A stretch of DNA of 64,000 nucleotides, taken from NCBI GenBank assembly GCA_035575715.1, contig DATLXN010000011.1, positions 6,354-70,353 on the forward strand. Direction: 5' to 3'. Every line of letters starts with the position of its first letter. The first letter of the stretch is position 1. Source of the stretch: Vicinamibacterales bacterium. Lineage in GTDB: Bacteria > Acidobacteriota > Vicinamibacteria > Vicinamibacterales > UBA2999. The notes below the pieces were generated by a model. It was not told the DNA's origin. It did no database searches and worked only from the letters and a program-made list of their open reading frames with translations. Below are positions 1 to 64,000 of this stretch, in pieces. The position numbers and the translations under genes are program-made.

Positions 1-225
1 GAGTTCGCGATCGGCACCAACATCGAGCTGACTCACGTCATCGGCCACATCCTGCAAGACGAGAAATTTCCTGGCATTCACATCGCGTTCGGCAATCCCT
101 ACGGCGCGCATACCGGGGCCGACTGGTACTCCGCGACGCACATTGATGTCGTCGGTACCCGCTTTGACATCTGGGTGGACGACGAACCGATCATGCGCGA
201 CGGGCGCTTCCTGATTACGGCGTGA
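1..225 (+). CDS. C-terminal fragment of an M29-family (aminopeptidase T/AmpS-like) aminopeptidase; the 5' end lies outside the window
   Basis: Frame 1 is open from base 1 to TGA 223-225. It reads EFAIGTNIELTHVIGHILQDEKFPGIHIAFGNPYGAHTGADWYSATHIDVV, which resembles the conserved C-terminal metal-site region of M29 peptidases. The stop overlaps the next GTG start (GTGA). Confidence 0.55.
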   Translation, partial: EFAIGTNIELTHVIGHILQDEKFPGIHIAFGNPYGAHTGADWYSATHIDVVGTRFDIWVDDEPIMRDGRFLITA

Positions 226-1403
226 TCCCCGACCTGCGCCGCGCGTTCAACGCCGCGTGGAGTGACGCCCAGTACGCGACGTTTCTGACGACGCTGCACT
301 CGCGGATTGGCGCGAAGGTGGAGTTCCCGGTCTCGGAGACGCCGTGCTTTTTTCCGCAAGCGGTGATTGACGACCTCGCCGCGGCCGGTGCGGATTTGAT
401 CCGGCAGTCGATGGCCGGCGAGGCGGCGCGCGCTGGGGCGGCGGTGGTCCCAGAGCAGTTTCGCAGCGGCCAGGCCGGCGCGGTTCCGACGTTTCTACAG
501 GTCGATTTTGGCCTCGCCCGTAGCGCTGACGGCGGGCTCGAGCCCAAGCTGGTCGAACTGCAGGCCTTTCCCTCGCTCTACGCTTTCCAAACGGCGCTGG
601 CCGATGCGTACCAGTCGGCCTTCGTATTGCCGGCGTCGTTGAACCGTTACCTGTCCGGCCTCACGGAAGATTCCTACCGGACGTTGCTGCGCGACGCAAT
701 CACCGGCGGACACGATCCGAAAGAAACCGTGCTGATGGAGATCGAGCCGGATCGACAGAAGACGCGGCCGGATTTCCTGCTCACCGAACAGATCTGGGGC
801 GTCGGTGCCGTCGATACCACTGCTGTGATCAAAGAGGGCCGGCAGTTATTTTACCGCCGCGACGGCCGCAAGACCCTGATCCGTCGGATCTACAACCGCG
901 TCATCCCAGACGAACTGGTGCGCAAGAACATCACGCTGCCGTTCGACTACCGCGACGATCTCGATGTCGAATGGACCGGGCACCCCGAGTGGTATTTCCG
1001 GATCAGCAAGTTTTCGATTCCGTTCTTGAAACATCCGTCGGTGCCGCGGACCTGGTTCCTCAATGAAGTCAACGGTCTGCCGGAGGCACGCGAGCGGCTC
1101 CTGCTGAAACCGCTGTTTTCGTTTGCCGGCGGCGGAATCGTCTTTGCGCCGACCGATGCGCAGTTGGCAGCGGTCCCGGCCGATCAACGCGACCAGTACA
1201 TCTTGCAGGAGCGGATCGATTTTGCGCCGGTGATCGACACCCCGTACGGTCCGACCCAAGCCGAGATCCGGATGATGTATGTGTGGACCGATCAGCTCCG
1301 CGCCGTGTTGCCGTTGGTGCGCATGGGCCGCGGCATGATGATGGGAGTCGATCATAACAAGGGCCTTCGCTGGGTCGGCGCGTCGGCAGGCCTCGTCGCT
1401 TAA
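222..1403 (+). CDS. conserved hypothetical protein (393 aa); function not recognisable, possibly ATP-grasp-like
   Basis: Uninterrupted 393-codon ORF. It has a 4-nt start/stop overlap with the upstream peptidase gene. I could assign no diagnostic motif. Confidence 0.5.
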   Translation: MIPDLRRAFNAAWSDAQYATFLTTLHSRIGAKVEFPVSETPCFFPQAVIDDLAAAGADLIRQSMAGEAARAGAAVVPEQFRSGQAGAVPTFLQVDFGLARSADGGLEPKLVELQAFPSLYAFQTALADAYQSAFVLPASLNRYLSGLTEDSYRTLLRDAITGGHDPKETVLMEIEPDRQKTRPDFLLTEQIWGVGAVDTTAVIKEGRQLFYRRDGRKTLIRRIYNRVIPDELVRKNITLPFDYRDDLDVEWTGHPEWYFRISKFSIPFLKHPSVPRTWFLNEVNGLPEARERLLLKPLFSFAGGGIVFAPTDAQLAAVPADQRDQYILQERIDFAPVIDTPYGPTQAEIRMMYVWTDQLRAVLPLVRMGRGMMMGVDHNKGLRWVGASAGLVA

Positions 1404-1431
1404 GACACGCAGAGGCGCGCATCTGCGTCAT

Positions 1432-2112
1432 CTAAGTGTCCAGCACGTCGGCAGGGGCGCCAGCCCTGTGCACGCGGCCGTCGCCAATCACCAGGACCCG
1501 ATCAGCAATCTGCGATAACTCCGCTGCGTCGTGCGTGACATAGATCAACGGGATGTGCCACTCGCGGCGAATGCGCAGCAGGTACGGCAGAATGCGGTCG
1601 CGCCGACCGCGATCGACGGCGGCGAGCGGTTCGTCCAGAAGCAGCAAGGCCGGCTGCGTCATCAGGGCGCGGCCCAAAGCCACGCGCTGGCGTTCGCCGC
1701 CCGACAATCCTTGAATTCGACGATCGAGCAACGGCACGATCTCCAACATTGCCGCGACGCTGTCGAGATCCGTGGTGACCGGCGACCGGCGAACGGCGAC
1801 CGGTGGTGTTCCGTAGGCCAGGTTCCCCCGCACCGTCAGATGGGGAAACAGCAGCGAATCTTGCGGGACATAGCCGATGCGACGATCGCGCGCCGGCAGA
1901 TTAATCCGCTGCGAAGAGGAAAACAACGTCGTCGCCCCAACCGTGAGTTCACCGCGTGTCGGCGCGCGGAGACCGGCAATGCTTTCGAGCAGCGTCGTTT
2001 TGCCCGCGCCTGACGGACCGAACAGCCCGAGCACCTCGACGCGGGAGGTATCGGCAATGTCGAGCACGAAGTCGCCCTGCTGGATCAGCAACTCGAACGC
2101 GAGATCGATCAT
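1432..2112 (-). CDS. modC: molybdate-type ABC transporter ATP-binding subunit (short form, no C-terminal TOBE domain)
   Basis: Walker A GPSGAGKTTLL, signature LSGGERQRVALGRAL, Walker B LLLLDEPL, H-loop YVTHD. It is the last gene of a three-gene operon with 4-nt overlaps. Confidence 0.8.
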   Translation of the reverse strand: MIDLAFELLIQQGDFVLDIADTSRVEVLGLFGPSGAGKTTLLESIAGLRAPTRGELTVGATTLFSSSQRINLPARDRRIGYVPQDSLLFPHLTVRGNLAYGTPPVAVRRSPVTTDLDSVAAMLEIVPLLDRRIQGLSGGERQRVALGRALMTQPALLLLDEPLAAVDRGRRDRILPYLLRIRREWHIPLIYVTHDAAELSQIADRVLVIGDGRVHRAGAPADVLDT

Positions 2113-2777
2113 GCCGTGCGCCGCCGCAGGACATGATGCGACGCGAACATCGCGATGAAGGCGAGCGCCACCGACAGCATCAACAAGCCCATCGCTTCGT
2201 CGTCGCGGCCAATTTCCGTGAAGCGATAGATCGCGACCGACAGCGTTTCGGTCTGGCCGGGAATGCCGCCGGCCACCATGATCGTCGCACCAAATTCACC
2301 AAGCGCACGCGCGAACCCGAGCAGTGCGGCAGCAATCACGCTGCGTCCGGCCAATGGCAGGCTGACCGTGAAGAACACCCGCAGCGGACCCGCACCCAGC
2401 GAGCCGGCCATCTGTTCAAAGCGCGGATTCAGATGCTCGAAGCCGGCCTTTGCCGTCAGGACGATGAGCGGCAGACTCATCACCGCCATCGCAATCACCA
2501 CCGCTTTCCAGGTGAAGACGATATCGAGGCCGGCCGATTCCAGCGCGCGGCCCACCGGGCTGCGCCGGCCGAACAGCCGCAGCAGAATCAGGCCGGTCGC
2601 GACCGGGGGCATCACCAGGGGCAATGTCGCGAGCGTTTCGACCACCGAGCGGCCGGGAAATGCGCGCCGCGCCAGTAGCCAGCCCAGGGCAACACCAGGC
2701 GGCAACGCGACGACCGTCGCGAGCAGTGCCATCAGCGCACTGAAGCCGGCCAGCTCAATCGCGTTCTCGGGCATCAC
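2109..2777 (-). CDS. modB: molybdate ABC transporter permease
   Basis: 222-aa polytopic membrane protein with an EAA-type loop (EQMAGSLGAGPLRVFFTVSLPLA). It overlaps both modA and modC by 4 nt. Confidence 0.8.
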   Translation of the reverse strand: MMPENAIELAGFSALMALLATVVALPPGVALGWLLARRAFPGRSVVETLATLPLVMPPVATGLILLRLFGRRSPVGRALESAGLDIVFTWKAVVIAMAVMSLPLIVLTAKAGFEHLNPRFEQMAGSLGAGPLRVFFTVSLPLAGRSVIAAALLGFARALGEFGATIMVAGGIPGQTETLSVAIYRFTEIGRDDEAMGLLMLSVALAFIAMFASHHVLRRRTA

Positions 2778-3541
2778 CGGGGCAGGCGGAAGCCGGCGTC
2801 GAGAAATACGCGACGCGCTGCGTCAGTCGTCAGAAAGGCAATCAGCGCGCGCGCGTTCAGTTCGTCGCCACCCGCGACCACTGCCGCCGGATAGAGGATC
2901 TCGGGCGCTTCGCCATCCGGCACCGCGTGACTGACCCGCACCGCCGGTTGAGTGGCGGCGTCGGTGGCGTAGACGATGCCCGCCTGGACATGGCCTTCGC
3001 GCACGGCCGCCATCGCTGCCGGACTACTCGGCGACGGGATCACCTTCGGAGCAACCGCGCGCCACAGATCGAGGCGCTCGAGCCATTGCCGGCCATAGAC
3101 GCCAGCCGGCACGGCGCCCGGGTCGGCCATCGCAATTCGCGTCACCGCCGCAGATCCAAGGTCGCGCGGGCCAACCGCGGTCGGTGAATCCGCCGGGACG
3201 ACGATCACCAACTGATTGCTCAGGACATTCACCCGCGACCCGTCGACCAGTCGGCCGGCCCGTTCGACCAGATCCATCTGCGCCGAGTCGGCACTGAGGA
3301 AGACGTCAACCGCCAGGCCCTCTCCGATCTGCCGCGCCAGGGCATTGGACCCACCAAAGTTGAAACGAACCGGCCGACCGCCTTGCGCAGCAAACTCCGC
3401 ACCGGCACGCGGCAGGACGTTACTGAGGCTCGCCGCCGCAGCGACCATCAGCGGGCGCGAATCGACAGCCCGGTCGACGCAGCCGCATCCCAAGGACACC
3501 CCGATCGCCAGCGTCACGGCATAAATCGTCGCCAGAGGCAT
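2774..3541 (-). CDS. modA: periplasmic molybdate-binding protein
   Basis: Signal/lipoprotein-like N-terminus. ModA-like motifs FNFGGSNALARQI, VFLSAD and GIVYATDA. First gene of the modABC operon. Confidence 0.75.
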   Translation of the reverse strand: MPLATIYAVTLAIGVSLGCGCVDRAVDSRPLMVAAAASLSNVLPRAGAEFAAQGGRPVRFNFGGSNALARQIGEGLAVDVFLSADSAQMDLVERAGRLVDGSRVNVLSNQLVIVVPADSPTAVGPRDLGSAAVTRIAMADPGAVPAGVYGRQWLERLDLWRAVAPKVIPSPSSPAAMAAVREGHVQAGIVYATDAATQPAVRVSHAVPDGEAPEILYPAAVVAGGDELNARALIAFLTTDAARRVFLDAGFRLPR

Positions 3542-3597
3542 AGCAAACAGTTTAGTATCAGTTGCGTCGTTTTTGACTACGCTTTAAGTCGTTTTTT

Positions 3598-4056
3598 GTG
3601 GTCTTTACACCTATGCAACTTCTCACTGCACGCGCTGCCGCCGCCGAACTGGGCGTGACCTACTCCACCCTCAAACGCTGGATCCATCGGGGGTCGCTAC
3701 GCACCGTGCGGACCGAGGGCGGCCATCACCGCATCCCGGCGGGTGAAGTCGAACGCATGCTGGCGGCCTCAGGGACACCGCCCAAACGGCGCGCCCAGCC
3801 GGCACCCGGCGGCGTGCTCGTCGCCCTCAGCGGCCGCAATCAGATTCGTGGCGTGGTCGATGAAATCCGCACCGACGGCCTGCTCGCCCAGATCCGCCTG
3901 CGCATTGGCGATCAGACCCTGACCGCGGTCATCACCCGCGACGCCGTTCGCGAGCTCAAGCTGCGCCGCGGCGACGAGGCGGTCGCGGTGATCAAGTCCA
4001 CCGATGTGATGGTCGGCAGGAGTACAATCGCGGCCCGCAACAGGGAGGATTCATGA
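3598..4056 (+). CDS. HTH (MerR/excisionase-type) plus TOBE/Mop domain regulator, probably molybdate-responsive
   Basis: N-terminal HTH (AAAELGVTYSTLKRWIHRGSL...GGHHRI). C-terminal Mop/TOBE-like segment (SGRNQIRGVVDEIRTDGLLAQIRLRIGDQTLTAVIT...AVAVIKSTDVMV). Transcribed divergently from modA. The start could also be the ATG at 3613. Confidence 0.7.
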   Translation: MVFTPMQLLTARAAAAELGVTYSTLKRWIHRGSLRTVRTEGGHHRIPAGEVERMLAASGTPPKRRAQPAPGGVLVALSGRNQIRGVVDEIRTDGLLAQIRLRIGDQTLTAVITRDAVRELKLRRGDEAVAVIKSTDVMVGRSTIAARNREDS

Positions 4057-6086
4057 AACGCATTCTGTCGGCTCTTGCGTTGGCGTTGATGCCGACGCTC
4101 ATCGCGGCCCAGTCACCCGCCTCCGATCGCCTGACCGTCGACCTCTATCTCGAATACGAGACCGTGTCCGAGCCGCAGTTGTCACCTGACGCGTCCCAGA
4201 TCATCTATACCCGCCAGTGGGTCGACAAGCAGAACGACCGGCGCGAATCGTCGCTGTGGGTGATGAACGCCGACGGCTCGAAGAATCGCTTCCTGGTCCG
4301 CGGTAGCGGCGCCAGATGGTCGCCTACCGGCGACCGCATTGTCTACACCGCGCAGGGCGAGCCACGCGGCACGCAGATCTTCGTCCGTTATATGGACGCC
4401 GAAGGCGCCGCGTCGCAGATCACCCGCGTCGACAAAGCCCCAACGGCGTTCGCGTGGTCACCGGACGGGACCAAGATCGGCTTCGCGATGAACGTCGAGG
4501 CCAAGAACGCCTGGCCAATCAAAATGCCGCGCGCCCCCGAAGGCGCCAAGTGGGTCGAGACCCCGCGCATCGTCGAACGCCTCGACTACCGCTCTGACGG
4601 CACCGGCTACGACGATGACGCGTATCGACACATTTTTGTGGTGCCGGCCACTGGTGGCACGCCACGGCAGCTGACCGACGGCGACTGGAATCACAACGGC
4701 GTGACCTGGACGCCTGACAGCAAACAAATCCTGTTTGGCTCGATGCGCGTCGCGGACGCGGAATATCAGTGGCGCGAGTCGGATATCTACTCAGTGCAGG
4801 TCGACACCGGCGCGATCAAACAATTGACCACGCGCAAGGGCCCTGACGGTAATCCGGTAGTGTCCCCGGACGGCAAACGCGTCGCCTACACCGGCAACGA
4901 TTGGTCAAAGGACACCTGGCAGGACAGCAAGCTCTATGTGATGAATATCGATGGCACCAACCATCGCTTGATCTCAGGGACCTGGGATCGCTCGCCACAG
5001 AGCGTGATGTGGAAGCCCGACGGCAACGGCGTCTACTTCACCGCACAGGATCAGGGCTCGCAGAATCTCTACTTCCTGCCCATGGCCGGCGAACGGACCG
5101 ACGACGTGCAGTCGGTGACGCGCGGCACGCACATGCTGACCACGTCGAGTGTGGCCAGGGGCAAAGCGGTGGGGGTGTTGACCTCGCCGTCACTACCGCC
5201 CGACATCGTCGCATTCGACATTGCCGCGCCGCAGCAGATGAAGCAGTTGACCAATGTCAACGAAGACATCCTGGCCGGCAAGAAGCTCGGCGAGGTGAAG
5301 GAGATGTGGTACACCTCGGCCGACGGCCTGAAGATTCAAGGCTGGTACATCACGCCGCCGGACTTCGATGCAGCGAAGAAGTATCCGATGCAGCTGCATA
5401 TTCACGGGGGCCCGCACAGCATGTACGGCGTCGGCTTCAATTACGGCTGGCAGGAACACGCGGCCAACGGCTACGTGGTCCTTTACACCAATCCGCGTGG
5501 CAGCACCGGCTACGGCAGTTCGTTCGGCAACCAGATCATGCGTGCGTATCCGAGCAAGGATTATGACGATTTGATGGCCGGCGTCGACGAACTCCTGAAA
5601 AAGGGATTTGTCGATCCGCGCAACATGTTTGTCACCGGCTGCAGCGGCGGCGGCGTGCTGACTGCGTGGATCGTCGGAAAGACCGATCGATTTGCCGCGG
5701 CGTCGGCAAACTGCCCGGTCATCGACTGGATGAGTTTTGTCGGCACCACCGACGGCGCCAGCTGGTACTACAACTTCGAGAAGCTGCCGTGGGAGGATCC
5801 GTCGGAACATATCCGGCGATCGCCGCTGACCTACGTCGGCAACGTCAAGACGCCGACGATGCTGATGACCGGCGTGCAGGATTTGCGGACGCCAATGCCG
5901 CAGACCGAGCAGTTCTACAGCGCGTTGAAATTACGCAAGGTCCCGACGGCGATGATTCGCTTCAACGACGAGTGGCACGGCACGACGTCGAGGCCGTCAA
6001 ACTTCATGCGGACGCAGTTGTACTTGCGGCATTGGTTCGACAAGTACAAGCGGATGCCGGTGACCACGTCCACCGCACAACAATAA
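4053..6086 (+). CDS. secreted S9-family serine peptidase (beta-propeller plus prolyl-oligopeptidase-type catalytic domain)
   Basis: Signal peptide MKRILSALALALMPTLIAAQ. TolB-like propeller repeats (SPDGxxI). Nucleophile elbow GCSGGG, with downstream acidic and His candidates (DLRTP, EWHG). ATGA overlap with the upstream regulator gene. Confidence 0.8.
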   Translation: MKRILSALALALMPTLIAAQSPASDRLTVDLYLEYETVSEPQLSPDASQIIYTRQWVDKQNDRRESSLWVMNADGSKNRFLVRGSGARWSPTGDRIVYTAQGEPRGTQIFVRYMDAEGAASQITRVDKAPTAFAWSPDGTKIGFAMNVEAKNAWPIKMPRAPEGAKWVETPRIVERLDYRSDGTGYDDDAYRHIFVVPATGGTPRQLTDGDWNHNGVTWTPDSKQILFGSMRVADAEYQWRESDIYSVQVDTGAIKQLTTRKGPDGNPVVSPDGKRVAYTGNDWSKDTWQDSKLYVMNIDGTNHRLISGTWDRSPQSVMWKPDGNGVYFTAQDQGSQNLYFLPMAGERTDDVQSVTRGTHMLTTSSVARGKAVGVLTSPSLPPDIVAFDIAAPQQMKQLTNVNEDILAGKKLGEVKEMWYTSADGLKIQGWYITPPDFDAAKKYPMQLHIHGGPHSMYGVGFNYGWQEHAANGYVVLYTNPRGSTGYGSSFGNQIMRAYPSKDYDDLMAGVDELLKKGFVDPRNMFVTGCSGGGVLTAWIVGKTDRFAAASANCPVIDWMSFVGTTDGASWYYNFEKLPWEDPSEHIRRSPLTYVGNVKTPTMLMTGVQDLRTPMPQTEQFYSALKLRKVPTAMIRFNDEWHGTTSRPSNFMRTQLYLRHWFDKYKRMPVTTSTAQQ

Positions 6087-6157
6087 ACAAGCCACACCCC
6101 TTTCTGCCTAATCCCTTGCGTCCCGTAAGCGTAGTCAGATAGGCTTGAGAGCGTTCC

Positions 6158-6229
6158 ATGGCGTTTGTTCACCACCACCTCGTCCATCATCACCGTTCCC
6201 CGAACGGGTGGGCCAAGGTGCGCGTGTAA
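6158..6229 (+). promoter_or_regulatory. candidate his-operon leader peptide ORF (MAFVHHHLVHHHRSPNGWAKVRV)
   Basis: ATG 6158 to TAA 6227-6229, 23 codons. Six are His, in two runs of three (6170-6178 and 6185-6193). A purine patch GAGAG lies at 6147-6151. The ORF is followed by a terminator that abuts hisI. Confidence 0.6.
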
Positions 6230-6260
6230 CGAACCGAACACGTTTTTTAGTCACGCAACA

Positions 6261-6290
6261 GGCCCGCCCACCGGCGGGCCTTTTTTATTT
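6261..6290 (+). terminator. intrinsic terminator / attenuator hairpin 11 nt upstream of the hisI start
   Basis: GGCCCGCC (6261-6268), loop CACC, GGCGGGCC (6273-6280), then TTTTTTATTT (6281-6290). GGGTGGGCC at 6206-6214 is complementary to 6261-6269 and is a possible antiterminator. Confidence 0.75.
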
Positions 6291-6301
6291 GAGCAAGGGA
6301 C

Positions 6302-6619
6302 ATGGACTTCACAAAACTCGACGGCTTGATTCCGGCCGTGGTGCAGGACAACGACAGCGGCGAAGTGCTGATGGTCGGCTTCATGAACGACCAGGCGTGG
6401 GACCTCACCCAGCAGACCGGTTACGTGACCTTTTTCAGCCGTACGCGCAACCGGCTGTGGACCAAAGGTGAAACCTCGGGCAATCGTCTCGCCGTTAAAC
6501 AGCTGTTCATCGATTGCGATGAGGACACGGTTCTGATCAAGGCGGCGCGAGAAGGCGACGGCAATGTTTGCCATACCGGCGAACGGTCCTGTTTTTATAC
6601 CGAGGTCAAGACGCGATGA
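6302..6619 (+). CDS. hisI: phosphoribosyl-AMP cyclohydrolase (monofunctional)
   Basis: 105 aa with [26 protein letters not shown] and CHTGERSCF motifs. ATGA overlap with hisG. Confidence 0.9.
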
Positions 6620-7503
6620 AGCTGCGGTTAGGTATCCCCAAGGGTTCGCTCGAAGCATCGACGGTGCAGCTGTTCCAGCGCGCCGGCTTCAACATCCTGG
6701 TCAGCTCGCGTTCGTATTTTCCGTCGATCGATGATCCGGAAATCGAATGCATGCTGATTCGCGCGCAGGAGATGGCACGCTATGTCGCGGACGGCGTCCT
6801 CGATGCCGGCCTGACCGGCATGGACTGGATCGCCGAGCATCAACTCGGGCACCCCGAACAGTCACCGCTGGTCTCGATCGCCGATCTGATTTACGCCAAG
6901 CAGAGTTTCGGCAAGGTTCGCTGGGTATTGGCGGCCCCGGACGACTCGCCCTTTCAAACCGCCGAGGACCTCAACGGCAAGCGGATTGCGACCGAATTGG
7001 TGCGCGTCACCAAAAATTACTTTACGCAAAAGGGTCTCAACGTCGATGTCGAGTTCTCGTGGGGCGCGACCGAGGTCAAACCGCCGGTGCTCGCTGATGC
7101 CATCGTCGAAGCGACCGAAACCGGTTCGACGCTGCGCGCCAATCGGCTGCGCATTCTCGATACGGTGACCGAATCCAACACCCAGTTAATCGCCAACGAC
7201 AGCGCTCTGCGAGATGCCTGGAAGCGAACCAAGCTGGAAAACATCGCGCTGCTGCTCAAGGCGGCGATCGAGGCACAAGGCCGCGTCGGGCTGATGCTCA
7301 ACGTCAAACAAACCGATCTGCTGTCGATCCTGGCGCTGCTGCCGGCGTTGCAGCGTCCGACAATTTCGTCACTCAGCGATCCGGACTGGGTGGCGGTCAA
7401 TACGATTATCGAAGAACGCACCGTGCGCGATTTGATCCCGAAGATCAAGGCGGCCGGCGGCCAGGGCATCGTCGAATACCCACTGAATAAGATCGTGCTG
7501 TGA
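6616..7503 (+). CDS. hisG: ATP phosphoribosyltransferase, long form with C-terminal regulatory domain
   Basis: The start was moved to ATG 6616 ([13 protein letters not shown]), which overlaps the hisI stop. The track ORF begins at 6568, inside hisI. A HisG_C-like tail is present (GRVGLMLNV...[10 protein letters not shown]). Confidence 0.9.
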
Positions 7504-8744
7504 TGCTGCGCACTGTCTCGTCCTCCGATCACAAGGCGGTTGACGCGCTGCTGTCGCCGACCCGCGTGCGCGATCAGGCCATCGACCGTCGCGTGGCGAA
7601 GATCATTGAGGCGGTTCGCACGGATCCGGATCGGGCGCTGCGGCGCTACGCCACTGAACTGGACGGTCTGACCGGTCCAATCGAGATTCCGCGCGAGCAA
7701 TGGCGTGAACGCGCGAGCGGTGTCCCTCCGGCCGTCCGCGCCGCGCTGCGGCGCGCCGCGCAGAATATTCGCAAGGTCGCCCGGGCGCAGGTGCCGCGGG
7801 CGTTTCGGGCCACCGTCAGCCCGGGCGTCACCGTCGAACAGCGCGTCATTCCACTCGATCGCGTCGGCTGCTACGTCCCGGGCGGGCTCTACCCGCTGCC
7901 CTCGTCGCTGTTGATGACGGCCATTCCGGCGCGGATCGCGGGAGTAGGCGAGGTCATCGCCATTTCGCCGCGGCCGCATCCGGCGGTACTTGCGGCAGCG
8001 CTGGAGGCCGGCATCGATCGGTTTTTCCAGATTGGCGGTGCGCACGGGATCGCGGCGATGGCCTACGGCACGGGACTGGTGCCGCGGGTCGACAAGATTG
8101 TCGGTCCCGGTAATAAGTGGGTGTCGGCGGCGAAAGCGCAAGTCAGTGGCGATTGCGCGATCGACTTCTACGCCGGCCCAACCGAGATCCTGATCGTCGC
8201 CGCGAAAGGCCCGTCCGATTGGATCGCCGCCGATCTGATCGCGCAAGCGGAACACGACCCCGATGCGCGCGCGGTCCTGATCACGCCAAGCAAGCGGCTG
8301 GCGGCACAAGTGCGTCGCGATGTCGAGCGACTCGCCCCGACCGATGGCCCGGCGGTGTTGTCGCTGAAGGCACACGGCGGCATCATCGTCACTTCGTCAC
8401 TGAAAGAAGCGATGGCGTTGGCCAACACCGCGGCGCCCGAGCACCTGGTTGTCGAAAGCGAGGTTCTGGCGCGGCAGGTCCGGTGCGCGGGTGCGGTGTT
8501 CGTCGGCCGGTGGACGGCGCAGGTCGCCGGCGATTACGCCATCGGTTCGAATCACGTCTTGCCTACGGCGGGGGCCGCGCGCTTTCGCGGTGGCCTCAAC
8601 GCCGCCGACTATGTGCGTTTGGTGTCGGTGCAACGGGTGAGCAAAGCGGGACTGATGCGGATCGGGCGGACGGTGACCACCCTGGCGCGCGCTGAGGGCC
8701 TTGAAGGGCATGCACGTTCGATTGACACAAGGATGATGAAGTGA
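7500..8744 (+). CDS. hisD: histidinol dehydrogenase
   Basis: 414 aa with [16 protein letters not shown] and [13 protein letters not shown] motifs. 4-nt overlaps on both sides. Confidence 0.9.
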
Positions 8745-9823
8745 GCACACCGCGCATTCAGGGCATTCCTGATTTCGGACCAGGCCTGCGGCTGCACTTG
8801 AACGAGAACACCGGCGGCTGCTCGCCAAAAGTCGTCGAGGCGGTCCGCGCGTTCGATGCACGTGGGCTCGCAACGTATCCGGATTACCGCGCGGCGGTGA
8901 TCGAGACTGCCGCGTATCTCGGCGTCGACCCCGACTGGCTGGTGCTCACCAACGGACTGGACGAAGGTGTGCTGTTGGTGGCTCTGGGTTACCTCGGCCA
9001 GTGCACGCCGGCACCGTTGGCCGCACTCGGCGCGTTATCGACCTCGCCACCCGCGCCAGCCGAAGTCGTGATGGCGATGCCGGCATTTGAAACCTACGTC
9101 ACCACTGCCAAAGCCATGGGCGCGACCATCGTCGCCGTGGCGCCGGAACCCGCGTATGCGTTTCCGGTCGACGCGGTCCTGGCCGCCGTCAACGAGAACA
9201 CGCGGCTGGTTTACATCAACAACCCGAATAATCCGACTGGCCAGCCGGTGGCCAAGGACGACATTCACCGGATCGCACGAGAGGCGTCGCACGCATTGGT
9301 GTTCGTCGACGAGGCGTATCACGACTTCCTGGGGGAGAATTTTCTGGACCAGGCGCGGCGCTACCCGAACGTGCTGATTGGCCGGACATTTTCAAAAGCG
9401 CATGGTCTGGCCGGCATGCGCGTCGGCGTGATGATCGCGCCGCCGGCAATCCTTGAACCGATCCGCGCCGTGATGCCGCTCTTCAATCTCAATGTCGTCG
9501 CCGTCAATGCCCTGCGGGCGGCGCTCAGCGACGGTGAATTCATGCCGTGGTCGGTCGCACAGGCGACGCAGTCGAAGCAGATGCTCTATGACCTGTGCGA
9601 TCGCGTCGGCCTTCGCTACTGGAAGAGTGCGGCGAACTTTGTGTTGATCGACGGTGGCCAACGCGCGCGGGAGTTGGTCGACGGGATGATTGCGCGCGGG
9701 GTGCTGGTGCGCGATCGGACCACGGATCCCTACTGCCCCAACTGCTTTCGGGTCACCGCCGGCGTCGTCGAGTACACCGAACAAGCCGTTGCGGCGCTGG
9801 AGGCGTTGTGCGCAAAGGCATAG
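8741..9823 (+). CDS. hisC: histidinol-phosphate aminotransferase
   Basis: [24 protein letters not shown] and [15 protein letters not shown] (PLP lysine). GTGA overlap with hisD. Confidence 0.9.
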
Positions 9824-10395
9824 TCGAGCGCCACACGGCGGAAACCAGGATCCGCATCGTCATCAATTTGGACGGCAAGGGGCGATTCGAGAATCACACC
9901 GGCATTCGCTTTCTCGACCACATGCTCGATCTGGTCGCCCGACATGGCGCATTTGATCTGACCGTGCAAGCCGACGGAGATCTCGACGTCGATCAGCATC
10001 ACACCGTCGAGGACGTCGGGATCGCGCTTGGCGAAGCGGTCGGCAAGGCTCTCGGGGACCGGCGCGGGATCAATCGGGCCGGATATTTCGTGATGCCGAT
10101 GGATGAAACGCTTGCCGTCGCCGCAATCGATCTCGGCGGTCGGGCGCATACGGTGGTTGACACCAAGGTCAAGGTGCGGTTGGTTGGCGATCTCCAGACC
10201 GAGCTGCTTCACGATTTTTTTGAGGGCTTCGCGATGGGCGCGCGCGCGAACGTTCATCTCAAGGTGATTTACGGGCGGTCGAATCACCACAAGATCGAGG
10301 CGTGCTTCAAGGCGTTCGCCCGTGCGTTGCGGGTGGCATGCTCCAAGGACCGCCGGATGGCCAAGCTGCTGCCGAGCACCAAAGGGCTGATGTGA
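9808..10395 (+). CDS. hisB: imidazoleglycerol-phosphate dehydratase
   Basis: The start was moved to GTG 9808 ([17 protein letters not shown]). The track ORF from 9595 lies inside hisC. Motifs [14 protein letters not shown] and [15 protein letters not shown]. Confidence 0.85.
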
Positions 10396-10994
10396 TCGCA
10401 CTGATCGACTACGGCGCCGGCAACCTGACCTCGGTGCGCAAGGCGCTGACCCATCTCGGTGCAGAGATCGCGACGCCGCACACTCCTTACGATCTCGAGT
10501 TGGCACGGGGGATCATCGTGCCGGGCGTCGGGCACTTCGATGCGACACGGGCGATCACCGACGAGTGGCGCGCCGGCATTCGCGCCGCGGTCGCACGCGG
10601 CGCCGCGCTGTTCGGCATTTGCCTCGGGATGCAGTGGCTGTTCGATGGCAGCACCGAAGCCCCTGGGCTGCCAGGCTTGGCCGCCTTTGCCGGCCTGTGC
10701 ACCAGACTGCCCAGCGACGGCACGCTGTTGAAGATTCCACACGTAGGGTGGAATAACCTGACGCAGCCGCAACCGACGCGGTTGATGGCCGGCATTGAAC
10801 AGGATGCGCAGGTCTACTTCACGCACTCCTACGCAGCACCGCTCACCTCAGCGGCGGCGGCGACGACGACCTACGGCGCAGCGACCTTTACTTCTGCCGT
10901 CGAGCACGGCCGCATTGCCGGAGCGCAGTTCCATCCCGAGAAATCAGGCGACGTCGGCCTGCGAATTCTGAAGAACTGGCTGGACTCGCTGTGA
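10392..10994 (+). CDS. hisH: imidazole glycerol phosphate synthase, glutamine amidotransferase subunit
   Basis: The start was moved to GTG 10392 ([12 protein letters not shown]), a GTGA overlap with hisB. Motifs GICLGMQ (Cys nucleophile), HVGWN and FHPEKS. Confidence 0.9.
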
Positions 10995-11009
10995 CCGAGC
11001 GCTGGTGTT

Positions 11010-11037
11010 GGTCCCTGATCCCTGATCCCTGGTCCCT
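11010..11037. repeat. four tandem heptamers GGTCCCT GATCCCT GATCCCT GGTCCCT in the hisH-hisF spacer
   Basis: Read directly from the sequence. The four units are in one register and fill most of the 48-nt gap between the hisH stop (10994) and the hisF GTG (11043). Confidence 0.9.
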
Positions 11038-11042
11038 ACCTC

Positions 11043-11798
11043 GTGCTGTCTAAACGCATCATCGCCTGTCTCGACGTGCGCGACGGCAAGGTCGTCAAGG
11101 GCGTCAACTTCGAGGGGTTGCGCGAAGCCGGTGATCCCGGTGAACTGGCGGCGCGCTACAACCACGAGGGCATCGACGAGATCGTCATCCTCGACGTCAC
11201 CGCGACCATGGAGGCCCGACAGGCGCGGGCACAGACCATCCGCGCCGTTGCGCGCGAGATTTTTCTGCCGCTCTGCGTCGGCGGCGGCATTCGCAGCGAG
11301 GATGATGCCGCGGCGGCGATTGACGCAGGCGCCGACAAGGTCAGCCTCAATACCGCCGCACTGCGCGACCCCTCGCTGATCACCCGCCTGGCTTCACGCT
11401 ATGGCAGCCAGGCAGTGATTGTCGCGATCGACGCGAAACGGCAGAACGCGCGCTTCGAGGTCTACGCGCGAAGCGGGACCGACCTGACCGCGAAGGACGC
11501 GCTCGACTGGGCTCGAGAGGCGGCCGACTGCGGCGCGGGCGAGATCCTGCTGACCTCGATCGACCGCGACGGCACGCGCGCGGGATTCGATTGCGCACTC
11601 ACCGCGGCGGTGTCCGACGCGGTCCCGATCCCGGTGATTGCGTCTGGAGGGGCGGGCGCCTTCGAGCATTTTGCCGAGGTCTTCACCGCAGGCGCTGCCG
11701 ATGCCGCGCTGGCGGCGTCAATTTTTCATTTCAATGAGAAGAGCGTGAGCGAGCTGAAACGCTTCCTCGCGGCGAGAGCGATTCCGGTTCGACTGTGA
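11043..11798 (+). CDS. hisF: imidazole glycerol phosphate synthase, cyclase subunit
   Basis: [35 protein letters not shown] and ASGGAG motifs. Confidence 0.9.
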
Positions 11799-11821
11799 CC
11801 GACAATGCACGGAGCTGACTT

Positions 11822-12520
11822 ATGTTGATTCCCTCAATCGATCTCAAAGGCGGCAAAGTCGTTCAGCTCGTTCAAGGCGACAAACTGGCCATCGAGTCCG
11901 ACGATCTCGACGGCTGGATGGTGAAGTTCGCTCGCTTCGCGAAAGTCCAGTTGATCGACCTTGATGCCGCGATGGGCATCGGCACTAACGACCAACTGGT
12001 TCGCCGGGTCGCATCGCGTCTGCCCTGCCGCGTCGGCGGTGGCGTACGCTCGGTCGGACGGGCGCAGGAGTTGCTCGCTGCCGGCGCCGAAGCGGTGATC
12101 GTCAGCTCCGCGTTCTTTGACGCCCATCGCTCGAGCGAAGCAGCCGGCGTGATCGACTTCGATTTCGCCCGCGCGCTGGCCGACGCGATCGGCCGGGATC
12201 GCGTCATCGGCGCCGTCGACTCGAAAGCCGGCAAAGTGGTCATCCACGGCTGGAAGACGACGCTGCCGATCACGGCGGTCGAGGCGGTTAAGGCACTCGA
12301 GCCGTATTGCGGCGAGTTCCTCTACACCCATGTCGATACAGAAGGACTGATGCAAGGCACCGACCTCGCGGCGATCCGCGCCGTCGCGCAAGCGACTTCT
12401 AGTAAGCTCACCGCCGCAGGCGGAATCACCACGCGCGCGGAAATTGATGCGCTGCATGCCGAAGGAATCGATGCAGTGGTCGGCATGGCGATCTACACTG
12501 GCTCGCTGGCGCTCGATTAG
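11822..12520 (+). CDS. hisA: ProFAR isomerase (HisA family)
   Basis: IPSIDLKGGKVVQLVQG, LIDLDAA, GGGVRS and AAGGITT motifs. (beta/alpha)8 paralogue of hisF. Last gene of the operon. Confidence 0.8.
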   Translation: MLIPSIDLKGGKVVQLVQGDKLAIESDDLDGWMVKFARFAKVQLIDLDAAMGIGTNDQLVRRVASRLPCRVGGGVRSVGRAQELLAAGAEAVIVSSAFFDAHRSSEAAGVIDFDFARALADAIGRDRVIGAVDSKAGKVVIHGWKTTLPITAVEAVKALEPYCGEFLYTHVDTEGLMQGTDLAAIRAVAQATSSKLTAAGGITTRAEIDALHAEGIDAVVGMAIYTGSLALD

Positions 12521-12564
12521 ATGTGGTGATCATCAGATCGCGCGATTCACCAAAGGAGACCCCG

Positions 12565-13035
12565 ATGTCCGTGAAGCCCATTCCCGACGGTTACCACAGC
12601 GTCACGCCGTACTTAATCGTTCGCGGCGCAACCAAAGCGATCGACTTCTACAAGGAAGTGTTCGGCGCCACCGAACTGATGCGGATGGACGCGCCAGGCG
12701 GAAAGATCGGACACGCGGAGATCAAGGTCGGCGATTCCACCCTGATGCTCGCGGACGAGAATCCGCAGTGGGGCTCCGAAAGCCCCGAACTGCTCGGCGG
12801 CTCGCCCGTGCAGTTGATGATCTACGTCGACGACTGCGACGCGACCTTCAAGAAGGCGATCGCGACGGGTGCGGTCGAAGTGCGACCGCTCAAGGATCAG
12901 TTCTACGGCGACCGATCTGGCTCGGTCACCGATCCATTCGGCCACAACTGGACCATCGCCACCCACAAAGAAGATCTCTCGCCAGAAGAGATGGGACGCC
13001 GCGCGGCCGCAGAAGCAGCCCAGGCGGGAGGGTAA
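12565..13035 (+). CDS. VOC/glyoxalase-family protein (PhnB-like)
   Basis: The start was moved to ATG 12565, behind SD AAGGAG (12553-12558). The protein reads MSVKPIPDGYHSVTPYLIVRGATKAIDFYKEVFGA...HAEIKVGDS, typical of the PhnB/VOC fold. Confidence 0.7.
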   Translation: MSVKPIPDGYHSVTPYLIVRGATKAIDFYKEVFGATELMRMDAPGGKIGHAEIKVGDSTLMLADENPQWGSESPELLGGSPVQLMIYVDDCDATFKKAIATGAVEVRPLKDQFYGDRSGSVTDPFGHNWTIATHKEDLSPEEMGRRAAAEAAQAGG

Positions 13036-14451
13036 ATGCTCCTCCGCATCTGTCTCGGCCTGGTCGTCGCGTTGAGCACCACGCTCATCGCGCAGCGGCC
13101 GCAGTTGGCCGATGCGGTCAAGCCGTATCTCCGCACCAACGAACCTGTTGTCGCGCTGACCAACGTCCGGGTGATTGACGGTAGCGGTGGCGCAGCGCGC
13201 GAGCGGCAGACGGTGGTGATCAGGGACGGCATCATTGCGACGGTTGGCGATGCCGCGGTCACGACCGTGCCGGCCGGCGCCGAAGTGATCGACCTCACCG
13301 GCCGCAGCGTCATCCCGGGCATGGTCATGCTGCATGAGCACCTCTACTACCCGACCGGCCCGGGCGTCTACGGTCAACTGGGCGAGAGCTTCAGTCGCCT
13401 TTATCTCGCCGGCGGCGTGACCACGATGCGCACCGGCGGGAATATGAATGGCTACATGGACCTCAATCTGAAACGCGCGATTGAGAGCGGACAGAAAGCC
13501 GGACCAGCAATCGACGCGACCGCCCCGTACGTGAATGGGCCGAATACGTTTCAGCAGATGACCAGCGTCACCACTGCCGACCAAGCCCGCCAGCACGTGG
13601 CGTATTGGGCCGGCCAGGGGGCGACATCATTCAAGGCCTACATGCAAATCTCGCGCGTCGCGCTTGGCGCGGCGATCGAAGAAGCGCACCAGCGCGGCAT
13701 GAAGGTGACCGGGCACCTGTGCTCGGTGACCTATAGCGAAGCGGCCGATCTCGGCATCGATAATCTCGAACACAGTTTTCTCGCGGCAACTGATTTCGTC
13801 AGCGACAAGCAGCCGGACACCTGCCCCGGACAAGGACGGGGCCAGCAAACCGTCAATGCGGTCGACGAGAATGGCGCGCCGTTCAAAGCACTCGTCGCCA
13901 AACTAATTGCCAAAGGCGTCGCGCTGACCTCCACCCTCACCGTGTTTGAAACCTTCACACCGGGCCGTCCGCTGCCCCCCGGCTTGGAAGTGCTCACGCC
14001 GCAGCTCAAACAGCAGTTCGAGCAGACCCATGCACGCACCGCGCAGAACAAGGAGTCGATTTACCGGACCCTGCTGCCTAAAGCGATGGCGCTGGAACGC
14101 GCATTTGTGCGCGCCGGCGGGACTCTGGTCGCCGGCACGGACCCAACTGGCTCTGGCGGCGTCATACCTGGATATGCCAATCAGCGGCAGCTCGAGCTGC
14201 TGGTCGATGCCGGGTTTACGCCGCTCGAGGCGATTCGCATCGGCACCATGAACGGCGCGCGCTACCTCGGCCGCGAGAAGGCGGTCGGAACCATTGAGGT
14301 CGGCAAACAGGCCGACCTCGTCGTGCTGAACGGTGATCCGTCGACGAGGATTGCGGATGTGCGGCAGGTCGAGATCGTCTTTCGGCAGGGTGTCGGCTAC
14401 GACCCGGCCAAGCTGATCGCTTCGGTGTCTGGTCGGGTTGGGCTGTTCTAG
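13036..14451 (+). CDS. secreted amidohydrolase-superfamily metallohydrolase
   Basis: Signal peptide present. HxH metal motif (MLHEHLYY). C-terminal GTDP and [10 protein letters not shown] motifs typical of the amidohydrolase family. Confidence 0.7.
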
Positions 14452-14517
14452 GGGACAGGTCCTTCAGGACCTGTCCCCGCACCTGTCCCCTCAGGACCTG
14501 TCCCCTCAGGTCCCCTC
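14451..14517. repeat. perfect 12-bp-stem palindrome followed by a tandem 15-nt direct repeat (three copies of ACCTGTCCCC)
   Basis: GGGGACAGGTCC-TTCA-GGACCTGTCCCC spans 14451-14478. ACCTGTCCCCTCAGG occurs at 14481-14495 and 14496-14510, followed by TCCCCTC. The element starts at the last base of the amidohydrolase stop codon. Confidence 0.85.
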
Positions 14518-14530
14518 AACGAGGTTTGTC

Positions 14531-15019
14531 GTGGATACAGTACGAGTGAAGGTGTTCGATGCAAAGGGCGATCTCATCGGCCCAATCGAAACCGCCAAGG
14601 TCGAAAAAACCGACGCCGAATGGCGGGCGCAATTGACGGCCGACCAATTTCAGGTCGCACGCGGCAAAGGCACGGAACGGCCGTTTTGCGGCACGCTGCT
14701 CGACAACAAGCAGCTAGGTGTTTACACCTGCATCTGCTGCAACCTGCCGCTGTTCACCTCGGACGCCAAATTCCACTCGGGCACCGGATGGCCGAGTTTT
14801 TTTCAGCCCATCGCCGACCAGAACGTGATCAACGACGAGGATGTCACCTACGGCATGCGACGCGTTGAGATCCTCTGCGCCCGCTGTGATGCCCATCTCG
14901 GCCACGTTTTCGAGGACGGTCCGCGCCCGACCGGACTACGCTACTGCGTCAATTCCGAATCGCTCACGTTTACCGACAGTAGCGATCTCTCGTCCCTCGC
15001 CGAGCCGGCCGCCAGCTAA
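14531..15019 (+). CDS. msrB: peptide-methionine (R)-S-oxide reductase
   Basis: The start was set to GTG 14531, behind GAGG (14521-14524). Two CxxC zinc motifs ([19 protein letters not shown]), plus GTGWPSF and RYCVNS. Confidence 0.85.
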
Positions 15020-15057
15020 GATAGAGGGGCCTGCCCGACAGAAGAAGGTGTGCTCGA

Positions 15058-16908
15058 ATGCCCGCTCGCCGACGGTCTCTGACTACCCTGTTGTGTGCGA
15101 CGCTGCTGGTCGCGGCGTGGGGTGAGGCCCGTGGCCACGCCCAAGATCCGCAAAAGCCCGCCGACCCGCCACAGCAACCCACCTTTCGGGCCAAGGTCAA
15201 TCTGGTCCGCGTCGACGTGTCGGTCAGCGACCGCGACGGCAAGGCGATCGAAGGCCTCCAGCCCTCTGATTTCATCGTCAAGGAAGACGGAGTCATCCAG
15301 GCGGTCGAATCGGCTCAACTGGTTCGTCTGAACGGGACGCCGCCTGGTGACCTGAAAGAATCGATCGAGATCCGATCCCCCGAGCATGCGCGCGTACAGG
15401 CTGCGCGCGACGATGTGCGACTGTTCGTGCTCTTTCTCGATGACTACCACGTCGACAAAGCGCCACAGGTGATGATCCCGTTGCGCCGCACGCTCAAGGC
15501 CTTTATCGAGAAGCTTGGCCCTTTCGATCTGGTCGCGATCGTCGACCCCTTGACGCCACTCAGCCACATCGAGTTCAGCCGCAATCGCAACGAGATGCTC
15601 GAACGGGTTGCCAAGTTCGAGGGCCGCCGGGGCGAATTGTTTCCGGTGCGCAGTGCCGCGGAAGAAGCGCAGCAAACGCAACGCAATGTCTGGGAACTGC
15701 GCGCCGGCGTGACCCTCGATGCAGTCAACGCTGTCGCCACACATCTGGGCGGATTGCGCGAAGGCCGCAAGTCGATCCTCTTTGTCAGCCAGGGTCCGCC
15801 GGTCAGCCTGCGCAGCGTCAATTGGCCGCGCATGGAAGAAGTCGTCGAGTCCGCCAATCGCGGCAACGTCACGATTCACACGCTCGACCCGCGCATGCTC
15901 GGCTCCTCGGAGTTCGGCGGCAACTTGGTATTGCGCCGGTTCTCTGACGAAACCGGCGGCCGGGCGATTTTCAATACCAACGACCATTCCGAGCATCTCG
16001 ATGGCGTGTTCGACGATGCGAGCGCCTATTACCTGGTCGGCTACGCGCCGACACGGGAGATGGCCGACGGCAAATTCCACAAGATTGACGTTGAAGTGAA
16101 GCGCAAGGGCGTGCGCGTGGTCGCGCGTCGTGGGTACTACGCACCGCGCGCCGCCGAACTCACTGCGCCATTGGTCACGCCGGTGGCCAGCGAAGTCGTC
16201 GTCGCGCTGACCAATCTGGTCGAACCCAAGTCGGGGCGTACGGCGGATGTCTGGATCGGATTTGCGCGAGGGGCGACCGGCGGCACGGTGGTCACCGCCG
16301 CGTGGGAGCCGACTACGAGGATGGGCGCGAATGCGGCGACGCGGATCGCGATCGAGCATTTGAACCATGACGGCTCGGTCGACGGCAAGGCGCAGTCGAT
16401 CGTGCGTCGCGAGGCGGCGACCGCGCCGGCTGTTGCACGCTTCTCGCTTGGCGCAGGCAAGACCATCCTGCGCTTCACGAGTTACGACGCCGCAGACGAA
16501 GTGCTCGATCGCTGGACCGAAGACGTGACGGTGCCTCCCTTCGCCGCCGATGCGCTTGCTCTGGCGACGCCGCGGTTTCTCCTGGCGCGGTCGGCGTTCG
16601 AACTCCGGGCTCTGCAGTCTGCCAACGAAATCACCCCCGCCGCCTCGCGGCGGTTGCGTAAGACGGACCGCGTGCTGGTCGAACTGGAGTACTACAGCCC
16701 GTCAGGTGCGCCAGAACTTGTGGTCGAACTGCTCAATCAGAAAGGCGTCTCGCTGGTGACACTGCCGGTACCGGCCGCGGAAGGCAATACCGCGCGTGTC
16801 GAAGTGCCGCTATCCAGCCTGGCGCCAGCGGTGTATGTTTTGCGCGTGCGAGCCCGGACTGCCGACAAGCAGGTCGAGCAACACGTGCCGTTCAGGATTG
16901 TGCCCTGA
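15058..16908 (+). CDS. VWFA-related (acidobacterial-type) domain protein, secreted
   Basis: N-terminal pattern QQPTFRAKVNLVRVDVSVSDRDGKAIEGLQPSDFIVKEDGV, followed by a VWA-like core (ILFVSQGPP). By recall this resembles the TIGR03436-type family. Confidence 0.65.
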   Translation: MPARRRSLTTLLCATLLVAAWGEARGHAQDPQKPADPPQQPTFRAKVNLVRVDVSVSDRDGKAIEGLQPSDFIVKEDGVIQAVESAQLVRLNGTPPGDLKESIEIRSPEHARVQAARDDVRLFVLFLDDYHVDKAPQVMIPLRRTLKAFIEKLGPFDLVAIVDPLTPLSHIEFSRNRNEMLERVAKFEGRRGELFPVRSAAEEAQQTQRNVWELRAGVTLDAVNAVATHLGGLREGRKSILFVSQGPPVSLRSVNWPRMEEVVESANRGNVTIHTLDPRMLGSSEFGGNLVLRRFSDETGGRAIFNTNDHSEHLDGVFDDASAYYLVGYAPTREMADGKFHKIDVEVKRKGVRVVARRGYYAPRAAELTAPLVTPVASEVVVALTNLVEPKSGRTADVWIGFARGATGGTVVTAAWEPTTRMGANAATRIAIEHLNHDGSVDGKAQSIVRREAATAPAVARFSLGAGKTILRFTSYDAADEVLDRWTEDVTVPPFAADALALATPRFLLARSAFELRALQSANEITPAASRRLRKTDRVLVELEYYSPSGAPELVVELLNQKGVSLVTLPVPAAEGNTARVEVPLSSLAPAVYVLRVRARTADKQVEQHVPFRIVP

Positions 16909-16943
16909 CCACGCGCCTGCCCCTCATCCTGCTGCTCGCGTGT

Positions 16944-17822
16944 GTGTCGCTGCCCGCCTGTGGCGTGGTCGAACGGCTGGGGGTGAGCGTGCTTGCGGAG
17001 CGCGCCCGTCTCTCCGATGCGCAGGTTCAACGCGACATTCCCTATCACGTCGATGGAGGCGTCGATCGTTCGCTCGACCTGTTTGTCTCGAACACGCCAA
17101 ACGCGCCGGTGCTGATCTTCGTGCACGGCGGCGGCTGGGACAACGGCCGCAAGGATCTACGCGTCGGCAGCCTCGACGTCTACGGCAACATCGGCCGCTA
17201 CTACGCGTCGCAGGGCGTGACGACCGCCGTCATCAATTACCGGCTGCAGCCAAAGGTCCGCTGGCGCGAACAGGCCGCCGATGTGGCCGAGAGCGTGATC
17301 TGGGCGAAGAAGAACATCGCCAGGTTTGGCGGCAACCCACAGCGCATCTTTCTCATGGGCCATTCGGCGGGGGCCCATCTCGCGTCGATGGTGACGCTCA
17401 ATCAGGCTGTTCAGCGCTCCGCCGGCATCGCCCCCTGCGATATTGACGGGGTCATCTCGGTCAGCGGCGCGGCGCTCGATCTGATATCCGAGAGTGTCGA
17501 CCTGCCGTACTACGAGCGACGTTTCGGTCCCCGTAGCGATCGCGCGGAATGGACGGCCGCCTCGCCTGCCAACCACGCCGACCCCGCCGACCCTGCTGCG
17601 CTGATCATCTATGCCGGAGGCGAATCGGCCGGACTTCAGCGCCAGTCGCAAGTGTTCAAGGCGGCGCTCGACCGCGCTGGCTCGAGTGCGCAACTGTTGC
17701 CGATCAAGGGAGAGAGTCATACGCGCATGGTGCTGGTGCTGAGTCATCCGGAAAAGGCGGCAGTACCGGCGGTGTTGCAACTCCTCCGCGACAGTCAATG
17801 TCCCTCCAGGAAACCGTCCTGA
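16944..17822 (+). CDS. alpha/beta hydrolase (esterase/lipase type)
   Basis: HGGGW oxyanion motif and a GHSAGAHL nucleophile elbow. The true start may lie upstream, because a lipobox-like LLLLACVS is encoded just 5' of the GTG. Confidence 0.7.
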   Translation: MSLPACGVVERLGVSVLAERARLSDAQVQRDIPYHVDGGVDRSLDLFVSNTPNAPVLIFVHGGGWDNGRKDLRVGSLDVYGNIGRYYASQGVTTAVINYRLQPKVRWREQAADVAESVIWAKKNIARFGGNPQRIFLMGHSAGAHLASMVTLNQAVQRSAGIAPCDIDGVISVSGAALDLISESVDLPYYERRFGPRSDRAEWTAASPANHADPADPAALIIYAGGESAGLQRQSQVFKAALDRAGSSAQLLPIKGESHTRMVLVLSHPEKAAVPAVLQLLRDSQCPSRKPS

Positions 17823-17955
17823 GCTGCGTGACGCGGCGGCGCTCGGGTTCGAAACGCCCTGAGCTGGCACTCTGCCGGACTAGTGGATTGCTGCGGCCAA
17901 ACAGGCCCGGAAGAAGTAGAATTGCGGGTCAGCTCAAACACGACCGGAGGATTTC

Positions 17956-19158
17956 ATGGACGTCAAGGACGCGGTTTCGCGCCGCAAGTTTGTTGGTGGA
18001 TTGGCGGCAGCTGTCGGCTACGTCAGCACCGGCGCGGGTCTCGATGTGTTCGCTCAAGGTCGCGGCGCCGGTCAGGACCGTCCCGCGGGCGCGGCTGCCG
18101 GACGTGGGCTGCAGACCGAAGCGGAATACGACTCGCTGGCCAAGCTGGCCAATAACGAAAACAATTTCGGCATTCCCGATTCGGTCATGAAGGCGATGAC
18201 CGATCACTGGAAGTACGCCGGCCGCTACGGCTACCCGAACGCGGGTCTGCAGCAGGCAATTGCCGACTACGACGGCGTCAAGGCTGAGAACGTGCTGCTC
18301 TCGCACGGCTCCGGCGAGATCCTCACCATCGTCGGCACGGCGCTACTGGCCGGTGGCAAGAAGGTCCTCGGCGTCGAACCGTCGTACAACTCGGTTTACG
18401 CGCACGCCACGAACATCAAGGCTGAAGCAATCAAACTGCCGTTGACCAAGGATTACCGCCAGGACATGGCGATGATGATCGAGGCGGCGAAGAAGCACGA
18501 GAAGGAAATCGGGTTTGTGTATCTGTGCAACCCGAACAACCCGACCGGAGTCATCGTTACCAAGCAGGAAATCAAGCAGCTGCTCGACGCGCTGCCTGCC
18601 GGGATGCCGGTCCTGATTGACGAGGCGTATCACCACTACGTCACCGACCCGAACTACGCGACCTCGATGCCGTACGTGAACGAAGGCCGCCCGGTCATCG
18701 TCGCGCGCACGTTCTCGAAGATTGCCGCGATGGCGGCGCTCCGCGTCGGTTACGCGGTGTCGACGCCCGAACTGCTCAGCAAGATGCGCACCTACCAGGC
18801 CGGCGTCGTCAACGTCCTCGCCCAGTACGGTGCGGTGGCTGCACTCAAGGACAAGGCGGCAATGGAATCCGCCAAGGTCAAGACCGTGGCGTTGCGCGAG
18901 AAGGCGACCAAGGACCTGAAGGCGCTTGGCTACGAAGTGATTCCGTCACAGACCAACTTCTTCATGGTCGGTCTGCGGCGCGAAGTGCAGCCGGTGATCA
19001 CTGCGTTCCGCGAAGAGGGTGTGCTGGTCGGGCGTCCGTTCCCGCCGATGACCCAGCACCTGCGCGTGTCGGTTGGCACGGCGGAAGAGATGGACCGCTT
19101 CATGGTTGCGTTCAAGAAGATCATGACCGCGCCGACGACTACTGCGCAGGCGAAATAG
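17956..19158 (+). CDS. class I/II PLP aminotransferase (HisC-like) with a twin-arginine signal peptide
   Basis: N-terminus MDVKDAVSRRKFVGGLAAAVGYVSTGAGLDVFAQG has a Tat motif SRRKFV. Mature part has NENNFG, CNPNNPTG, DEAYHHY and RTFSKIAAMAALRVGY (PLP Lys). Confidence 0.75.
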   Translation: MDVKDAVSRRKFVGGLAAAVGYVSTGAGLDVFAQGRGAGQDRPAGAAAGRGLQTEAEYDSLAKLANNENNFGIPDSVMKAMTDHWKYAGRYGYPNAGLQQAIADYDGVKAENVLLSHGSGEILTIVGTALLAGGKKVLGVEPSYNSVYAHATNIKAEAIKLPLTKDYRQDMAMMIEAAKKHEKEIGFVYLCNPNNPTGVIVTKQEIKQLLDALPAGMPVLIDEAYHHYVTDPNYATSMPYVNEGRPVIVARTFSKIAAMAALRVGYAVSTPELLSKMRTYQAGVVNVLAQYGAVAALKDKAAMESAKVKTVALREKATKDLKALGYEVIPSQTNFFMVGLRREVQPVITAFREEGVLVGRPFPPMTQHLRVSVGTAEEMDRFMVAFKKIMTAPTTTAQAK

Positions 19159-19200
19159 CCGAGCGGACGGACGCGCCCGCCTGCAGGTCGTTCAATATCC

Positions 19201-19230
19201 GGGCCGGTCACATCGACCGGCCCTTTTTTT
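19201..19230 (+). terminator. intrinsic terminator
   Basis: GGGCCGGTC (19201-19209), loop ACATC, GACCGGCCC (19215-19223), then TTTTTTT (19224-19230). Confidence 0.75.
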
Positions 19231-19243
19231 GGTCGGAGTTGTC

Positions 19244-22200
19244 ATGAACCGAGCCGCCGTGTTGGTCGTTACCGCGATTGCCCTGGGATGCGCAACAGTC
19301 GCCGCCGCGCAAGGCGGCGGCATGCAAGGGACTGTGCGAGACGCGCAGGGCGCCGTCCTGCCGGGCGCCACCGTCGTCATTCGCAACGTCGGCACCGGCG
19401 CCTCCTACGAGCATGTCACTGACCAGGCCGGGCGCTACCAGGCACCGATCCTTCCGCCGGGTGATTACGAACTGCAGGTTTCGATGAGCGGTTTCCGCCC
19501 GCTGACGCGCCGCGGCATGCGTCTCACCGTCGGACAGATGGCCGTGGTCGATCCGGTGTTGGAGGTGGGTCAGATCGCCGAGCAAGTCGAAGTTCGCGCC
19601 GATGCGACAGCGGTCAGTTTGAGATCGGGGTCGGTGAGCGGCCTTGCCGGCGAGCGCGAGATTCGCGATTTGCCGTTGAACGGCCGCTCCTTCCAGCAGC
19701 TTGCATTGCTGCAACCAGGGGTCCAGGCGGCATTGGCGGCCGGCAATGACGTGGTCGGGGGTCGCACACCGAAAATCTCGATCAATGGTGCCCGGCCCGA
19801 GCAGAACAGCTTCCTGCTCGATGGGACTGATATCAACAACGTCTACAACAAGACCCCTGGGTCGGCCGCGGGGGTCCTGCTCGGCGTCGAGGCGGTGCTG
19901 GAATTTCAAGTCCTCACCAATGCGTACTCCGCCGAGTTCGGACGTTCGGCGGGCGGAGTGTTCAATGCGGTGACCCGATCCGGGGCAAACCGCTACACCG
20001 GCTCAATCTTCGAGTTCCACCGCAACTCGGCGCTCGACGCACGTAATTTTTTTGATCCGGTGTCCCAGCCCAAGCCGCAGTTCACGCGCCATCAGTTCGG
20101 CGGGGTCCTTGGCGGGCCGGTGAAACGGGACCGGCTGTTTTTCTTTGCCGCCTACGAAGGCCTGATCGAGCGTCTCGGTGTCACTGGTCTCACGGCGGTG
20201 CCAGACGATGATGCACGACGGGGCGTTCTGGCGGGACGCCCGATCACGTTGCATCCGGCGATTCCGGCTTATCTGGACACGTTGTTCCCGCGCGCCAACG
20301 GCCGATCGCTGGGCGGTGGCACGGCCGAGTATCTGTTCACCGGCAAGCAACCCACCGACGAACATTTCAGCCAGCTGCGGGTCGACTATCGTCCGTCCGC
20401 GGCCAACTCACTCTTTGTCCGAGCGACGCACGATCGCGCCGAGGTGAGCCGGATCCCGGCGAACAAGCCGCCGATCTTTACCGTCGAAGAACAGACCCGT
20501 AACACCTACGTGACCGGTGAGCACCAGCACACCTTCAGCGGGTCGACAATCAACCAGCTGCGTGTCGGGTTGAATCGGTCAGAGTCGTTGGCTGACAACC
20601 GCCGGACCGTCGACATTCCCTCGAGCCTGGCCTGGATCCCAGGCGAACAATTCGGCTATCTCACGATTCAAGGCCTGGCGACCGAAATGGCCGGTGACTT
20701 CCGGCTGCCGCGTAACGATCGCCTGAACAACTGGCAATTGAGCGATACGCTGATTCTGACCCGGGGGCCACACTTGCTGCGGGTTGGTGCGCAGGCGCAG
20801 TACATGCAGTTCAATCAGCACACCACCAGCCAGGTGGGCGGCATCGTCACCTTCAACAATCTCGAGTTGTTTCTGACCGGCCGGCCCTCGAATGTCGATT
20901 TCGCGGTCCCCGGGAAGATCGATCCGGATCGCCGGTATCGGCAGTGGCTGTTTGCCGGCTTCGTGCAGGACGACTGGCAGGCCACTGAGCGCATTTCAGT
21001 GAATGCCGGACTGCGCTACGAGTTCGTGACGGTGCCGACTGAAGCTGACGGGAAAATCTCGAACCTGCGCAATGTGTCGGACGCCACACTCACTGTCGGC
21101 GACCCGTGGCACGACAATCCGTCGCTCAAGAACTTCGCGCCGAGGCTGGGCATCGCGTGGGATCCATTCGGGACCGGAAGGACGTCTTTGCGGTCGGGCT
21201 TTGGCATCTTTCACGACGAGATCCTGCCGAAGTACTACTTCTTCTCGGGCAGCCTCAACCCGCCGTTCACGACGCGCACGTCGATCCAGAATCCGCCGTT
21301 TCCAAACGTCGTGGCCAACTTCAATCCGAATGCCCCGATCCGCGCGCAGCTGCAAACTGTCCAGGCCGACCTGCAGACGCCCTACATCATGCAGTTCAAC
21401 GTCAGCCTGCAGCGCGCCTTCACCAGCAACTGGGACGCGACCGCGGGCTATGTCGGATCGCGGGGTCGCAATCTGTTGCGGCTTGGCGACGCCAATCTTG
21501 CGCCGGAGTCTGTGGTCAATGGCGTCAAGACCTACCAGCCGCAGCTCGGACGACGCAACCCGAATTTTGCCGCCATCTGGCAGCGAGTGACCGATGCGAG
21601 TTCGTCGTACAACTCGGCGCAATTTTCGTTGAACCGGAAATATGCCGACGGCTGGCGCGCACAGCTGTCGTACACGTTGTCGCGTTCGACCGACGACTCC
21701 AGTGGCATCAACTCTCAGGACTTCAGTAATGTCGTGCAGTACAACGCCGATTGGTACGACCCCGAGTACGATCGTGGGCTGTCGGCGTTCCACGCCAAAC
21801 ATAACTTCACGGCTAACGCCAGCTGGGAACTGCCCCTTGCCAGAGGCAAGACCGGGCTCGCCGGCGCCCTCCTGGCCGGCTGGCAGATCAATGGCATCAC
21901 CTCGCTCCGTTCGGGTCATCCGTTTACGGTGGAACTTGGTTTCAATCGGTCAGGCAATCTCAACACCACCGGCTTTTCGCGTCATGAGCGCCCGGATCTC
22001 AGAGACGGATGCTCAACCAATCCCGTGCTCGGCGGTCCGGAGCGCTATTGGGACGTCAATTGCTTCCAGTTGCCGGCGATCAACACGCGCGGTAACGTGG
22101 GCCGAAACTCACTGATTGGCCCCGGGTTGGTGTCGCTGGACGCGTCGCTCGTCAAGTCGTTTCCGATGGCCGGACGCGGGAACTTACAGGTGCGTATTGA

Positions 22201-22369
22201 GGCGTTCAACGTCACCAACCGCGCCAACTTCGCCATTCCCTCCGGGCGAACGGCATTCACCGGCGTCGGCGCCGATGGGACCCCGATCATCGCGCCGACC
22301 TGGGGACGGATCACGTCCACGGTCACCACCGCGCGTCAAATTCAGCTGGGCGCGAAATTCACGTTTTAG
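19244..22369 (+). CDS. TonB-dependent receptor with N-terminal carboxypeptidase-regulatory-like domain
   Basis: The start was set to ATG 19244, behind GGAG (19235-19238). The protein has a signal peptide and the segment GTVRDAQGAVLPGATVVIRNVGTGASYEHVTDQAGRYQAPILPPGDYELQVSMSGF. It also has a long beta-barrel and ends in a C-terminal aromatic residue (KFTF). Confidence 0.8.
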   Translation: MNRAAVLVVTAIALGCATVAAAQGGGMQGTVRDAQGAVLPGATVVIRNVGTGASYEHVTDQAGRYQAPILPPGDYELQVSMSGFRPLTRRGMRLTVGQMAVVDPVLEVGQIAEQVEVRADATAVSLRSGSVSGLAGEREIRDLPLNGRSFQQLALLQPGVQAALAAGNDVVGGRTPKISINGARPEQNSFLLDGTDINNVYNKTPGSAAGVLLGVEAVLEFQVLTNAYSAEFGRSAGGVFNAVTRSGANRYTGSIFEFHRNSALDARNFFDPVSQPKPQFTRHQFGGVLGGPVKRDRLFFFAAYEGLIERLGVTGLTAVPDDDARRGVLAGRPITLHPAIPAYLDTLFPRANGRSLGGGTAEYLFTGKQPTDEHFSQLRVDYRPSAANSLFVRATHDRAEVSRIPANKPPIFTVEEQTRNTYVTGEHQHTFSGSTINQLRVGLNRSESLADNRRTVDIPSSLAWIPGEQFGYLTIQGLATEMAGDFRLPRNDRLNNWQLSDTLILTRGPHLLRVGAQAQYMQFNQHTTSQVGGIVTFNNLELFLTGRPSNVDFAVPGKIDPDRRYRQWLFAGFVQDDWQATERISVNAGLRYEFVTVPTEADGKISNLRNVSDATLTVGDPWHDNPSLKNFAPRLGIAWDPFGTGRTSLRSGFGIFHDEILPKYYFFSGSLNPPFTTRTSIQNPPFPNVVANFNPNAPIRAQLQTVQADLQTPYIMQFNVSLQRAFTSNWDATAGYVGSRGRNLLRLGDANLAPESVVNGVKTYQPQLGRRNPNFAAIWQRVTDASSSYNSAQFSLNRKYADGWRAQLSYTLSRSTDDSSGINSQDFSNVVQYNADWYDPEYDRGLSAFHAKHNFTANASWELPLARGKTGLAGALLAGWQINGITSLRSGHPFTVELGFNRSGNLNTTGFSRHERPDLRDGCSTNPVLGGPERYWDVNCFQLPAINTRGNVGRNSLIGPGLVSLDASLVKSFPMAGRGNLQVRIEAFNVTNRANFAIPSGRTAFTGVGADGTPIIAPTWGRITSTVTTARQIQLGAKFTF

Positions 22370-22418
22370 AACCCGGCGGAGCCGGTCCCACCGCGAAGCG
22401 GTCCTGCGCGAAGGGGTC

Positions 22419-24020
22419 CTATCGCAACGGTGGCGTGGAGGCCGGCGGACGCCGATGCGTCGTCGCTTGCTCGTAGCTGTAGGCCAGCTTGATCAGGGTC
22501 GCCTCCGACCAGGCCGGGCCGAAGAACGTGATGCCCGCCGGTAACACGCCACGGGTGTAACCCATCGGCACCTGGATTGAGGGGAACCCGGTCACTGGCG
22601 AAAACACCTGGCTGTTGTCACCGCCCGCCGTGTTCAGGTCACCAATCAGCCGCGGCGGATTGCTCCACGTCGGATAGACCAGCGCATCGAGCTTGTGCGT
22701 GTCGATCATCGTCATGACCGCGGCACGGAACTTCGCTCGGTAGTCCACCTCCGCTTTGCACGCCGGCGTCTCGGGACCGTTCTCGGTGCCATCGTTCGCC
22801 TGCTCGAGTCGACGCTGCACAGTTGGATGAAACCGGCCTGACTTCACAATCTCGGCCAGCGATGTCACCGGCACACGATCGCCGTGTGATGCCAGGTAGC
22901 GATTGATGTCGTACTTGAACCCCATGCACGAGCCAACGCCGGCGGCCCGACGGATAGTGTCGAGGCCCTCGACTCGTGCCGGATCGACGATCACGGCACC
23001 GGAGTGACGCAGGTCGTCGAGGGCGCGCATGAAGACATCGACGATCTCCGGGTCGGTCGAGTCGCGTTCGTAGGCTTGACGCAACACGCCAATGCGGGCG
23101 CCGCGCAGGCCATCACGCACCAGCGCCGCCGCATAGTTCTCGCGCGCCCGTCCGCGCGACACGGCGGTTGCCGCATCGGCCGGATCTTCACCGACGACGA
23201 CTTGGAATACGGCGGTGACGTCCGCCACCGTGCGGGCCATCGGTCCGGCGACATCAGCCAGCAGATTGAGCGGCATCACACCCGCACGGCTGGTCAGTCC
23301 CATCGTCGAACGAATGCCGACCAGCGCTTGGTGCGACGCCGGTCCGCGAATGGAGTTGCCGGTGTCGGAGCCAAGACCGGCCGCGGCAAAACTGGCTGCG
23401 ACTGATGCCGCCGTGCCGCCGCTCGATCCCGCCGTGACGCGATCGAGCGCGTACGGGTTCTTGGTGTATCCCGGAAGAATCGAGCTGATCGTTTCAAGCG
23501 GCGTGAACGCCCATTCGGCCATGTTCGACTTGGCGAGGACGATCGCGCCGGCCGCTTTGATGCGCTGCACCTGGAACGCATCTTTGTGCGAAATGAAACC
23601 GGCAAGGGCGAGCGAGCCATTGGCGCTCTGCAGTCCAATGGTCTCGAAGTTGTCCTTGACGATCATCGGCACGCAGTGCAGCGGCCCGATGAAGTTGCCG
23701 GGGCCACGCGCGTCGAGCGCATCCGCGTGCTTCACCGCTTCGGCATTGATCACGACGATCGAATTAATAGCAGGCCCGTTTTTGTCGTAGGCGTCAATGC
23801 GTCGCAGGTATCGATCGACGATGCTGCGGCAGGTGGCGCGACCGCTCTTCAACGCGGCGTGGATATCGGCGATGGTTGCTTCTTCGACGCGAAACGGCGC
23901 CGGGGTTTGCGCGCGGAGCGCCCCGGCAGTGGCAAGAAGGAGGACAACGAGCGCAATTCGATTCACGCGACGGATTTTATCGTGGGGATGAGGAGGGAAA
24001 AGGCGGGCTGGTCTTGACAT
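22419..24020 (-). CDS. secreted amidase (amidase-signature family)
   Basis: AS-family motifs KDNFET and GSSGGTAASVAA. A signal-like segment VNRIALVVLLLATAGALRAQ suggests the real start may be slightly internal. Confidence 0.8.
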   Translation of the reverse strand: MSRPARLFPPHPHDKIRRVNRIALVVLLLATAGALRAQTPAPFRVEEATIADIHAALKSGRATCRSIVDRYLRRIDAYDKNGPAINSIVVINAEAVKHADALDARGPGNFIGPLHCVPMIVKDNFETIGLQSANGSLALAGFISHKDAFQVQRIKAAGAIVLAKSNMAEWAFTPLETISSILPGYTKNPYALDRVTAGSSGGTAASVAASFAAAGLGSDTGNSIRGPASHQALVGIRSTMGLTSRAGVMPLNLLADVAGPMARTVADVTAVFQVVVGEDPADAATAVSRGRARENYAAALVRDGLRGARIGVLRQAYERDSTDPEIVDVFMRALDDLRHSGAVIVDPARVEGLDTIRRAAGVGSCMGFKYDINRYLASHGDRVPVTSLAEIVKSGRFHPTVQRRLEQANDGTENGPETPACKAEVDYRAKFRAAVMTMIDTHKLDALVYPTWSNPPRLIGDLNTAGGDNSQVFSPVTGFPSIQVPMGYTRGVLPAGITFFGPAWSEATLIKLAYSYEQATTHRRPPASTPPLR

Positions 24021-24048
24021 CGTTGCATCACTACATCAATGTATCCAG

Positions 24049-24279
24049 ATGCGGACGACCGTGACCCTCGACGACGACGTCTTTCAAGCCGTCCAAGCGC
24101 TGATGCGCGGATCAGGGAAGACGCTGGGGCAAGTCCTGTCGCATCTGGCGCGGCGCGGGCTGCGCGCGCAGGACGCCTATGCGACGCGATCCGGTCTGCC
24201 CGTCTTTCCGGTCAGCGCCAACGCGCCAATCATCCCGTCGGATCGGGCCAGCGAACTCCTGGCCGACGAGTTGCCGTGA
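24049..24279 (+). CDS. vapB: type II antitoxin (VapB-like)
   Basis: 76 aa, reading MRTTVTLDDDVFQAVQALMRGSGKTLGQVLSHLARRGL. GTGA overlap with the downstream PIN-domain gene. Confidence 0.7.
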   Translation: MRTTVTLDDDVFQAVQALMRGSGKTLGQVLSHLARRGLRAQDAYATRSGLPVFPVSANAPIIPSDRASELLADELP

Positions 24280-24710
24280 AGCCCGCGCTGCTCGACGTCA
24301 ACGTGCTGCTGGCCCTCGCCTGGCCGTCGCATCAGCATCATCAGGACGCGCACCAGTGGTTTCACAAGGAATCGCGCTACGGCTGGACGACCTGCGCACT
24401 CACCCACCTGGGATTCGTGCGGCTCTCCTCACACCCCGCCTACACCGTCGATGCGGTGTCGCCACACGATGCGGCCAGCTTGCTGCAACAGTTGACGCGG
24501 CATCCCAAACATCAGTTCTGGAGCGCACTCCCGCCGCTCGACCAGCGCCTGCTGCAAAATGCGACCGGACACCGGCAGGTCACTGACGCCTACCTCGTCA
24601 GAGTGGCGCGCGCCCACGACGGCCGTTTGGTCACCTTCGATACCCGGATCGCCGTCCACGCGATCACGGCCGGAGACGTGAAGACCATTGGCCAGCCACT
24701 TTCGCCGTAA
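24276..24710 (+). CDS. vapC: PIN-domain toxin (VapC-like ribonuclease)
   Basis: The start was set to GTG 24276 (VKPALLDVNVLLAL...). Acidic PIN residues are present (LLDVN, TDAYL, TFD). The track ORF from 24039 is an out-of-frame upstream extension across vapB. Confidence 0.7.
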   Translation: MKPALLDVNVLLALAWPSHQHHQDAHQWFHKESRYGWTTCALTHLGFVRLSSHPAYTVDAVSPHDAASLLQQLTRHPKHQFWSALPPLDQRLLQNATGHRQVTDAYLVRVARAHDGRLVTFDTRIAVHAITAGDVKTIGQPLSP

Positions 24711-24783
24711 TCTATCCGCAGAGTAGGCAGATGACACAGGCACGGATCCTCAGATCACTGCGAATGGAAATCAGAGCCAAGAG

Positions 24784-26346
24784 ATGATGAAAATCGTTGG
24801 AAGCATGGCAGCGGCGCTGGCAATGGTCCTCGGGGGCGCGGCCCAGACGCCGCGATTCGAACGGGTGCAGCCGGATCTGTTCGCGGCCGGCACGTCGTTT
24901 GTGAACGCGTGGGCCGATTACGACGGCGACGGCGACCTCGATCTGTTTGTCGGCTTCGACGGGCTGCCCAATCGCCTGTATCGCAACGACAAGGGCCTGT
25001 TTACAGATGCGGCCGCCGCGGCCGGCGTCGCGGATGCGCGAGCGACGCGCGCCGCGGCGTGGGGCGATGTCGACAGCGACGGCGACGCCGACTTGCTCGT
25101 TGGCTTCACGCCAGAAACCGTTGCGGCGGGGCCAGCCTCGCTGCCCGCGACTCCGCCAACCGCCGAATCGCTCAGGCCAGGACAGCCCCGCGCGACATCA
25201 GTGCTTCGGTTGTATCGCAACACCAAAGGCGTGTTTGCTGACGACACCGCGGCGGTTGGATTGATGATTGCCACTGGTGCAGTGCGTCAGCCCGCGTGGG
25301 TCGATTACGACGGCGATCGCGACCTCGATCTGTTCGTGGCCTTTCGCGACAAGGCCAACGCGTTGTTTCGAAACGACGGCGGCCGCTTTACCGATGTCGC
25401 CGCTGAGGTCGGGCTGGCCGACACGCGGCGGACAGTGGGCGCGGTGTGGTTCGATCACGATGCAGACGGCGACCTCGATGTGCTGACCGGCAACATGGAC
25501 GGCGATGCCAATGGCTTGTTCAGCCAGGCGGATGGCAAGTTCGTCGACGTTGCGGACGCCCTGGGTGTCGCCTGGGGCGGCCGGTTGCCTGGCGATAAGA
25601 CCAACGGCACGGTCCGGCCATGCGTCGCCGATGTCGACAACGATGGCCATCTCGATCTGTTTTTCGCCAACTACGGCAAGAACGGCTTGTTCCTCAACCG
25701 GGGCAAAGGCAGGTTCGAGGATGTCTCCGTACGATGGGGCATCGCTCATGACGCACGCTACGACAGTTGCGCGTTTGGTGACATGGACAATGACGGTTTA
25801 CTCGACCTTTACGTCAACGGGACAGTCACTGGTGGCACCAACTATCCGGACTATATCTATCGCAACACTGGCAAAGCATTCGAGAACGTCACCCCAGCGG
25901 AGATCGGGTCGCCCAGCGGCGACCACGGCGTGCAGTGGGCCGACTATGACCTCGACGGGGATCTCGATCTGGCGCTCACCGGCGTGCAGAAGGACGGTAT
26001 GCACTGGCTGCTCCGCAACGTCTTGGCCTCGGAAGGCGTCCGCGGCGGACTGAATGTGCGTGTCGTCGATGAGGCGGGCCGGGCGACGCTGGCCGGGGGC
26101 GAAGTGAGTCTCCTGATCAACGGCACTGAGGTGCCGGTCGGTAAGCGATTGATCGATGCCGGGAGCGGTTACAACACCCAGAACGATGCGCCGCTGCACT
26201 TCGGCGTACCGGCCGTCTCGAAGGTCTACTTGCGCGTCCGCGCCAAGCGGCCAGGCCGCGAGTTGGTTGCCGATTCCGTTGTCATCGATATCGGCGCGTG
26301 GCGGAACCGGGTCTACGAATTCAGACTTCCGAACGTCAATCGCTAG
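24784..26346 (+). CDS. FG-GAP/VCBS repeat protein with ASPIC/UnbV-like C-terminus (CRTAC1-like)
   Basis: Seven D-x-D-x-DGDLDL-type repeats (DYDGDGDLDLFVG, DVDSDGDADLLVG and others). The C-terminus contains GSGYNTQNDAPLHFG. Confidence 0.75.
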   Translation: MMKIVGSMAAALAMVLGGAAQTPRFERVQPDLFAAGTSFVNAWADYDGDGDLDLFVGFDGLPNRLYRNDKGLFTDAAAAAGVADARATRAAAWGDVDSDGDADLLVGFTPETVAAGPASLPATPPTAESLRPGQPRATSVLRLYRNTKGVFADDTAAVGLMIATGAVRQPAWVDYDGDRDLDLFVAFRDKANALFRNDGGRFTDVAAEVGLADTRRTVGAVWFDHDADGDLDVLTGNMDGDANGLFSQADGKFVDVADALGVAWGGRLPGDKTNGTVRPCVADVDNDGHLDLFFANYGKNGLFLNRGKGRFEDVSVRWGIAHDARYDSCAFGDMDNDGLLDLYVNGTVTGGTNYPDYIYRNTGKAFENVTPAEIGSPSGDHGVQWADYDLDGDLDLALTGVQKDGMHWLLRNVLASEGVRGGLNVRVVDEAGRATLAGGEVSLLINGTEVPVGKRLIDAGSGYNTQNDAPLHFGVPAVSKVYLRVRAKRPGRELVADSVVIDIGAWRNRVYEFRLPNVNR

Positions 26347-26361
26347 GGATACGATTCGCCA

Positions 26362-27069
26362 ATGCAGCGCCTGATCATTGCCGTCACTCTGACCGTTTCG
26401 ATCATCGGAGCGCCCCTCGCATGGCAGGAGGACAAGGTCGTGCCAGTCCATCAGGAACCGCGGCACCGCCTGGTGTTCGACTCACCGGGTACACGGATCC
26501 TTGATATCCAGATTCCTCCAGGCGACACGACGCTGTTTCATACCCACAGCGATCCGATCCTTTACGTGACCATGGGCACGTCGACGACACGCAATCAGAA
26601 CTTCGGTGAGGACTGGCCGGCCCCGCGACCGCAGCCGCAACCGAACCCGGGGGCTACGGCCCCGACCCCTGCGCGGCTGGGTCGGATGATGATTACGACG
26701 ACTTACGGAGCGAAACCGTATACGCACCGCGTGAACAATATCGGGCAGACCGTGTTTCGGTTAATCGGCGTGACCAACACCTCGGCCGGCGATGCGAGTA
26801 CCACGCCGAGTGCCGACTTCGACGCCACGCCTGAACTCACCAACAACTGGTTCCACGGCTACCGGTGGGCATTGACCACCGCTGCCAAGAACCATCGTCA
26901 CGCTAACCCGGTGGCAGTCGTGTTGGTCACCGGCCGCGCGGTTGCCGGGACGACGGCGCTCGATCAGCCAGGCTCGTTTGCGTGGATTGAGGCGACAACG
27001 CCGCACTCTATACACGCGGCCGACGGCGCCGCCGAGGTGGTCGAGATCGAAGTGCGCCGGCCGCATTGA
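26362..27069 (+). CDS. secreted hypothetical protein, cupin-like
   Basis: Signal peptide present. HQEPRHRLVFDSPGTRILDIQIPPGDTTLFHTHSDPILYV resembles a cupin metal motif. The function call is weak. Confidence 0.45.
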   Translation: MQRLIIAVTLTVSIIGAPLAWQEDKVVPVHQEPRHRLVFDSPGTRILDIQIPPGDTTLFHTHSDPILYVTMGTSTTRNQNFGEDWPAPRPQPQPNPGATAPTPARLGRMMITTTYGAKPYTHRVNNIGQTVFRLIGVTNTSAGDASTTPSADFDATPELTNNWFHGYRWALTTAAKNHRHANPVAVVLVTGRAVAGTTALDQPGSFAWIEATTPHSIHAADGAAEVVEIEVRRPH

Positions 27070-27761
27070 TCTCGTTCATCATTCCCGCGCACGACGAAGA
27101 ACGCTTACTCGGCGCGACACTCGCCGCGCTCAAGACGGCCGCCGCGGCACACTCCCTCGACTACGAAATCATCGTCGTCGACGACGCCTCCACTGATCGC
27201 ACGGCTGAAGTCGCCAAGGCGGGCGATGCGTTGGTGATCCCGGTGACACTGCGCAAGATCTCCGCGGTGCGCAATGCCGGTGCCGCCGCCGCGCGCGGCG
27301 AGCGGTTCATCTTCGTCGACGCCGACAGCCTGGTCAGCCCGGCACTGCTTGGCGCCGCGCTGCGCGCACTCGACGAGGGTGCGGTCGGTGGCGGGGCGCG
27401 CCTCGCGTGGGAGGGCCACATCCCGCCGTGGTCGCGTCCGATGGTCTGGCTCACCGATTGGGTGATGCGCACCGCCAATCTCGGCGCCGGTTGCTTCATG
27501 TTCGCGACGCGGACAGCCTTCGAAGCAGTGGGCGGATTCGATGAGCACCTCTACGTCACGGAGGAAATTACGCTGAGCATCGCGCTGAAGAGGCACGGTC
27601 GCTTTGTGCTGTTGCGTGAACCGATCGTCACATCCGGCCGCAAGCTGCGGACCTATTCCCCACTCGAGCTGGCGCGGGTCTTGAGAGGCGGTTTGATCGC
27701 TGGTCGCAGGAACCCGGAGTACCTCAATCTCTGGTACGGGAAGCGCCGCAATGAGAAATAG
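27066..27761 (+). CDS. family 2 glycosyltransferase
   Basis: ISFIIPAHDEE, VVDDASTD and FVDAD (DxD) motifs. The TTG start overlaps the upstream stop. Confidence 0.75.
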   Translation: MISFIIPAHDEERLLGATLAALKTAAAAHSLDYEIIVVDDASTDRTAEVAKAGDALVIPVTLRKISAVRNAGAAAARGERFIFVDADSLVSPALLGAALRALDEGAVGGGARLAWEGHIPPWSRPMVWLTDWVMRTANLGAGCFMFATRTAFEAVGGFDEHLYVTEEITLSIALKRHGRFVLLREPIVTSGRKLRTYSPLELARVLRGGLIAGRRNPEYLNLWYGKRRNEK

Positions 27762-27770
27762 CCGTCAGCG

Positions 27771-27791
27771 CCCTGCTCCCTGATCCCTGCA
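27771..27791. repeat. three tandem heptamers CCCTGCT CCCTGAT CCCTGCA
   Basis: Read directly from the sequence. It uses the same CCCTGAT word as the array at 11013-11033. It lies in the spacer between the GT2 gene and the heavy-metal-binding protein gene. Confidence 0.8.
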
Positions 27792-27805
27792 AGTACAATC
27801 GATCC

Positions 27806-28858
27806 GTGCGCTACCTACTGGCCAGCCTGCTCGTTGTCTCCACTCTGAGCGCGCAGACGACCCCTGCTGCGCAGCCGCACCCGGAGGCGACTCAGGCCGC
27901 GGTCGCCGCCTACATGTGCCCGATGCACCCCGATGTCATGTCAGCGGTGCCCGGCAAGTGTCCGCGCTGCAACATGGATCTGGTGCCGGTCCCGGCCAGC
28001 GCGTATGTCTGCCCGATGCACCCCGACGTCATGTCGGCCACGCCAGGCACCTGCCCACGCTGCAATATGACGCTCATTGCCGGCAGCCCGATCACCATGC
28101 CGGATTTCCGGCTGCATCTGGAGACGACTCCCAAGGTGATCAAAGCGGGACAACCGACGAAATTTCGCTTTACCGTCCGGCATCCGCTCACCGGTGCGCC
28201 GGCGCGTGAGTTTGCGACGCTGCACGACAAGCTGTTCCACCTGTTCGTCATCAGCCGCGACATGAATGAGTTCGCGCACATTCATCCCGAACATCATCCG
28301 GATGGATCGTTCACGATCGAGCACACGCTCCCCAAGCCGGGACACTACACGCTGTTCTCTGATTTCCTGGCAATCGGCGGCGGCGCGCAGATCGTCGCCA
28401 CACCGATCGTCACTGCCGGCGTCGAGCCCGACATCATGGCGTCGCAGGCGCGTTTGCAGCCGGATCTGCCATGGACGCGAGTTGTTGATGGCGTGACGGT
28501 GGATCTGCTCAACGAGCCGACGACGTTTCTCGGCGGCGAAGAGATTGATCTGGTGTTCCGCTTCAGGAACTCCGCCAATGAAACACCGATCACCGACCTG
28601 GAACGCTATTTAGGCGCCTGGGGACACCTGCTGATTCTCAGCGAGGACATGACCGAATACGTTCACGCTCATCCGCGCGAAGAGACGCAGCCGGAAGCCA
28701 CGGTCCCCACCTCTGGCGGCCCCGAGGTGATCTTCGACGCGCTGCTGCCCAAGCCTGGCCGCTATCGGGCGTGGCTACAGTTCCAGCGGCAGGGCAAACT
28801 GACGACCGTATCGTTTACGTTTGCCGCACCACGGCCGGGCGAAACGCCGCAGTCCTGA
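27806..28858 (+). CDS. periplasmic heavy-metal-binding protein: two tandem CPMHP...CPRC motifs plus two YtkA/FixH-like His-rich domains
   Basis: Signal peptide present. Y(M/V)CPMHPDVMSAxPGxCPRCNM occurs twice, at nt 27911-27988 and 28004-28078. It is followed by FAHIHPEHH and YVHAHPRE segments. Confidence 0.65.
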   Translation: MRYLLASLLVVSTLSAQTTPAAQPHPEATQAAVAAYMCPMHPDVMSAVPGKCPRCNMDLVPVPASAYVCPMHPDVMSATPGTCPRCNMTLIAGSPITMPDFRLHLETTPKVIKAGQPTKFRFTVRHPLTGAPAREFATLHDKLFHLFVISRDMNEFAHIHPEHHPDGSFTIEHTLPKPGHYTLFSDFLAIGGGAQIVATPIVTAGVEPDIMASQARLQPDLPWTRVVDGVTVDLLNEPTTFLGGEEIDLVFRFRNSANETPITDLERYLGAWGHLLILSEDMTEYVHAHPREETQPEATVPTSGGPEVIFDALLPKPGRYRAWLQFQRQGKLTTVSFTFAAPRPGETPQS

Positions 28859-28889
28859 CGCCTCTGTAGAGCGTCGCCGATCCGACGTC

Positions 28890-29606
28890 ATGATCATTCG
28901 GCACGGCGGCGACTCGCTGCTCCTCATCACCCAGCCGGATCACGCGGCCTTGGGCGGCCGCATGATGCGGGGGTGGCAGCGCGATGCGCTCCAGCGGTCG
29001 GCGCGGCGTGACGAGATATTGATCGCGGTCGAACAGCACGATCACGGCTGGTCGGAACCTGACGCCTCGCCGATCGTCGATGTCGACAGCGGGAAGCTGC
29101 TCGATTTCATGGCTGTGCGCGATGACGTCAAGCGTGACGTCTGGCCACGAGCGGTTGCCCACCTGGCCGCGACGCCGTATGCCGCCGCTCTGGTCGCACA
29201 CCACGCCATTCACGTCTATCGCCGTTATCGACCGCATCCGGAGTGGTCGGCGTTTTTCAAAGAGATGGAGCGGCTGCGCGCCGATCACATTCGCGCCAGC
29301 CGGCCGCTGACGCTCAACGAGTTGTTCCTCGACTACCGCTTCGTGCGTCTCGGCGATCTGCTATCGCTGACCTTCTGCAACGCGTGGACTGAGCCGCAGA
29401 CCGGCGACGACAACCAGTTCCGGTTTCACCTCGACGGCGACGTTTTGCGTGTCAGCCCAGACCCGTTTGCCGGCGCCGAAATCCCGTTCGAGATCGATGC
29501 TCGGCAGTTGCCCGACCGCGCCTACCGCTCCAGCGACGATGCGGCGACGGCCTTCGCGGCTGCGCCCATCGTCACGCTGCGCGGCGCGCTGATCGGGAGT
29601 GACTGA
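28890..29606 (+). CDS. DUF3891-like hypothetical protein
   Basis: The start was set to ATG 28890 (MIIRHGGDSLLLITQPDHAALGGRMMRGW). The family assignment is from recall of the DUF3891 N-terminal pattern only. Confidence 0.45.
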   Translation: MIIRHGGDSLLLITQPDHAALGGRMMRGWQRDALQRSARRDEILIAVEQHDHGWSEPDASPIVDVDSGKLLDFMAVRDDVKRDVWPRAVAHLAATPYAAALVAHHAIHVYRRYRPHPEWSAFFKEMERLRADHIRASRPLTLNELFLDYRFVRLGDLLSLTFCNAWTEPQTGDDNQFRFHLDGDVLRVSPDPFAGAEIPFEIDARQLPDRAYRSSDDAATAFAAAPIVTLRGALIGSD

Positions 29607-29619
29607 CGCCGTGTTGATA

Positions 29620-29791
29620 CGGCTGCAGGATAGCGCGGAGATCTGCTCGGCCACGCGCTAACAGATTGCGCGCTCGTTCATAAGGCCAGCCGAACACGTC
29701 CTGGATCTCCGACACACCGAGGCCACTCAATCAGACCCGCCAGCTGCGCATCCGCTTCAAATGTGGCGATTGCCTGGGAGTTAGTGTTCAA
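29620..29791 (-). pseudogene. possible frameshifted remnant of a sigma-70 region-4 (HTH) segment
   Basis: The minus strand reads (M)NTNSQAIATFEADAQLAGLIEW, then shifts one frame. It continues GLGVSEIQDVFGWPYERARNLLARGRADLRAILQ. The pattern resembles ECF sigma region 4.2. There is no intact ORF. Confidence 0.25.
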
Positions 29792-29878
29792 ATTAAGTCC
29801 TCAGTTACTAACGCGAGAACTGAGACAGAATCGGCGGAGCGCAGAAGGCGGCCGTCCGGTCGTCAGGACCAGCGGCCC

Positions 29879-32800
29879 ATGACCACCCCCCCACCCAACC
29901 TCGTCACCCGACTCCTGCTCGACTGGAGTGCTGGAGATAAAGAGGCCTTCGACCAGCTGGTCCCGCTGGTTCATGAGGAACTGCGGCGATTGGCCGAAGG
30001 CTACATGCGTCGCGAGCCCGCCGGGCACACGTTGCAACCGACGGCGCTCGTGAACGAGGCCTACCTTCGCCTGGTCGACCAGCGCCGGATGCGGTGGCAG
30101 GATCGCGCCCACTTCTTTGCCATTTCGGCGCAGATGATGCGTCGCATTCTTGTCGACCACGCACGCAAGCGCCGCTACGCCGAACGCGGTGGCCCCGACG
30201 CGATCAAGATGAACCTCGACGAAGCCCTCGACTTCTCTCAGGGACGCGCCGCTCACGTCGTCGCACTGGACAATGCGCTCAGCCAGCTCGCCAAGGTCGA
30301 CCCGCAACATGGCAAGGTCGTCGAGCTGCGATTTTTTGGTGGATTGACGATCGAGGAGACCGCTGACGTGCTCGGATTGTCGCGCGACAGGGTCAAGCGC
30401 GAGTGGGCGACTGCGAAAGAGTGGCTAACGCGGGAGCTCACCGCGCAGACGGCGGAAGGTAGCGAACCGGTCAGTGCTCAGAAGACCGGGCCTTACGAGA
30501 TCCTCGAGCAGCTGGGCGCCGGTGGAATGGGCGAGGTTTTCCTCGCGCATGACAGTCGCCTCGGGCGCAAGGTCGCGCTCAAGCTGCTCCCCTCCTACTT
30601 CATCAACGACGGGGAGCGGTTGCAGCGCTTTCAGCAGGAGGCCAGTGCCGCGTCGCGGCTGAATCATCCGAACATCGTCACCATCTACGAAGTCGGGCAG
30701 CTCGATTCCGGTCCCTACATTGCGACTGAGTACATCGACGGCGTGACGTTGCGCGCATGGATGGAACAGAAGCACCTGAGCGTCAGCGATGCGATTGACG
30801 CCGCGCTGCAAGTCGCCTCCGCTCTGGCGGCCGCGCATGCCGCGGGCATTGTCCATCGAGACATCAAGCCCGAGAACATCATGGTGCGGCGCGATGGCTT
30901 GTTCAAGGTGGTCGACTTCGGACTCGCCAAGCTGACCGAACCGGGAGTTGCACCGATTTCGCCGGACCTGGCGGCGACCAAGCGGCTGCTGTTCAAGACC
31001 GATCCCGGCACGGTGATGGGCACGGTGATCTACATGTCGCCGGAACAGGCACGTGGCTGGGTCGTCGACGCGCGCACCGACATCTGGAGCCTTGGGGTCG
31101 TGCTCTACGAAATGGTCGCCGGTCAGCCACCGTTTGACGGCGGCAGTGTCGCGGACATCCTGGTGTCGATTCTCGACCGCGGCGCGCCGCCACTGACCCA
31201 TCCTGGTGGCGTCCCACCTGAACTCGCGCGCGTCGTTGCGAAGGCGCTGCACAAGGATCAGGAGCAGCGCTACGCGCAGGTCGACGATCTGATGCGGGAT
31301 CTGCGCGTGCTTCAACAGGATCTCAGCTTCGCCGAGCAGTTGCGGCGCAGCACCCAGGGTGAATCGATCGCCCCGGAGACGCCCGCGATCGAGACGGCCG
31401 CGCCAGAGGCGTCGGGGCGTCGCGCGCATAACTTCTCCACGCAGCGGAGCACCCTCATCGGTCGCGACACCGAACTGGCCCTGCTCAACACGCGGCTGCG
31501 GGACGACGAGGTGCGTCTGGTGACCCTGACCGGGCCCGGCGGTACCGGCAAGACGCGGTTGGCGTTGCAGGCGGCGGGCGATGTGGTCGACGCGTTCGAT
31601 CACGGCGTCGTCTTCGTGGCGCTGGCTGCCATCAGTAATCACGAGGTCGTCGCGTCGGCGATTGCTCAAGCGCTGGGGGTTCAGGAGACCCGCGAGCGAA
31701 CGTTCGCGGCTGGGCTGATCAACTATCTGCGCGATAAAACGATGCTGCTGGTGTTGGACAACTTCGAGCAGGTGGCGCCAGCCTCGCTTCTGGTCGCGGA
31801 CCTATTGGCGTCCTGTCCACAGGTCAAAGTGCTGGTCACCAGCCGCGCCCCGTTGCAGCTGTCCGACGAGCGGGAATTTCAGGTGCCGCCGCTGGCCCTG
31901 CGACAAGCAGAAGTCCTGTTCGTGCAGCGGGTCATGGCGGCTAAGCCGCAGTTCGCGTTGACCACCGACAGCGCGCGCGTGATCAGTGAAATCTGCGCAA
32001 GGCTCGACGGGCTCCCGCTGGCGTTGGAACTGGCGGCGACGCGTATCAAGCTGCTGTCGCTGGAAGAAATCTCGGCGCGGCTTAACCAGCCGCTGCAGCT
32101 GCTGCAGGGCGGAGCCAAAGATTTGCCGCCGCGCCAGCAAACCATGCGCGCCACGATTGCATGGAGCTATGACTTGCTCAGCGACGACGCACAAATGTTG
32201 TGGCGCCGGCTGTCGGTGTTCGTCGGCGGCTTCACGCTGGCCTCGGCAGAGGCGGTGTGCAGCGACATCAACGGCGTGACCATTGCGGTGCTCGATGCGC
32301 TCGAGTCGTTAGTGGACGAGAGCCTGGTCCAGCGCAAGGACATCGGCGACGGCACCTATCGCTTCCTGATGTTGGAGACCATTCGCGAATACGGACTGGA
32401 GCGCCTCGCGGCGAGCGGCGAGACCGCCCAATTGCGACGGCAGCATGCGATGTTCTGCGTTGACCTCGCGGAGGACGCAGAGCGGCATCTGCGGAGCGTG
32501 AGGCGCGATCCGTGGCTGGCGAGGCTCGAAAGCGAACATCACAATATCGGCGCGGCGCTCCGCTGGACGCTCGACAACGATGAGACCGAGATGGGCCTGC
32601 GGCTGGTCGGTGCTCTGCGCTGGTTCTGGTATCACCGCGGGCATATTGGTGAGGGATATCACTGGGCCACCGCGTTGCTCGCACGACAAGACGCGACGGC
32701 GTCTGTCAAGGCCAGAGCCAACGCCTTATACGCCGCCGGAAGTCTGGCGTTCTATTACAGCGATCCCACTGCCGCCGGCGCGTTACTCAGGGAAAGTGCA

Positions 32801-33367
32801 GTGCTGTGGCGAGCACTCGGCGACCGTCAATCGCTCGCCTATGCGCTGACCTTCACCAGCCTGCCGATTCACCTCGGCGAACGGGATTTCCCTGAGGCGC
32901 GCACCACTGCTGAAGAGGCGGTAGCGCTGTTCAGGACTCTCGATGATCCGTGGGGGCTGGCGTTGTCGCTCAATTACGCCGGCATCATCCTCTGGACCGA
33001 ACCGGGGGCCGAACAACAGGCGACGGCGATGCTCAAGGAGAGCGTGTCGTTGTTTCGTGGCCTTGGCGATGGCTGGGGTGTCGGCGGGGCCGCTCTTTAT
33101 CTCGGCGGCATGCACCAGGACCGCGGCGAAGTTCAGGAAGCGCGGGCGTTGTACGAAGAGTTCGTTGCAGTGATCCGTGAGTCGAAGGATCTGTGGCGGC
33201 TGGCGTCCGGCTTGGAGATCCTTGCGTCGTTACTCCGCGACGAAGGAGAAGACGCACGCGCCGACGCCTTGACTGAGGAGAGCACCACACTGCAACGCAA
33301 GCTGGGCCGATCGCTCAGTCTCAAGAAGGCGTGGGATCAGATGAAACTCGCTCGGCAACGCAGCTGA
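29879..33367 (+). CDS. multidomain fusion: ECF-type sigma factor, Ser/Thr protein kinase, STAND/AAA NTPase, TPR repeats
   Basis: Sigma part, aa 1 to about 190: LLLDWSAGDKEAFDQLVPLVHEELRRLA and RFFGGLTIEETADVLGLSRDRVKREW. Kinase part: GAGGMGEV, VALK, HRDIKPEN, DFGLAK, SPEQ. NTPase part: Walker A GPGGTGKT (31532-31555) and Walker B LLVLDN. The C-terminal 450 aa or so are TPR-like. One continuous 1162-codon ORF. Confidence 0.8.
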   Translation: MTTPPPNLVTRLLLDWSAGDKEAFDQLVPLVHEELRRLAEGYMRREPAGHTLQPTALVNEAYLRLVDQRRMRWQDRAHFFAISAQMMRRILVDHARKRRYAERGGPDAIKMNLDEALDFSQGRAAHVVALDNALSQLAKVDPQHGKVVELRFFGGLTIEETADVLGLSRDRVKREWATAKEWLTRELTAQTAEGSEPVSAQKTGPYEILEQLGAGGMGEVFLAHDSRLGRKVALKLLPSYFINDGERLQRFQQEASAASRLNHPNIVTIYEVGQLDSGPYIATEYIDGVTLRAWMEQKHLSVSDAIDAALQVASALAAAHAAGIVHRDIKPENIMVRRDGLFKVVDFGLAKLTEPGVAPISPDLAATKRLLFKTDPGTVMGTVIYMSPEQARGWVVDARTDIWSLGVVLYEMVAGQPPFDGGSVADILVSILDRGAPPLTHPGGVPPELARVVAKALHKDQEQRYAQVDDLMRDLRVLQQDLSFAEQLRRSTQGESIAPETPAIETAAPEASGRRAHNFSTQRSTLIGRDTELALLNTRLRDDEVRLVTLTGPGGTGKTRLALQAAGDVVDAFDHGVVFVALAAISNHEVVASAIAQALGVQETRERTFAAGLINYLRDKTMLLVLDNFEQVAPASLLVADLLASCPQVKVLVTSRAPLQLSDEREFQVPPLALRQAEVLFVQRVMAAKPQFALTTDSARVISEICARLDGLPLALELAATRIKLLSLEEISARLNQPLQLLQGGAKDLPPRQQTMRATIAWSYDLLSDDAQMLWRRLSVFVGGFTLASAEAVCSDINGVTIAVLDALESLVDESLVQRKDIGDGTYRFLMLETIREYGLERLAASGETAQLRRQHAMFCVDLAEDAERHLRSVRRDPWLARLESEHHNIGAALRWTLDNDETEMGLRLVGALRWFWYHRGHIGEGYHWATALLARQDATASVKARANALYAAGSLAFYYSDPTAAGALLRESAVLWRALGDRQSLAYALTFTSLPIHLGERDFPEARTTAEEAVALFRTLDDPWGLALSLNYAGIILWTEPGAEQQATAMLKESVSLFRGLGDGWGVGGAALYLGGMHQDRGEVQEARALYEEFVAVIRESKDLWRLASGLEILASLLRDEGEDARADALTEESTTLQRKLGRSLSLKKAWDQMKLARQRS

Positions 33368-33458
33368 GCGCCACCTTTTTGAGCGGCAATCTGCACCAAG
33401 GAGTCGTGCCATGACTGGGAGCCGCCGTGCGTCGTGTTGTCTCGCGCGTCGCAGGCGA

Positions 33459-34607
33459 TTACCGACGTGCGACGGTAAGCCAGGTCTGCGCTTTCGCCGT
33501 GATCGGCTGATCGGTGAGGTTATCGAAGTAGGTGTTCACTACCAGCCGTGTGCCGATCGGTAGCGGCACAGGGGCCGATAAGTAATATGGCGAGCGCCAC
33601 TCGGGACGGAAGTCCTTGACCCATAGCAACGGCGTGACCACCCCGTCGGGCGTCGTCGCAATGACTTCAATTGACCGCGCGCCCGCACTCGGCGCCGGCC
33701 ACAGCGCCAGCGCCGACGACGCGGTGGCCAGCTTCATTTCGCTGCGCACGCGATGGCTCGAACTCCCCGCGGCGAGGGTCTGGCTTGCGCCGCCAAGCGA
33801 TAGCGCCTCGACCACCCGATCGGTGCCGGCGCCGAAGTACAGGCCGATCTCACTGATGTCAGTCACGGTTTCTTCGGCTCCGCTGTAGCCGATCTCCACG
33901 ATGATCTGCGCGCCTGCCGGCAGCCGCAAGGCGGTGCCTTCGGGCAGATGCGTCGTGGTCTGCCACGGCGTCCACGCGCCCAGCCAGCGCCCGTTGCCGG
34001 ACTCATAGAAGGCGGCGTGGCGCACGACGCGTCGATCACCCTGCTTCAAGCCAATTGCATGAACGCGGCGCGGTGCGGTCAATCCGGTCGCCACCACGAA
34101 GCGCTTGACCTCGAATGGAGACGACGCTGCAACGACCTGGCCTTTGCCCACCGCGATGACCTGATCAGGGGGGCCGTGATCCCACAACGGTGCTGGCGGG
34201 ACATAGACCGGTGGGATGCCCTCATCAGCCTTGAGCACGCCACTGGGCGCCCCGCCGTCGGCCCACGACAGGATGATCTCCATCTCACGCGCGGTCAGGC
34301 TGATGTCGTTGGAGAAATGACCATAGCCGGGCACCGCCGTCCACGGTGGCATGCGGCGTTCGAGGATCTCTTCGCGAATCGCGCGCGCCCATGGCCTGGC
34401 GTCGGTGTAGGTGAGCAGCGACACGCCGAGATTGCGCTCGGTGTGGCACTGGAAACACTTGCGCTGGAAAATCTGCGCGATCTCGTTGCGGAACTGGACG
34501 CTGGTGGTAATTGGCTTGTGCGGGTACGCGGGCGTGGGAAAGGCAAGAACCACGGCCAGCAGACCCAGCGCGGCGACGCAAGCGTAGGTGAATATCTTCC
34601 CAGTCAT
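33459..34607 (-). CDS. heme-c domain protein fused to a degenerate PHM/DBH-like (copper monooxygenase) fold
   Basis: TM/signal segment, then CFQCH heme motif and MPPW. The C-terminal part aligns by eye with the upstream paralogue but lacks its HH, HxH and Met copper ligands. Confidence 0.55.
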   Translation of the reverse strand: MTGKIFTYACVAALGLLAVVLAFPTPAYPHKPITTSVQFRNEIAQIFQRKCFQCHTERNLGVSLLTYTDARPWARAIREEILERRMPPWTAVPGYGHFSNDISLTAREMEIILSWADGGAPSGVLKADEGIPPVYVPPAPLWDHGPPDQVIAVGKGQVVAASSPFEVKRFVVATGLTAPRRVHAIGLKQGDRRVVRHAAFYESGNGRWLGAWTPWQTTTHLPEGTALRLPAGAQIIVEIGYSGAEETVTDISEIGLYFGAGTDRVVEALSLGGASQTLAAGSSSHRVRSEMKLATASSALALWPAPSAGARSIEVIATTPDGVVTPLLWVKDFRPEWRSPYYLSAPVPLPIGTRLVVNTYFDNLTDQPITAKAQTWLTVARR

Positions 34608-34640
34608 CAGTTACTCACCTTACACCGACGATCCACAGAA

Positions 34641-34677
34641 GCACGGAAGCACGAAATGACTTTCCGTGTTTCCGTGC
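34641..34677. repeat. hairpin built from CACGGAA/TTCCGTG words
   Basis: The left arm GCACGGAAGCACGAAA spans 34641-34656 and the loop is TGAC. The right arm TTTCCGTGTTTCCGTGC spans 34661-34677. TTCCGTG occurs at 34662 and 34670. The hairpin lies between the two cytochrome/monooxygenase genes. Confidence 0.8.
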
Positions 34678-34701
34678 CTCGAAGACCGTCGTCGGGCTGC
34701 G

Positions 34702-36057
34702 CTACTGCTGCGGTTGCGCAGTGGTCGTGACGCGGTCCTTATCGACGCTGTACATCACGCCGGTGTACTGCATCTCTTCCCAGGTCTGGTCGCCCCAGTA
34801 GACCGGTTGCGTTGAATCCGGATTCGCTTTGTTCGCTTTGGAGTTGTCGTAGTGGGCGACCGCCTTCAACACCGAACCTTTCGGGATCCGCAGCGGCTGC
34901 GCAAACGCGTAATCGGTCTGCCAGTTGAAGTCGTAGTTCGGCACCGACAGGATCACTTCGTTGCGTCCATCGGGATGAGTCAGCCGGTACTCCCACTGCT
35001 TGCCGCGCACGTGCGTATGCGGCGCAATGCTGTAGACGGTGACGTCCTCGAGAAACTCGAGGCCGGATTCAACCGGATGATTGGCTTCGCCCGCGGGGAT
35101 CATGAACCGCGGGTTGACCATCGCCGCGGCGCGCACTTCCGACGCCGGCGCCTGCGTCGCGAACTTGAAGCCAATGCTGGTTGTGTCGGTCGATGGCTTG
35201 CCGTTCGAGGTGTAGTGAATCTGGAACGTCAATACCGACCCAGCCTGCAGCAACATCGCGGTCCCCGGCGGGAAGACCGTGGCGTTGGTGCCGGGCGCGA
35301 TCTGCGCGATCAGCGGACCGCGGCTGGTCCCCTGGTTCGGGGCGCCGCCGCGGGCCTTCGCTGCTTCCATTTCTTTGATCATCGTCGGCGACAGGGGACC
35401 GCCGGGAGGATTGGCCTGACGGAAGGCCGGCGCGCGCCGGGTCATCTTTGGCGGCCGCGCATAGACCAGCACGTGATGGACGACCGAACGATCACCCGGT
35501 CGAATCTCCATCGCCTGAACCCACTTATCCTCGGTGAGATTAGTCGGCATCTCGAAATACTGGTAGTCGATCGTGCCCTGAGCGGGCACCGCGTACGGCG
35601 TGGCCATGCCGACCACGGCGTCGGGCTGACCGATCGTCCAGCCCTTGGCAAAGGACGGCAGCTGCGGGAGGTCCTTCTGGTCACCCTTTGGCGAACCGGC
35701 GGCGACCCACCGGGTGATCGTCTCTTTCTCGGCGGTCGTCAGTCGGCGCTCGTTGAGAAACTTGCCGTGCGCCGGATCGGCGTGCCACGGCGGCATGGTG
35801 CCGTTGACGACGTTGTCACGGATCGAGCGCGCCCACGGGCGCGCCTCGTCGTAGGTGATCAGTGACATTGGAGCCACTTCGCCCTCGCGATGACAGCTCA
35901 CGCAGTGCTTGTACAGGATCGGCGCGACATCCTTTGCGAAGGTTGGAGCCGCTGCCGCTCGAGCGCCCTGCGCCTCAGGCCGGCCGGGGGATACGACCAG
36001 TGAGCCAAACAGGAACACGCCGAACGCCGCCGAAAACCGGCCGAACAGATGGGTCAT
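34702..36057 (-). CDS. heme-c domain fused to a type-II copper monooxygenase-like domain (PHM/DBH family pattern)
   Basis: Signal peptide present. Heme-c motif CVSCH, with APM and MPPWHADP. Candidate copper ligands VVHHVLVY, FQIHYT, APHTHVRG (HxH) and EEMQY. YDFNWQ is also present. These match my recall of the PHM CuH (H,H,H) and CuM (H-x-H, M) sites. Confidence 0.6.
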   Translation of the reverse strand: MTHLFGRFSAAFGVFLFGSLVVSPGRPEAQGARAAAAPTFAKDVAPILYKHCVSCHREGEVAPMSLITYDEARPWARSIRDNVVNGTMPPWHADPAHGKFLNERRLTTAEKETITRWVAAGSPKGDQKDLPQLPSFAKGWTIGQPDAVVGMATPYAVPAQGTIDYQYFEMPTNLTEDKWVQAMEIRPGDRSVVHHVLVYARPPKMTRRAPAFRQANPPGGPLSPTMIKEMEAAKARGGAPNQGTSRGPLIAQIAPGTNATVFPPGTAMLLQAGSVLTFQIHYTSNGKPSTDTTSIGFKFATQAPASEVRAAAMVNPRFMIPAGEANHPVESGLEFLEDVTVYSIAPHTHVRGKQWEYRLTHPDGRNEVILSVPNYDFNWQTDYAFAQPLRIPKGSVLKAVAHYDNSKANKANPDSTQPVYWGDQTWEEMQYTGVMYSVDKDRVTTTAQPQQ

Positions 36058-36138
36058 AGGGAGTACCTCGAGGTTGTCCCCGATGGTACGATCCTCCAGC
36101 CCGGCTGTCTACGGCTACCGGTCATTTAAGCTAGTCCG

Positions 36139-36888
36139 GTGCCGCAGCCCTCTGACTACCGCCCGCTGACCTGTGCGCAATGCCGTGAAGGCCTTGGGCT
36201 CGACTTCACGTTCAGCATGGCCTTTCAGCCCATAGTCAACACGACGACCGGCGTAGTCTTCGCGCAGGAAGCGCTGGTCCGCGGGCTGGACAATGAGCCG
36301 GCCAGTCACATTTTCAGCTTCGTCAACGACACCAACCGCTATCGCTTCGATCAGGCCTGCCGGGTCGAGGCGATCCGGCTCGCGGCCAGCCTTGGTGTCG
36401 AATCAGCCCTGTCGATTAACTTTCTGCCCAACGCGGTCTATCGACCCGAGCTCTGTATCCGGACGACCCTCGAAGCTGCCGCCACTTACAGTTTTCCGAT
36501 CGACCGGATCATCTTCGAAATCACCGAGGTCGAGCGCGTCGCTGACAACGGGCATCTGCGGGAGATCGTCCAGTACTACCAACAGCGCGGGTTCAAGACG
36601 GCGCTTGATGACTTCGGCGCGGGCTATGCCGGCCTCAACCTGCTTGCCGAATTTCAGACCGATTTCCTGAAGCTCGATATGGCGCTGGTCCGCGGCCTCA
36701 ATGCTGACCGCACCCGCCGCGCCATCGTCAACAGCATTGTTCGGCTGTGTCGGGAGCTGCACATCGAACCGATCGCCGAAGGCGTTGAAACCGGCGAGGA
36801 GCTTGCGGTGCTTCAGGACTTTGGCGTCGAACTTTTTCAAGGTTATTACTTCGCTCGGCCCACCTTTCAATCACTGGCATCCCTATGA
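36139..36888 (+). CDS. stand-alone EAL-domain protein (c-di-GMP phosphodiesterase)
   Basis: EALVRG, FLPNAV, FEITE, DDFGAGYAGLNLL, LKLD, EGVE and QGYYFARP. All catalytic EAL motifs are present. GTG start; no sensor or GGDEF domain. Confidence 0.8.
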   Translation: MPQPSDYRPLTCAQCREGLGLDFTFSMAFQPIVNTTTGVVFAQEALVRGLDNEPASHIFSFVNDTNRYRFDQACRVEAIRLAASLGVESALSINFLPNAVYRPELCIRTTLEAAATYSFPIDRIIFEITEVERVADNGHLREIVQYYQQRGFKTALDDFGAGYAGLNLLAEFQTDFLKLDMALVRGLNADRTRRAIVNSIVRLCRELHIEPIAEGVETGEELAVLQDFGVELFQGYYFARPTFQSLASL

Positions 36889-38291
36889 CCACTACTCGCC
36901 TGCTGACCTCGTCGATCGCCGTGTTGTTGTTGTGCATCACCCCTGCGGCTGCCGCCTCGCGGACGATGCGGGTGGACTACTTCCACACCGGCAACGCGAC
37001 GCAGGAGATTTACAGTCTCGACCGCGTCGTGATCGAGCCGGCCGAGTGGCCGGGCGATCCACGGAAGACCCTCGATCGGACCAATCTCGGAAAGTATTTG
37101 TTCGAGGTGCGTGACGCCGCATCCGGGAATGTGCTGTTCTCGCGCGGTTTCGCGTCGATCTACGGCGAGTGGGAAACCACCGACGAGGCTAAGGCGATGC
37201 ACCGCACGTTCCACGAATCGCTGCGTTTTCCCGAGCCAGCGGCACCGGTGCGCATCGTGATTCGGAAGCGTGACGCGCAGAACCAGTTCGCGGATGCCTG
37301 GACAACCACGATCAATCCGAAGGACATGTTCGTGGACACGGCGCGGCCGCCGTCGCCCGGGGCGGTAATCGCGCTGGAGAACAACGGCGATCCGACAAGC
37401 AAGGTCGATGTGCTGTTGATGGGCGATGGTTATACCGCGGCCGAACGTCCAAAGTTCGAACGCGACGCGCGTCGATTCGTCGAGATCCTCTTTGCCACCT
37501 CGCCGTTCAAAGAACAACGGCGTCAGTTCGACGTCTGGGGCATCGTGCCGGCGGCCGCGGAGTCCGGCATCTCGCGCCCATCCACCGGCGTCCATCGGGC
37601 GTCGCCGTTAGGCGCCACCTATGACGCGTTCGGATCGGAACGCTACGTCCTGTCGTTCAACAACCGCGCGATGCGCGAAGCGGCGAGCTTCGCGCCGTAT
37701 GAGTTCGTCGAAGTGCTGACCAACACGCGGACCTATGGCGGTGGCGGGATTTTTGGTCTGTACGGCACGGTCGCGGCGGACAGCGAGCAGGCGCCGTACG
37801 TGTTTATCCATGAGTTTGCGCACCACTTTGCGGCGCTGGCCGACGAGTACTACACCTCACCGGTCGCCTATGCGCCCGCACCCGCGACGCGGGTCGAACC
37901 GTGGGAGCCGAACGTCACCGCACTTCTCGACCCCGCCACCTTGAAGTGGCGCGACCTGGTCGCGCCGGGCACGCCGCTCCCGACACCGTGGCTCAAAGAC
38001 GAGTTCGAACGCGAGTCACGTGCCTATGGCGCACGGCGCGCCAGGATCCGCGCCGACAATCGGCCGGAGGAGGAGATGGAAGCGCTGTTCCGCGACAACC
38101 GGACGTTTGAGTTGACGTTATTTGGCCGCGAGACACACGCCGGCAAGGTCGGCGCATTCGAGGGCGCGAACTACGAGGCCAAAGACTACTTCCGCCCCGA
38201 AGTCGACTGCATCATGTTCACGCGGAGCCAGGCGTTTTGCGCGGTGTGCCGGCGGGCACTCGAAGCCGTGATCGCCTTATACGCGGCCTAG
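36885..38291 (+). CDS. M64-family (IgA-peptidase-like) zinc metallopeptidase, secreted
   Basis: Signal peptide present. N-terminal MRVDYFHTGN-type domain. Zinc motif HEFAHHFAALADEY. ATGA overlap with the EAL gene. Confidence 0.75.
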   Translation: MTTTRLLTSSIAVLLLCITPAAAASRTMRVDYFHTGNATQEIYSLDRVVIEPAEWPGDPRKTLDRTNLGKYLFEVRDAASGNVLFSRGFASIYGEWETTDEAKAMHRTFHESLRFPEPAAPVRIVIRKRDAQNQFADAWTTTINPKDMFVDTARPPSPGAVIALENNGDPTSKVDVLLMGDGYTAAERPKFERDARRFVEILFATSPFKEQRRQFDVWGIVPAAAESGISRPSTGVHRASPLGATYDAFGSERYVLSFNNRAMREAASFAPYEFVEVLTNTRTYGGGGIFGLYGTVAADSEQAPYVFIHEFAHHFAALADEYYTSPVAYAPAPATRVEPWEPNVTALLDPATLKWRDLVAPGTPLPTPWLKDEFERESRAYGARRARIRADNRPEEEMEALFRDNRTFELTLFGRETHAGKVGAFEGANYEAKDYFRPEVDCIMFTRSQAFCAVCRRALEAVIALYAA

Positions 38292-38297
38292 AAATTC

Positions 38298-38359
38298 AAC
38301 ACGAAGTTCCCGAACAGCACGAAGTGAATGATTTCTTCGTCTACTTCGTGTTCTTCGTG
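38298..38359. repeat. inverted cluster of CACGAAG / CTTCGTG words between convergent genes
   Basis: CACGAAG occurs at 38300 and 38318. CTTCGTC occurs at 38335 and CTTCGTG at 38344 and 38353 (9-nt spacing). The arms can pair as an imperfect hairpin. Confidence 0.75.
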
Positions 38360-38368
38360 TCGTTTCCC

Positions 38369-38393
38369 GACGACCGACCACCGACGACCGACC
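38369..38393. repeat. 3.5 tandem heptamers GACGACC GACCACC GACGACC GACC
   Basis: Read directly from the sequence. Same family and orientation as the 30-unit array at 39937-40146. It runs into the stop codon (38393-38395) of the minus-strand hydrolase gene. Confidence 0.85.
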
Positions 38394-39916
38394 TATTGTC
38401 GCGTCGTCGGATTCTGTTTTTTCTTCGTCGCGAAAAACTCAAACATCCCGGCCAGGTTCGGCACGACCACGTCGCTGTGGCCGCCGCCGGGGACTTCGAT
38501 GTAGACGTGATCGACCTCCTGCGTCTTCATCTCGGCCACCATGCCGCGGGAGCCGCCGACCGGGACCGTCGGGTCGTTGTCGCCGTGCACGACAAACTGC
38601 GGGATGTGCTTCATTCGCACCACGCTGGTCGGTGCGCCGGTGCCGGCAAAGGTTCCAAGCGCCGCCCAGATATCCGGGTACTTCGCAGCGAGGAACCAGG
38701 TGCCGATCGCGCCCATTGAGTGGCCCATCAGGAAGATGCGTGAGTCGTCGACTTTGAAATCACGGCGCATCCGCGCCAGCACCTGCATCACATCCTGTTC
38801 GCTGAATTCCTGCTTGCGCTTCGACGCGGCGTCGCTGCCATAGCTGAAGCCGTAGAAGCCGTCCACGCGGTAGCCGAGTGGGGACACCGCGATGAAGCCG
38901 TGCTTCTCCGCGAGTTCAGGCACGCGCTTGGCGTAGTTGTCCATCATGCCATCTTCGTTCCCCCCCAAACCATGGAGCGCGACAACCAGTGGCGCCGGTT
39001 TGGCCGGGTTGTAGGTCGACGGGACGTAGACGCGGTAGGGCATGATCTCGCCGGCCACTTCGAGCAGATAGTGGCGTTCGAAGTCGCCGGTGCGGTTGGC
39101 AAACGGATCCTTGCCGCCGTTCGCGGCGGCGGCAATGGTCTCGGCGGCAGCCAACTCTTTGGCCAGGTCGAACTGACTCAACTCCATCGTGCCGCGGTTC
39201 ACTTTGCGCAGGTAGTCGGCCGGGTAGCGGATGTCGGCGCGCACATTGTCGGCAGCGGCAAGCGCCGCCTTCTCCAACGCGGCCAGCCGCGACTCGAGCC
39301 CTTTCTGCACAGCGATACGCAGGCTCGCGGTGCCCAGCTTGGCGGCCCCATCGCTCACGTCGACATCGAGCATGTAAGCGCCGTCGGGTACGGCCGACAG
39401 ATCGAGTTCCATGTGCAGCGGCATGTCGCGCAGATCACGACTGACGTCGCTGAAGTCCGCGATTGGCTTCAGGTCACCGGCGCCGGCCGGCGCCGCCAGC
39501 AGTGGCCGCACGGTTGCGCGTGCCGTCAGCGGGCTGGCCAACTGCATGACCGGCGCAAAGATCTGCTCGAGCCGGACGTGATACGGCAGTGATGAGTCGA
39601 CGAACTGCCGCTCGCTGCGCAGGATCAGTGACTGATCGAAGTCATCGGCGTCGGTCCACGGCCGCTTGTTGAGCAGGGCCATCCCCTTGGCGATCTGGCG
39701 CCGCATCTCCGCCGTCCGGCCAAGACGCATCGCCTCGGCGATCTCTTTGTCGATCGCATCGATGGCGATCTTCAATTCGCCGTCAGGCTTGACGCGATTC
39801 TTGAGTGAGTTGTAGCCAACGCGCGCGAGTGCGGCGTTGGGCGGCGCCTGGGCAAAGGCTGGCGCCGATAAGGCGAGGGCAACCGCTGCGATGGTGACAA
39901 GACGGGCAATGCGCAT
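38393..39916 (-). CDS. secreted alpha/beta hydrolase (esterase/peptidase type) with an N-terminal domain of about 270 aa and unknown function
   Basis: Signal peptide MRIARLVTIAAVALALSAPAFAQ. C-terminal motifs VVALHGLGGNED, GHSMGAIG (nucleophile elbow) and HGDNDPTVP. SD GGGAG lies on the minus strand at 39921-39925. Confidence 0.7.
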   Translation of the reverse strand: MRIARLVTIAAVALALSAPAFAQAPPNAALARVGYNSLKNRVKPDGELKIAIDAIDKEIAEAMRLGRTAEMRRQIAKGMALLNKRPWTDADDFDQSLILRSERQFVDSSLPYHVRLEQIFAPVMQLASPLTARATVRPLLAAPAGAGDLKPIADFSDVSRDLRDMPLHMELDLSAVPDGAYMLDVDVSDGAAKLGTASLRIAVQKGLESRLAALEKAALAAADNVRADIRYPADYLRKVNRGTMELSQFDLAKELAAAETIAAAANGGKDPFANRTGDFERHYLLEVAGEIMPYRVYVPSTYNPAKPAPLVVALHGLGGNEDGMMDNYAKRVPELAEKHGFIAVSPLGYRVDGFYGFSYGSDAASKRKQEFSEQDVMQVLARMRRDFKVDDSRIFLMGHSMGAIGTWFLAAKYPDIWAALGTFAGTGAPTSVVRMKHIPQFVVHGDNDPTVPVGGSRGMVAEMKTQEVDHVYIEVPGGGHSDVVVPNLAGMFEFFATKKKQNPTTRQ

Positions 39917-39936
39917 GTGACTCCCTCTGATCGATT

Positions 39937-40146
39937 GGCGATTGGCGATTGACGACCGACGACTGACGACTGACGACTGACGACTGACGACTGACGACTG
40001 GCGATTGACGACCGACGACTGGCGATTGACGACCGACGACTGACGACCGACGACTGACGACTGACGACTGGCGACTGGCGACTGGCGACTGGCGATTGGC
40101 GATTGGCGATTGGCGATTGGCGATTGGCGATTGGCGACCGACGACC
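39937..40146. repeat. 30-unit heptanucleotide tandem array, consensus GRCGAYY
   Basis: Counted by hand in one unbroken register. Units are GGCGATT x10, GACGACT x11, GACGACC x5, GGCGACT x3 and GGCGACC x1, arranged in homogeneous blocks. The array fills 210 of the 254 nt between divergent start codons. Confidence 0.95.
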
Positions 40147-40170
40147 GGCAGTGTGATAGGTTCCCGCCAA

Positions 40171-40677
40171 ATGATCAACAAAGCGCTGACTGTCGGGGTA
40201 TTGGCTTTGGTCACGGCTGTTGCCACGGGGGCCCAGGGTCCCGCCGCACCATCGGCGACCACCGAGACGCAACGCAAATTCGTCGGCCATTGGCGGCTAT
40301 TGAAGTTTGAAAATTTCGACGAGAAAGGCGTGGCGCGGCTGGCCGGCTACGACGGTGGACGGATCATCTATGACGACGCCGGCAACATGTCGGCGCAGCT
40401 GATGCGATCCGAACGCAAACTGATGGCTCAGCTCTCCACAGAAGCTGAACGCGCCGCTGCATACGCCACCTACACCGCGTACTACGGGAAGTACACCATC
40501 GACAGCAGCGCAGCAAGGGTCACGCATCACGTCGAAGGTTCGGTCAATCCGAACTGGGTCAAGACCGACCTGGTGCGCTATTACGCCTTCTCCAACAGCG
40601 ACAACACGATGACGTTGTCGATCAAGAACGCCGAGGGTCGGATCACCGGCACGCTCACGTGGGAGCGTTTGCGGTAG
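40171..40677 (+). CDS. lipocalin-like domain protein, secreted
   Basis: The start was set to ATG 40171 (MINKALTVGVLALVTAVATGAQG). The track ORF start at 40096 lies inside the heptamer array. FVGHWRLLKFENFDEKG is typical of lipocalin-like domains. Confidence 0.6.
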   Translation: MINKALTVGVLALVTAVATGAQGPAAPSATTETQRKFVGHWRLLKFENFDEKGVARLAGYDGGRIIYDDAGNMSAQLMRSERKLMAQLSTEAERAAAYATYTAYYGKYTIDSSAARVTHHVEGSVNPNWVKTDLVRYYAFSNSDNTMTLSIKNAEGRITGTLTWERLR

Positions 40678-40716
40678 GCGAAGACTCCTCGCTGAACTGC
40701 GAAATCTTCTTGAACC

Positions 40717-40749
40717 ATTCCGTGGTCCTGCGTTTCCGTGCCACGCAGG
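40717..40749. repeat. TTCCGTG-N9-TTCCGTG element with embedded hairpin
   Basis: TTCCGTG occurs at 40718 and 40734 (16-nt period). CCTGCG (40727-40732) pairs with CGCAGG (40744-40749). The element is about 85 percent identical by eye to 58178-58210. Confidence 0.8.
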
Positions 40750-40767
40750 TCCCCCGTTTGAACGTGT

Positions 40768-42036
40768 CTAGCGTTTCGCTGAGTATGCCTTTGCCTGCTG
40801 ACTGACGATGTCGAGCAGGTTGCCCATCGCCAGATTGACGTCGATCAAGTGCAGGCCCCAATTGCCCTGCACGCGTCCCGCCGCGCCCAGGTCTCCGGGG
40901 AGGTCATCCGCTCGCACATCCGCGGGATTGCCGTGGACGGTCACTTCGAGAAATGTCCCGTTGTCGTTGGTGGCGCATTTCGCCGAGACCAGACCAGGAA
41001 CGCTGACAAACGGGGTCTCGACAAGCGCACCAGTAGTCACCCACTGGTGTTTTTGCGGCACACTGCTGGCAATCAGGCTGCCCTGTCCGGTCAGATAGGA
41101 ATCGAGCGCGCCACTGCCGCCGCCGAGCGCTGCGGGATTGGTGCAGACCGACTCCATGCCTTCGCCGGCGACGCGACCGAACAGTGTGTTTGCGGGAGGG
41201 GGCAGCGTCGACCGGAATGCCGCATACGAAATCAGGCAACCGGTTTGCTGCGCGGAGCGACACACCGGAAATGTTTTGAATGCGCCGCCGACGTCTTTGC
41301 CTTTGACGACCGGGATGCTGGTGCCCAGCAGGATGGCCGACACAATCTGCGACTGAATCGGCTTGCCGTCGACCTGGTTGGCGATCAACGTGGTCAGCAC
41401 CATCGCGCCTTGCGAGTGGCCGATCAACACCACACCGCGGCCGTTGTTGTCGTTCTTCAAATAGTGATTCCACGCCTCGACGACATCGTCGTACCCGGGG
41501 CCGCGATCAAGTGAAAGCCGCCCGCCGCCCGCCATCGCGCTGCGTAGGCCGGTCAGCGTCACCTGGCGATACAGTGGCGCGAATGGCCGGCACTGCGAGG
41601 CAAAGCGCGCAAATTGCTGGCGGATCACGTTGGTTTCTTCCGGACCGACGATCATGTCGCTGTTGGTGGTCTGGTCGTTGGACACCGTCGGATACACGTA
41701 GAAGCAATCGATCGGTGCTTTCGGATTCGCAGCCCATGTCTCTCGGGTCAACGTACCGTCGGCGCCAATCACCGACGTCGTGAGATCAATCGCACACGCG
41801 TCCATCCGGCCCGGGCGGCACAACCAGGCGTCGGGTTTGCTGTAATCGTTCTTCACTGGCGCCGCGGCGGGCGTCGGAAATGTGGGACTTGGCACCTGGA
41901 CTCCAGGAGTCGGAGGCGTGGGCTGCACCAGCGTCGGTTTCGGCGTCACCGGGGGCACGCCGGTCGACGGCGTTTGCGCGCTGACCTGGAGGTGGCCAGC
42001 CACCACCACGGCGAGAACGATCAGAAGTCGGAACAC
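40768..42036 (-). CDS. secreted alpha/beta hydrolase, DUF3089-like
   Basis: Signal peptide present, then a Pro-rich linker and a GHSQGA nucleophile elbow. The family name is from recall. Confidence 0.55.
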   Translation of the reverse strand: MFRLLIVLAVVVAGHLQVSAQTPSTGVPPVTPKPTLVQPTPPTPGVQVPSPTFPTPAAAPVKNDYSKPDAWLCRPGRMDACAIDLTTSVIGADGTLTRETWAANPKAPIDCFYVYPTVSNDQTTNSDMIVGPEETNVIRQQFARFASQCRPFAPLYRQVTLTGLRSAMAGGGRLSLDRGPGYDDVVEAWNHYLKNDNNGRGVVLIGHSQGAMVLTTLIANQVDGKPIQSQIVSAILLGTSIPVVKGKDVGGAFKTFPVCRSAQQTGCLISYAAFRSTLPPPANTLFGRVAGEGMESVCTNPAALGGGSGALDSYLTGQGSLIASSVPQKHQWVTTGALVETPFVSVPGLVSAKCATNDNGTFLEVTVHGNPADVRADDLPGDLGAAGRVQGNWGLHLIDVNLAMGNLLDIVSQQAKAYSAKR

Positions 42037-42070
42037 AAGGCCTCCTCAGTAAAAATCAGATCACCAGGTC

Positions 42071-42973
42071 TTAATGGCTCATCGAATAGAGCGTGACGTT
42101 AATGCCTAACGCATACCCGTCAATCGCAAACGCATGGAAATAGTTCGGGTCGTCGCCTTCGCGTTCCCACGAATCACCGACGTCGGTGTTGTGTGTCATC
42201 AACACCATCAGCCGGCCGTGGTTGTCGAGGATGCCGCGCGCGGTCGCGGTGGCGCTGTCGTCGCCCCGCTCTGACGTGCCGCCGCCGCTGCCCATCCAAT
42301 GCCCGATCGATGGAATCTGCGGCACCTTCTTGATCACGAAATGCGTTTTGAAGAGGGGATGATCGAGCGGTAATTCGACGATTGGGTACTGTCCGGCCGG
42401 AAAGACTTTGCGCAGCTCGGCTTCCCACGATTGCCATGCGTAGGATCCCCAGAAGTCATCGGCCCAAAGAAAGCCGCCCTTGAGCAGATACTCGCGCAGC
42501 CGGATCACTTCCTGGTCATCGAGAAAGGCCCCGCCGACTTCGGTCATCATTACAAACGGACACTGAAACATCGCCTCGTCGGTGAGCCGTACCACCAGGT
42601 GATTGGGTTCGCGGGCGCTGTCGAAGCTGACGCGCGTTTTGGTGAGTTCCGATAAGCGAATCGAGAGATTGGCGTCAGCTTGCGGGTAATCGACGCCCCA
42701 GCCGCCGCCGTCACCGCGCCCGTTACGATAGGCGACACGGCAGAAGTGGTAGGCGCCATCAAAGTCGGCTGGCGCGGCCATGCGCACCGCCGCCCCGCCG
42801 CGACCACCCCCGCGACGCTGCGCCTCGCCGATTGTTGCGCCGGCAACAAGCAGGACCACGAGCAGCCCGGGAAGTGCACGAGCGGCGATCACGCGCACAG
42901 GATATACGATGCGGTATGGCTTCCGACATTCCACTTCGGCCATTCGGGCGCAGCGGCGAACGCGTGTCGGCAC
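42071..42973 (-). CDS. DUF4159-like protein
   Basis: YHFCRVAYRNGRGDGGGWGVDYPQADANLSIRLSELT, FVMMTEVG and LREYLLKGGFLWADDFWG. The true start is probably internal (ATG at 42943 or a GTG near 42898), because the longest ORF overlaps the divergent reductase gene. Confidence 0.6.
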   Translation of the reverse strand: MPTRVRRCARMAEVECRKPYRIVYPVRVIAARALPGLLVVLLVAGATIGEAQRRGGGRGGAAVRMAAPADFDGAYHFCRVAYRNGRGDGGGWGVDYPQADANLSIRLSELTKTRVSFDSAREPNHLVVRLTDEAMFQCPFVMMTEVGGAFLDDQEVIRLREYLLKGGFLWADDFWGSYAWQSWEAELRKVFPAGQYPIVELPLDHPLFKTHFVIKKVPQIPSIGHWMGSGGGTSERGDDSATATARGILDNHGRLMVLMTHNTDVGDSWEREGDDPNYFHAFAIDGYALGINVTLYSMSH

Positions 42974-43830
42974 TCGGGCTCGGTGGCTACCATCTCGGCG
43001 GGATCACGTCGAGCCGCACGGCGACGCGCATCGTCCATGCCGCCATCGATGCCGGCATCACCTTCATGGACAACGCGTGGGAATACCACCAGGGCGAGAG
43101 TGAAACGCGCATGGGCAAAGCGATTGCGGACCGCCGCGATCGCGTGTTCCTGATGACCAAGGTCTGCACCCACGGCCGCAATGCCCGCGTCGCCATGCGC
43201 CAACTTGAAGAGTCACTGCGCCGGCTGAACACCGACTACCTCGATCTCTGGCAAGTGCACGAGTGTGTCTATTACTCTGACCCGTCACGTCATTTTGCCA
43301 AGGGCGGCGTCATCGAGGCGCTCGACCGCGCCAAGGAGCAGGGCAAGGTGCGCTTCGTCGGGTTCACCGGCCACAAAGATCCGGCGATTCATCTTGAGAT
43401 GCTCTCGCACAAATATCCTTTCGATGCCTGCCAGCTGCCATTGAACGCATTCGACGCGTCCTTCCGCAGTTTCGAAAGAGACGTGCTGCCTGTCCTGGTT
43501 CGACGGGGTATTGCGCCAATTGGGATGAAGAGCATGGGCGGCCGCGGCGAGTCGGTGGAACAGCGAGCACTCACCGCGACCAAGGCGTTGCGTTACGCGA
43601 TGAGTCTGCCGGTCGCCGTCACCGTCAGCGGCATTGATTCCGAGCAAGTGCTCAAACAGAACCTGCGCATCGCCCGCGGCTTCACGCCATTCACCGCGCG
43701 CGAGATGACCGCCTTACGTCGCGAAGTGGCGGACGATGCAGCGGATGGACGGTTCGAGTTGTACAAGACCACCGGCGAACACGACGGCGACGAGGGTCGT
43801 GCGCAGCACGGCTACCCGCCGCAACAGTAA
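42916..43830 (+). CDS. aldo/keto reductase
   Basis: The start was set to ATG 42916 (MASDIPLRPFGRSGERVSALGLGGYHLGG). DNAWEYHQGESE and LWQVHE are also present. Confidence 0.8.
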   Translation: MASDIPLRPFGRSGERVSALGLGGYHLGGITSSRTATRIVHAAIDAGITFMDNAWEYHQGESETRMGKAIADRRDRVFLMTKVCTHGRNARVAMRQLEESLRRLNTDYLDLWQVHECVYYSDPSRHFAKGGVIEALDRAKEQGKVRFVGFTGHKDPAIHLEMLSHKYPFDACQLPLNAFDASFRSFERDVLPVLVRRGIAPIGMKSMGGRGESVEQRALTATKALRYAMSLPVAVTVSGIDSEQVLKQNLRIARGFTPFTAREMTALRREVADDAADGRFELYKTTGEHDGDEGRAQHGYPPQQ

Positions 43831-43850
43831 CCACTGATTCGAAAACGAAC

Positions 43851-43882
43851 CACAGATTTCACAGATCTCAAGACGTCACAGA
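43851..43882. repeat. three CACAGA words in a 5' intergenic region
   Basis: CACAGA occurs at 43851, 43860 and 43877. The reverse complement shares GTGAAATCTGTGG with 57237-57249. Confidence 0.7.
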
Positions 43883-43889
43883 CTCGGAA

Positions 43890-44351
43890 ATGCTGAACGC
43901 ACTCGATGACACCGTGCTGGCCACTATTCGACGAGGCATCCTCGCGATCGTCGGGCTCGGGCTGAGCGGTATGTTGATCGAGTTGTGGCTGATCAATCAT
44001 CGCGAGGACTCCAACCAGGTGATCCCGCTCGTCGTGGCCGCCGCGGCGTTGATCGTGTTGGCGTGGGTGGCGATTCGACCGGGCCTGGGCATCCTGCGTG
44101 CGATGCAGTTCATGATGCTGACCTGCATCGGCACTGGCATTCTCGGCGTCACGCTGCACTTCCAGGCGAACGCGGCCTTTCAGCGCGAACTCGATCCAAC
44201 CATCGCCGCCGGCGCGTTGATCTGGAAGGTGGTCGAAGCGACGGCGCCACCGGCGCTGTCGCCGGGACTCATGGTCCAATTGGGTTTACTGGGATTGGTG
44301 TATACCTACAAACACCCGGCGCTGCGCGGTGAAGAGTTCGATGGGAGATAA
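43890..44351 (+). CDS. small integral membrane protein, unknown function
   Basis: 153-aa ORF with four hydrophobic segments. No recognisable motif. Confidence 0.5.
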   Translation: MLNALDDTVLATIRRGILAIVGLGLSGMLIELWLINHREDSNQVIPLVVAAAALIVLAWVAIRPGLGILRAMQFMMLTCIGTGILGVTLHFQANAAFQRELDPTIAAGALIWKVVEATAPPALSPGLMVQLGLLGLVYTYKHPALRGEEFDGR

Positions 44352-44354
44352 ACG

Positions 44355-44984
44355 ATGAAGTCAGTGATTGTGGTGCTCGCGTTGGCGATGGCCTCGGCCG
44401 TCGCCGTTGAAGCGCAGGTTGGCAAGTCGCACGGCTTGCTGGATGCCAATACCGCCAGCGAAGCGGACCTGCTCAAGGCACCGCACGTGACTGCCGCGAT
44501 TGCCAAAGCGATCGTCGCCGCGCGACCATTCGCGAGCATCACTGAGCTTCACAAGCTGCTGCTCTCGCACAAGCTCACGGCCGACCAGACCGCGGCTGTG
44601 TATGGCCGGGCCTTTGTCCACATCAACCTGAACACCGCGACGGCTGCAGAGATCATGTTGATCCCCGGCGCCGGTAAGCGCATCGCCCACGAATTCGAGG
44701 AATACCGGCCGTGGAAGTCGTGGGCACAGTTCGACAAAGAGATCAGCAAATACGTCGGCGCCAAAGAAACCACACGCCTCGCGCAGTACGGCTTTATCCC
44801 GCTCAATTTGAATACCGCCTCGGACGCCGACCTCCTCACTATTCCTGGTGTCGGTCAGAAGATGCTGCACGAGTTCAAAGAATACCGGCCGTGGAAGACG
44901 ACCGGCCAGTTCGACAAAGAGATCGGGAAGTACGTGGACGCCAAGGAAGTGCGGCGTCTGGCCCGCTACGTCACGATCCAATAG
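44355..44984 (+). CDS. secreted helix-hairpin-helix (ComEA-like) repeat protein
   Basis: Signal peptide present. Three N(L)NTA(S/T)..(D/E)L....PG(V/A)G-type HhH units. An internally duplicated block EYRPWK(S/T)..QFDKEI.KYV.AKE..RLA.Y is also present. Confidence 0.6.
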   Translation: MKSVIVVLALAMASAVAVEAQVGKSHGLLDANTASEADLLKAPHVTAAIAKAIVAARPFASITELHKLLLSHKLTADQTAAVYGRAFVHINLNTATAAEIMLIPGAGKRIAHEFEEYRPWKSWAQFDKEISKYVGAKETTRLAQYGFIPLNLNTASDADLLTIPGVGQKMLHEFKEYRPWKTTGQFDKEIGKYVDAKEVRRLARYVTIQ

Positions 44985-45209
44985 GCTGGATTTCAGCTCA
45001 TCCTAATCAGGAATTCGCGAAAATCGCCGTAAAACATTGACGGACTCCGCGTGAGTGCGCTATACGAAACGTCTATTCCCGTTTGCAACTAGGGTGTCTC
45101 TGCGTGTGCCCGCAGATATTTCGGTGCAAGCGTTGCGTTGCTTTGTTCGGCGTTGCCGCGATCGCTTTCGCGCGCACACAGGAATGTCGGAGTTGAAAGG
45201 GGCTTGGTA

Positions 45210-48200
45210 ATGCGTAGGTTGTTAATTCGAACTCTCCTCGCACTGTCGTGCGTGGCCGCGCCAGTTGTCGCTGCGGCACAAACCGGCACGTCGATCGCCG
45301 GAACGGTCCGCGACGCGTCCGGCGGCGTGTTGCCGGGCGTCACCGTCGAAGTCGCCAGTCCCGCATTGATCGAAAAAGTCCGCACGGCGGTGTCTGACGG
45401 CGAGGGCAAATACTCGATCGTCAGTCTGCGTCCCGGCATCTACACTGTGACCTTTTCGCTGCCCGGCTTCGGCACCGTCAAACGCGAAGCCATCGAGCTG
45501 ACGTCCGACTTCACCGCACAGGTGAATACCGATATGAAAGTCGGCACGCTCGAAGAAACCATCACCGTCACCGGTGAATCCCCCATCGTCGATACGCAAG
45601 CGGTGACCCAGCGTCACGTGATGACGCGTGAAGTACTCGACCTCATCCCGACCGGCCGCAACATTCAGGCGGTCGGGATCATGATCCCGGGCACCTCCCT
45701 GGCGGTCGGCGGCGGCGGCGCGCTGTCGCGTGACGTCGGCGGATCGGGGCAGCTGCAACAATCGCCCCTGCAGTACCGCGGCTCCGGTGACACCGTACAG
45801 ACCATCGAAGGCCTGCGCTTGAACAACCTGTGCGCGCAAGGCGCCTACAGCGGCGTCTATTGGAACGACGCCAGTTTCGAAGAGCTCAGTTACGTGACCG
45901 GCGCTGACTCCGCCGAAATGGGCCAAGGCGGGATGCGCGTCAACATGGTGCCCCGAGATGGCGGCAACAGCTTTCGCGGGCAAGTCTTCGGTAACTATGC
46001 CGATAGCGCCTTCGCCTCGAGCAATTGCGGATCGCCTGGCATCGGCCAACCGTGCACGCGTTCCAACCTCACCGGCAGCACCACGTTCAATCCGAACAAC
46101 ACCCTGACCAACGTCGATGAGATCCAGGAAATCTGGGATTTCAATCCGACGTTCGGCGGACCGATCAAGCGCGACAAGCTGTGGTTCCACTACACCTTCC
46201 GGCACTGGGGCACCAACAAGACCAAAGCCGACAGTTATTTCGACGCTGATCCTGACAACCCCTTCCGCTACGTCGCCGACACCAGTCGGCCCGGCATCGA
46301 TGACGGCCATATTGTCAGCAACGCGGGTCGGGTAAAGTGGGCAGCCACCAGCAAGGATCAGTTCTCGGTCTATCACGACAACCAGGCAAAATTCCGTGAC
46401 CATTGGGGCATTGCCGCGGCGATTCCACCGGAAGCGGCTGGCGTCCAGGTGACCCCGACCAGCTTTGTCAACGTGACCAAATGGACACGGACACACACCA
46501 ATCGGCTGCTGTTCGAGGCCGGCTTCGGCTACTACAACCAGGAGTACACCGAGCTCTATCAGCCCAGCGTCACCGGCCAGACCGACAAGGTGTGGGATCT
46601 CGAGGCGATTCGCAATTCGCGGGTCTACAACGTCGTCGATCAATCCAATGGCCGCCAGGCCAATGCGTGGCCGAATCCGGCCGATCACTTTTCGGTGTTG
46701 CGGACGTTCATGGGCGCCGCGTCCTACGTGACCGGCTCGCACAACTTCCGATTCGGCGCCACCCTGACCAACGGCGACTGGCGGCTTCTCACCGCCTGGA
46801 CGGGCGATGTACAACCGATCACCTACAACGCCGGAGCACCGGTCTCGGTGACCTTGCGTCTCCCCAGCGATCGCCGCAACGGCATCAACAGGGATCTCGG
46901 CCTGTTCCTGCAGGACCGCTGGGCGTTGGGTCGCGTGACGATGAACCTCGGCCTGCGCTACGACCAGTTCATCGGCGAGACGCGGGAAAGCGAAGTGCTA
47001 CCCAGCCGCTTCAACAACGGCTTCAAGTTCGAGCAGTGCTCCGACGGAAAAGCCGCCCCTGGCTGCGCCGGCACGGTGCAGAACTGGAAGGACATCTCGC
47101 CGCGCGTCGGCTTCGCGATGGACGTGTTCGGCAACGGCCGCACGGCGCTCAAAGCGAGCGTGGCGCGCTATGTGGCCGGCCAGCAGATCGCGGTAGCCAA
47201 CCAGGTCAACCCGGTCAGTGCGCTGAGCCTTGCCGACACGCGCGTCTGGAGAGATCTCGACGGTAACGGGTTGCCCCTCGATGGCAACGGCAACATCCAG
47301 TTCAATGAGCTGACCAACTCCGCGGCGACGCCGACGTTCGGACGCAATGTGTCGACCACCAGCTACGACCCGGCGGTGTTGAACGGCTGGGGCGCGCGTG
47401 GCTACAACCTCGAATATACCGTCGCGGCGCAGCACCAAGTCGCCAATCGCGTCTCGGTCAGCGGCGGCTATTACCGCCGCACCTTCGGCAACGCGACGTT
47501 CACCGACGACCTCCGCTACGACGCGAACAGTTACGACTCGTTCTGCATCACCGCACCAGTCGATCCGCGGCTGCCAGGCGGCGGCGGCTACCAGGTGTGC
47601 GGCGTACAAGACTTGAAGCCGGCCGTGTTTGCGCAGGGATTACCGGCGAACAACCTGATTCGCTTCTCCGACGACTTCGGCGGCGAAACGAACCTGTATC
47701 AAGGCTTCGATGCCAACATCGAAGGCCGCTTCCGCAACGGCGCGTTTCTCAAGGCCGGTATGCAGGCGACGGCGCGCACGTTCGACAACTGCAACCTGAT
47801 TGCCGCTGGTCTCGATGCAGTAGTCGGTGCGGCCGCGCAGGGCACCGAACTGTATGCCGATGGCAGCTCGGGTTGCCATCGCGAGTATCCGTATCGGCCG
47901 GATCTGAAATTGTCGGGCGCGTACATGTTGCCGCTCGGCATCCAGCTCGCCGGCACCTATCAGTTCAGCCGCGGCGTGCAGAACGGTGGCGCGAGCCCCA
48001 GCATCGGCGCCAGTTGGCCAATCACCAACGCGGTCGCCGCGCCAATGATCGGCCGCCCCTTCACTGGTGTCGCTTCGCGCACCGTGCAGTTGATCCGCGA
48101 AGGCCTCGAGTATGGCGAGCACAACCTGAGTCAGTTAGATATGCGGGTAGGCAAACGCTTCGACATCGGGCGCACCCGCCTGCGGCTCGACTTCGATGTC

Positions 48201-48335
48201 TATAACGCGCTAAACAGCAGTTGGCCGTACACGGTCAACGTGACCTACTCGACAGCCCCGAACGGACAGTACCTCCGTCCAACCAACGTGCTGCAAAGCC
48301 GCTTCTTCAAGCTGGGCGGACAGCTGAGCTTCTAA
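45210..48335 (+). CDS. TonB-dependent receptor with carboxypeptidase-regulatory-like domain (paralogue of 19244-22369)
   Basis: The start was set to ATG 45210 (MRRLLIRTLLALSCVAAPVVAAAQ). GTVRDASGGVLPGVTVEVASPALIEKVRTAVSDGEGKYSIVSLRPGIYTVTFSLPGF is present. The protein has a long barrel and ends in QLSF. Confidence 0.8.
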   Translation: MRRLLIRTLLALSCVAAPVVAAAQTGTSIAGTVRDASGGVLPGVTVEVASPALIEKVRTAVSDGEGKYSIVSLRPGIYTVTFSLPGFGTVKREAIELTSDFTAQVNTDMKVGTLEETITVTGESPIVDTQAVTQRHVMTREVLDLIPTGRNIQAVGIMIPGTSLAVGGGGALSRDVGGSGQLQQSPLQYRGSGDTVQTIEGLRLNNLCAQGAYSGVYWNDASFEELSYVTGADSAEMGQGGMRVNMVPRDGGNSFRGQVFGNYADSAFASSNCGSPGIGQPCTRSNLTGSTTFNPNNTLTNVDEIQEIWDFNPTFGGPIKRDKLWFHYTFRHWGTNKTKADSYFDADPDNPFRYVADTSRPGIDDGHIVSNAGRVKWAATSKDQFSVYHDNQAKFRDHWGIAAAIPPEAAGVQVTPTSFVNVTKWTRTHTNRLLFEAGFGYYNQEYTELYQPSVTGQTDKVWDLEAIRNSRVYNVVDQSNGRQANAWPNPADHFSVLRTFMGAASYVTGSHNFRFGATLTNGDWRLLTAWTGDVQPITYNAGAPVSVTLRLPSDRRNGINRDLGLFLQDRWALGRVTMNLGLRYDQFIGETRESEVLPSRFNNGFKFEQCSDGKAAPGCAGTVQNWKDISPRVGFAMDVFGNGRTALKASVARYVAGQQIAVANQVNPVSALSLADTRVWRDLDGNGLPLDGNGNIQFNELTNSAATPTFGRNVSTTSYDPAVLNGWGARGYNLEYTVAAQHQVANRVSVSGGYYRRTFGNATFTDDLRYDANSYDSFCITAPVDPRLPGGGGYQVCGVQDLKPAVFAQGLPANNLIRFSDDFGGETNLYQGFDANIEGRFRNGAFLKAGMQATARTFDNCNLIAAGLDAVVGAAAQGTELYADGSSGCHREYPYRPDLKLSGAYMLPLGIQLAGTYQFSRGVQNGGASPSIGASWPITNAVAAPMIGRPFTGVASRTVQLIREGLEYGEHNLSQLDMRVGKRFDIGRTRLRLDFDVYNALNSSWPYTVNVTYSTAPNGQYLRPTNVLQSRFFKLGGQLSF

Positions 48336-48338
48336 AAA

Positions 48339-48386
48339 GCAGGCAGGCGGGTAGGCAGGTAAGCGGGTAGGCAGGTAAGCAGGTAA
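48339..48386. repeat. six tandem octamers, consensus GCRGGTAR
   Basis: GCAGGCAG GCGGGTAG GCAGGTAA GCGGGTAG GCAGGTAA GCAGGTAA, starting 4 nt after the receptor stop codon. Confidence 0.9.
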
Positions 48387-48393
48387 CTAAGAT

Positions 48394-48422
48394 GGGCGGG
48401 TGCGCTTCGTGCGCGCCCGCCC
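48394..48422 (+). terminator. GC-rich stem-loop without U-tract (possible terminator of the receptor gene)
   Basis: GGGCGGG-T-GCGC-TTCGT-GCGC-G-CCCGCCC. It covers the GTG at 48400, which argues against that start codon. Confidence 0.4.
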
Positions 48423-48435
48423 ATTCGTGTCTTCA

Positions 48436-50028
48436 ATGAAATGTTGTCTTTCGTCTTTCGTCTTTCTCCTTTCCGTCACTGCGTCGTCCGCGCAGCACGC
48501 CTCGCATCGTCTTGCGCCCATTCCACTCGAAATCGTTGAACGGCCCGTGACGATGCGGGCCGGCGTGCCGCGTGCGCATGACGATACGGGCTCGCCATCG
48601 AAAGAGGCGCAGGCGTTCTACGACCAGGGGCTCGCCTATCTCCATTCGTTTGTCTGGATCGAGGCCGCGCGATCGTTCAACGCGGCGCTGCGCAGCGATC
48701 CGACACTCGCGATGGCGCACCTTGGCTTGAGCATCGCGTTTACGGAACTGAATCGACCGGCCGGTGCGCAGAAGGCGTTTGACGCAGCTGCCGCACACGC
48801 ACCGCAGGACGCGCATGCGCGACGCCACATCGACGTGCGGCGGCTGCAGATGTTTGCCGAGGGCGCACCCGGTGACGCGGCCAAGCTGGCGGCGTATCGC
48901 CAGGCGCTTGACGCCGCGATCACGGCGTTTCCACAGGACGCCGAGTTTGTATTGCTGCGCGGCATGGCCGAATCCGGCGACGCCGCCGATCGCGGCCAGG
49001 GCAGCCTTGCCGCCTCGGTCAGGTATTACGAACGCGCGCTCGCGCTGGAGCCGGGATATTTCGCGGCTCACCACTTTCTCGCGCATGCACACGAGAACGC
49101 GGGACACCAAGCCGCCGCGCTGCCACACGCCGCGACGTTCGCCAAACAGGCCGCGGAGATCCCGCACGCGCGCCACATGCACGGCCACAGCCTGCGTCGC
49201 GTCGGCCGCGTCCACGACGCGATTGTTGAATTCGAAGCCGCCGATCGCCTGCACCGGCAGTATGCGCAACGGGAGAAGATCGCACCGGAGTACGACTGGC
49301 ACTTCGAGCACAACCTCGGCTTGCTCGCCACCTCGCTCCACTACACCGGTCAAATCAAGCGCGCCGAGACATTATTGAAAACGGCATTCGCGCTGCCGAC
49401 CAACCTGCTGGTTCAGGCCTACAACAAACGCGAGTGGCCGATGTTCCTGCGCGCACGCGGACGCTATACCGAGGCAGAAGCCGCGGCCAAGGTGCTCATC
49501 GGCCACGCCAACCCCGTGGTCCAGGCGACGGGCCACATCGAGGCCGGCTTTGCGCTGCTGGCGCAGCAGCGCTGGGGCGAGGCGGCCAACGCCTCGAATG
49601 CGGCGCTGCGGCTGTTGCGGACGGCGCCGGGCGGCGCCGTCGCGGCCACTGCGCTGCAGGCGTTACAGGGAGAATTCAACCTGCGCACCGCGGAACGCGC
49701 CAAAGGCCGCGCCATGCTCGAAGAGGCGGCGAAGAAGCTGCGTGCCGCACCAGGGCCCGACGCCTGGAGCCAGGCACTTTTCAGTCTGGAGCAGATGGCT
49801 CGCAGCGCGCGCACCGTCGGTGATTGGGAGCTCGCGGGGAAGTTGGCGGGGCACATGGCTGAGCACGACCCGGCCTACGGCGGGACGCACTACGCACTTG
49901 CACTTGTGGCGGAGCACGGCGAAGATGCCGCTACGGCCAAAGCCGAGCTGGCGCTGGCCCTGAAGTCTTGGGCGAAAGCTGATCCCGATTTACCTGAACT
50001 CGTCGAGATTCGAAAGAAATTGAAATGA
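48436..50028 (+). CDS. TPR-repeat protein with predicted signal peptide
   Basis: The start was set to ATG 48436 (MKCCLSSFVFLLSVTASSAQ), downstream of the hairpin. Multiple TPR-like helices follow (AQAFYDQGLAYLHSF..., YYERALALEPGYFAAHHFLAHA). If the signal peptide is not real, the start could be the ATG near 48553. Confidence 0.6.
   Translation: MKCCLSSFVFLLSVTASSAQHASHRLAPIPLEIVERPVTMRAGVPRAHDDTGSPSKEAQAFYDQGLAYLHSFVWIEAARSFNAALRSDPTLAMAHLGLSIAFTELNRPAGAQKAFDAAAAHAPQDAHARRHIDVRRLQMFAEGAPGDAAKLAAYRQALDAAITAFPQDAEFVLLRGMAESGDAADRGQGSLAASVRYYERALALEPGYFAAHHFLAHAHENAGHQAAALPHAATFAKQAAEIPHARHMHGHSLRRVGRVHDAIVEFEAADRLHRQYAQREKIAPEYDWHFEHNLGLLATSLHYTGQIKRAETLLKTAFALPTNLLVQAYNKREWPMFLRARGRYTEAEAAAKVLIGHANPVVQATGHIEAGFALLAQQRWGEAANASNAALRLLRTAPGGAVAATALQALQGEFNLRTAERAKGRAMLEEAAKKLRAAPGPDAWSQALFSLEQMARSARTVGDWELAGKLAGHMAEHDPAYGGTHYALALVAEHGEDAATAKAELALALKSWAKADPDLPELVEIRKKLK
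48446..48473. repeat. four tandem heptamers GTCTTTC GTCTTTC GTCTTTC TCCTTTC inside the 5' end of the TPR ORF
   Basis: Read directly from the sequence. Same word as the pyrimidine arm at 61068-61116. Confidence 0.85.
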
Positions 50029-50042
50029 TCAATGGAGCTGTC

Positions 50043-50411
50043 ATGACCAAATTCACAGTGCTGCTCGTGGCACTCGTCCTGTTCGCTGCCCCCGTCTCGG
50101 CGCAGAAGTCCGACCTCACCGGCCAATGGGCTGTCGACGTGCAGACTGATGCCGGGAGCGGGTCGCCTGTCTTCGTGCTGAAACAGGTCGACGACAAACT
50201 CACCGGCACTTACAAAGGTACCCTCGGCGAGGCCAATGTCACCGGCACCGTCTCCGGCAAGACGTTCAAGATTACCTTCAATATCGATGCGCAAGGCACC
50301 GCGCTGGCAGTCGTCTACGACGGCGAGATCGACAGCAGCGACGCGATCAAAGGCCGTGTCGATCTGGGCGGGCTCGGCAGCGGCACCTTTACCGGGAAGC
50401 GCAGCAAATGA
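50043..50411 (+). CDS. small secreted hypothetical protein
   Basis: The start was set to ATG 50043 (MTKFTVLLVALVLFAAPVSAQ). The 122-aa protein is beta-rich. It is tightly packed between the TPR and dehydrogenase genes, and its stop overlaps the next ATG. Confidence 0.55.
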   Translation: MTKFTVLLVALVLFAAPVSAQKSDLTGQWAVDVQTDAGSGSPVFVLKQVDDKLTGTYKGTLGEANVTGTVSGKTFKITFNIDAQGTALAVVYDGEIDSSDAIKGRVDLGGLGSGTFTGKRSK

Positions 50412-52306
50412 GCGCGCGCAGATTCGGGCTCGTCGCCCTGATCGCCACTACGTTGGTCTTCGCGATTGTCGCGCGGACGGCGCTGACCGCCGAACAAGGC
50501 AAGCCAGTCGGCACCGCAGGTCTCTCCTTGCCGGCCGGCGAACTGGGGGGCGCGCTCTATACCGAGCGGTGCGCTGCCTGTCATGACGCGCCCGACACGT
50601 CGCGCGCCCCGTCACGGCAGAACCTCAGCGCACGAACCGTCGCGCAGATCGTCGCCGCCCTCTCTCCGGGCGGCGTCATGGCGGTCCACGGCGACAAAAT
50701 GTCAGCGCCAGAGAAGCACGCGGTCGCGACTTTCTTGTCTGCCGCGAGCGCCGCGGCTCCCGGTGCCGCTGCGGCCTCTGCGGATCCCGCGGTGGGCAGC
50801 TGCCCGGCCAATCCACCGATCCCGGACCTCGCATCGCTGCCGGCCTGGAACGGCTGGGGCAACGACGCGGCCAATACCCGCTTCCAGCACGCCCAGGCGG
50901 CAGGCCTCAGCGCGGGTGATGTCCCTCAGCTGACCCTGAAGTGGGCGTTTGCCTTCGCCGGATCAACGGCGGCATCCGGCCAGCCGACCATTGCCGCGGG
51001 GCGCGTCTTCGTCGGCAACAGCAACGGCATGGTCTACTCGCTCGACGCCAAGACCGGCTGCACCTACTGGACCTTCAAAGCGGATGGTGGCGTGCGTGTG
51101 TCGCCAAGCATCGCGCGCGTTGCTATCGGCGGCACGCAGCGGGCCATCGCGATGTTCGGTGACGTCCGCGCCACCGCCTACGCCGTCGATGCCCAGACCG
51201 GCACGATGGTGTGGAAGTTGAAGGTCGACGACCACGCCTTCGCGCGCATCACCGGCGCACCGTCATACGCCAATGGACGTCTTTACGTGCCCGTGTCTTC
51301 GGTCGAAGAAGTCTCGGGAGGACGTCCGTCCTACCAGTGCTGCACTTTCCGCGGCAGCGTCGTCGCCCTCGACGCCGCAACCGGCAAGCAGCTCTGGAAG
51401 ACCTACATGATTCCTGAGGCGCCGAAGATCGTCGGCAAGAATTCCGCTGGTACATCGCTGTGGAAAGATGCCGGCGTTGCGATCTGGACGTCGCCGACGC
51501 TCGACGTCGCGAAGAACATGATTTACGTCGCGACCGGCAACGCCTACACCAGTCCCGCAGCGCCGACCAGCGATGCGGTGGTCGCCCTCGATATGGCCAG
51601 CGGTGCGATTCAATGGGTTCAGCAAGCGACGCCGAATGATGTCTACGTGATCGGCTGCAAGCCGGGTGTCGAGAACTGCCCCGATGACGTCGGACCCGAT
51701 TTCGACTTTGGCAACTCGCCCATCCTGCGGGCGTTGCCCGGTGGCCGGCGCGTACTGACGCTCGGACAAAAGTCGGGCATGGTCTACGGCATGGATCCCG
51801 ACAACAAGGGAAAAGTCTTGTGGCAGATGCGCGCCGGCAAAGGCGGCGAACTCGGCGGCATCGAATGGGGCTCGGCCGCAGATGAACAGAACGTCTACAT
51901 TCCAGTCTCCGACGTTCTGCGTCCCGCAGGCGAAGCGGGCGGCCTCTACGCCTATCGATTAGCCACCGGCGAACAGGTCTGGCACACGCCAGCGCCGGCC
52001 CTGGCGTGCACCGGCGGGCAGGGATGCACCGGGGCCCAGTCTGCGCCGGTCAGTGTCATGCCCGGGGTCGTGTTCTCAGGCTCCGTTGACGGCAACCTCC
52101 GTGCGTATGCGACCGCCGACGGCAAGATCATCTGGACGTTCAATACGATGCGGCCCTTCGAAACGGTCAACGGCGTCAAAGGCCAGGGCGGCTCGATCGA
52201 CGCCGCCGGTCCGGTCATCGCCGGAGGGATGGTGTTTACCAACTCAGGCTACGGCCAGTGGCGCGGCAAGCCCGGGAACGTCCTGCTGGCGTTTGGTTTG
52301 CCGTAA
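50408..52306 (+). CDS. quinohemoprotein-type dehydrogenase: N-terminal heme-c domain plus PQQ-like beta-propeller (polyvinyl-alcohol-dehydrogenase-like architecture)
   Basis: CAACH heme motif near the N-terminus. WNGWGNDAANTRFQ is present, with repeated propeller blades (VFVGNSNGMVYSLDAKTG, VVALDAATGKQLW, VVALDMASGAIQW, LYAYRLATGEQVW, LRAYATADGKIIW). Confidence 0.65.
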   Translation: MSARRFGLVALIATTLVFAIVARTALTAEQGKPVGTAGLSLPAGELGGALYTERCAACHDAPDTSRAPSRQNLSARTVAQIVAALSPGGVMAVHGDKMSAPEKHAVATFLSAASAAAPGAAAASADPAVGSCPANPPIPDLASLPAWNGWGNDAANTRFQHAQAAGLSAGDVPQLTLKWAFAFAGSTAASGQPTIAAGRVFVGNSNGMVYSLDAKTGCTYWTFKADGGVRVSPSIARVAIGGTQRAIAMFGDVRATAYAVDAQTGTMVWKLKVDDHAFARITGAPSYANGRLYVPVSSVEEVSGGRPSYQCCTFRGSVVALDAATGKQLWKTYMIPEAPKIVGKNSAGTSLWKDAGVAIWTSPTLDVAKNMIYVATGNAYTSPAAPTSDAVVALDMASGAIQWVQQATPNDVYVIGCKPGVENCPDDVGPDFDFGNSPILRALPGGRRVLTLGQKSGMVYGMDPDNKGKVLWQMRAGKGGELGGIEWGSAADEQNVYIPVSDVLRPAGEAGGLYAYRLATGEQVWHTPAPALACTGGQGCTGAQSAPVSVMPGVVFSGSVDGNLRAYATADGKIIWTFNTMRPFETVNGVKGQGGSIDAAGPVIAGGMVFTNSGYGQWRGKPGNVLLAFGLP

Positions 52307-52318
52307 CGAGACGGACAA

Positions 52319-52377
52319 GCCGCAGAGGCACAGAGACGCAGAGAATGTTTCTCTCTGTGTCTCTGAGTCTCTGTGGC
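52319..52377 (+). terminator. long, nearly perfect hairpin (about 26 bp) built from CAGAG/CTCTG words; no U-tract
   Basis: Hand pairing of 52319-52344 with 52352-52377 gives one mismatch and three G-U pairs. The loop is ATGTTTC. The hairpin starts 13 nt after the dehydrogenase stop codon. Confidence 0.55.
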
Positions 52378-52388
52378 CGCGCTCGTCC

Positions 52389-52424
52389 CTACCCGCCCAC
52401 CTGCCTACCTGCCCACCTGCCTGC
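52389..52424. repeat. four tandem octamers CTACCCGC CCACCTGC CTACCTGC CCACCTGC (reverse complement of the GCRGGTRR family)
   Basis: Read directly from the sequence. CTACCCGC is the exact reverse complement of the GCGGGTAG units at 48347 and 48363. Confidence 0.9.
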
Positions 52425-52479
52425 GCAATCAACCTTCCCCACCGCAACCCCGTCTACTCCACTGTCATGGAGGTTTTTG

Positions 52480-53280
52480 ATGAGACGTCGCTCCACATCC
52501 GTATTGGCGCTCCTCTTCGCACTCATTCTCGCGGCGCCGGCCGCCGCCCAGCGCAATCGCGACCGCGATCGTGATCGCGAGCGGGACCAGGACCGCGATC
52601 AACCGCGTGAGACGGAAACGGTCGACCGGACCCTGTCGCTAGCGCCAGGTGGGACGGTTCGTCTGAAGACGTTCTCCGGGCGTGTCAACATCACCGGCAC
52701 GTCAGGCAATCAAGTGGTGATCAAAGCCGTCCGCCGGGCGACGCGCGAACGTCTCCAGGACATCAAGCTCGAAATTACGCAGAACGGCAGCGTCATCGAC
52801 ATCGACGCGAATCATCGTCTTGTCGAACGTCGCAACGACAACATCGTCGAAACTGATTTCGAGATCCAGGTGCCGAGCCAGGCCACCCTGGATCTCCGCA
52901 CCTTCAGCGCGCCGGTCACGGTCACCGGTGTCGCGGGAGACCTCACTGTCGACGGATTCTCGAGCGAAGTCCGGCTTACCGATGTCACCGGCCCAGTACG
53001 CGTCAAGACGTTCAGCGGCGGCGTCTCTGTCCAGGCCCGCGCATGGACGGATGGTGACGACGTGAACATCAACACGTTCAGTGGCGATGTCACGTTGCGC
53101 CTGCCTGACAGCGCCCGCGGTGATCTGACGTTTGATACCTTTAGCGGCCGCTTCAACAGCGATTTGCCGGTCACCCTCTCGTCGACCAGCAAGCGGAACT
53201 TCCGTGGATCGCTCAACGGCGGCGGCACGTCCGACATGCGGCTGAAAACGTTCAGCGGTGATGTGACCATCCGGCGATAA
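52480..53280 (+). CDS. DUF4097-like beta-strand repeat protein, secreted
   Basis: The start was set to ATG 52480, behind GGAGG (52469-52473). Signal peptide, then an RD-rich tract (RNRDRDRDRERDQDRDQ). Repeated TFSG(R/G/D)V units follow. The track start at 52258 runs through repeat DNA. Confidence 0.65.
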   Translation: MRRRSTSVLALLFALILAAPAAAQRNRDRDRDRERDQDRDQPRETETVDRTLSLAPGGTVRLKTFSGRVNITGTSGNQVVIKAVRRATRERLQDIKLEITQNGSVIDIDANHRLVERRNDNIVETDFEIQVPSQATLDLRTFSAPVTVTGVAGDLTVDGFSSEVRLTDVTGPVRVKTFSGGVSVQARAWTDGDDVNINTFSGDVTLRLPDSARGDLTFDTFSGRFNSDLPVTLSSTSKRNFRGSLNGGGTSDMRLKTFSGDVTIRR

Positions 53281-53350
53281 CCGACACGAGGCACAGAACT
53301 GCCGAAACCCGCAGTGTCGCTGAGTCCGTGCGTGAAGTATTCTGGCGCGC

Positions 53351-54649
53351 GTGATTGCCCGCGCGCTGACCAAAGTCGGACTCGTCACTCCCCAGCAACG
53401 GGCCTGGGCGTCGTATGACTGGGCCAACTCCGCCTACTTCACTACCATCGTCACCGCGGTCTTCCCGGCGTTTTACGCCAGCTACGCTTCGGCCGGCCTC
53501 GAACCGGCACAAGCCACTGCACGCTTTGGCGCGATCACCACGGCGTCGGTCGCGCTGATCGCCGTCTCGTCGCCAATCCTCGGCGCCATTGCCGATTACA
53601 CCGGCATCAAGAAAAAGCTCCTCGCCATCTTCATGATGGTCGGCGCGACGTCAGCCGCGGCGATGGTCCTGATCCAGCGCGGTGACTGGATGCTCGCGTC
53701 GCTCCTGTTCGTCATCGGCAACATCGGGGCGTCTGGCACAACGGTGTTTTATGACTCGCTGCTGCCGCATGTGGCTCGGCCGGACGAAACCGACCGGGTG
53801 TCATCGGCGAGCTATGCCCTCGGGTATCTCGGCGGCGGCATTCTGTTGCTGCTCAACCTTGCGTGGATCCTGCAGCCGCAGACTTTTGGCTTTGCCGACA
53901 CGGTGGCGGCGACCAAGGCGTCGTTTGTCAGCGTCGCGGTGTGGTGGGTGGTGTTTTCGATCCCGTTGCTGCTGCGCGTGCCGGAGCCGCCGGTCGTGCT
54001 CGAACCCGGCGAGGGCGTCGGCACCAACGTGGTGGTCGCCGCGTTTGGACGGTTAGGCCGGACCTTCAAGGAGATTCGCCGCTACAAGCACGCCTTCCTG
54101 TTCTTCATCGCCATGCTGCTCTATCAGGACGGCATCCAAACCATCATCCGGATGGCGTCAGTGTTTGGCGCGGAGATGGGGATTGATCAGAACGCGCAGA
54201 TCGCGGCGTTCGTGATGGTGCAGTTCCTCGGCATCCCGTTTTCGTTTCTGTTTGGCGCGTTAGGCGCGCGCATCGGCACCAAGCGCGCGTTGTTTGTCGC
54301 GTTGGCGGTCTACACCATGACCTCGATCATGGGCTTCTTCATGCAGACGGTGACGCATTTCTTCATCCTCGCGGGAATGGTGGCGACCGTGCAAGGCGGC
54401 GCGCAAGCGCTCAGCCGCGCATTGTTTTCGCGGCTGATCCCGGTCAAAAAAGCGTCCGAGTTTTTTGGGTTTTATGCGGTCGCTGAACGGTTCGCGACGG
54501 TGCTGGGGCCGTTGGTGTTCACGCTCAGCGTGATGATCACGGGATCGAGCCGCTTCGCGATCCTGTTCATCATCGTGTTCTTCGCCGCTGGTGCTGTCGT
54601 GTTGTCGCTGGTCGACGAACGGGAGGGCATGGCGGCGGCGCAGAGTTGA
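53351..54649 (+). CDS. MFS transporter (UMF1/Atg22-like family)
   Basis: About 12 TM segments. The N-terminal signature WASYDWANSAYFTTIVTAVFPAFY matches my recall of the UMF1 family. Confidence 0.7.
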   Translation: MIARALTKVGLVTPQQRAWASYDWANSAYFTTIVTAVFPAFYASYASAGLEPAQATARFGAITTASVALIAVSSPILGAIADYTGIKKKLLAIFMMVGATSAAAMVLIQRGDWMLASLLFVIGNIGASGTTVFYDSLLPHVARPDETDRVSSASYALGYLGGGILLLLNLAWILQPQTFGFADTVAATKASFVSVAVWWVVFSIPLLLRVPEPPVVLEPGEGVGTNVVVAAFGRLGRTFKEIRRYKHAFLFFIAMLLYQDGIQTIIRMASVFGAEMGIDQNAQIAAFVMVQFLGIPFSFLFGALGARIGTKRALFVALAVYTMTSIMGFFMQTVTHFFILAGMVATVQGGAQALSRALFSRLIPVKKASEFFGFYAVAERFATVLGPLVFTLSVMITGSSRFAILFIIVFFAAGAVVLSLVDEREGMAAAQS

Positions 54650-54660
54650 TTGCGCCGCCG

Positions 54661-54695
54661 CACTCAGCACTTAGCACTTAGCACTTAGCACTTTA
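54661..54695. repeat. five tandem heptamers CACTCAG CACTTAG CACTTAG CACTTAG CACTTTA
   Basis: Read directly from the sequence. The last unit contains the stop codon (TAA on the minus strand, 54693-54695) of the TPR gene. Confidence 0.9.
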
Positions 54696-55685
54696 TTGCC
54701 CCGCCCCGGCAAGGCGCTGGCGCGCCGCCGGGCGCGCGATGGCGGCCTGGAGGTTGTGCACGTTCGACTCCAGCGTGCGGCGGTAATATTGGCGGGCGTT
54801 AGCGGTGTCGCCGTTCGCCTCGTAGGCCATCCCGATCATGTTGAGAATGAACGGGTCAGCGAGGTTGCCTTGCGTCAGTTGCGCGATCGCACGTTCGTAA
54901 TCTTTTGCGTAAAAGGCGACGTAGCCGGCCACCCACCGATAGAGCTCGTTGTCGTCGCTCGCCTTCCCGCGCTTCTGCATGATCGATTCGAACTCGGTCA
55001 CCAGCCGGCGCGCTTCGTCGATTTTGCCTTCGCGCGCGGCAATGCGGGCCTGTGAATGACGCCACCGTAGTTCCCACAGCATTTGCTCGGCCTCCGGTTG
55101 CGACGGCAGCGGACGCCATTCGCGATACCCGAGCTCGTACCACTTACGGCCGTTGGCCACGTCGCCGGCTTCCAGATAGACGCGGCCGATCGAACGGGCA
55201 GACGCGCCGGCACCCGCCGTATCGCCGTCGACTTGTTGCTGGCGCCGCACGGTTTCGTAGTGACGCTGCGCTTCGGCGGGCTTGCCCTCGAACACATACG
55301 ACAGCGCCAGGGCGCCGGTCGCCTGATTGCGAACGGTCGACGTCGGCGCGCTGGAGATCGCGCGCTGCAGGTGGTTGCGGGCTTCGGGATACTGTCCCTT
55401 GAGATTAAGCAGGATGCCCAGAGCGCTCGCCGCTTCGAACGAGCGGGCATGGAGGTTGAGCGCTTGCCGATACAGTCGCTCCGCCTCATCGTACTTGCCT
55501 TGGGTCATCAACGTGCGGCCCTGTTTGACCAGGGACTCAGGGTCGGGGGCTTGCGCGGCGACCGACCCCCCACCTGCCCCAAGCATGACCAGCGCGACAG
55601 CAGTAGGCAGGTAACAGCGCATAGCGAGGATTCTACGCCAGCCGTTTGCTCGAGCGAAGCGGTGCCAGCGCGCCACCGGCGTCAT
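54693..55685 (-). CDS. TPR-repeat protein, probably secreted
   Basis: Several TPR units (YDEAERLYRQALNLHARSFEAASALG and others). A signal-like segment begins after Met22, so the start could be at 55622 instead of 55685. Confidence 0.65.
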   Translation of the reverse strand: MTPVARWHRFARANGWRRILAMRCYLPTAVALVMLGAGGGSVAAQAPDPESLVKQGRTLMTQGKYDEAERLYRQALNLHARSFEAASALGILLNLKGQYPEARNHLQRAISSAPTSTVRNQATGALALSYVFEGKPAEAQRHYETVRRQQQVDGDTAGAGASARSIGRVYLEAGDVANGRKWYELGYREWRPLPSQPEAEQMLWELRWRHSQARIAAREGKIDEARRLVTEFESIMQKRGKASDDNELYRWVAGYVAFYAKDYERAIAQLTQGNLADPFILNMIGMAYEANGDTANARQYYRRTLESNVHNLQAAIARPAARQRLAGAGQ

Positions 55686-56536
55686 TGCACCGCCTGTAGT
55701 GCGATCAACGCTTCGACGGGCATGCCCCGTTTAAGGACGCCGTCCTTGTTGTCAACCTCGACCCGCACGCGGTATGCCAGCTTCGACCGTTCGGCAGCGT
55801 TTTGCGCGTTGCGCGGGGTGACTTCCGCTTTGGCGGAGATGTAGCTGACCGTTCCGGCCCTGCCGCTGCCGCTGGCATCGGCAAACACGATCGCCGCCAG
55901 GCCGAGGCGAAGGCGCGGGTGCAGTGGCTCGGATACGAACACGTCTGCCCAGGCTTCCGCGAGATTACCAATCACGGCGATCGGCGACCGCGGCCCGATC
56001 ACTTCGCCCACTTCGACCAGTCTTTCGGCGACGATGCCGGCGGTAGGCGAGCGCACGGAGGTGTCGTTGAGCGCTGCTTCGGCGGTAGCGACTTGCGCTT
56101 GTGCAGCGGCCACACGCGCGCGCGCCGCGCCAAGGTCTTCGGGCCGCGCATCGCCTTGCAGCAGCTGTAATTGCGCTTCGGCTTCGCTCTTCGCGGTGCG
56201 GGCGCGGTCAATGTTCAATTCAATGTCGCGGCTATCGATCCGCGCGACCAGCGTGTTGGCCTTGACGCGGTCCCCGACGTTGACATTGAGCAAGACGATG
56301 CGGCCACCGATCTTGGAGGCTAAACGGACATCAGTGGCCTCGACGTAACCGGAGGCGCGGATGTCGTTCGCCGCAGGCGGTTCGGTGCACGCAGCACTGG
56401 CCGCGATCACTACGAAGACCGCGCAACGAATGCCCCCAGCGCCACGTTCCGCGAACTGAGCCCAGCACCCACGTTTCATGACCTGCACGCAAGTTCCATG
56501 ACCGCACCCCCTCTGGCGAATGTGCACAGTGAGCAT
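55682..56536 (-). CDS. HlyD-family periplasmic adaptor (membrane fusion protein)
   Basis: Beta-barrel/lipoyl motifs (GYVEATDVRLASKIGGRIVLLNVNVGDRVKA, VRSPTAGIV) and a short coiled coil. The likely real start is ATG 56479 (MKRGCW...AASAAC, lipobox-like). Confidence 0.7.
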   Translation of the reverse strand: MLTVHIRQRGCGHGTCVQVMKRGCWAQFAERGAGGIRCAVFVVIAASAACTEPPAANDIRASGYVEATDVRLASKIGGRIVLLNVNVGDRVKANTLVARIDSRDIELNIDRARTAKSEAEAQLQLLQGDARPEDLGAARARVAAAQAQVATAEAALNDTSVRSPTAGIVAERLVEVGEVIGPRSPIAVIGNLAEAWADVFVSEPLHPRLRLGLAAIVFADASGSGRAGTVSYISAKAEVTPRNAQNAAERSKLAYRVRVEVDNKDGVLKRGMPVEALIALQAVQ

Positions 56537-56696
56537 ACTGAAGTAAGGCGTGCGGCATGTACCGGATCACCCGGTCATGCGGCATAGTAATGAACATCAG
56601 CAGCTGAGCTCGGCCTGGTGCGGCGCCCGGCCTCGCTCGTATCCCCGCCACATTACGGGGCGCGGAATATGCAGCGTCGCACGCGGGAGAAAACTT

Positions 56697-57185
56697 ATGA
56701 CCCACGTCTTACTGACTGTTGCCACCTTTCTGGCCCTGACCCTCTCCGCCTCGGCCCAAACTCATCCAGACCACTCCGGCACCTGGAAAATGGATGAGGC
56801 CAGGAGCGAGTCCGCCGGTCACGAGGGCTTCACCAGCCCGGTCATCTGGACCATTAAGCATAGCCAGGACGTGATGGTGCTCGACCTTCAACGTGGCCCC
56901 AAGACCTTCACGTTGACCTATAAGGTCTTCGATAAGCCCCCGGCAGGTCCGGCCACCGAAGGCGTACCCTCTTACCGCGCCTATTGGGACGGCGATGCCC
57001 TGATCACCCTGACCGCGCAAAACATTCAGGGTCAGACGGTCACGACCCGCGAGACCCGCCGGCTGCAGAACGGCGGTCGCGAGCTGGTCGTCGAACGCAT
57101 TCTCACCGTCGAACACGGCTACACCCTGAAGGGCGCGCAGAATTACAGCACTGCCAAGGACGTGTTCACGCGCGTCTCACCCTAA
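56697..57185 (+). CDS. small secreted hypothetical protein
   Basis: The start was set to ATG 56697 (MTHVLLTVATFLALTLSASAQ). 162 aa with no recognisable motif. Confidence 0.5.
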   Translation: MTHVLLTVATFLALTLSASAQTHPDHSGTWKMDEARSESAGHEGFTSPVIWTIKHSQDVMVLDLQRGPKTFTLTYKVFDKPPAGPATEGVPSYRAYWDGDALITLTAQNIQGQTVTTRETRRLQNGGRELVVERILTVEHGYTLKGAQNYSTAKDVFTRVSP

Positions 57186-57224
57186 ATGCTGAGGACCCCG
57201 CTGACCCAGATGCAGTTGGCCAAC

Positions 57225-57263
57225 TCTGTGTCATCGGTGAAATCTGTGGGCGGCTTTTCTGTG
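57225..57263. repeat. three TCTGTG words upstream of the epimerase-family gene
   Basis: TCTGTG occurs at 57225, 57243 and 57258. This is the inverse of the CACAGA words at 43851-43882. Confidence 0.7.
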
Positions 57264-57271
57264 GTCTTGTA

Positions 57272-58165
57272 ATGCAAGTCGTCATTGCCGGCGGGTCCGG
57301 CTTCCTCGGCCGCCCACTCACCGCCCGATTACAACGCGACGGGCACGTCGTGCGAGTGTTGACGCGCCGTCCGCGCCCTGGCGTTGCCGACGAGATTGCC
57401 TGGACGCCGGATGGCACCGCCGGACCATGGGCTCGTGCCCTCGAGGGTGTCGATGCGGTGATCAATCTGTCCGGCGAAGGCATCGCCGACAAGCGATGGG
57501 ACGACGCGCGGAAAGCGGCGCTGCGACAGAGTCGCGTGGCGACCACGCGCAGTCTGGTAGCGGCCATCCGACAAGCGGCCCAGCCGCCGAGAGTGTTGGT
57601 CAGCGGCTCGGCGGTCGGATACTACGGGCCGCGCGGTGACGAACTGGTCACCGAAGCGACGCCGCCAGGCGCCGACTTCCTGTCTGATCTCTGTGTCGAA
57701 TGGGAACGCGAAGCCGAACAGGCGTCGTCGACAACGCGCGTGGTGATTGTGCGCACCGGCCTGGTGATGCACCCAGACGGCGGCGCACTCGCCAAGATGC
57801 TCCTCCCCTTCCGCATCGGCCTGGGCGGTCCGCTCGGCTCCGGCACGCAGTACATGCCGTGGATCCATCTCGACGACTGGATGGACCTGATCGTGTGGAT
57901 GCTCACGACGCCCGGTGCACGCGGTGCCTTCAACGGCTGCGCGCCGAACCCAGTGACCAACGCCGAGTTCACCCGCGCGCTGGCCGCCGCGGTCAGCCGT
58001 CCCGCGGTGGTGCCGGTGCCCGGGTTTGGGCTGCGCCTCCTGCTGGGGGAGTTTGCCGCGTCGCTGTTGAGCGGCCAACGTGCGATCCCGTCGCGCGCGC
58101 AAGAAATGGGCTTTGGCTTCCGCTTCAGCGAAATCTCAGCTGCGCTCCGTGACTTGATCGCCTAA
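57272..58165 (+). CDS. NAD-dependent epimerase-family protein (YfcH/TIGR01777-like)
   Basis: The start was set to ATG 57272 (MQVVIAGGSGFLGRPL, Rossmann GxxGxxG). The C-terminal extension is typical of DUF1731-containing YfcH proteins. Confidence 0.7.
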   Translation: MQVVIAGGSGFLGRPLTARLQRDGHVVRVLTRRPRPGVADEIAWTPDGTAGPWARALEGVDAVINLSGEGIADKRWDDARKAALRQSRVATTRSLVAAIRQAAQPPRVLVSGSAVGYYGPRGDELVTEATPPGADFLSDLCVEWEREAEQASSTTRVVIVRTGLVMHPDGGALAKMLLPFRIGLGGPLGSGTQYMPWIHLDDWMDLIVWMLTTPGARGAFNGCAPNPVTNAEFTRALAAAVSRPAVVPVPGFGLRLLLGEFAASLLSGQRAIPSRAQEMGFGFRFSEISAALRDLIA

Positions 58166-58177
58166 TCACGAGCGTTG

Positions 58178-58210
58178 ATTCCGTGGTTCAGCGCTTCCGT
58201 GCAACGTGCC
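58178..58210. repeat. TTCCGTG-N9-TTCCGTG element, second copy
   Basis: TTCCGTG occurs at 58179 and 58195, the same 16-nt period as 40718/40734. It lies between convergent gene ends. Confidence 0.8.
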
Positions 58211-58212
58211 GT

Positions 58213-59472
58213 CTACAAGAAATTCGGCGCGCCCGCTTTGAAGTCCGCGCCGAGAATCGACACCGAGTTACTGCCTAACCAGTTATCGAGCACCTTGGCG
58301 TACACCGAACGGAAGTCGGTCTCGAACTTCACATCGCCGGCGTTGTTCTCGAGATGGGGGTTGGCGGCATCCTGACGCAAGTCTGCAGCAGTGCCAAAGA
58401 TGCCGCCGCGCACGCCACCACCGAGCGCCATCATCACCCCGGCCGCGCCGTGGTCAGTGCCGGCACTGCCGTTCTCGTTGATCCGCCGTCCGAATTCCGA
58501 AAACACGATCACCAGCGTCGAACCGAGCAGCCCCTGGTTGTTGAGATCCTGGTAAAACGACAGCACGCTGTCGTTCAACGTGCCCATCAAGTTCACGTAG
58601 GCGCCTTGGTTGGCGCCTTGACCCGAGTGGGTATCAAAGCCGCCGGTCTGGACCCAGAACACCTTGGTCCCGATGCGGCGATTCATCGCACCCGCCACCG
58701 CGCGAAGCGCCTGACCGAGGCCATTATTCGGATAGGTCAACGACGGCGTGTAGGAGGCGACCCGCGCCACCTGATCGAGTGTGCCCAACGCGGCCTGCGC
58801 CGTGGAGTTCACGAATGAGAGATGCGGCCGGTCGACCGGGAGATGCGACGAGATCTTGGTCGCCGCGGTTCGTTCGAGTACCGCTTCGGTGCCGCTATTG
58901 GGACTGGAGAACGCGTAGGTCGCCGGATTGGTGATCGCCGGCACGCCCACCGTGCGCGCCATCAATGGCCGCGGTGTTTCCCGTGTCGTGTTCCAGCCGA
59001 CGAGCGGGTCCACCGGCGACGGCAGCGTATCGAGATAGCGGCCGAGCCAACCGGTGCCTTGGGTGCTGGTCGGATTGGCCGTGCCCCAAATGTCGAATCC
59101 CTGGAAGTGCGATCGGCTCGAGTTCTGATAGCCGGTGCGCTGCATGATGGCCAGGCGCCCTTCATCGAAAATCGACTTCAACCCGGTCAGGCGCGGGTGC
59201 AGGCCCAGCTCGACGCCCGATGAATCGGTGCCGATCTGAATGACGTTACCCGCTGGGATCGCCAGCGTCGGCCGCCGGCTGTAATACGCCGCATCGCGGT
59301 ACGGAATCAGTGTGCTCAGCGCGTCGTTGCCGCCGCCCAGATAGAGCACCACCAGATTGCGTGACGGCGCGGCCTGGGCCAGCGCCAGCTCGGTCAGGAA
59401 CTGTGGCGCAGCGAAGCCCACCGTAAATGCCGAGACGCCGCCTTTGACGAACTGTCGTCGTGTGAAATTCAT
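58213..59472 (-). CDS. DUF1501-family protein (sulfatase/phosphatase-like fold) with Tat signal
   Basis: MNFTRRQFVKGGVSAF is a twin-arginine motif. The protein follows a DUF1800 gene, the typical pairing. Confidence 0.7.
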   Translation of the reverse strand: MNFTRRQFVKGGVSAFTVGFAAPQFLTELALAQAAPSRNLVVLYLGGGNDALSTLIPYRDAAYYSRRPTLAIPAGNVIQIGTDSSGVELGLHPRLTGLKSIFDEGRLAIMQRTGYQNSSRSHFQGFDIWGTANPTSTQGTGWLGRYLDTLPSPVDPLVGWNTTRETPRPLMARTVGVPAITNPATYAFSSPNSGTEAVLERTAATKISSHLPVDRPHLSFVNSTAQAALGTLDQVARVASYTPSLTYPNNGLGQALRAVAGAMNRRIGTKVFWVQTGGFDTHSGQGANQGAYVNLMGTLNDSVLSFYQDLNNQGLLGSTLVIVFSEFGRRINENGSAGTDHGAAGVMMALGGGVRGGIFGTAADLRQDAANPHLENNAGDVKFETDFRSVYAKVLDNWLGSNSVSILGADFKAGAPNFL

Positions 59473-59482
59473 CGCGGTGCCT

Positions 59483-60937
59483 CTAGTTGAACTGGTACTC
59501 GGACGACGCGACGATCAGCCGCGCTAAGCCGGCGCTCTTGTTATTCAGCTGCGTCTCGTTGCCGGTCCATGCGCCACCGGCGCGCAGGTACTCGAGCAGC
59601 GCGTTGTAGACGTCAGTCGACATCGGCGCATAGGTAAAGTGATTGAGCATGTAGTCGAGGACACGTTCAGGCGTTTGGCGGTAGTCGGCAAGCTCGCGGC
59701 CCAGATTGAACTTCTGATTGGCCATCAACGTCGCGGCGAAATTCATCCGTGCCAGCATCGAGGCAGTGGAAAACCATTCCGGACCGAGGGCCCAGCCGTT
59801 GACGTCGGGTGGCTCATACAGGCTCTGACCCATATTGGCAAGCGGGGTCATCGCCGCATCCACTGACAACCCGTTCCAGCCGGTCTCTTTGATCGCCCGA
59901 ACGACGAATTCAACCGGCCAGGAGTAATGCCCGAATGTCGACCCGAGAAACGCCTCACTGGTAAACAAGCGACGCAACACCGCTTTGATGTTGCCGTCGT
60001 TCTGCATATAGACATTCGCGAGGTCGCTGATCACGCGAGCATCCGGGGCGGCCACCTCGCTGACGAAGAAGGCGTACAGTTTCTGCACCAGGCGATGCGC
60101 AGTGGCTGGTTGGCGCGCCAGGGCGGCGATCAGATCGAGCCCGTCCTGCATCCCCTGCGATGCGGCGCGGGCCGGAATGCGCTTGCCGCCGTCGGTATAC
60201 ACCGCAAACGTGAAGTCTTTGGCGGTGACGTCATGGTTGGCTTCGTTGAAGACGAACTCGTAGTACGACGTGTCTGCGGTCGTCCGATCGCCGGAGAAGC
60301 GGACGCTCCATCCGGTGAACACCCGCGCCGCAGCCACGACATCGGCTTCCGTGTACTGGCCGATGCCAATCGTGAACAGCTCGAGGATCTCGCGGCCAAA
60401 ATTCTCTTGCGGACGCTGACGGGTGTTGTTCCGACCATCGAGCCAGACCAGCATCGCGGGATCGCGCGATACTTCGGTCAACAACTCGCGGAAGTTGCCG
60501 GTCGCCATGTTGCGGAACAACTGGTATTGGCCACGCATATGGCCTGCGGTCTGATCGCTACGGCCGGCCATCATCTTGGTGGCATGCACTGATCCGAACG
60601 TCCCGTTGACCTTGCTGAAGGCGGTCGCGAAATGGTTGTGCCAGAACAGCGCCATCTTCTCTTGCAGCGGACGGCGGCTGTGCACCATGCGAAACAGCTC
60701 GCGTTGGCGCGCGTCGTTGACCACCGTGTTCGGTGCAAACTGCCCACGCGTGGTGACCGACACGTATTCCGGCTTGTTGATGTGGTCATCAACATCGTCT
60801 GGTTCCTGCTCGTAATTGAGCAGATTGTCGATAACGCTCCCGAGGGAGGCCCCGGAATAGCGAGCTAGGTCGGCAGTGCTGGCGCCGAATCCGATGCGGC
60901 GGAGCACATGTTCAAGCGTGCGATCACCCCTGGGCAT
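59483..60937 (-). CDS. DUF1800-family protein
   Basis: 484-aa ORF with FWHNHFAT-type and LDGRNN-type motifs that I recall from DUF1800. It sits immediately upstream of the DUF1501 gene. Confidence 0.65.
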   Translation of the reverse strand: MPRGDRTLEHVLRRIGFGASTADLARYSGASLGSVIDNLLNYEQEPDDVDDHINKPEYVSVTTRGQFAPNTVVNDARQRELFRMVHSRRPLQEKMALFWHNHFATAFSKVNGTFGSVHATKMMAGRSDQTAGHMRGQYQLFRNMATGNFRELLTEVSRDPAMLVWLDGRNNTRQRPQENFGREILELFTIGIGQYTEADVVAAARVFTGWSVRFSGDRTTADTSYYEFVFNEANHDVTAKDFTFAVYTDGGKRIPARAASQGMQDGLDLIAALARQPATAHRLVQKLYAFFVSEVAAPDARVISDLANVYMQNDGNIKAVLRRLFTSEAFLGSTFGHYSWPVEFVVRAIKETGWNGLSVDAAMTPLANMGQSLYEPPDVNGWALGPEWFSTASMLARMNFAATLMANQKFNLGRELADYRQTPERVLDYMLNHFTYAPMSTDVYNALLEYLRAGGAWTGNETQLNNKSAGLARLIVASSEYQFN

Positions 60938-61029
60938 TAGCTGTCCTCGTGAAAGAGATACCGATCCTAGCCCAGCAAGGGGGAATCGGCGTGGTGGATT
61001 TGACCGCCACCACCCCGCCGGGGTTTAAC

Positions 61030-61116
61030 GAAAGAAGAAAGAAGAAAGAAGAAAGACGGAAATAACGCTTTCGTCTTTCGTCTTTCGTCTTCCGTCTTCC
61101 GTCTTCCGTCTTCCGT
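61030..61116. repeat. purine-heptamer array (GAAAGAA x3, GAAAGAC, GGAAATA) facing a pyrimidine-heptamer array (CTTTCGT x3, CTTCCGT x4); foldable as a long imperfect hairpin
   Basis: Units counted by hand. GAAAGAC (61051-61057) pairs perfectly with GTCTTTC (61073-61079). Neighbouring units pair at 5-6 of 7 positions. Confidence 0.9.
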
Positions 61117-61133
61117 TGGCAGGAGGCCTGTGC

Positions 61134-63866
61134 TTATCGGCCTCCCAGGCTGATCATGTTGGCCATCAGCCGATAGGCGCCGTCCGTCCCGGCCGGCAAC
61201 TGACGCCACAGGCCCAGTCCGACATAGAGCCAGCGACCGCGACCCACCTTCGCCTCCACCAGCGCGCCCAGCTTCCCCCCGTTATTGAACGGAAACGGGT
61301 CCTCGAACTCGAGCAGGTCGACAATCTGCGGATCGCGGCCGGCCGTATCAAAAAAGTACAACCCCCGCTCCTGTCGCCAGCCTTTCCAGTCGGCCTCGGT
61401 GATCCGGTTGGGGGTCGTGAAGATTGGATGCTGCGGCTGCAACACCCGGACGACGGAGTTTTCGTCGGTCACGCGCTCGCGCCCGACCTTGCCGGCGAAG
61501 GGCCCGTACTGCGCTTCGTTGAACTCGAACTTGTTGTAATTGACGATCACCGTGCCGCCGGCACGCGCGTAGTCGAGCAGACGCTGATTGTTCGCGCGCA
61601 GATCGGCGCGACGTTCGTAGGCACGGACGCCGGTCATCATCACGTCGAAGCGACTGAGATCGCCCCACGCGAGTTCGTCGGCGGTCAGCAGTTCGACGCG
61701 GGCGCCCAATTGTTCCAGCGCCGTCGGCACTTCATCACCGACGCCCATCACGTAACCCACCGTCAGGTTCGGCTTGACCTTGACGTCCAGCGTCTTGACG
61801 ATGACTTCCGGCGTGCGCAGCACATGGCGTCGGGTGGTATGTGGATATTCGACGACCTGGTATCCATCGGTATAGGTGGTCGTGCCGTCGTTCACCCGCG
61901 CTTTGATTGCCACATCTCGTGGCTTCGACGAGAAATCAGGAACCAGCCGGAATCGCACGGTCATCGACTCGTCTTCACGGGTGAACGCCACCGGCGCGCT
62001 GGCCGGGGTGGCCCGCCAGTCGCGCGGCAACTCGAGCTGCACGGTGGCCTGTGCCGCACCGCGCGCGTGATTGGTGACGGTGACGCGCACATCACGTCCT
62101 GCGGAATCTGACGCACGGCCGGTCGGTCCCGCCGGCAGCGGCACCACGGCAATCTCCGGAGAGACGGTCACCGCAAACGTCGGCACGACATGCAGTTCGC
62201 CACGCTTTTCCCCACTGAAGATGTTGCCTTCGGATCGGAACTGCACCGGGATGGTGGTCGTGACATCGACGCCGGCGATATTCAACAGGAATTGCGCGGT
62301 AAACGGCGTCGGCCGAAACGGCAGCCCCGCCGGCACATCGGGGTCGACGATGAAGCGGGCGGCGTCCGGTGCGTATTTGAAATGCGCGGCGGTGAGGCGC
62401 GCGTTGGCCGGCACCCGCGGTGACACCGTGCAACTCGACCGGCTTTCCGACCCGCGCATCAACACATCGTCTTTGCACAATTCGGCTTGCGCATCAAAGC
62501 CGGTCAGCGCCCGGCGTGAAATCATCACTGGCACGACACCGCTGCGATTGGCCGCCATCAGATCGATCTGAACAGTCTGGCCGGCGACGACGAGCGCATC
62601 GCGGGCGATCGCTTCGAGCCGCACATCAGCGGCATGCATCAGCGCTTCGCCAAACTGCGTGTCCTTGAGTCGAAGGCGATGCGCGATCTCGAAGCGCGCC
62701 TGGTCTGAAATGGGTAGCGACGACAACGAAGAGCGCAGCTCGCGGACGGCGCCGAGCCCGCGCAGTAAGGCCGGAACGGTCGCCGTCGAACCACCGCGAT
62801 CGAACGCGGCGCGCGCTTCCAGCACCGCCGCGGCAACGCGCTCGAGTCGCGAGGTCAGCGCCTGTGGCGGTTGCTCACCGGCAAACTGCGCCAGGCTGGT
62901 AATGCGCGTGTCGAGACCGTCAAACGGCTCGCTTTCGGTGCGGTTGACGCCATCGGACAACACCGTGTCGCGCAGCCGGTAGCCGCGCGGGGCGCCCGGT
63001 CCCATTGCGGTCGGCGTGGCGGCCGGCAGCGGCAACAGCTGCGACATGCCTTGACACTTGTGCATGCTGCGTGCTTCACCGGCGATCTCGCCGTAGGTGC
63101 GCCCGAGCAGCGGGTCATAAACGTCGCCGCCGCCAAATGCGAGCAACTTGGTTGCCCCTTCACCGGTCAGCGCCGGAGCGCCGCCAGGGCCGGGGCCGCC
63201 GAAGCCAGCCGTGTAATAGAACTTCCTGGGTTGCCACGGCCGCAGCCCGTCTTTGGCCATCTGCTCGGGAAACGCATTCGGGTCGGCGGCAGCGCGAAAC
63301 GCTTCGGCCGTCAGTCGCGAGGAGGCCTGGTGATGTTGACCGCCGCCGGCGCCGTCAAAGACAAAGCCGACGATGACGTCGGGGCGGATCGTGCGGATCA
63401 TGCGGACGTAGTCACCGAGGATTTCCTGCTTCCCCCACTTCTCGAGCGTCTCTTCGATGCTGAAGGAGTAACCAAAATCGACCGCGCGCGTGAAGTACTG
63501 CTCGGCGCCGTCGAATCGGTGGGCGGCAAGTAACTCCTCGGTGCGCAACACCGACAACGCTTCGAACAGCTCGGGACCGATTTCGTTCTGCCCGCCCTCG
63601 CCGCGCGTCGCGGCGACCAGCGATATCCGGTAGCCCTTGCCGTGCGCGTAATACGCGAGCATCGCGTTGTTCTCGTCGTCGGGATGCGCCGTCGTCATCA
63701 TGAAGTTGCCGACGGTGTCGAGCTTGCGGAGCACCAACTCCAACGCCGGTTCGCCGCGCATCGTCGTCACCGGCTGCAGGCGGTGTTGGGCGGCGGGGGC
63801 GGTGGCAACGGCCACAAGGGCGAGGAGGACGATGGCAGTGGTTCGACGCATCCTGTCAGCGTACAA
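61134..63866 (-). CDS. large secreted PIG-L/LmbE-family deacetylase with long C-terminal extension
   Basis: Signal peptide present. AHPDDE motif (MMTTAHPDDENNAML) and RGEGGQN. The C-terminal region of about 650 aa includes a ThuA/GATase-like tail. An alternative start is Met6 at 63851. Confidence 0.7.
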   Translation of the reverse strand: MYADRMRRTTAIVLLALVAVATAPAAQHRLQPVTTMRGEPALELVLRKLDTVGNFMMTTAHPDDENNAMLAYYAHGKGYRISLVAATRGEGGQNEIGPELFEALSVLRTEELLAAHRFDGAEQYFTRAVDFGYSFSIEETLEKWGKQEILGDYVRMIRTIRPDVIVGFVFDGAGGGQHHQASSRLTAEAFRAAADPNAFPEQMAKDGLRPWQPRKFYYTAGFGGPGPGGAPALTGEGATKLLAFGGGDVYDPLLGRTYGEIAGEARSMHKCQGMSQLLPLPAATPTAMGPGAPRGYRLRDTVLSDGVNRTESEPFDGLDTRITSLAQFAGEQPPQALTSRLERVAAAVLEARAAFDRGGSTATVPALLRGLGAVRELRSSLSSLPISDQARFEIAHRLRLKDTQFGEALMHAADVRLEAIARDALVVAGQTVQIDLMAANRSGVVPVMISRRALTGFDAQAELCKDDVLMRGSESRSSCTVSPRVPANARLTAAHFKYAPDAARFIVDPDVPAGLPFRPTPFTAQFLLNIAGVDVTTTIPVQFRSEGNIFSGEKRGELHVVPTFAVTVSPEIAVVPLPAGPTGRASDSAGRDVRVTVTNHARGAAQATVQLELPRDWRATPASAPVAFTREDESMTVRFRLVPDFSSKPRDVAIKARVNDGTTTYTDGYQVVEYPHTTRRHVLRTPEVIVKTLDVKVKPNLTVGYVMGVGDEVPTALEQLGARVELLTADELAWGDLSRFDVMMTGVRAYERRADLRANNQRLLDYARAGGTVIVNYNKFEFNEAQYGPFAGKVGRERVTDENSVVRVLQPQHPIFTTPNRITEADWKGWRQERGLYFFDTAGRDPQIVDLLEFEDPFPFNNGGKLGALVEAKVGRGRWLYVGLGLWRQLPAGTDGAYRLMANMISLGGR

Positions 63867-64000
63867 GACAAGGCGCCGGATCGAAAAGATCGCACTTAAA
63901 GACGTTGAACTTCAGCGGCCCGCAAACCGCACCGTCGCGGATAACGAGACAGACCGTCCCGGCGCAGGCACCGCGCGGACATCCTGGCTGGCCAGGTAGT

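Follow-up and report, generated by a model that had tools for sequence, protein, structure and literature searches.

Gene A of the 64-kb stretch of DNA analyzed here (64,000 nucleotides from a soil acidobacterium, hereafter the window) most likely encodes a copper monooxygenase of the periplasm that receives its electrons from a cytochrome domain of its own, as judged from sequence comparisons and structural models. For A and its downstream paralogue B taken together, we favor an explanation, to which we assign a probability of about 0.6, whereby A would be an exported, heme-fed, two-copper C–H hydroxylase and B a copper-less partner. As far as our literature search reached, the bacterial fusion of a cytochrome c to a core of the type found in peptidylglycine alpha-hydroxylating monooxygenase (PHM, the catalytic part of PAM) and dopamine beta-hydroxylase (DBH) appears to be unstudied: the search returned no paper on bacterial cytochrome c–PHM-like proteins, subscription journals lying mostly outside its coverage, so that earlier work may exist.

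Organization of the locus

Both open reading frames lie where they had been predicted on the minus strand, A at positions 34702..36057 (451 aa) and B at positions 33459..34607 (382 aa). A consists of a predicted signal peptide, a heme c domain and a PHM/DBH-type two-copper core; B consists of a predicted signal peptide, a heme c domain and a PHM-fold core without copper sites. Their paralogy is borne out by BLASTP (E=1e-43, with 391 columns aligned at 27% identity), and all the motifs on which the original prediction was built are present in the translations, namely CVSCH, MPPWHADP, VVHHVLVY, FQIHYT, APHTHVRG, EEMQY and YDFNWQ in A, and CFQCH, MPPW, VVRHAAFY, VEIGYS and LALWPAP in B. The pair is indeed divergent from an EAL–M64 unit: 81 bp separate the A start from the EAL gene (36139-36888), and the latter shares a 4-bp overlap with the M64 peptidase gene (36885-38291). 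A sigma-70-like promoter match (TAGACA-17-TACCAT, 36083..36111, minus strand) is found 25 nt 5' of the A start codon; it is a weak one, with 9 of 12 positions matched and one such match seen versus 0.4 expected. The 94-nt spacer between A and B (34608..34701, minus strand) can form a long stem-loop, the core arms of which are located at 34665-34676 and 34642-34653. Its predicted RNA fold has an energy of -44.2 kcal/mol (z = -5.4), none of 200 shuffled sequences being as stable, and the stem-loop occurs only once within the window. A search of the spacer for a T-tract terminator gave none, and the spacer varies from 0 to 136 nt across orthologous pairs. B is probably co-transcribed downstream of A.

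As had been stated, the neighborhood of the pair gives no clue to a substrate, be it through the window genes or through the neighbors inspected at 75 family loci. A Pfam census of the 103 immediate neighbors at these loci revealed neither a conserved partner gene, the top family (HAD) having four members, nor any conservation of cop/cus genes; PQQ propellers and an esterase adjoin some close orthologues, which is not a general feature. The family unit would thus seem to be self-contained, with no neighbor family recurring more than four times. A weak link to copper is provided by secreted proteins of the HMBD copper-binding type, which lie at most one to two genes away from the family in 5 of the 75 loci. 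In the window, such a protein is encoded ~4.6 kb from the pair. The synteny that the window shares with two related loci (L001 and L082) includes a secreted protein that combines two HMBD repeats with a His-rich domain, and an HMBD-type protein adjoins the family arrays at L017 and L020-L022. The window also encodes a cytochrome c–PQQ-propeller protein; its cytochrome domain was compared with the heme domain of A and found to be unrelated to it.

A PHM/DBH-type core with six putative copper ligands in A

A was modeled with AF2 (pLDDT 87.1, pTM 0.84), and the model was compared with the PDB using Foldseek. The 31 best matches are all PHM or DBH structures (E from 2e-13 to 2e-9), with alignments of ~320 columns that run across both domains of the core, a TM-score of 0.65 on the target and an identity of 14–17%. 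Together with a match of residues 338–436 to the Pfam family Cu2_monoox_C (PF03712), which scores above the gathering threshold (24.3 bits versus 23), these matches support the PHM/DBH-like fold put forward in the original prediction. The Pfam search reported no match to Cu2_monooxygen (PF01082) for A; among 75 representative relatives, 29 match PF03712 and 5 match PF01082 (E<=1e-3). Searches of the PDB with the single A sequence and of NCBIfam with A returned no match, so that the PHM/DBH kinship came out by profiles and structure prediction only.

The core of A comprises a CuH-type domain (residues ~140–300, 35158..35640, minus strand), which contains H194-H195 (35473-35478) and H281 (35215-35217), and a CuM-type domain (residues ~301–440, 34738..35157, minus strand), which contains H347-x-H349 (35011-35019) and M429 (34771-34773). 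A partly helical insertion of 45 residues (203–247), absent from B, follows the HH motif. A profile of 46 diverse family-A members was aligned to the DBH chain 4zel_A (E=1.2e-8) and, with HHalign, to 24 DBH/TBH sequences (97.6% probability, E=2.8e-12, 260 columns). According to both the profile and the HHalign alignments, (i) H194, H195 and H281 align column on column with DBH His262, His263 and His333, and (ii) H347 and H349 align with His412 and His414. The HMMER profile searches, whether carried out with the full-length profile or with the C-terminal domain only, ended short of the Met ligand; HHalign was therefore used and settled the case of M429, which aligns with the Met of the DBH DEMC motif, Met487. 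His262/His263/His333 and His412/His414/Met487 are precisely the copper ligands of DBH (PMC4846438), and the full type II copper ligand set claimed for A is thus recovered. The companion claim that YDFNWQ is typical of the family stands for the bacterial family and fails for DBH (stretch HYSxHFQ), only Y...[W/F]Q being common to both.

C52, C55, H56, M88, H194, H195, H281 and M429 are invariant among the 46 relatives, with a conservation of at least 90% for H347 and H349. These ten heme and copper residues are also invariant or at least 90% conserved in 75 diverse representatives, and they are intact in every complete intact-type ORF (A-like, with all six ligands kept) found at 160 related loci, 80 from genomes and 80 from metagenomes. 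Given this conservation, the motifs of A are beyond chance, and the six residues constitute putative CuH and CuM sites that would be occupied by copper, as the heme motif would be by heme. We take the carboxylate-binding residues of PHM to be an Arg at position -2 relative to the first CuM His and a Tyr at position +4 relative to the Met. A has Ala345 and Gly433 at these offsets, both columns being variable across the family; with Ala345 in the place of the presumed Arg, a glycine-extended peptide substrate is not expected for A.

Export signal and heme c domain

Covalent attachment of heme c requires export. A starts with a predicted Sec signal peptide (residues 1–31, 35965..36057, minus strand; pLDDT below 50) made up of a basic n-region, a hydrophobic stretch (12-aa Kyte-Doolittle maximum of 2.4 at residue 11) and a segment ending in ...EAQG, after which cleavage may take place. 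Then comes a three-helix c-type cytochrome domain (residues 36–125, 35683..35952, minus strand; helices 40–51, 69–84 and 108–119) that carries the C52-x-x-C55-H56 heme motif (35890-35904, minus strand) and M88 of MPPW (35794-35796, minus strand), the putative sixth heme ligand. Their counterparts in B, the C51-F-Q-C54-H55 attachment motif (34443..34457, minus strand) and M86 of MPPW (34350-34352, minus strand), are invariant in 74 B-family sequences and, more generally, the cysteines and His of CxxCH and the Met of MPPW are invariant in A, B and all the relatives compared. Thus, both proteins combine several features of c-type cytochromes: a CxxCH motif, a distal Met, an N-terminal hydrophobic signal and three predicted helices. 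Neither A nor B attains the gathering score of any cytochrome family in Pfam, Cytochrome_CBB3 scoring 20.7 for A and 22.1 for B, and Haem_bd 25.0 for B, versus a cut-off of 27 in each case. The family-A profile matches the heme domains of 5c2v_A (hydrazine synthase alpha, E=5e-4) and 4rlr_A. The heme domain of A sits immediately ahead of the CuH domain, and the pTM of the model suggests a fixed packing of the domains.

B, a conserved paralogue devoid of copper sites

At the copper-ligand positions, B displays R196/H197/G240 (CuH) and A305/S307 (CuM), and its C-terminus ends before the Met. The AF2 model of B (pLDDT 87.3) has only PHM and DBH structures among its 31 best Foldseek matches (E=5e-11, rmsd 3.4–5 Å). 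The alignment, the model and the structural matches therefore concur with the proposal that B has kept the heme motif and the PHM fold and lost the copper sites. B matches neither PF01082 nor PF03712, and the alignment of the B-family profile with the DBH family has a non-significant probability of 0.6%. Judging from these replacements, B would be unable to activate oxygen at PHM-type sites.

The sequence of B is conserved nevertheless: 740 homologues were found, those listed being 57–70% identical to B (versus 58–74% to A for the A homologues listed), and 70 columns, including B-specific Arg, Trp and His residues, are invariant in the 74 sequences of the B family. The reading frame is intact and its GC3 (0.79) is similar to that of the neighboring genes. 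B thus has the hallmarks of a pseudoenzyme, with the fold kept, the catalytic residues lost and the sequence conserved, as expected under purifying selection. Most likely, B acts as a non-catalytic redox or structural partner of the intact copies that it follows.

The copper-less clade and the wider family

The 39 full-length copper-less members fall in one pure clade of a neighbor-joining tree, which suggests that they form an old single clade, with the proviso that this is one distance tree, where long-branch attraction is possible. The signature of the clade, H-K-P-I-T-T in B (residues 30–35, 34503..34520, minus strand), directly follows the signal peptide. H30, K31, P32 and T35 are conserved in 100%, and I33 and T34 in 99%, of the 74 B-family sequences; the motif is absent from A, and H-[KDTV]-P-[IV]-[TS]-[TS] variants occur in most copper-less subtypes, one subtype having Asp in place of His. 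Ahead of the motif, 63 of the 74 sequences have V, A or L at position -3 and S or T at position -1; the other 11, window B included, carry Pro at -1.

At the 160 related loci, the copper-less clade usually comes last, 3' of a run of one to five intact copies, tandem arrays comprising 2–5 intact paralogues that are each ~40–50% identical to A. Judged by gene order, the window pair exemplifies a general arrangement, in which an array ends in a copper-less copy. Directly upstream of B, an intact A is found at the genome locus L002 and in 8 of the 10 metagenome contigs that are informative. The rule that B always follows an intact copy was rejected, since two of the ten close B orthologues have no intact copy nearby; likewise, the copper-less subfamily 'RYG' stands alone, with no intact copy in its vicinity. 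The co-occurrence survey called for by the original prediction thus indicates that the pairing of intact and degenerate copies recurs and is not obligatory.

The whole family amounts to 18,055 clusters at 50% identity for E<=1e-3, and to 3,508 clusters for E<=1e-30. Its hosts belong to the Acidobacteriota, Gemmatimonadota and Planctomycetota, and the members named in public records are called "cytochrome c", "thiol-disulfide isomerase" or hypothetical protein. Short (283–323 aa) metagenome proteins named "dopamine beta-monooxygenase" were considered as bacterial core-only enzymes and discarded, the one locus inspected looking eukaryotic (sparse, fragmented genes). About half of the wider family (77 of 150 relatives) has an N-terminal extension, and an N-terminal AhpC-TSA/Redoxin (peroxiredoxin-like) domain is recognized in 33 of the 75 representative relatives. 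The extension carries two conserved cysteines, GTxCP...GCxI (88% and 84%), and lacks the thioredoxin-type WCxxC motif. Such a fusion, which concerns about half of the relatives, would be as compatible with peroxide or thiol chemistry as with hydroxylation. Window A and B are devoid of a redoxin domain, and no separate redoxin-like ORF is found in the 64-kb window.

Proposed mechanism and alternative explanations

According to the mechanism that we propose, A would harbor three cofactors, one covalent heme c (Cys52/Cys55, His56 and probably Met88) and two separate coppers: CuH (H194/H195/H281), devoted to electron transfer, and CuM (H347/H349/M429), devoted to O2 binding. Eukaryotic PHM and DBH receive two single electrons from ascorbate. 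In A, (i) the respiratory pool of the periplasm (soluble cytochromes c or similar) would supply the fused cytochrome with single electrons; (ii) the cytochrome would then hand them to CuH; (iii) CuM would bind O2 and hydroxylate a C–H bond of a probably extracytoplasmic substrate. B might serve the intact copies as an electron relay, a docking subunit or a substrate-presenting subunit. The role of the cytochrome as a built-in electron donor, the direction of the electron flow and the monooxygenase chemistry are what we infer from this architecture, reasonably in our opinion. A broader scheme, which we put forward as a speculation with the odds against it, is that of two-part systems forming a large, unrecognized class of ascorbate-free PHM/DBH-type C–H hydroxylases in soil and aquatic Acidobacteriota, Gemmatimonadota and Planctomycetota, connected with the respiratory chain by the fused cytochrome c, in which arrays of substrate-diversified copies would share a B-clade subunit ensuring electron entry or metal loading via the post-signal-peptide histidine.

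Could A instead be a periplasmic oxidase or peroxide-handling redox enzyme, its copper sites reducing O2, superoxide or peroxides with electrons supplied by the cytochrome and, in relatives, by the fused peroxiredoxin-like domain, or using H2O2 as a co-substrate? Uncoupled turnover with release of H2O2 can occur at PHM-type sites, LPMOs can take H2O2 as a co-substrate, and both the redoxin domain of many relatives, with the two conserved cysteines of the extension, and the lack of a conserved substrate-related gene beside the family are consistent with this idea. However, the window contains no such domain, either in A and B or in a separate ORF, the PHM/DBH ligand set, including the CuM Met, is strictly conserved and serves hydroxylation in known enzymes, and arrays of two to five intact paralogues resemble substrate diversification rather than detoxification; we hold this possibility to be unlikely. 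That A and B are copper-binding or buffering proteins, contributing to periplasmic copper homeostasis without turnover, is very improbable. The six conserved metal ligands and the HMBD/His-rich proteins that are syntenic with the family or adjoin its arrays would fit such a role, but B is devoid of copper sites and yet equally conserved, the conserved covalent heme motif has no place in copper storage, two sites per 45-kDa protein make a poor capacity, the ligands are the exact catalytic PHM/DBH set, and cop/cus genes are not conserved nearby.

With regard to B, another explanation is that the copper-less clade consists not of electron relays but of factors handling metal for the intact copies or ensuring their maturation, with a new site at the post-signal-peptide His, possibly an N-terminal 'histidine brace' formed once the signal peptide is cleaved. 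The near-complete conservation of the motif in the B family and its retention in most copper-less subtypes argue for this explanation, as do the short forms (~230 aa) that lack the PHM core and still carry the motif, reading A-x-A|HD, the fact that 63 of the 74 sequences conform to the signal peptidase I rule at positions -3 and -1, and the position of the clade at the 3' end of arrays, with HMBD copper-type proteins near several loci. Nonetheless, the Pro found at position -1 in window B and ten other sequences normally blocks cleavage there, the His is replaced by Asp in one copper-less subtype, the motif region is modeled with a pLDDT of 50–63, with no second ligand identified, and His30 starts the Haem_bd match (residues 30–58) and may therefore be a residue of the heme domain, e.g. 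an alternative heme ligand. Altogether, we find a maturation role decidedly doubtful. Finally, the loss of the copper ligands and the shortened C-terminus might denote a decaying duplicate, a pseudogene in the making without function, but the conservation data refute this reading: the frame is intact with an ordinary GC3, the 740 homologues and the 70 invariant columns speak for constraint, the fold model is confident and the clade is single and widespread.

The PHM/DBH papers found in our search all deal with eukaryotic, ascorbate-dependent enzymes involved in peptide-hormone or catecholamine synthesis; a huge family of bacterial proteins is now seen to possess the same two-copper core with its six ligands, joined there to a cytochrome c. 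If the heme feeds the copper sites as proposed, these proteins would offer a self-contained, easily expressed model for a long-debated issue, the way in which electrons arrive at the 11-Å Cu–Cu gap and cross it, and the family would represent a new class of oxygenases from soil phyla that are abundant, possibly taking part in the degradation of recalcitrant organic matter. The copper-less sister clade can serve as a natural control and as a case on which the idea of a pseudoenzyme partner can be tested.

Comparison with known systems

A and B have in common with PHM a two-domain β-sandwich core, the best Foldseek matches being 3mll, 1phm and 1opm. A displays the same type of ligands, the pattern His-His...His corresponding to the electron-transfer copper and His-x-His...Met to the one that binds O2, and is predicted to be exported, PHM being extracytoplasmic. 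PHM has no heme domain, receives its electrons from ascorbate and contains two coppers ~11 Å apart (PMC6123673), on either side of a solvent cleft. Compared to PHM, to which it is distant in sequence, A has in addition the heme c domain and the insertion that follows the HH motif; our literature search returned no report of a cytochrome c fused to an enzyme of the PHM type. The family closest to A by sequence comprises DBH, tyramine beta-hydroxylase and MOXD1, as the above alignments indicate. The motifs common to DBH and A are VHHM/VHHV, (E/Q)(V/I)HY, HTH(L/V)xG, Y...(F/W)Q and (D/E)EM. DBH possesses an extra N-terminal domain, DOMON, a kind of domain to which heme b binds in other proteins (PMC4846438), whereas the extra domain of A belongs to the class-I-like cytochromes c and has a CxxCH site for covalent attachment. 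Moreover, the DBH-type dimerization domain is missing in the bacterial proteins, and the hosts differ, animal in one case and bacterial in the other. The DOMON domain of DBH is devoid of the heme ligands, and the electron donor of the enzyme is ascorbate, which is recycled by cytochrome b561.

The heme domains of A and B resemble the planctomycete-type cytochrome c and Haem_bd (PF14376) domains that are found fused to large secreted proteins, with the layout F..D(V/I).PI....C..CH ... MPP ... W...GA; both proteins score below the Haem_bd gathering threshold, and those domains are themselves uncharacterized. Lastly, copper nitrite reductases and LPMOs contain copper domains that are unrelated to that of A (a cupredoxin trimer and the LPMO histidine brace, respectively) and carry out a different chemistry, but follow the design principle proposed for A: in cytochrome c-fused copper nitrite reductases, as in the case of the cellobiose dehydrogenase cytochrome domain, which passes electrons to the LPMO copper, a fused or docking heme domain feeds single electrons to copper outside the cytoplasm.

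Gene organization of the A–B locus

The original prediction placed two tandem paralogues on the minus strand of the window: A, which joins a heme c domain to a fold like that of peptidylglycine alpha-hydroxylating monooxygenase (PHM) and dopamine beta-hydroxylase (DBH) with intact copper ligands, and B, its downstream paralogue without them. Both ORFs (A, 34702–36057, 451 aa; B, 33459–34607, 382 aa) lie at the predicted positions and strand, every quoted motif is present in their translations, and their paralogy is borne out by BLASTP (27% identity over 391 columns, E = 1e-43). The pair is indeed divergent from the EAL and M64 peptidase genes, which overlap by 4 bp, with 81 bp separating the start of A from the EAL gene. 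GC content is even throughout the A–B region, and GC3-based gene calling selects A (GC3 0.81) and B (0.79), the neighbours being similar. By its best database hits, the window belongs to Vicinamibacterales (Acidobacteriota). A sigma-70-like site, which is a weak match, lies 25 nt upstream of A, and a search of the A–B spacer for a T-tract terminator found none. RNA folding turns this 94-nt spacer (34608–34701, minus strand) into a long stem-loop (core arms 34665–34676 and 34642–34653, minus strand; -44.2 kcal/mol, z = -5.4), as stable as which none of 200 shuffled sequences was. The stem-loop, single-copy within the window, may be an intercistronic processing, stability or attenuation element; it is not universal, since spacers in orthologous A–B pairs range from 0 to 136 nt. 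From these sequence features, it is plausible that A and B are co-transcribed, with some attenuation or processing in between.

Further upstream of A, a 7-bp tandem repeat (CTGACGA, 39927–40145, 31 copies, 87% matches) precedes a PHB-depolymerase-like esterase gene (38393–39916, minus strand), beginning 11 bp ahead of its start codon; the repeat-peptide ORFs listed at 39772–40290 are products of this repeat and hence spurious.

A has a PHM/DBH-type core with intact copper-ligand positions

Pfam Cu2_monoox_C matches residues 338–436 of A with 24.3 bits, above the gathering score of 23, while A has no match in NCBIfam or, as a single sequence, in the PDB. The AlphaFold2 model of A, computed from a 101-sequence alignment (pLDDT 87.1, pTM 0.84), has two beta-sandwich domains preceded by three helices at the N-terminus. 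Its best 31 PDB matches are all PHM or human DBH (E 2e-13 to 2e-9, probability 1.00; about 320 aligned columns, TM-score 0.65 on target), as expected from the fold originally proposed for A; beyond these, scores fall and unrelated jelly-roll proteins appear.

The two coppers of PHM and DBH occupy an electron-transfer site (CuH) and an O2-binding site (CuM). A profile of 46 diverse family members found DBH chain 4zel_A (E = 1.2e-8; chain numbering offset by +39 from published DBH numbering), aligning H194/H195 of A with DBH His262/His263, H281 with His333 and H347/H349 with His412/His414. The first three of these DBH residues are the CuH ligands and the last two are two of the three CuM ligands (PMC4846438). 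Because this HMMER alignment stops short of the Met ligand of A, sequences of the DBH/tyramine beta-hydroxylase (TBH) family were gathered (24 in the alignment) for a profile–profile comparison, which gave a probability of 97.6% (E = 2.8e-12, 260 columns) and aligned M429 with Met487, the DEMC-motif Met, with the five other ligands likewise in register. In sets of 46 and 75 diverse representatives, conservation of the four heme residues (C52, C55, H56 and M88) and the six copper residues is complete or at least 90%, and all ten are intact in every complete A-like ORF of the 80 genome and 80 metagenome loci searched. The full type-II copper ligand set read from the sequence is thus confirmed position by position and, as fold and all six ligand positions agree, A belongs to the PHM/DBH catalytic core. 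At the offsets of what we take to be the carboxylate-binding Arg and Tyr of PHM, A has Ala345 and Gly433; judged from these residues, its substrate binding does not look like that of PHM.

An A-like protein at one locus (L134, 266–1480; 355 bits to A) has Lys-Leu in place of the CuH His-His pair and keeps H281, the HxH motif and the Met; here, outside the copper-less clade described below, one copper site seems to have been lost sporadically and independently.

The cytochrome domain

Residues 36–125 of A (minus strand) form the predicted heme c domain, which reads F-x-K-D-V-A-P-I-L-x-x-x-C-x-x-C-H ... M-P-P-W ... W-V-x-x-G. Both CxxCH and the MPPW Met are invariant in A, B and all relatives. 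Pfam cytochrome families match the N-terminus of A below threshold only. The family profile gives weak matches to two heme domains, one from hydrazine synthase alpha (5c2v_A, E = 5e-4) and one from a small cytochrome c (4rlr_A). Covalent heme attachment needs export, and a hydrophobic N-terminal signal precedes the heme domain of A. This domain directly precedes the CuH domain and CuH is the electron-entry site of PHM, from which layout we infer that the heme feeds CuH. PHM requires two single-electron deliveries (PMC6123673), which the cytochrome domain could supply to the copper core.

The window also encodes a cytochrome c (CAACH)–PQQ-type beta-propeller protein (50408–52306, plus strand), a heme-fused periplasmic enzyme; its N-terminal heme domain and that of A are not related. 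At two loci (L083 and L085) A orthologues have PQQ propellers as neighbours, so that this protein could be an electron source, but such adjacency is not general.

B represents a conserved copper-less clade

B retains the signal peptide, CxxCH and MPPW and, as predicted, has lost the copper ligands: H194 of A is replaced by R196, H281 by G240 and HxH by A305/S307, and the chain ends ahead of the Met. Of the HH pair, this B keeps the second His (H197), which is not invariant within the clade, and a 45-residue insertion of A is missing. The model of B (pLDDT 87.3) also has only PHM/DBH among its best 31 matches (E = 5e-11, rmsd 3.4–5 Å), while HHalign of the B family against the DBH family gave no sequence-level match (0.6% probability).

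B is not a gene in decay. Its homologues number 740, those listed being 57–70% identical to it (58–74% for the listed homologues of A), and the B family has 70 invariant columns; the conserved residues specific to B include R169, R196, W208/W212/W215, R286/R288, W303, W329 and Y360. The hexapeptide H30-K-P-I-T-T immediately after the signal peptide is 99–100% conserved. Most copper-less subtypes found carry a variant of it (H-[KDTV]-P-[IV]-[TS]-[TS]), among them short forms (about 230 aa) without the PHM core; one copper-less subtype has Asp for His, and intact copies lack the motif. The signal peptidase -3/-1 rule holds before the motif His in 63 of 74 sequences, this B having Pro at -1 relative to His30. 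His30 is a candidate for the mature N-terminus, for a metal ligand or for a heme ligand. Neighbour-joining separates 39 full-length copper-less proteins, which group in one pure clade, from 70 intact ones; as this is a single distance tree, long-branch attraction is possible.

Family size, arrays and neighbours

A search with A against 1.84 billion cluster representatives returned 18,055 relatives at E ≤ 1e-3 and 3,508 at E ≤ 1e-30, the genome matches falling in Acidobacteriota (Vicinamibacterales, Blastocatellia, Bryobacterales/Terriglobia), Gemmatimonadota and Planctomycetota. About half of the representatives (P0241–P0390; e.g. P0270, P0277 and P0333) have an additional AhpC-TSA/Redoxin domain at the N-terminus: it is present in 33 of 75, and 77 of 150 show an N-terminal extension. 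This domain looks peroxiredoxin-like rather than thioredoxin-like, given its two conserved cysteines (GTxCP...GCxI) without WCxxC, and probably explains the name 'thiol-disulfide isomerase' of some members. Some relatives carry EF-hands, esterase, GDSL-lipase, carbohydrate-binding (CBM48) or BlaR1-type membrane domains.

More than one family ORF occurs in 28 of the 80 genome loci, including tandem arrays of two to five intact copies. In 20 of these multi-ORF loci a copper-less copy, full-length (e.g. L029, L042, L053, L062, L071, L076) or short (e.g. L017, L058, L075), follows the intact member or members, in most cases immediately and as the 3'-terminal gene; the A–B pair is the minimal form of such an array. 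An intact A lies directly upstream of a close B orthologue in 8 of 10 informative metagenome contigs and also in the 5.35-Mb acidobacterial genome OY970174.1. No intact copy was found within up to 4 kb of the copper-less 'RYG' subfamily (50–54% identical to B). The survey of co-occurrence thus upholds a frequent intact-then-copper-less order, but with 8 of 10 contigs linked and 'RYG' alone, A–B linkage is not obligatory.

In Blastocatellia, head-to-tail arrays have three to five intact paralogues (about 40–50% identical to A) followed by one copper-less copy (L043, 1–7826; L062, 1229–8465; L076, 89–8737; L042, 2928–8598). Several of the terminal copies have His-Cys-His at the CuH positions and have lost the CuM site, so that a different, electron-transfer-type metal site is a possibility.

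We sought conservation among the immediate neighbours of the family and found none apart from a secreted HMBD-type protein, presumably copper-binding, which in 5 of 75 loci is encoded no more than two genes away from the family. The window encodes such a protein (27806–28858, plus strand, 350 aa), in which two HMBD repeats (CPMHPDV...CPRCNM) precede a His-rich beta domain (FAHIHPEHH, YVHAHPRE) and which may handle copper in the periplasm. Its gene shares synteny with the A–B pair in L001, where it lies immediately downstream of B, and in L082; the family arrays in L017 and L020–L022 have similar proteins at a distance of one or two genes. Between the HMBD/DUF3891 genes and B sits a gene for a single chain of 1162 aa fusing an ECF sigma factor, a Ser/Thr kinase, an NB-ARC ATPase and TPRs (29879–33367, plus strand), which is absent from the corresponding position in L001.

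Core-only 'dopamine beta-monooxygenase' proteins were also found on long metagenome contigs (L167, 5001–5852, P0428, and similar proteins of 283–323 aa; about 50% identical to human DBH). We rejected them as bacterial enzymes: they are probably exons of eukaryotic genes, since at the one locus inspected the genes are sparse and fragmented and a DUF716 of eukaryotic type occurs.

Proposed mechanism and alternatives

In our preferred reading, to which we give a probability of roughly 0.6, A would work in the periplasm as an enzyme holding a single heme c and two PHM/DBH-type coppers: its cytochrome domain would take respiratory electrons and reduce CuH, CuM would activate O2 for hydroxylation of a substrate, and B would be a heme-bearing partner without catalysis. 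The peroxiredoxin-like fusions of relatives prompt a different view, that the copper sites perform oxidase or peroxide chemistry without substrate hydroxylation; as A, B and the remainder of the window have no redoxin domain, we consider this unlikely, if worth keeping in mind. That B acts as a metal-loading factor centred on its conserved His seems to us a doubtful proposal. Mere copper buffering by A and B, without catalysis, is very improbable, for it leaves unexplained both the heme and a copper-less yet conserved B, and the conservation of B refutes the idea of a dying duplicate, to which we attach practically no weight.

Public databases name the family proteins 'cytochrome c', 'thiol-disulfide isomerase' or hypothetical protein, with an automatic Cu2_monoox_C match on some members, and a full-text literature search covering mostly open-access journals found no study of bacterial cytochrome c–PHM-like proteins. 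The architecture and scale of the family should interest copper-enzyme specialists. As putative heme–copper enzymes, A-type proteins would offer a tractable bacterial model for the PHM/DBH mechanism. The catalytic core of A is of a known type; what appears new is its fusion to a cytochrome c together with a conserved copper-less sister clade.

Follow-up and report, generated by a model that had tools for sequence, protein, structure and literature searches.

The window, which is the whole stretch of 64,000 nt that was analysed, contains a long array of heptanucleotide repeats between two divergently oriented genes, one for a secreted esterase and the other for a lipocalin-like protein. The features of this locus are given below.

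38367-38393, no strand assigned: short array of about 4 CCGACGA/CCGACCA units, directly after the esterase stop codon
38393-39916, minus strand: secreted alpha/beta-hydrolase, a PHB-depolymerase-family esterase of 507 aa, intact and with the invariant GHSMG motif
39921-39925, minus strand: Shine-Dalgarno-like GGGAG, 4 nt before the esterase ATG; a comparable leader is present in the related locus L007 (AAGGAGTC)
39930-39936, no strand assigned: degenerate terminal unit ATCGATT at the esterase-proximal edge of the array; the TRF call reaches to 39927
39937-40146, no strand assigned: 30-unit GRCGAYY array, from 7-mer cutting and TRF
40154-40162, plus strand: extended -10-like element TGATAGGTT, 8 nt upstream of the lipocalin ATG, a leaderless-type spacing
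40171-40677, plus strand: Lipocalin_5-domain protein of 168 aa with a signal peptide; the recorded gene call starts at 40171

Cutting of positions 39937-40146 into 7-mers yielded exactly 30 in-register GRCGAYY units (210 bp), comprising GACGACT (11 copies), GGCGATT (10), GACGACC (5), GGCGACT (3) and GGCGACC (1). Variation among the units is confined to positions 2, 6 and 7 of the heptamer, and homogeneous blocks are formed by 6 x GACGACT at 39958-39999 and 6 x GGCGATT at 40091-40132. TRF delimited the repeat as 39927-40145 with a period of 7, 31.1 copies, 87% matches and a score of 219, whereas 30 dinucleotide-shuffled versions of the window gave 61 at best. From start codon to start codon (esterase ATG at 39916 on the minus strand, lipocalin ATG at 40171) the distance is 254 nt, and the unique sequence left beside the array amounts to 20 nt on the esterase side and 24 nt on the lipocalin side. 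The heptamers, unit counts and blocks described in the first-pass annotation were reproduced to the base by 7-mer cutting and TRF, and the same intergenic gap with its two unique flanks was obtained again. There are 42 two-unit matches (4.5 expected), 15 of the 29 neighbouring pairs consist of identical units (7.5 expected; permutation P = 0.0013) and a 21-nt higher-order motif, GGCGATT-GACGACC-GACGACT(n), occurs three times. We infer from the block clustering and the 21-nt motif a signature of local duplication by slippage or unequal exchange, with which the earlier reading of the blocks as products of slippage or unequal exchange is compatible. With a head-to-tail unit in the range of 5-11 nt and a length beyond what composition predicts, the array is of the LSSR5-11 type. 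Neither strand of it contains a TA dinucleotide or a TAnnnT hexamer.

A protein that NCBI lists under 'MAG TPA: Vicinamibacterales bacterium' matches the esterase at 100% identity. Both flanking genes, coding for identical proteins, were also recovered in an independent Logan assembly of run SRR7741809, where they lie on two contigs that each break off within the array, at the block of six GACGACT units and at that of six GGCGATT units. Because these contigs stop inside the array, both of its ends and their unit order are independently confirmed and its interior is not. The break is expected from an assembler with k=31, since thirteen 31-mers of the array region are non-unique. All k-mers of at least 42 nt are unique and the blocks are below assembler k, so that an assembler with k of at least 55 traverses the array unambiguously. 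No sign of collapse was seen in the k-mer uniqueness and no block is near a typical assembler k. The join across the array is also backed by the gene order conserved in relatives, DUF4159 - DUF3089 - Lipocalin_5 followed by the divergent esterase. One sample is the only recorded source of the two flanking proteins, and the closest other esterase is 73% identical.

For comparison, 80 loci around esterase homologues were taken from GTDB species representatives by an alignment-based search. Most of them are titled as Acidobacteriota or Vicinamibacterales MAGs, a few have other bin labels, and nanopore contigs of megabase size are frequent among them. The divergent lipocalin/esterase pair is conserved in L003, L004, L007, L008 and L012, with an intergenic distance of 90-117 nt in L003, L004, L007 and L008 as against 254 nt in the window. 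No array is present between the two genes in L003, L007 and L008. In L004-L006, which are identical in sequence and come from three samples, an 8-mer array (CAATCACC x6.5) is located at the same place, between two -10 boxes. This array is also one of an inverted octamer pair, ATTGGGTG x7.6 at L004:8751-8811 and CAATCACC x6.5 at L004:9936-9987 (also in L005 and L006), which flanks the lipocalin gene together with a gene of the 23S_rRNA_IVP family and is identical in the three metagenome samples. The core of CAATCACC is similar to the CAATCGC of the window array read in the esterase sense, and judged by this resemblance the two could share a conserved functional motif instead of having arisen by independent slippage. 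A common origin of the two arrays was considered; L008, a closer relative, is without an array. About 9 of about 80 orthologous esterase upstream regions contain a 7-, 8-, 14- or 16-nt array, with unrelated units. Since this fraction resembles the background per intergenic region, itself roughly estimated from non-coding array counts with genes assumed to be about 1 kb apart, the site upstream of the esterase does not seem specially favoured.

The lipocalin box TGATAGGTT has orthologous counterparts in L004 (TGATAGTTT) and L007 (TGATACCTT). It is among only five TGnTAnnnT sites in the 128 kb formed by both strands of the window, and it is the sole TAnnnT within 39880-40520. Assignment of the -10 elements relies on consensus and conservation, and promoter rules for Acidobacteriota are poorly known; a strict sigma-70 promoter scan of 39700-40400 gave 0 sites. 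The predicted core of the lipocalin promoter, an extended -10, lies outside the array and only its putative -35 and upstream region consist of repeat DNA. Because TGATAGGTT is outside the array, the array does not appear to be placed so as to switch the lipocalin promoter.

The situation is different for the esterase. An extended -10, TGnTAG(G/C)AT, is conserved upstream of the gene in at least 12 orthologues (L003/L009, L004, L007, L008, L010, L012, L015, L018, L025, L031, L033 and L074), either 5-11 nt from the start, which is a leaderless type of spacing, or at about 30 nt with a Shine-Dalgarno leader. TGnTAGGAT has zero occurrences in the 64-kb window and there is no TAnnnT hexamer on the esterase strand within 39880-40520. 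The array starts at the distance where L007 and L012 have their esterase -10, and apart from GGGAG no expression signal can be recognised in the 20-nt unique segment. The -10 conserved in the orthologues is thus absent where the array begins, and the gene is intact. An intact and conserved ORF argues for continued expression, and therefore an unrecognised esterase promoter may lie in or beyond the array. The first-pass annotation had placed both promoters within or beyond the array. For the lipocalin gene this does not hold, as the putative -10 lies in the 24-nt unique segment and is conserved in orthologues, whereas the proposal stands for the esterase, whose TGnTAGGAT is absent with no TAnnnT to replace it on that strand. 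A GGAAC-N16-CGTC match resembling an ECF-sigma site was noticed by eye at the lipocalin-side edge, facing the esterase, and is uninformative because CGTC recurs every 7 nt. The short array after the esterase stop codon has the unit family and orientation of the 30-unit array, and is the one further short site of this family in the 64 kb. Because of this match the esterase gene is bracketed by direct repeats of one heptamer type.

In the esterase sense, RNA of the intergenic region folds worse than 200 of 200 shuffles (z = +3.75), and RNA of the opposite strand has an average fold (z = 0.31). Formation of hairpins, cruciforms or quadruplexes by the array is ruled out by these folds together with the composition of the units. 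No Rfam family was found in the whole window by a gathering scan, and no tRNA. Two antisense ORFs that run across the array (39772-40290 and 39783-40277) are regarded as spurious, since the repeat read on its minus strand is free of stop codons, and the coding reading was discarded.

The 30-unit array is not the only one of its kind. Many other 7-8-nt tandem arrays, nearly all of them intergenic, are present in the window, and its period-7 arrays number 10 compared with 2.2 expected. A census with a TRF score cut-off of at least 40, and expectations from shuffles, was made on 77 non-redundant related loci of 1.37 Mb, which were obtained from the 80 esterase loci and synteny-context loci after removal of duplicates. 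It gave 77 period-7 arrays against 0.6 expected and 22 period-8 arrays against 0.8 expected. About 65% of these period-7/8 arrays are located in the roughly 17% of the sequence that is outside crude ORF calls. The units are diverse, with 50 distinct canonical heptamers among the 77 period-7 arrays. About one fifth of the arrays in relatives have an inverted partner of the same unit within 150 nt, with which they form hairpins, and for 21-23% of the period-7/8 arrays another array of that unit occurs elsewhere in the locus (up to 21 kb) in spite of the high overall diversity. The longest period-7 array in the 1.37 Mb has 8.4 copies, so that the window array is about four times longer. The wider TRF survey suggested in the first-pass annotation, extended here to the relatives, therefore finds the period-7 excess in both sets and the array not to be a one-off. 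The statement in the same annotation that such arrays are not known in Acidobacteria is at odds with their approximately 130-fold over-representation in Vicinamibacterales-type genomes, which makes the window array an extreme member of a common population and not a singular device.

Other repeats of the window show several arrangements. Octamer arrays at 48339-48385 (GCAGGTAG-type, x6) and 52388-52424 (CCTACCTG-type, x4.4), separated by 4.0 kb, are mutually reverse-complementary (85% over 33 nt). Between them lies a block of three ORFs (48400-52306), the last of which codes for a PQQ beta-propeller protein; the pair could serve in long-range pairing of mRNA ends or as a recombination substrate. 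Terminator-like hairpins between short tandem repeats and their own inverted copies are present at 52321-52375, 34634-34676, 38300-38360, 61030-61116 and 14450-14518, the last with a 3' arm that is repeated three times. Examples of such hairpins are CGCAGAGA x3 with TCTCTGTG x3 (94% complementary) and GAAAGAA x4 with CTTTCGT/CTTCCGT x7. GTCTTTC, a rotation of CTTTCGT, forms arrays at 48446-48466 and 61068-61090, 12.6 kb apart and in the same orientation. The sharing of one heptamer by two sites of the window, along with the 21-23% of same-unit partners in relatives, suggests genome-specific unit families. Apart from the repeats, an unusual fusion is encoded by a 1162-aa ORF at 29879-33367 (plus strand), which has Pfam hits to ECF-sigma (Sigma70_ECF/r4), Ser/Thr kinase, NB-ARC/AAA_16 and HTH_77 domains.

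Arrays in the clade also differ between close relatives. L059 and L069 are 87.5% identical overall; their orthologous arrays differ in unit and in length, and the flanks of these arrays are 96-98% identical. In L209 and L210, which represent one species in two samples, a stretch of 236 nt is identical except for one GGTGC unit, which is a direct example of slippage polymorphism in the clade. The region in question (L209:4230 and L210:4224) is a mixed GGTGC/GGTGCACA array located between the genes for DUF4159 and DUF3089. Where contigs from separate samples encode an identical esterase, most short arrays are invariant.

To look beyond these relatives, JGI metagenome contigs were scanned for four consecutive GRCGAYY units, and at least 120 loci with a GC content of 25-74% were obtained. 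Arrays among the matches listed reach 22.7 copies in L183, 28.3 in L181 and 25.6-49 in L200, and no orthologue of the window locus is among the matches listed. Neither the unit nor the length of the window array is therefore unique, as GRCGAYY arrays occur at these loci and some of them are equally long. The L181 array, 28 copies of AGTCGTC at 7299-7496 of a metagenome contig with 45% GC, is embedded in related degenerate heptamers (AGTTGTC, AGTCAAC and others) that extend over more than 300 nt, and resembles the cyanobacterial STRR; the organism has a much lower GC content. In the searchable literature on Vicinamibacterales and Acidobacteriota no paper describing this class of heptamer arrays was found, and searches for the literal repeat sequences and for tandem repeats in Vicinamibacter returned nothing relevant. 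The clade-level abundance of the arrays in Vicinamibacterales thus appears to be undescribed.

The STRR of cyanobacteria were reportedly described by Mazel et al. in 1990 as short tandemly repeated repetitive heptanucleotides. The first-pass annotation had named them as the nearest analogue and the comparison is apt at the level of the class, as the window array is likewise heptanucleotide, tandem and intergenic. Similar GGGGAYT/GGGAATC heptamers are present in Nostoc and Xanthomonas (PMC4692102). The arrays of both groups are tandem and intergenic, occur at many loci per genome with frequent inverted pairs, vary in length and sequence between close relatives and reach up to 26 units. However, one or a few units dominate in the STRR, Nostoc and Xanthomonas genomes, whereas units are highly diverse between loci in the Vicinamibacterales relatives. 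The G-rich units of Nostoc and Xanthomonas can form quadruplexes, in contrast to GACGACT, GGCGATT and GACGACC of the window, which have no G3 or C3 run and no structure. The hosts differ as well, the STRR being found in (heterocystous) cyanobacteria and the window array in a Vicinamibacterales MAG whose relatives are Acidobacteriota MAGs. Among long SSRs, heptamers are the most abundant class in many non-pathogens with large genomes, and polymerase slippage has been proposed for them (Mrazek et al. 2007, as given in PMC4679880 and PMC4692102). The window array agrees with the LSSR5-11 in its 7-nt unit, beyond-chance length, intergenic location and free-living, large-genome non-pathogen host, but its 30 units are at the extreme end.

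Our preferred interpretation, to which we assign a probability of roughly 0.6, is that the array is a genuine hyper-expanded heptanucleotide microsatellite, LSSR5-11/STRR-like, which has grown by slippage in a shared promoter region and has an asymmetric local effect. It would have expanded by replication slippage and unequal exchange in the short region of back-to-back promoters between the esterase and lipocalin-like genes, and would represent the long tail of the clade-wide intergenic 7-8-nt arrays that arise, change their unit and vanish fast. Against this reading, the four-fold excess of the 30 copies over the longest period-7 array in relatives could mean selection for length, not drift. 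The expansion would have pushed apart the two formerly back-to-back promoters, and the array would now occupy the place of the esterase -10. Changes in copy number should affect the lipocalin gene little because only the -35 and upstream region is repeat DNA. Because the conserved TGnTAGGAT is lost, transcription of the esterase would be weak or non-canonical, starting inside the array or running across it, or would be lacking altogether. Any tuning would probably consist of a graded, length-dependent expression of the esterase, which is possible by analogy with hmw1A, and not of an ON/OFF switch of helical phase. Such a switch, in which copy-number changes would alter promoter phasing, had been proposed in the first-pass annotation and is without anatomical support, because the array is not placed between a -35 and a -10, the recognisable promoter is outside the array and phase is restored every three units (21 bp, two turns).

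The (TAAA)n repeat of nadA is a repeat system of the contingency type. The window array might similarly be a contingency locus, where gain and loss of units would stochastically switch or tune the esterase, the lipocalin-like protein or both as a form of bet-hedging, an explanation that we regard as rather unlikely. A long, near-perfect array with homogeneous blocks is in the most slippage-prone state; it lies in the control region of two genes with signal-peptide products and is far longer than any period-7 array in the relatives, and unit-level polymorphism exists in the clade, as in L209/L210. Precedent comes from the phase-variable hmw1A/hmw2A of Haemophilus influenzae with (ATCTTTC)n, whose length grades expression (PMC12721329, PMC8262952), as shown by the 7-nt SSR upstream of hmw1A (PMC12721329). 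Like the window array, this SSR has a 7-nt unit and tens of copies, and it immediately precedes a gene whose product is exported. However, transcription of the hmw repeats starts at mapped promoters that lie upstream of them, and pairing of the repeats with a G-rich arm gives an RNase III hairpin (PMC12721329, PMC8262952), whereas the TAnnnT scan and the folds revealed no esterase promoter upstream of the window array and no such hairpin partner. The lipocalin -10, the only recognisable promoter, is outside the array, which does not lie between a -35 and a -10. Moreover, arrays at the orthologous locus are no commoner than at other intergenic regions, and the two 6-8-copy arrays of the orthologous locus do not differ among three samples.

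A broader and quite unlikely proposal is that the 7-8-nt arrays of Vicinamibacterales, which are lineage-specific and number in the hundreds, constitute a selected and fast-evolving cis-regulatory layer, in which inverted pairs would act as terminators or mRNA-end pairings and hyper-expanded arrays as length-tunable rheostats that replace promoter elements. If this proposal were true, the array would have taken over the control of the secreted esterase, and contingency-locus-like behaviour would exist in a free-living soil bacterium.

It seems very unlikely that the array acts in RNA, where it would form an extended, unstructured 5' leader on the esterase transcript, recruit single-strand-binding proteins (of the cold-shock-domain type, one per heptamer) or a ribonuclease and control the translation or stability of the esterase mRNA. 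The unusually unstructured esterase-sense transcript (z = +3.75), the Shine-Dalgarno sequence directly after the array and the related units in the same sense after the esterase stop codon are consistent with such a role. A similar post-transcriptional role has been suggested for the TAACTGA direct repeats of marine Beggiatoaceae, which are intergenic heptamers close to start codons, like the window array (PMC4679880). However, Beggiatoaceae have one fixed unit genome-wide with 2-6 copies per set, in contrast to the idiosyncratic unit with 30 copies in the window. Upstream of the array, nothing resembling a promoter is seen on the esterase strand, which lacks TAnnnT as far as 40520, and the 50 canonical heptamers among 77 arrays argue against one dedicated binding protein.

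That the length or order of the array is an artefact of short-read MAG assembly is highly improbable, for although the source is a MAG and the k=31 assembly of SRR7741809 breaks at both sides of the array, independent contigs carry both ends with the same unit order, k-mers of at least 42 nt are all unique with 42-nt blocks far below assembler k and no sign of collapse or loops, synteny in relatives supports the join, and comparable arrays are common, including in nanopore-based MAG contigs of relatives.

By these findings the Vicinamibacterales, abundant and almost uncultured soil Acidobacteriota, join the bacteria that have intergenic heptamer and octamer microsatellites. Such arrays break short-read assemblies, as seen from the Logan contigs that end in the 30-unit array, and they could serve as strain markers. 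They can also overwrite promoter elements. With the esterase -10 absent and the esterase gene intact, this locus is a good natural test case for repeat-tuned expression outside the host-adapted pathogens.
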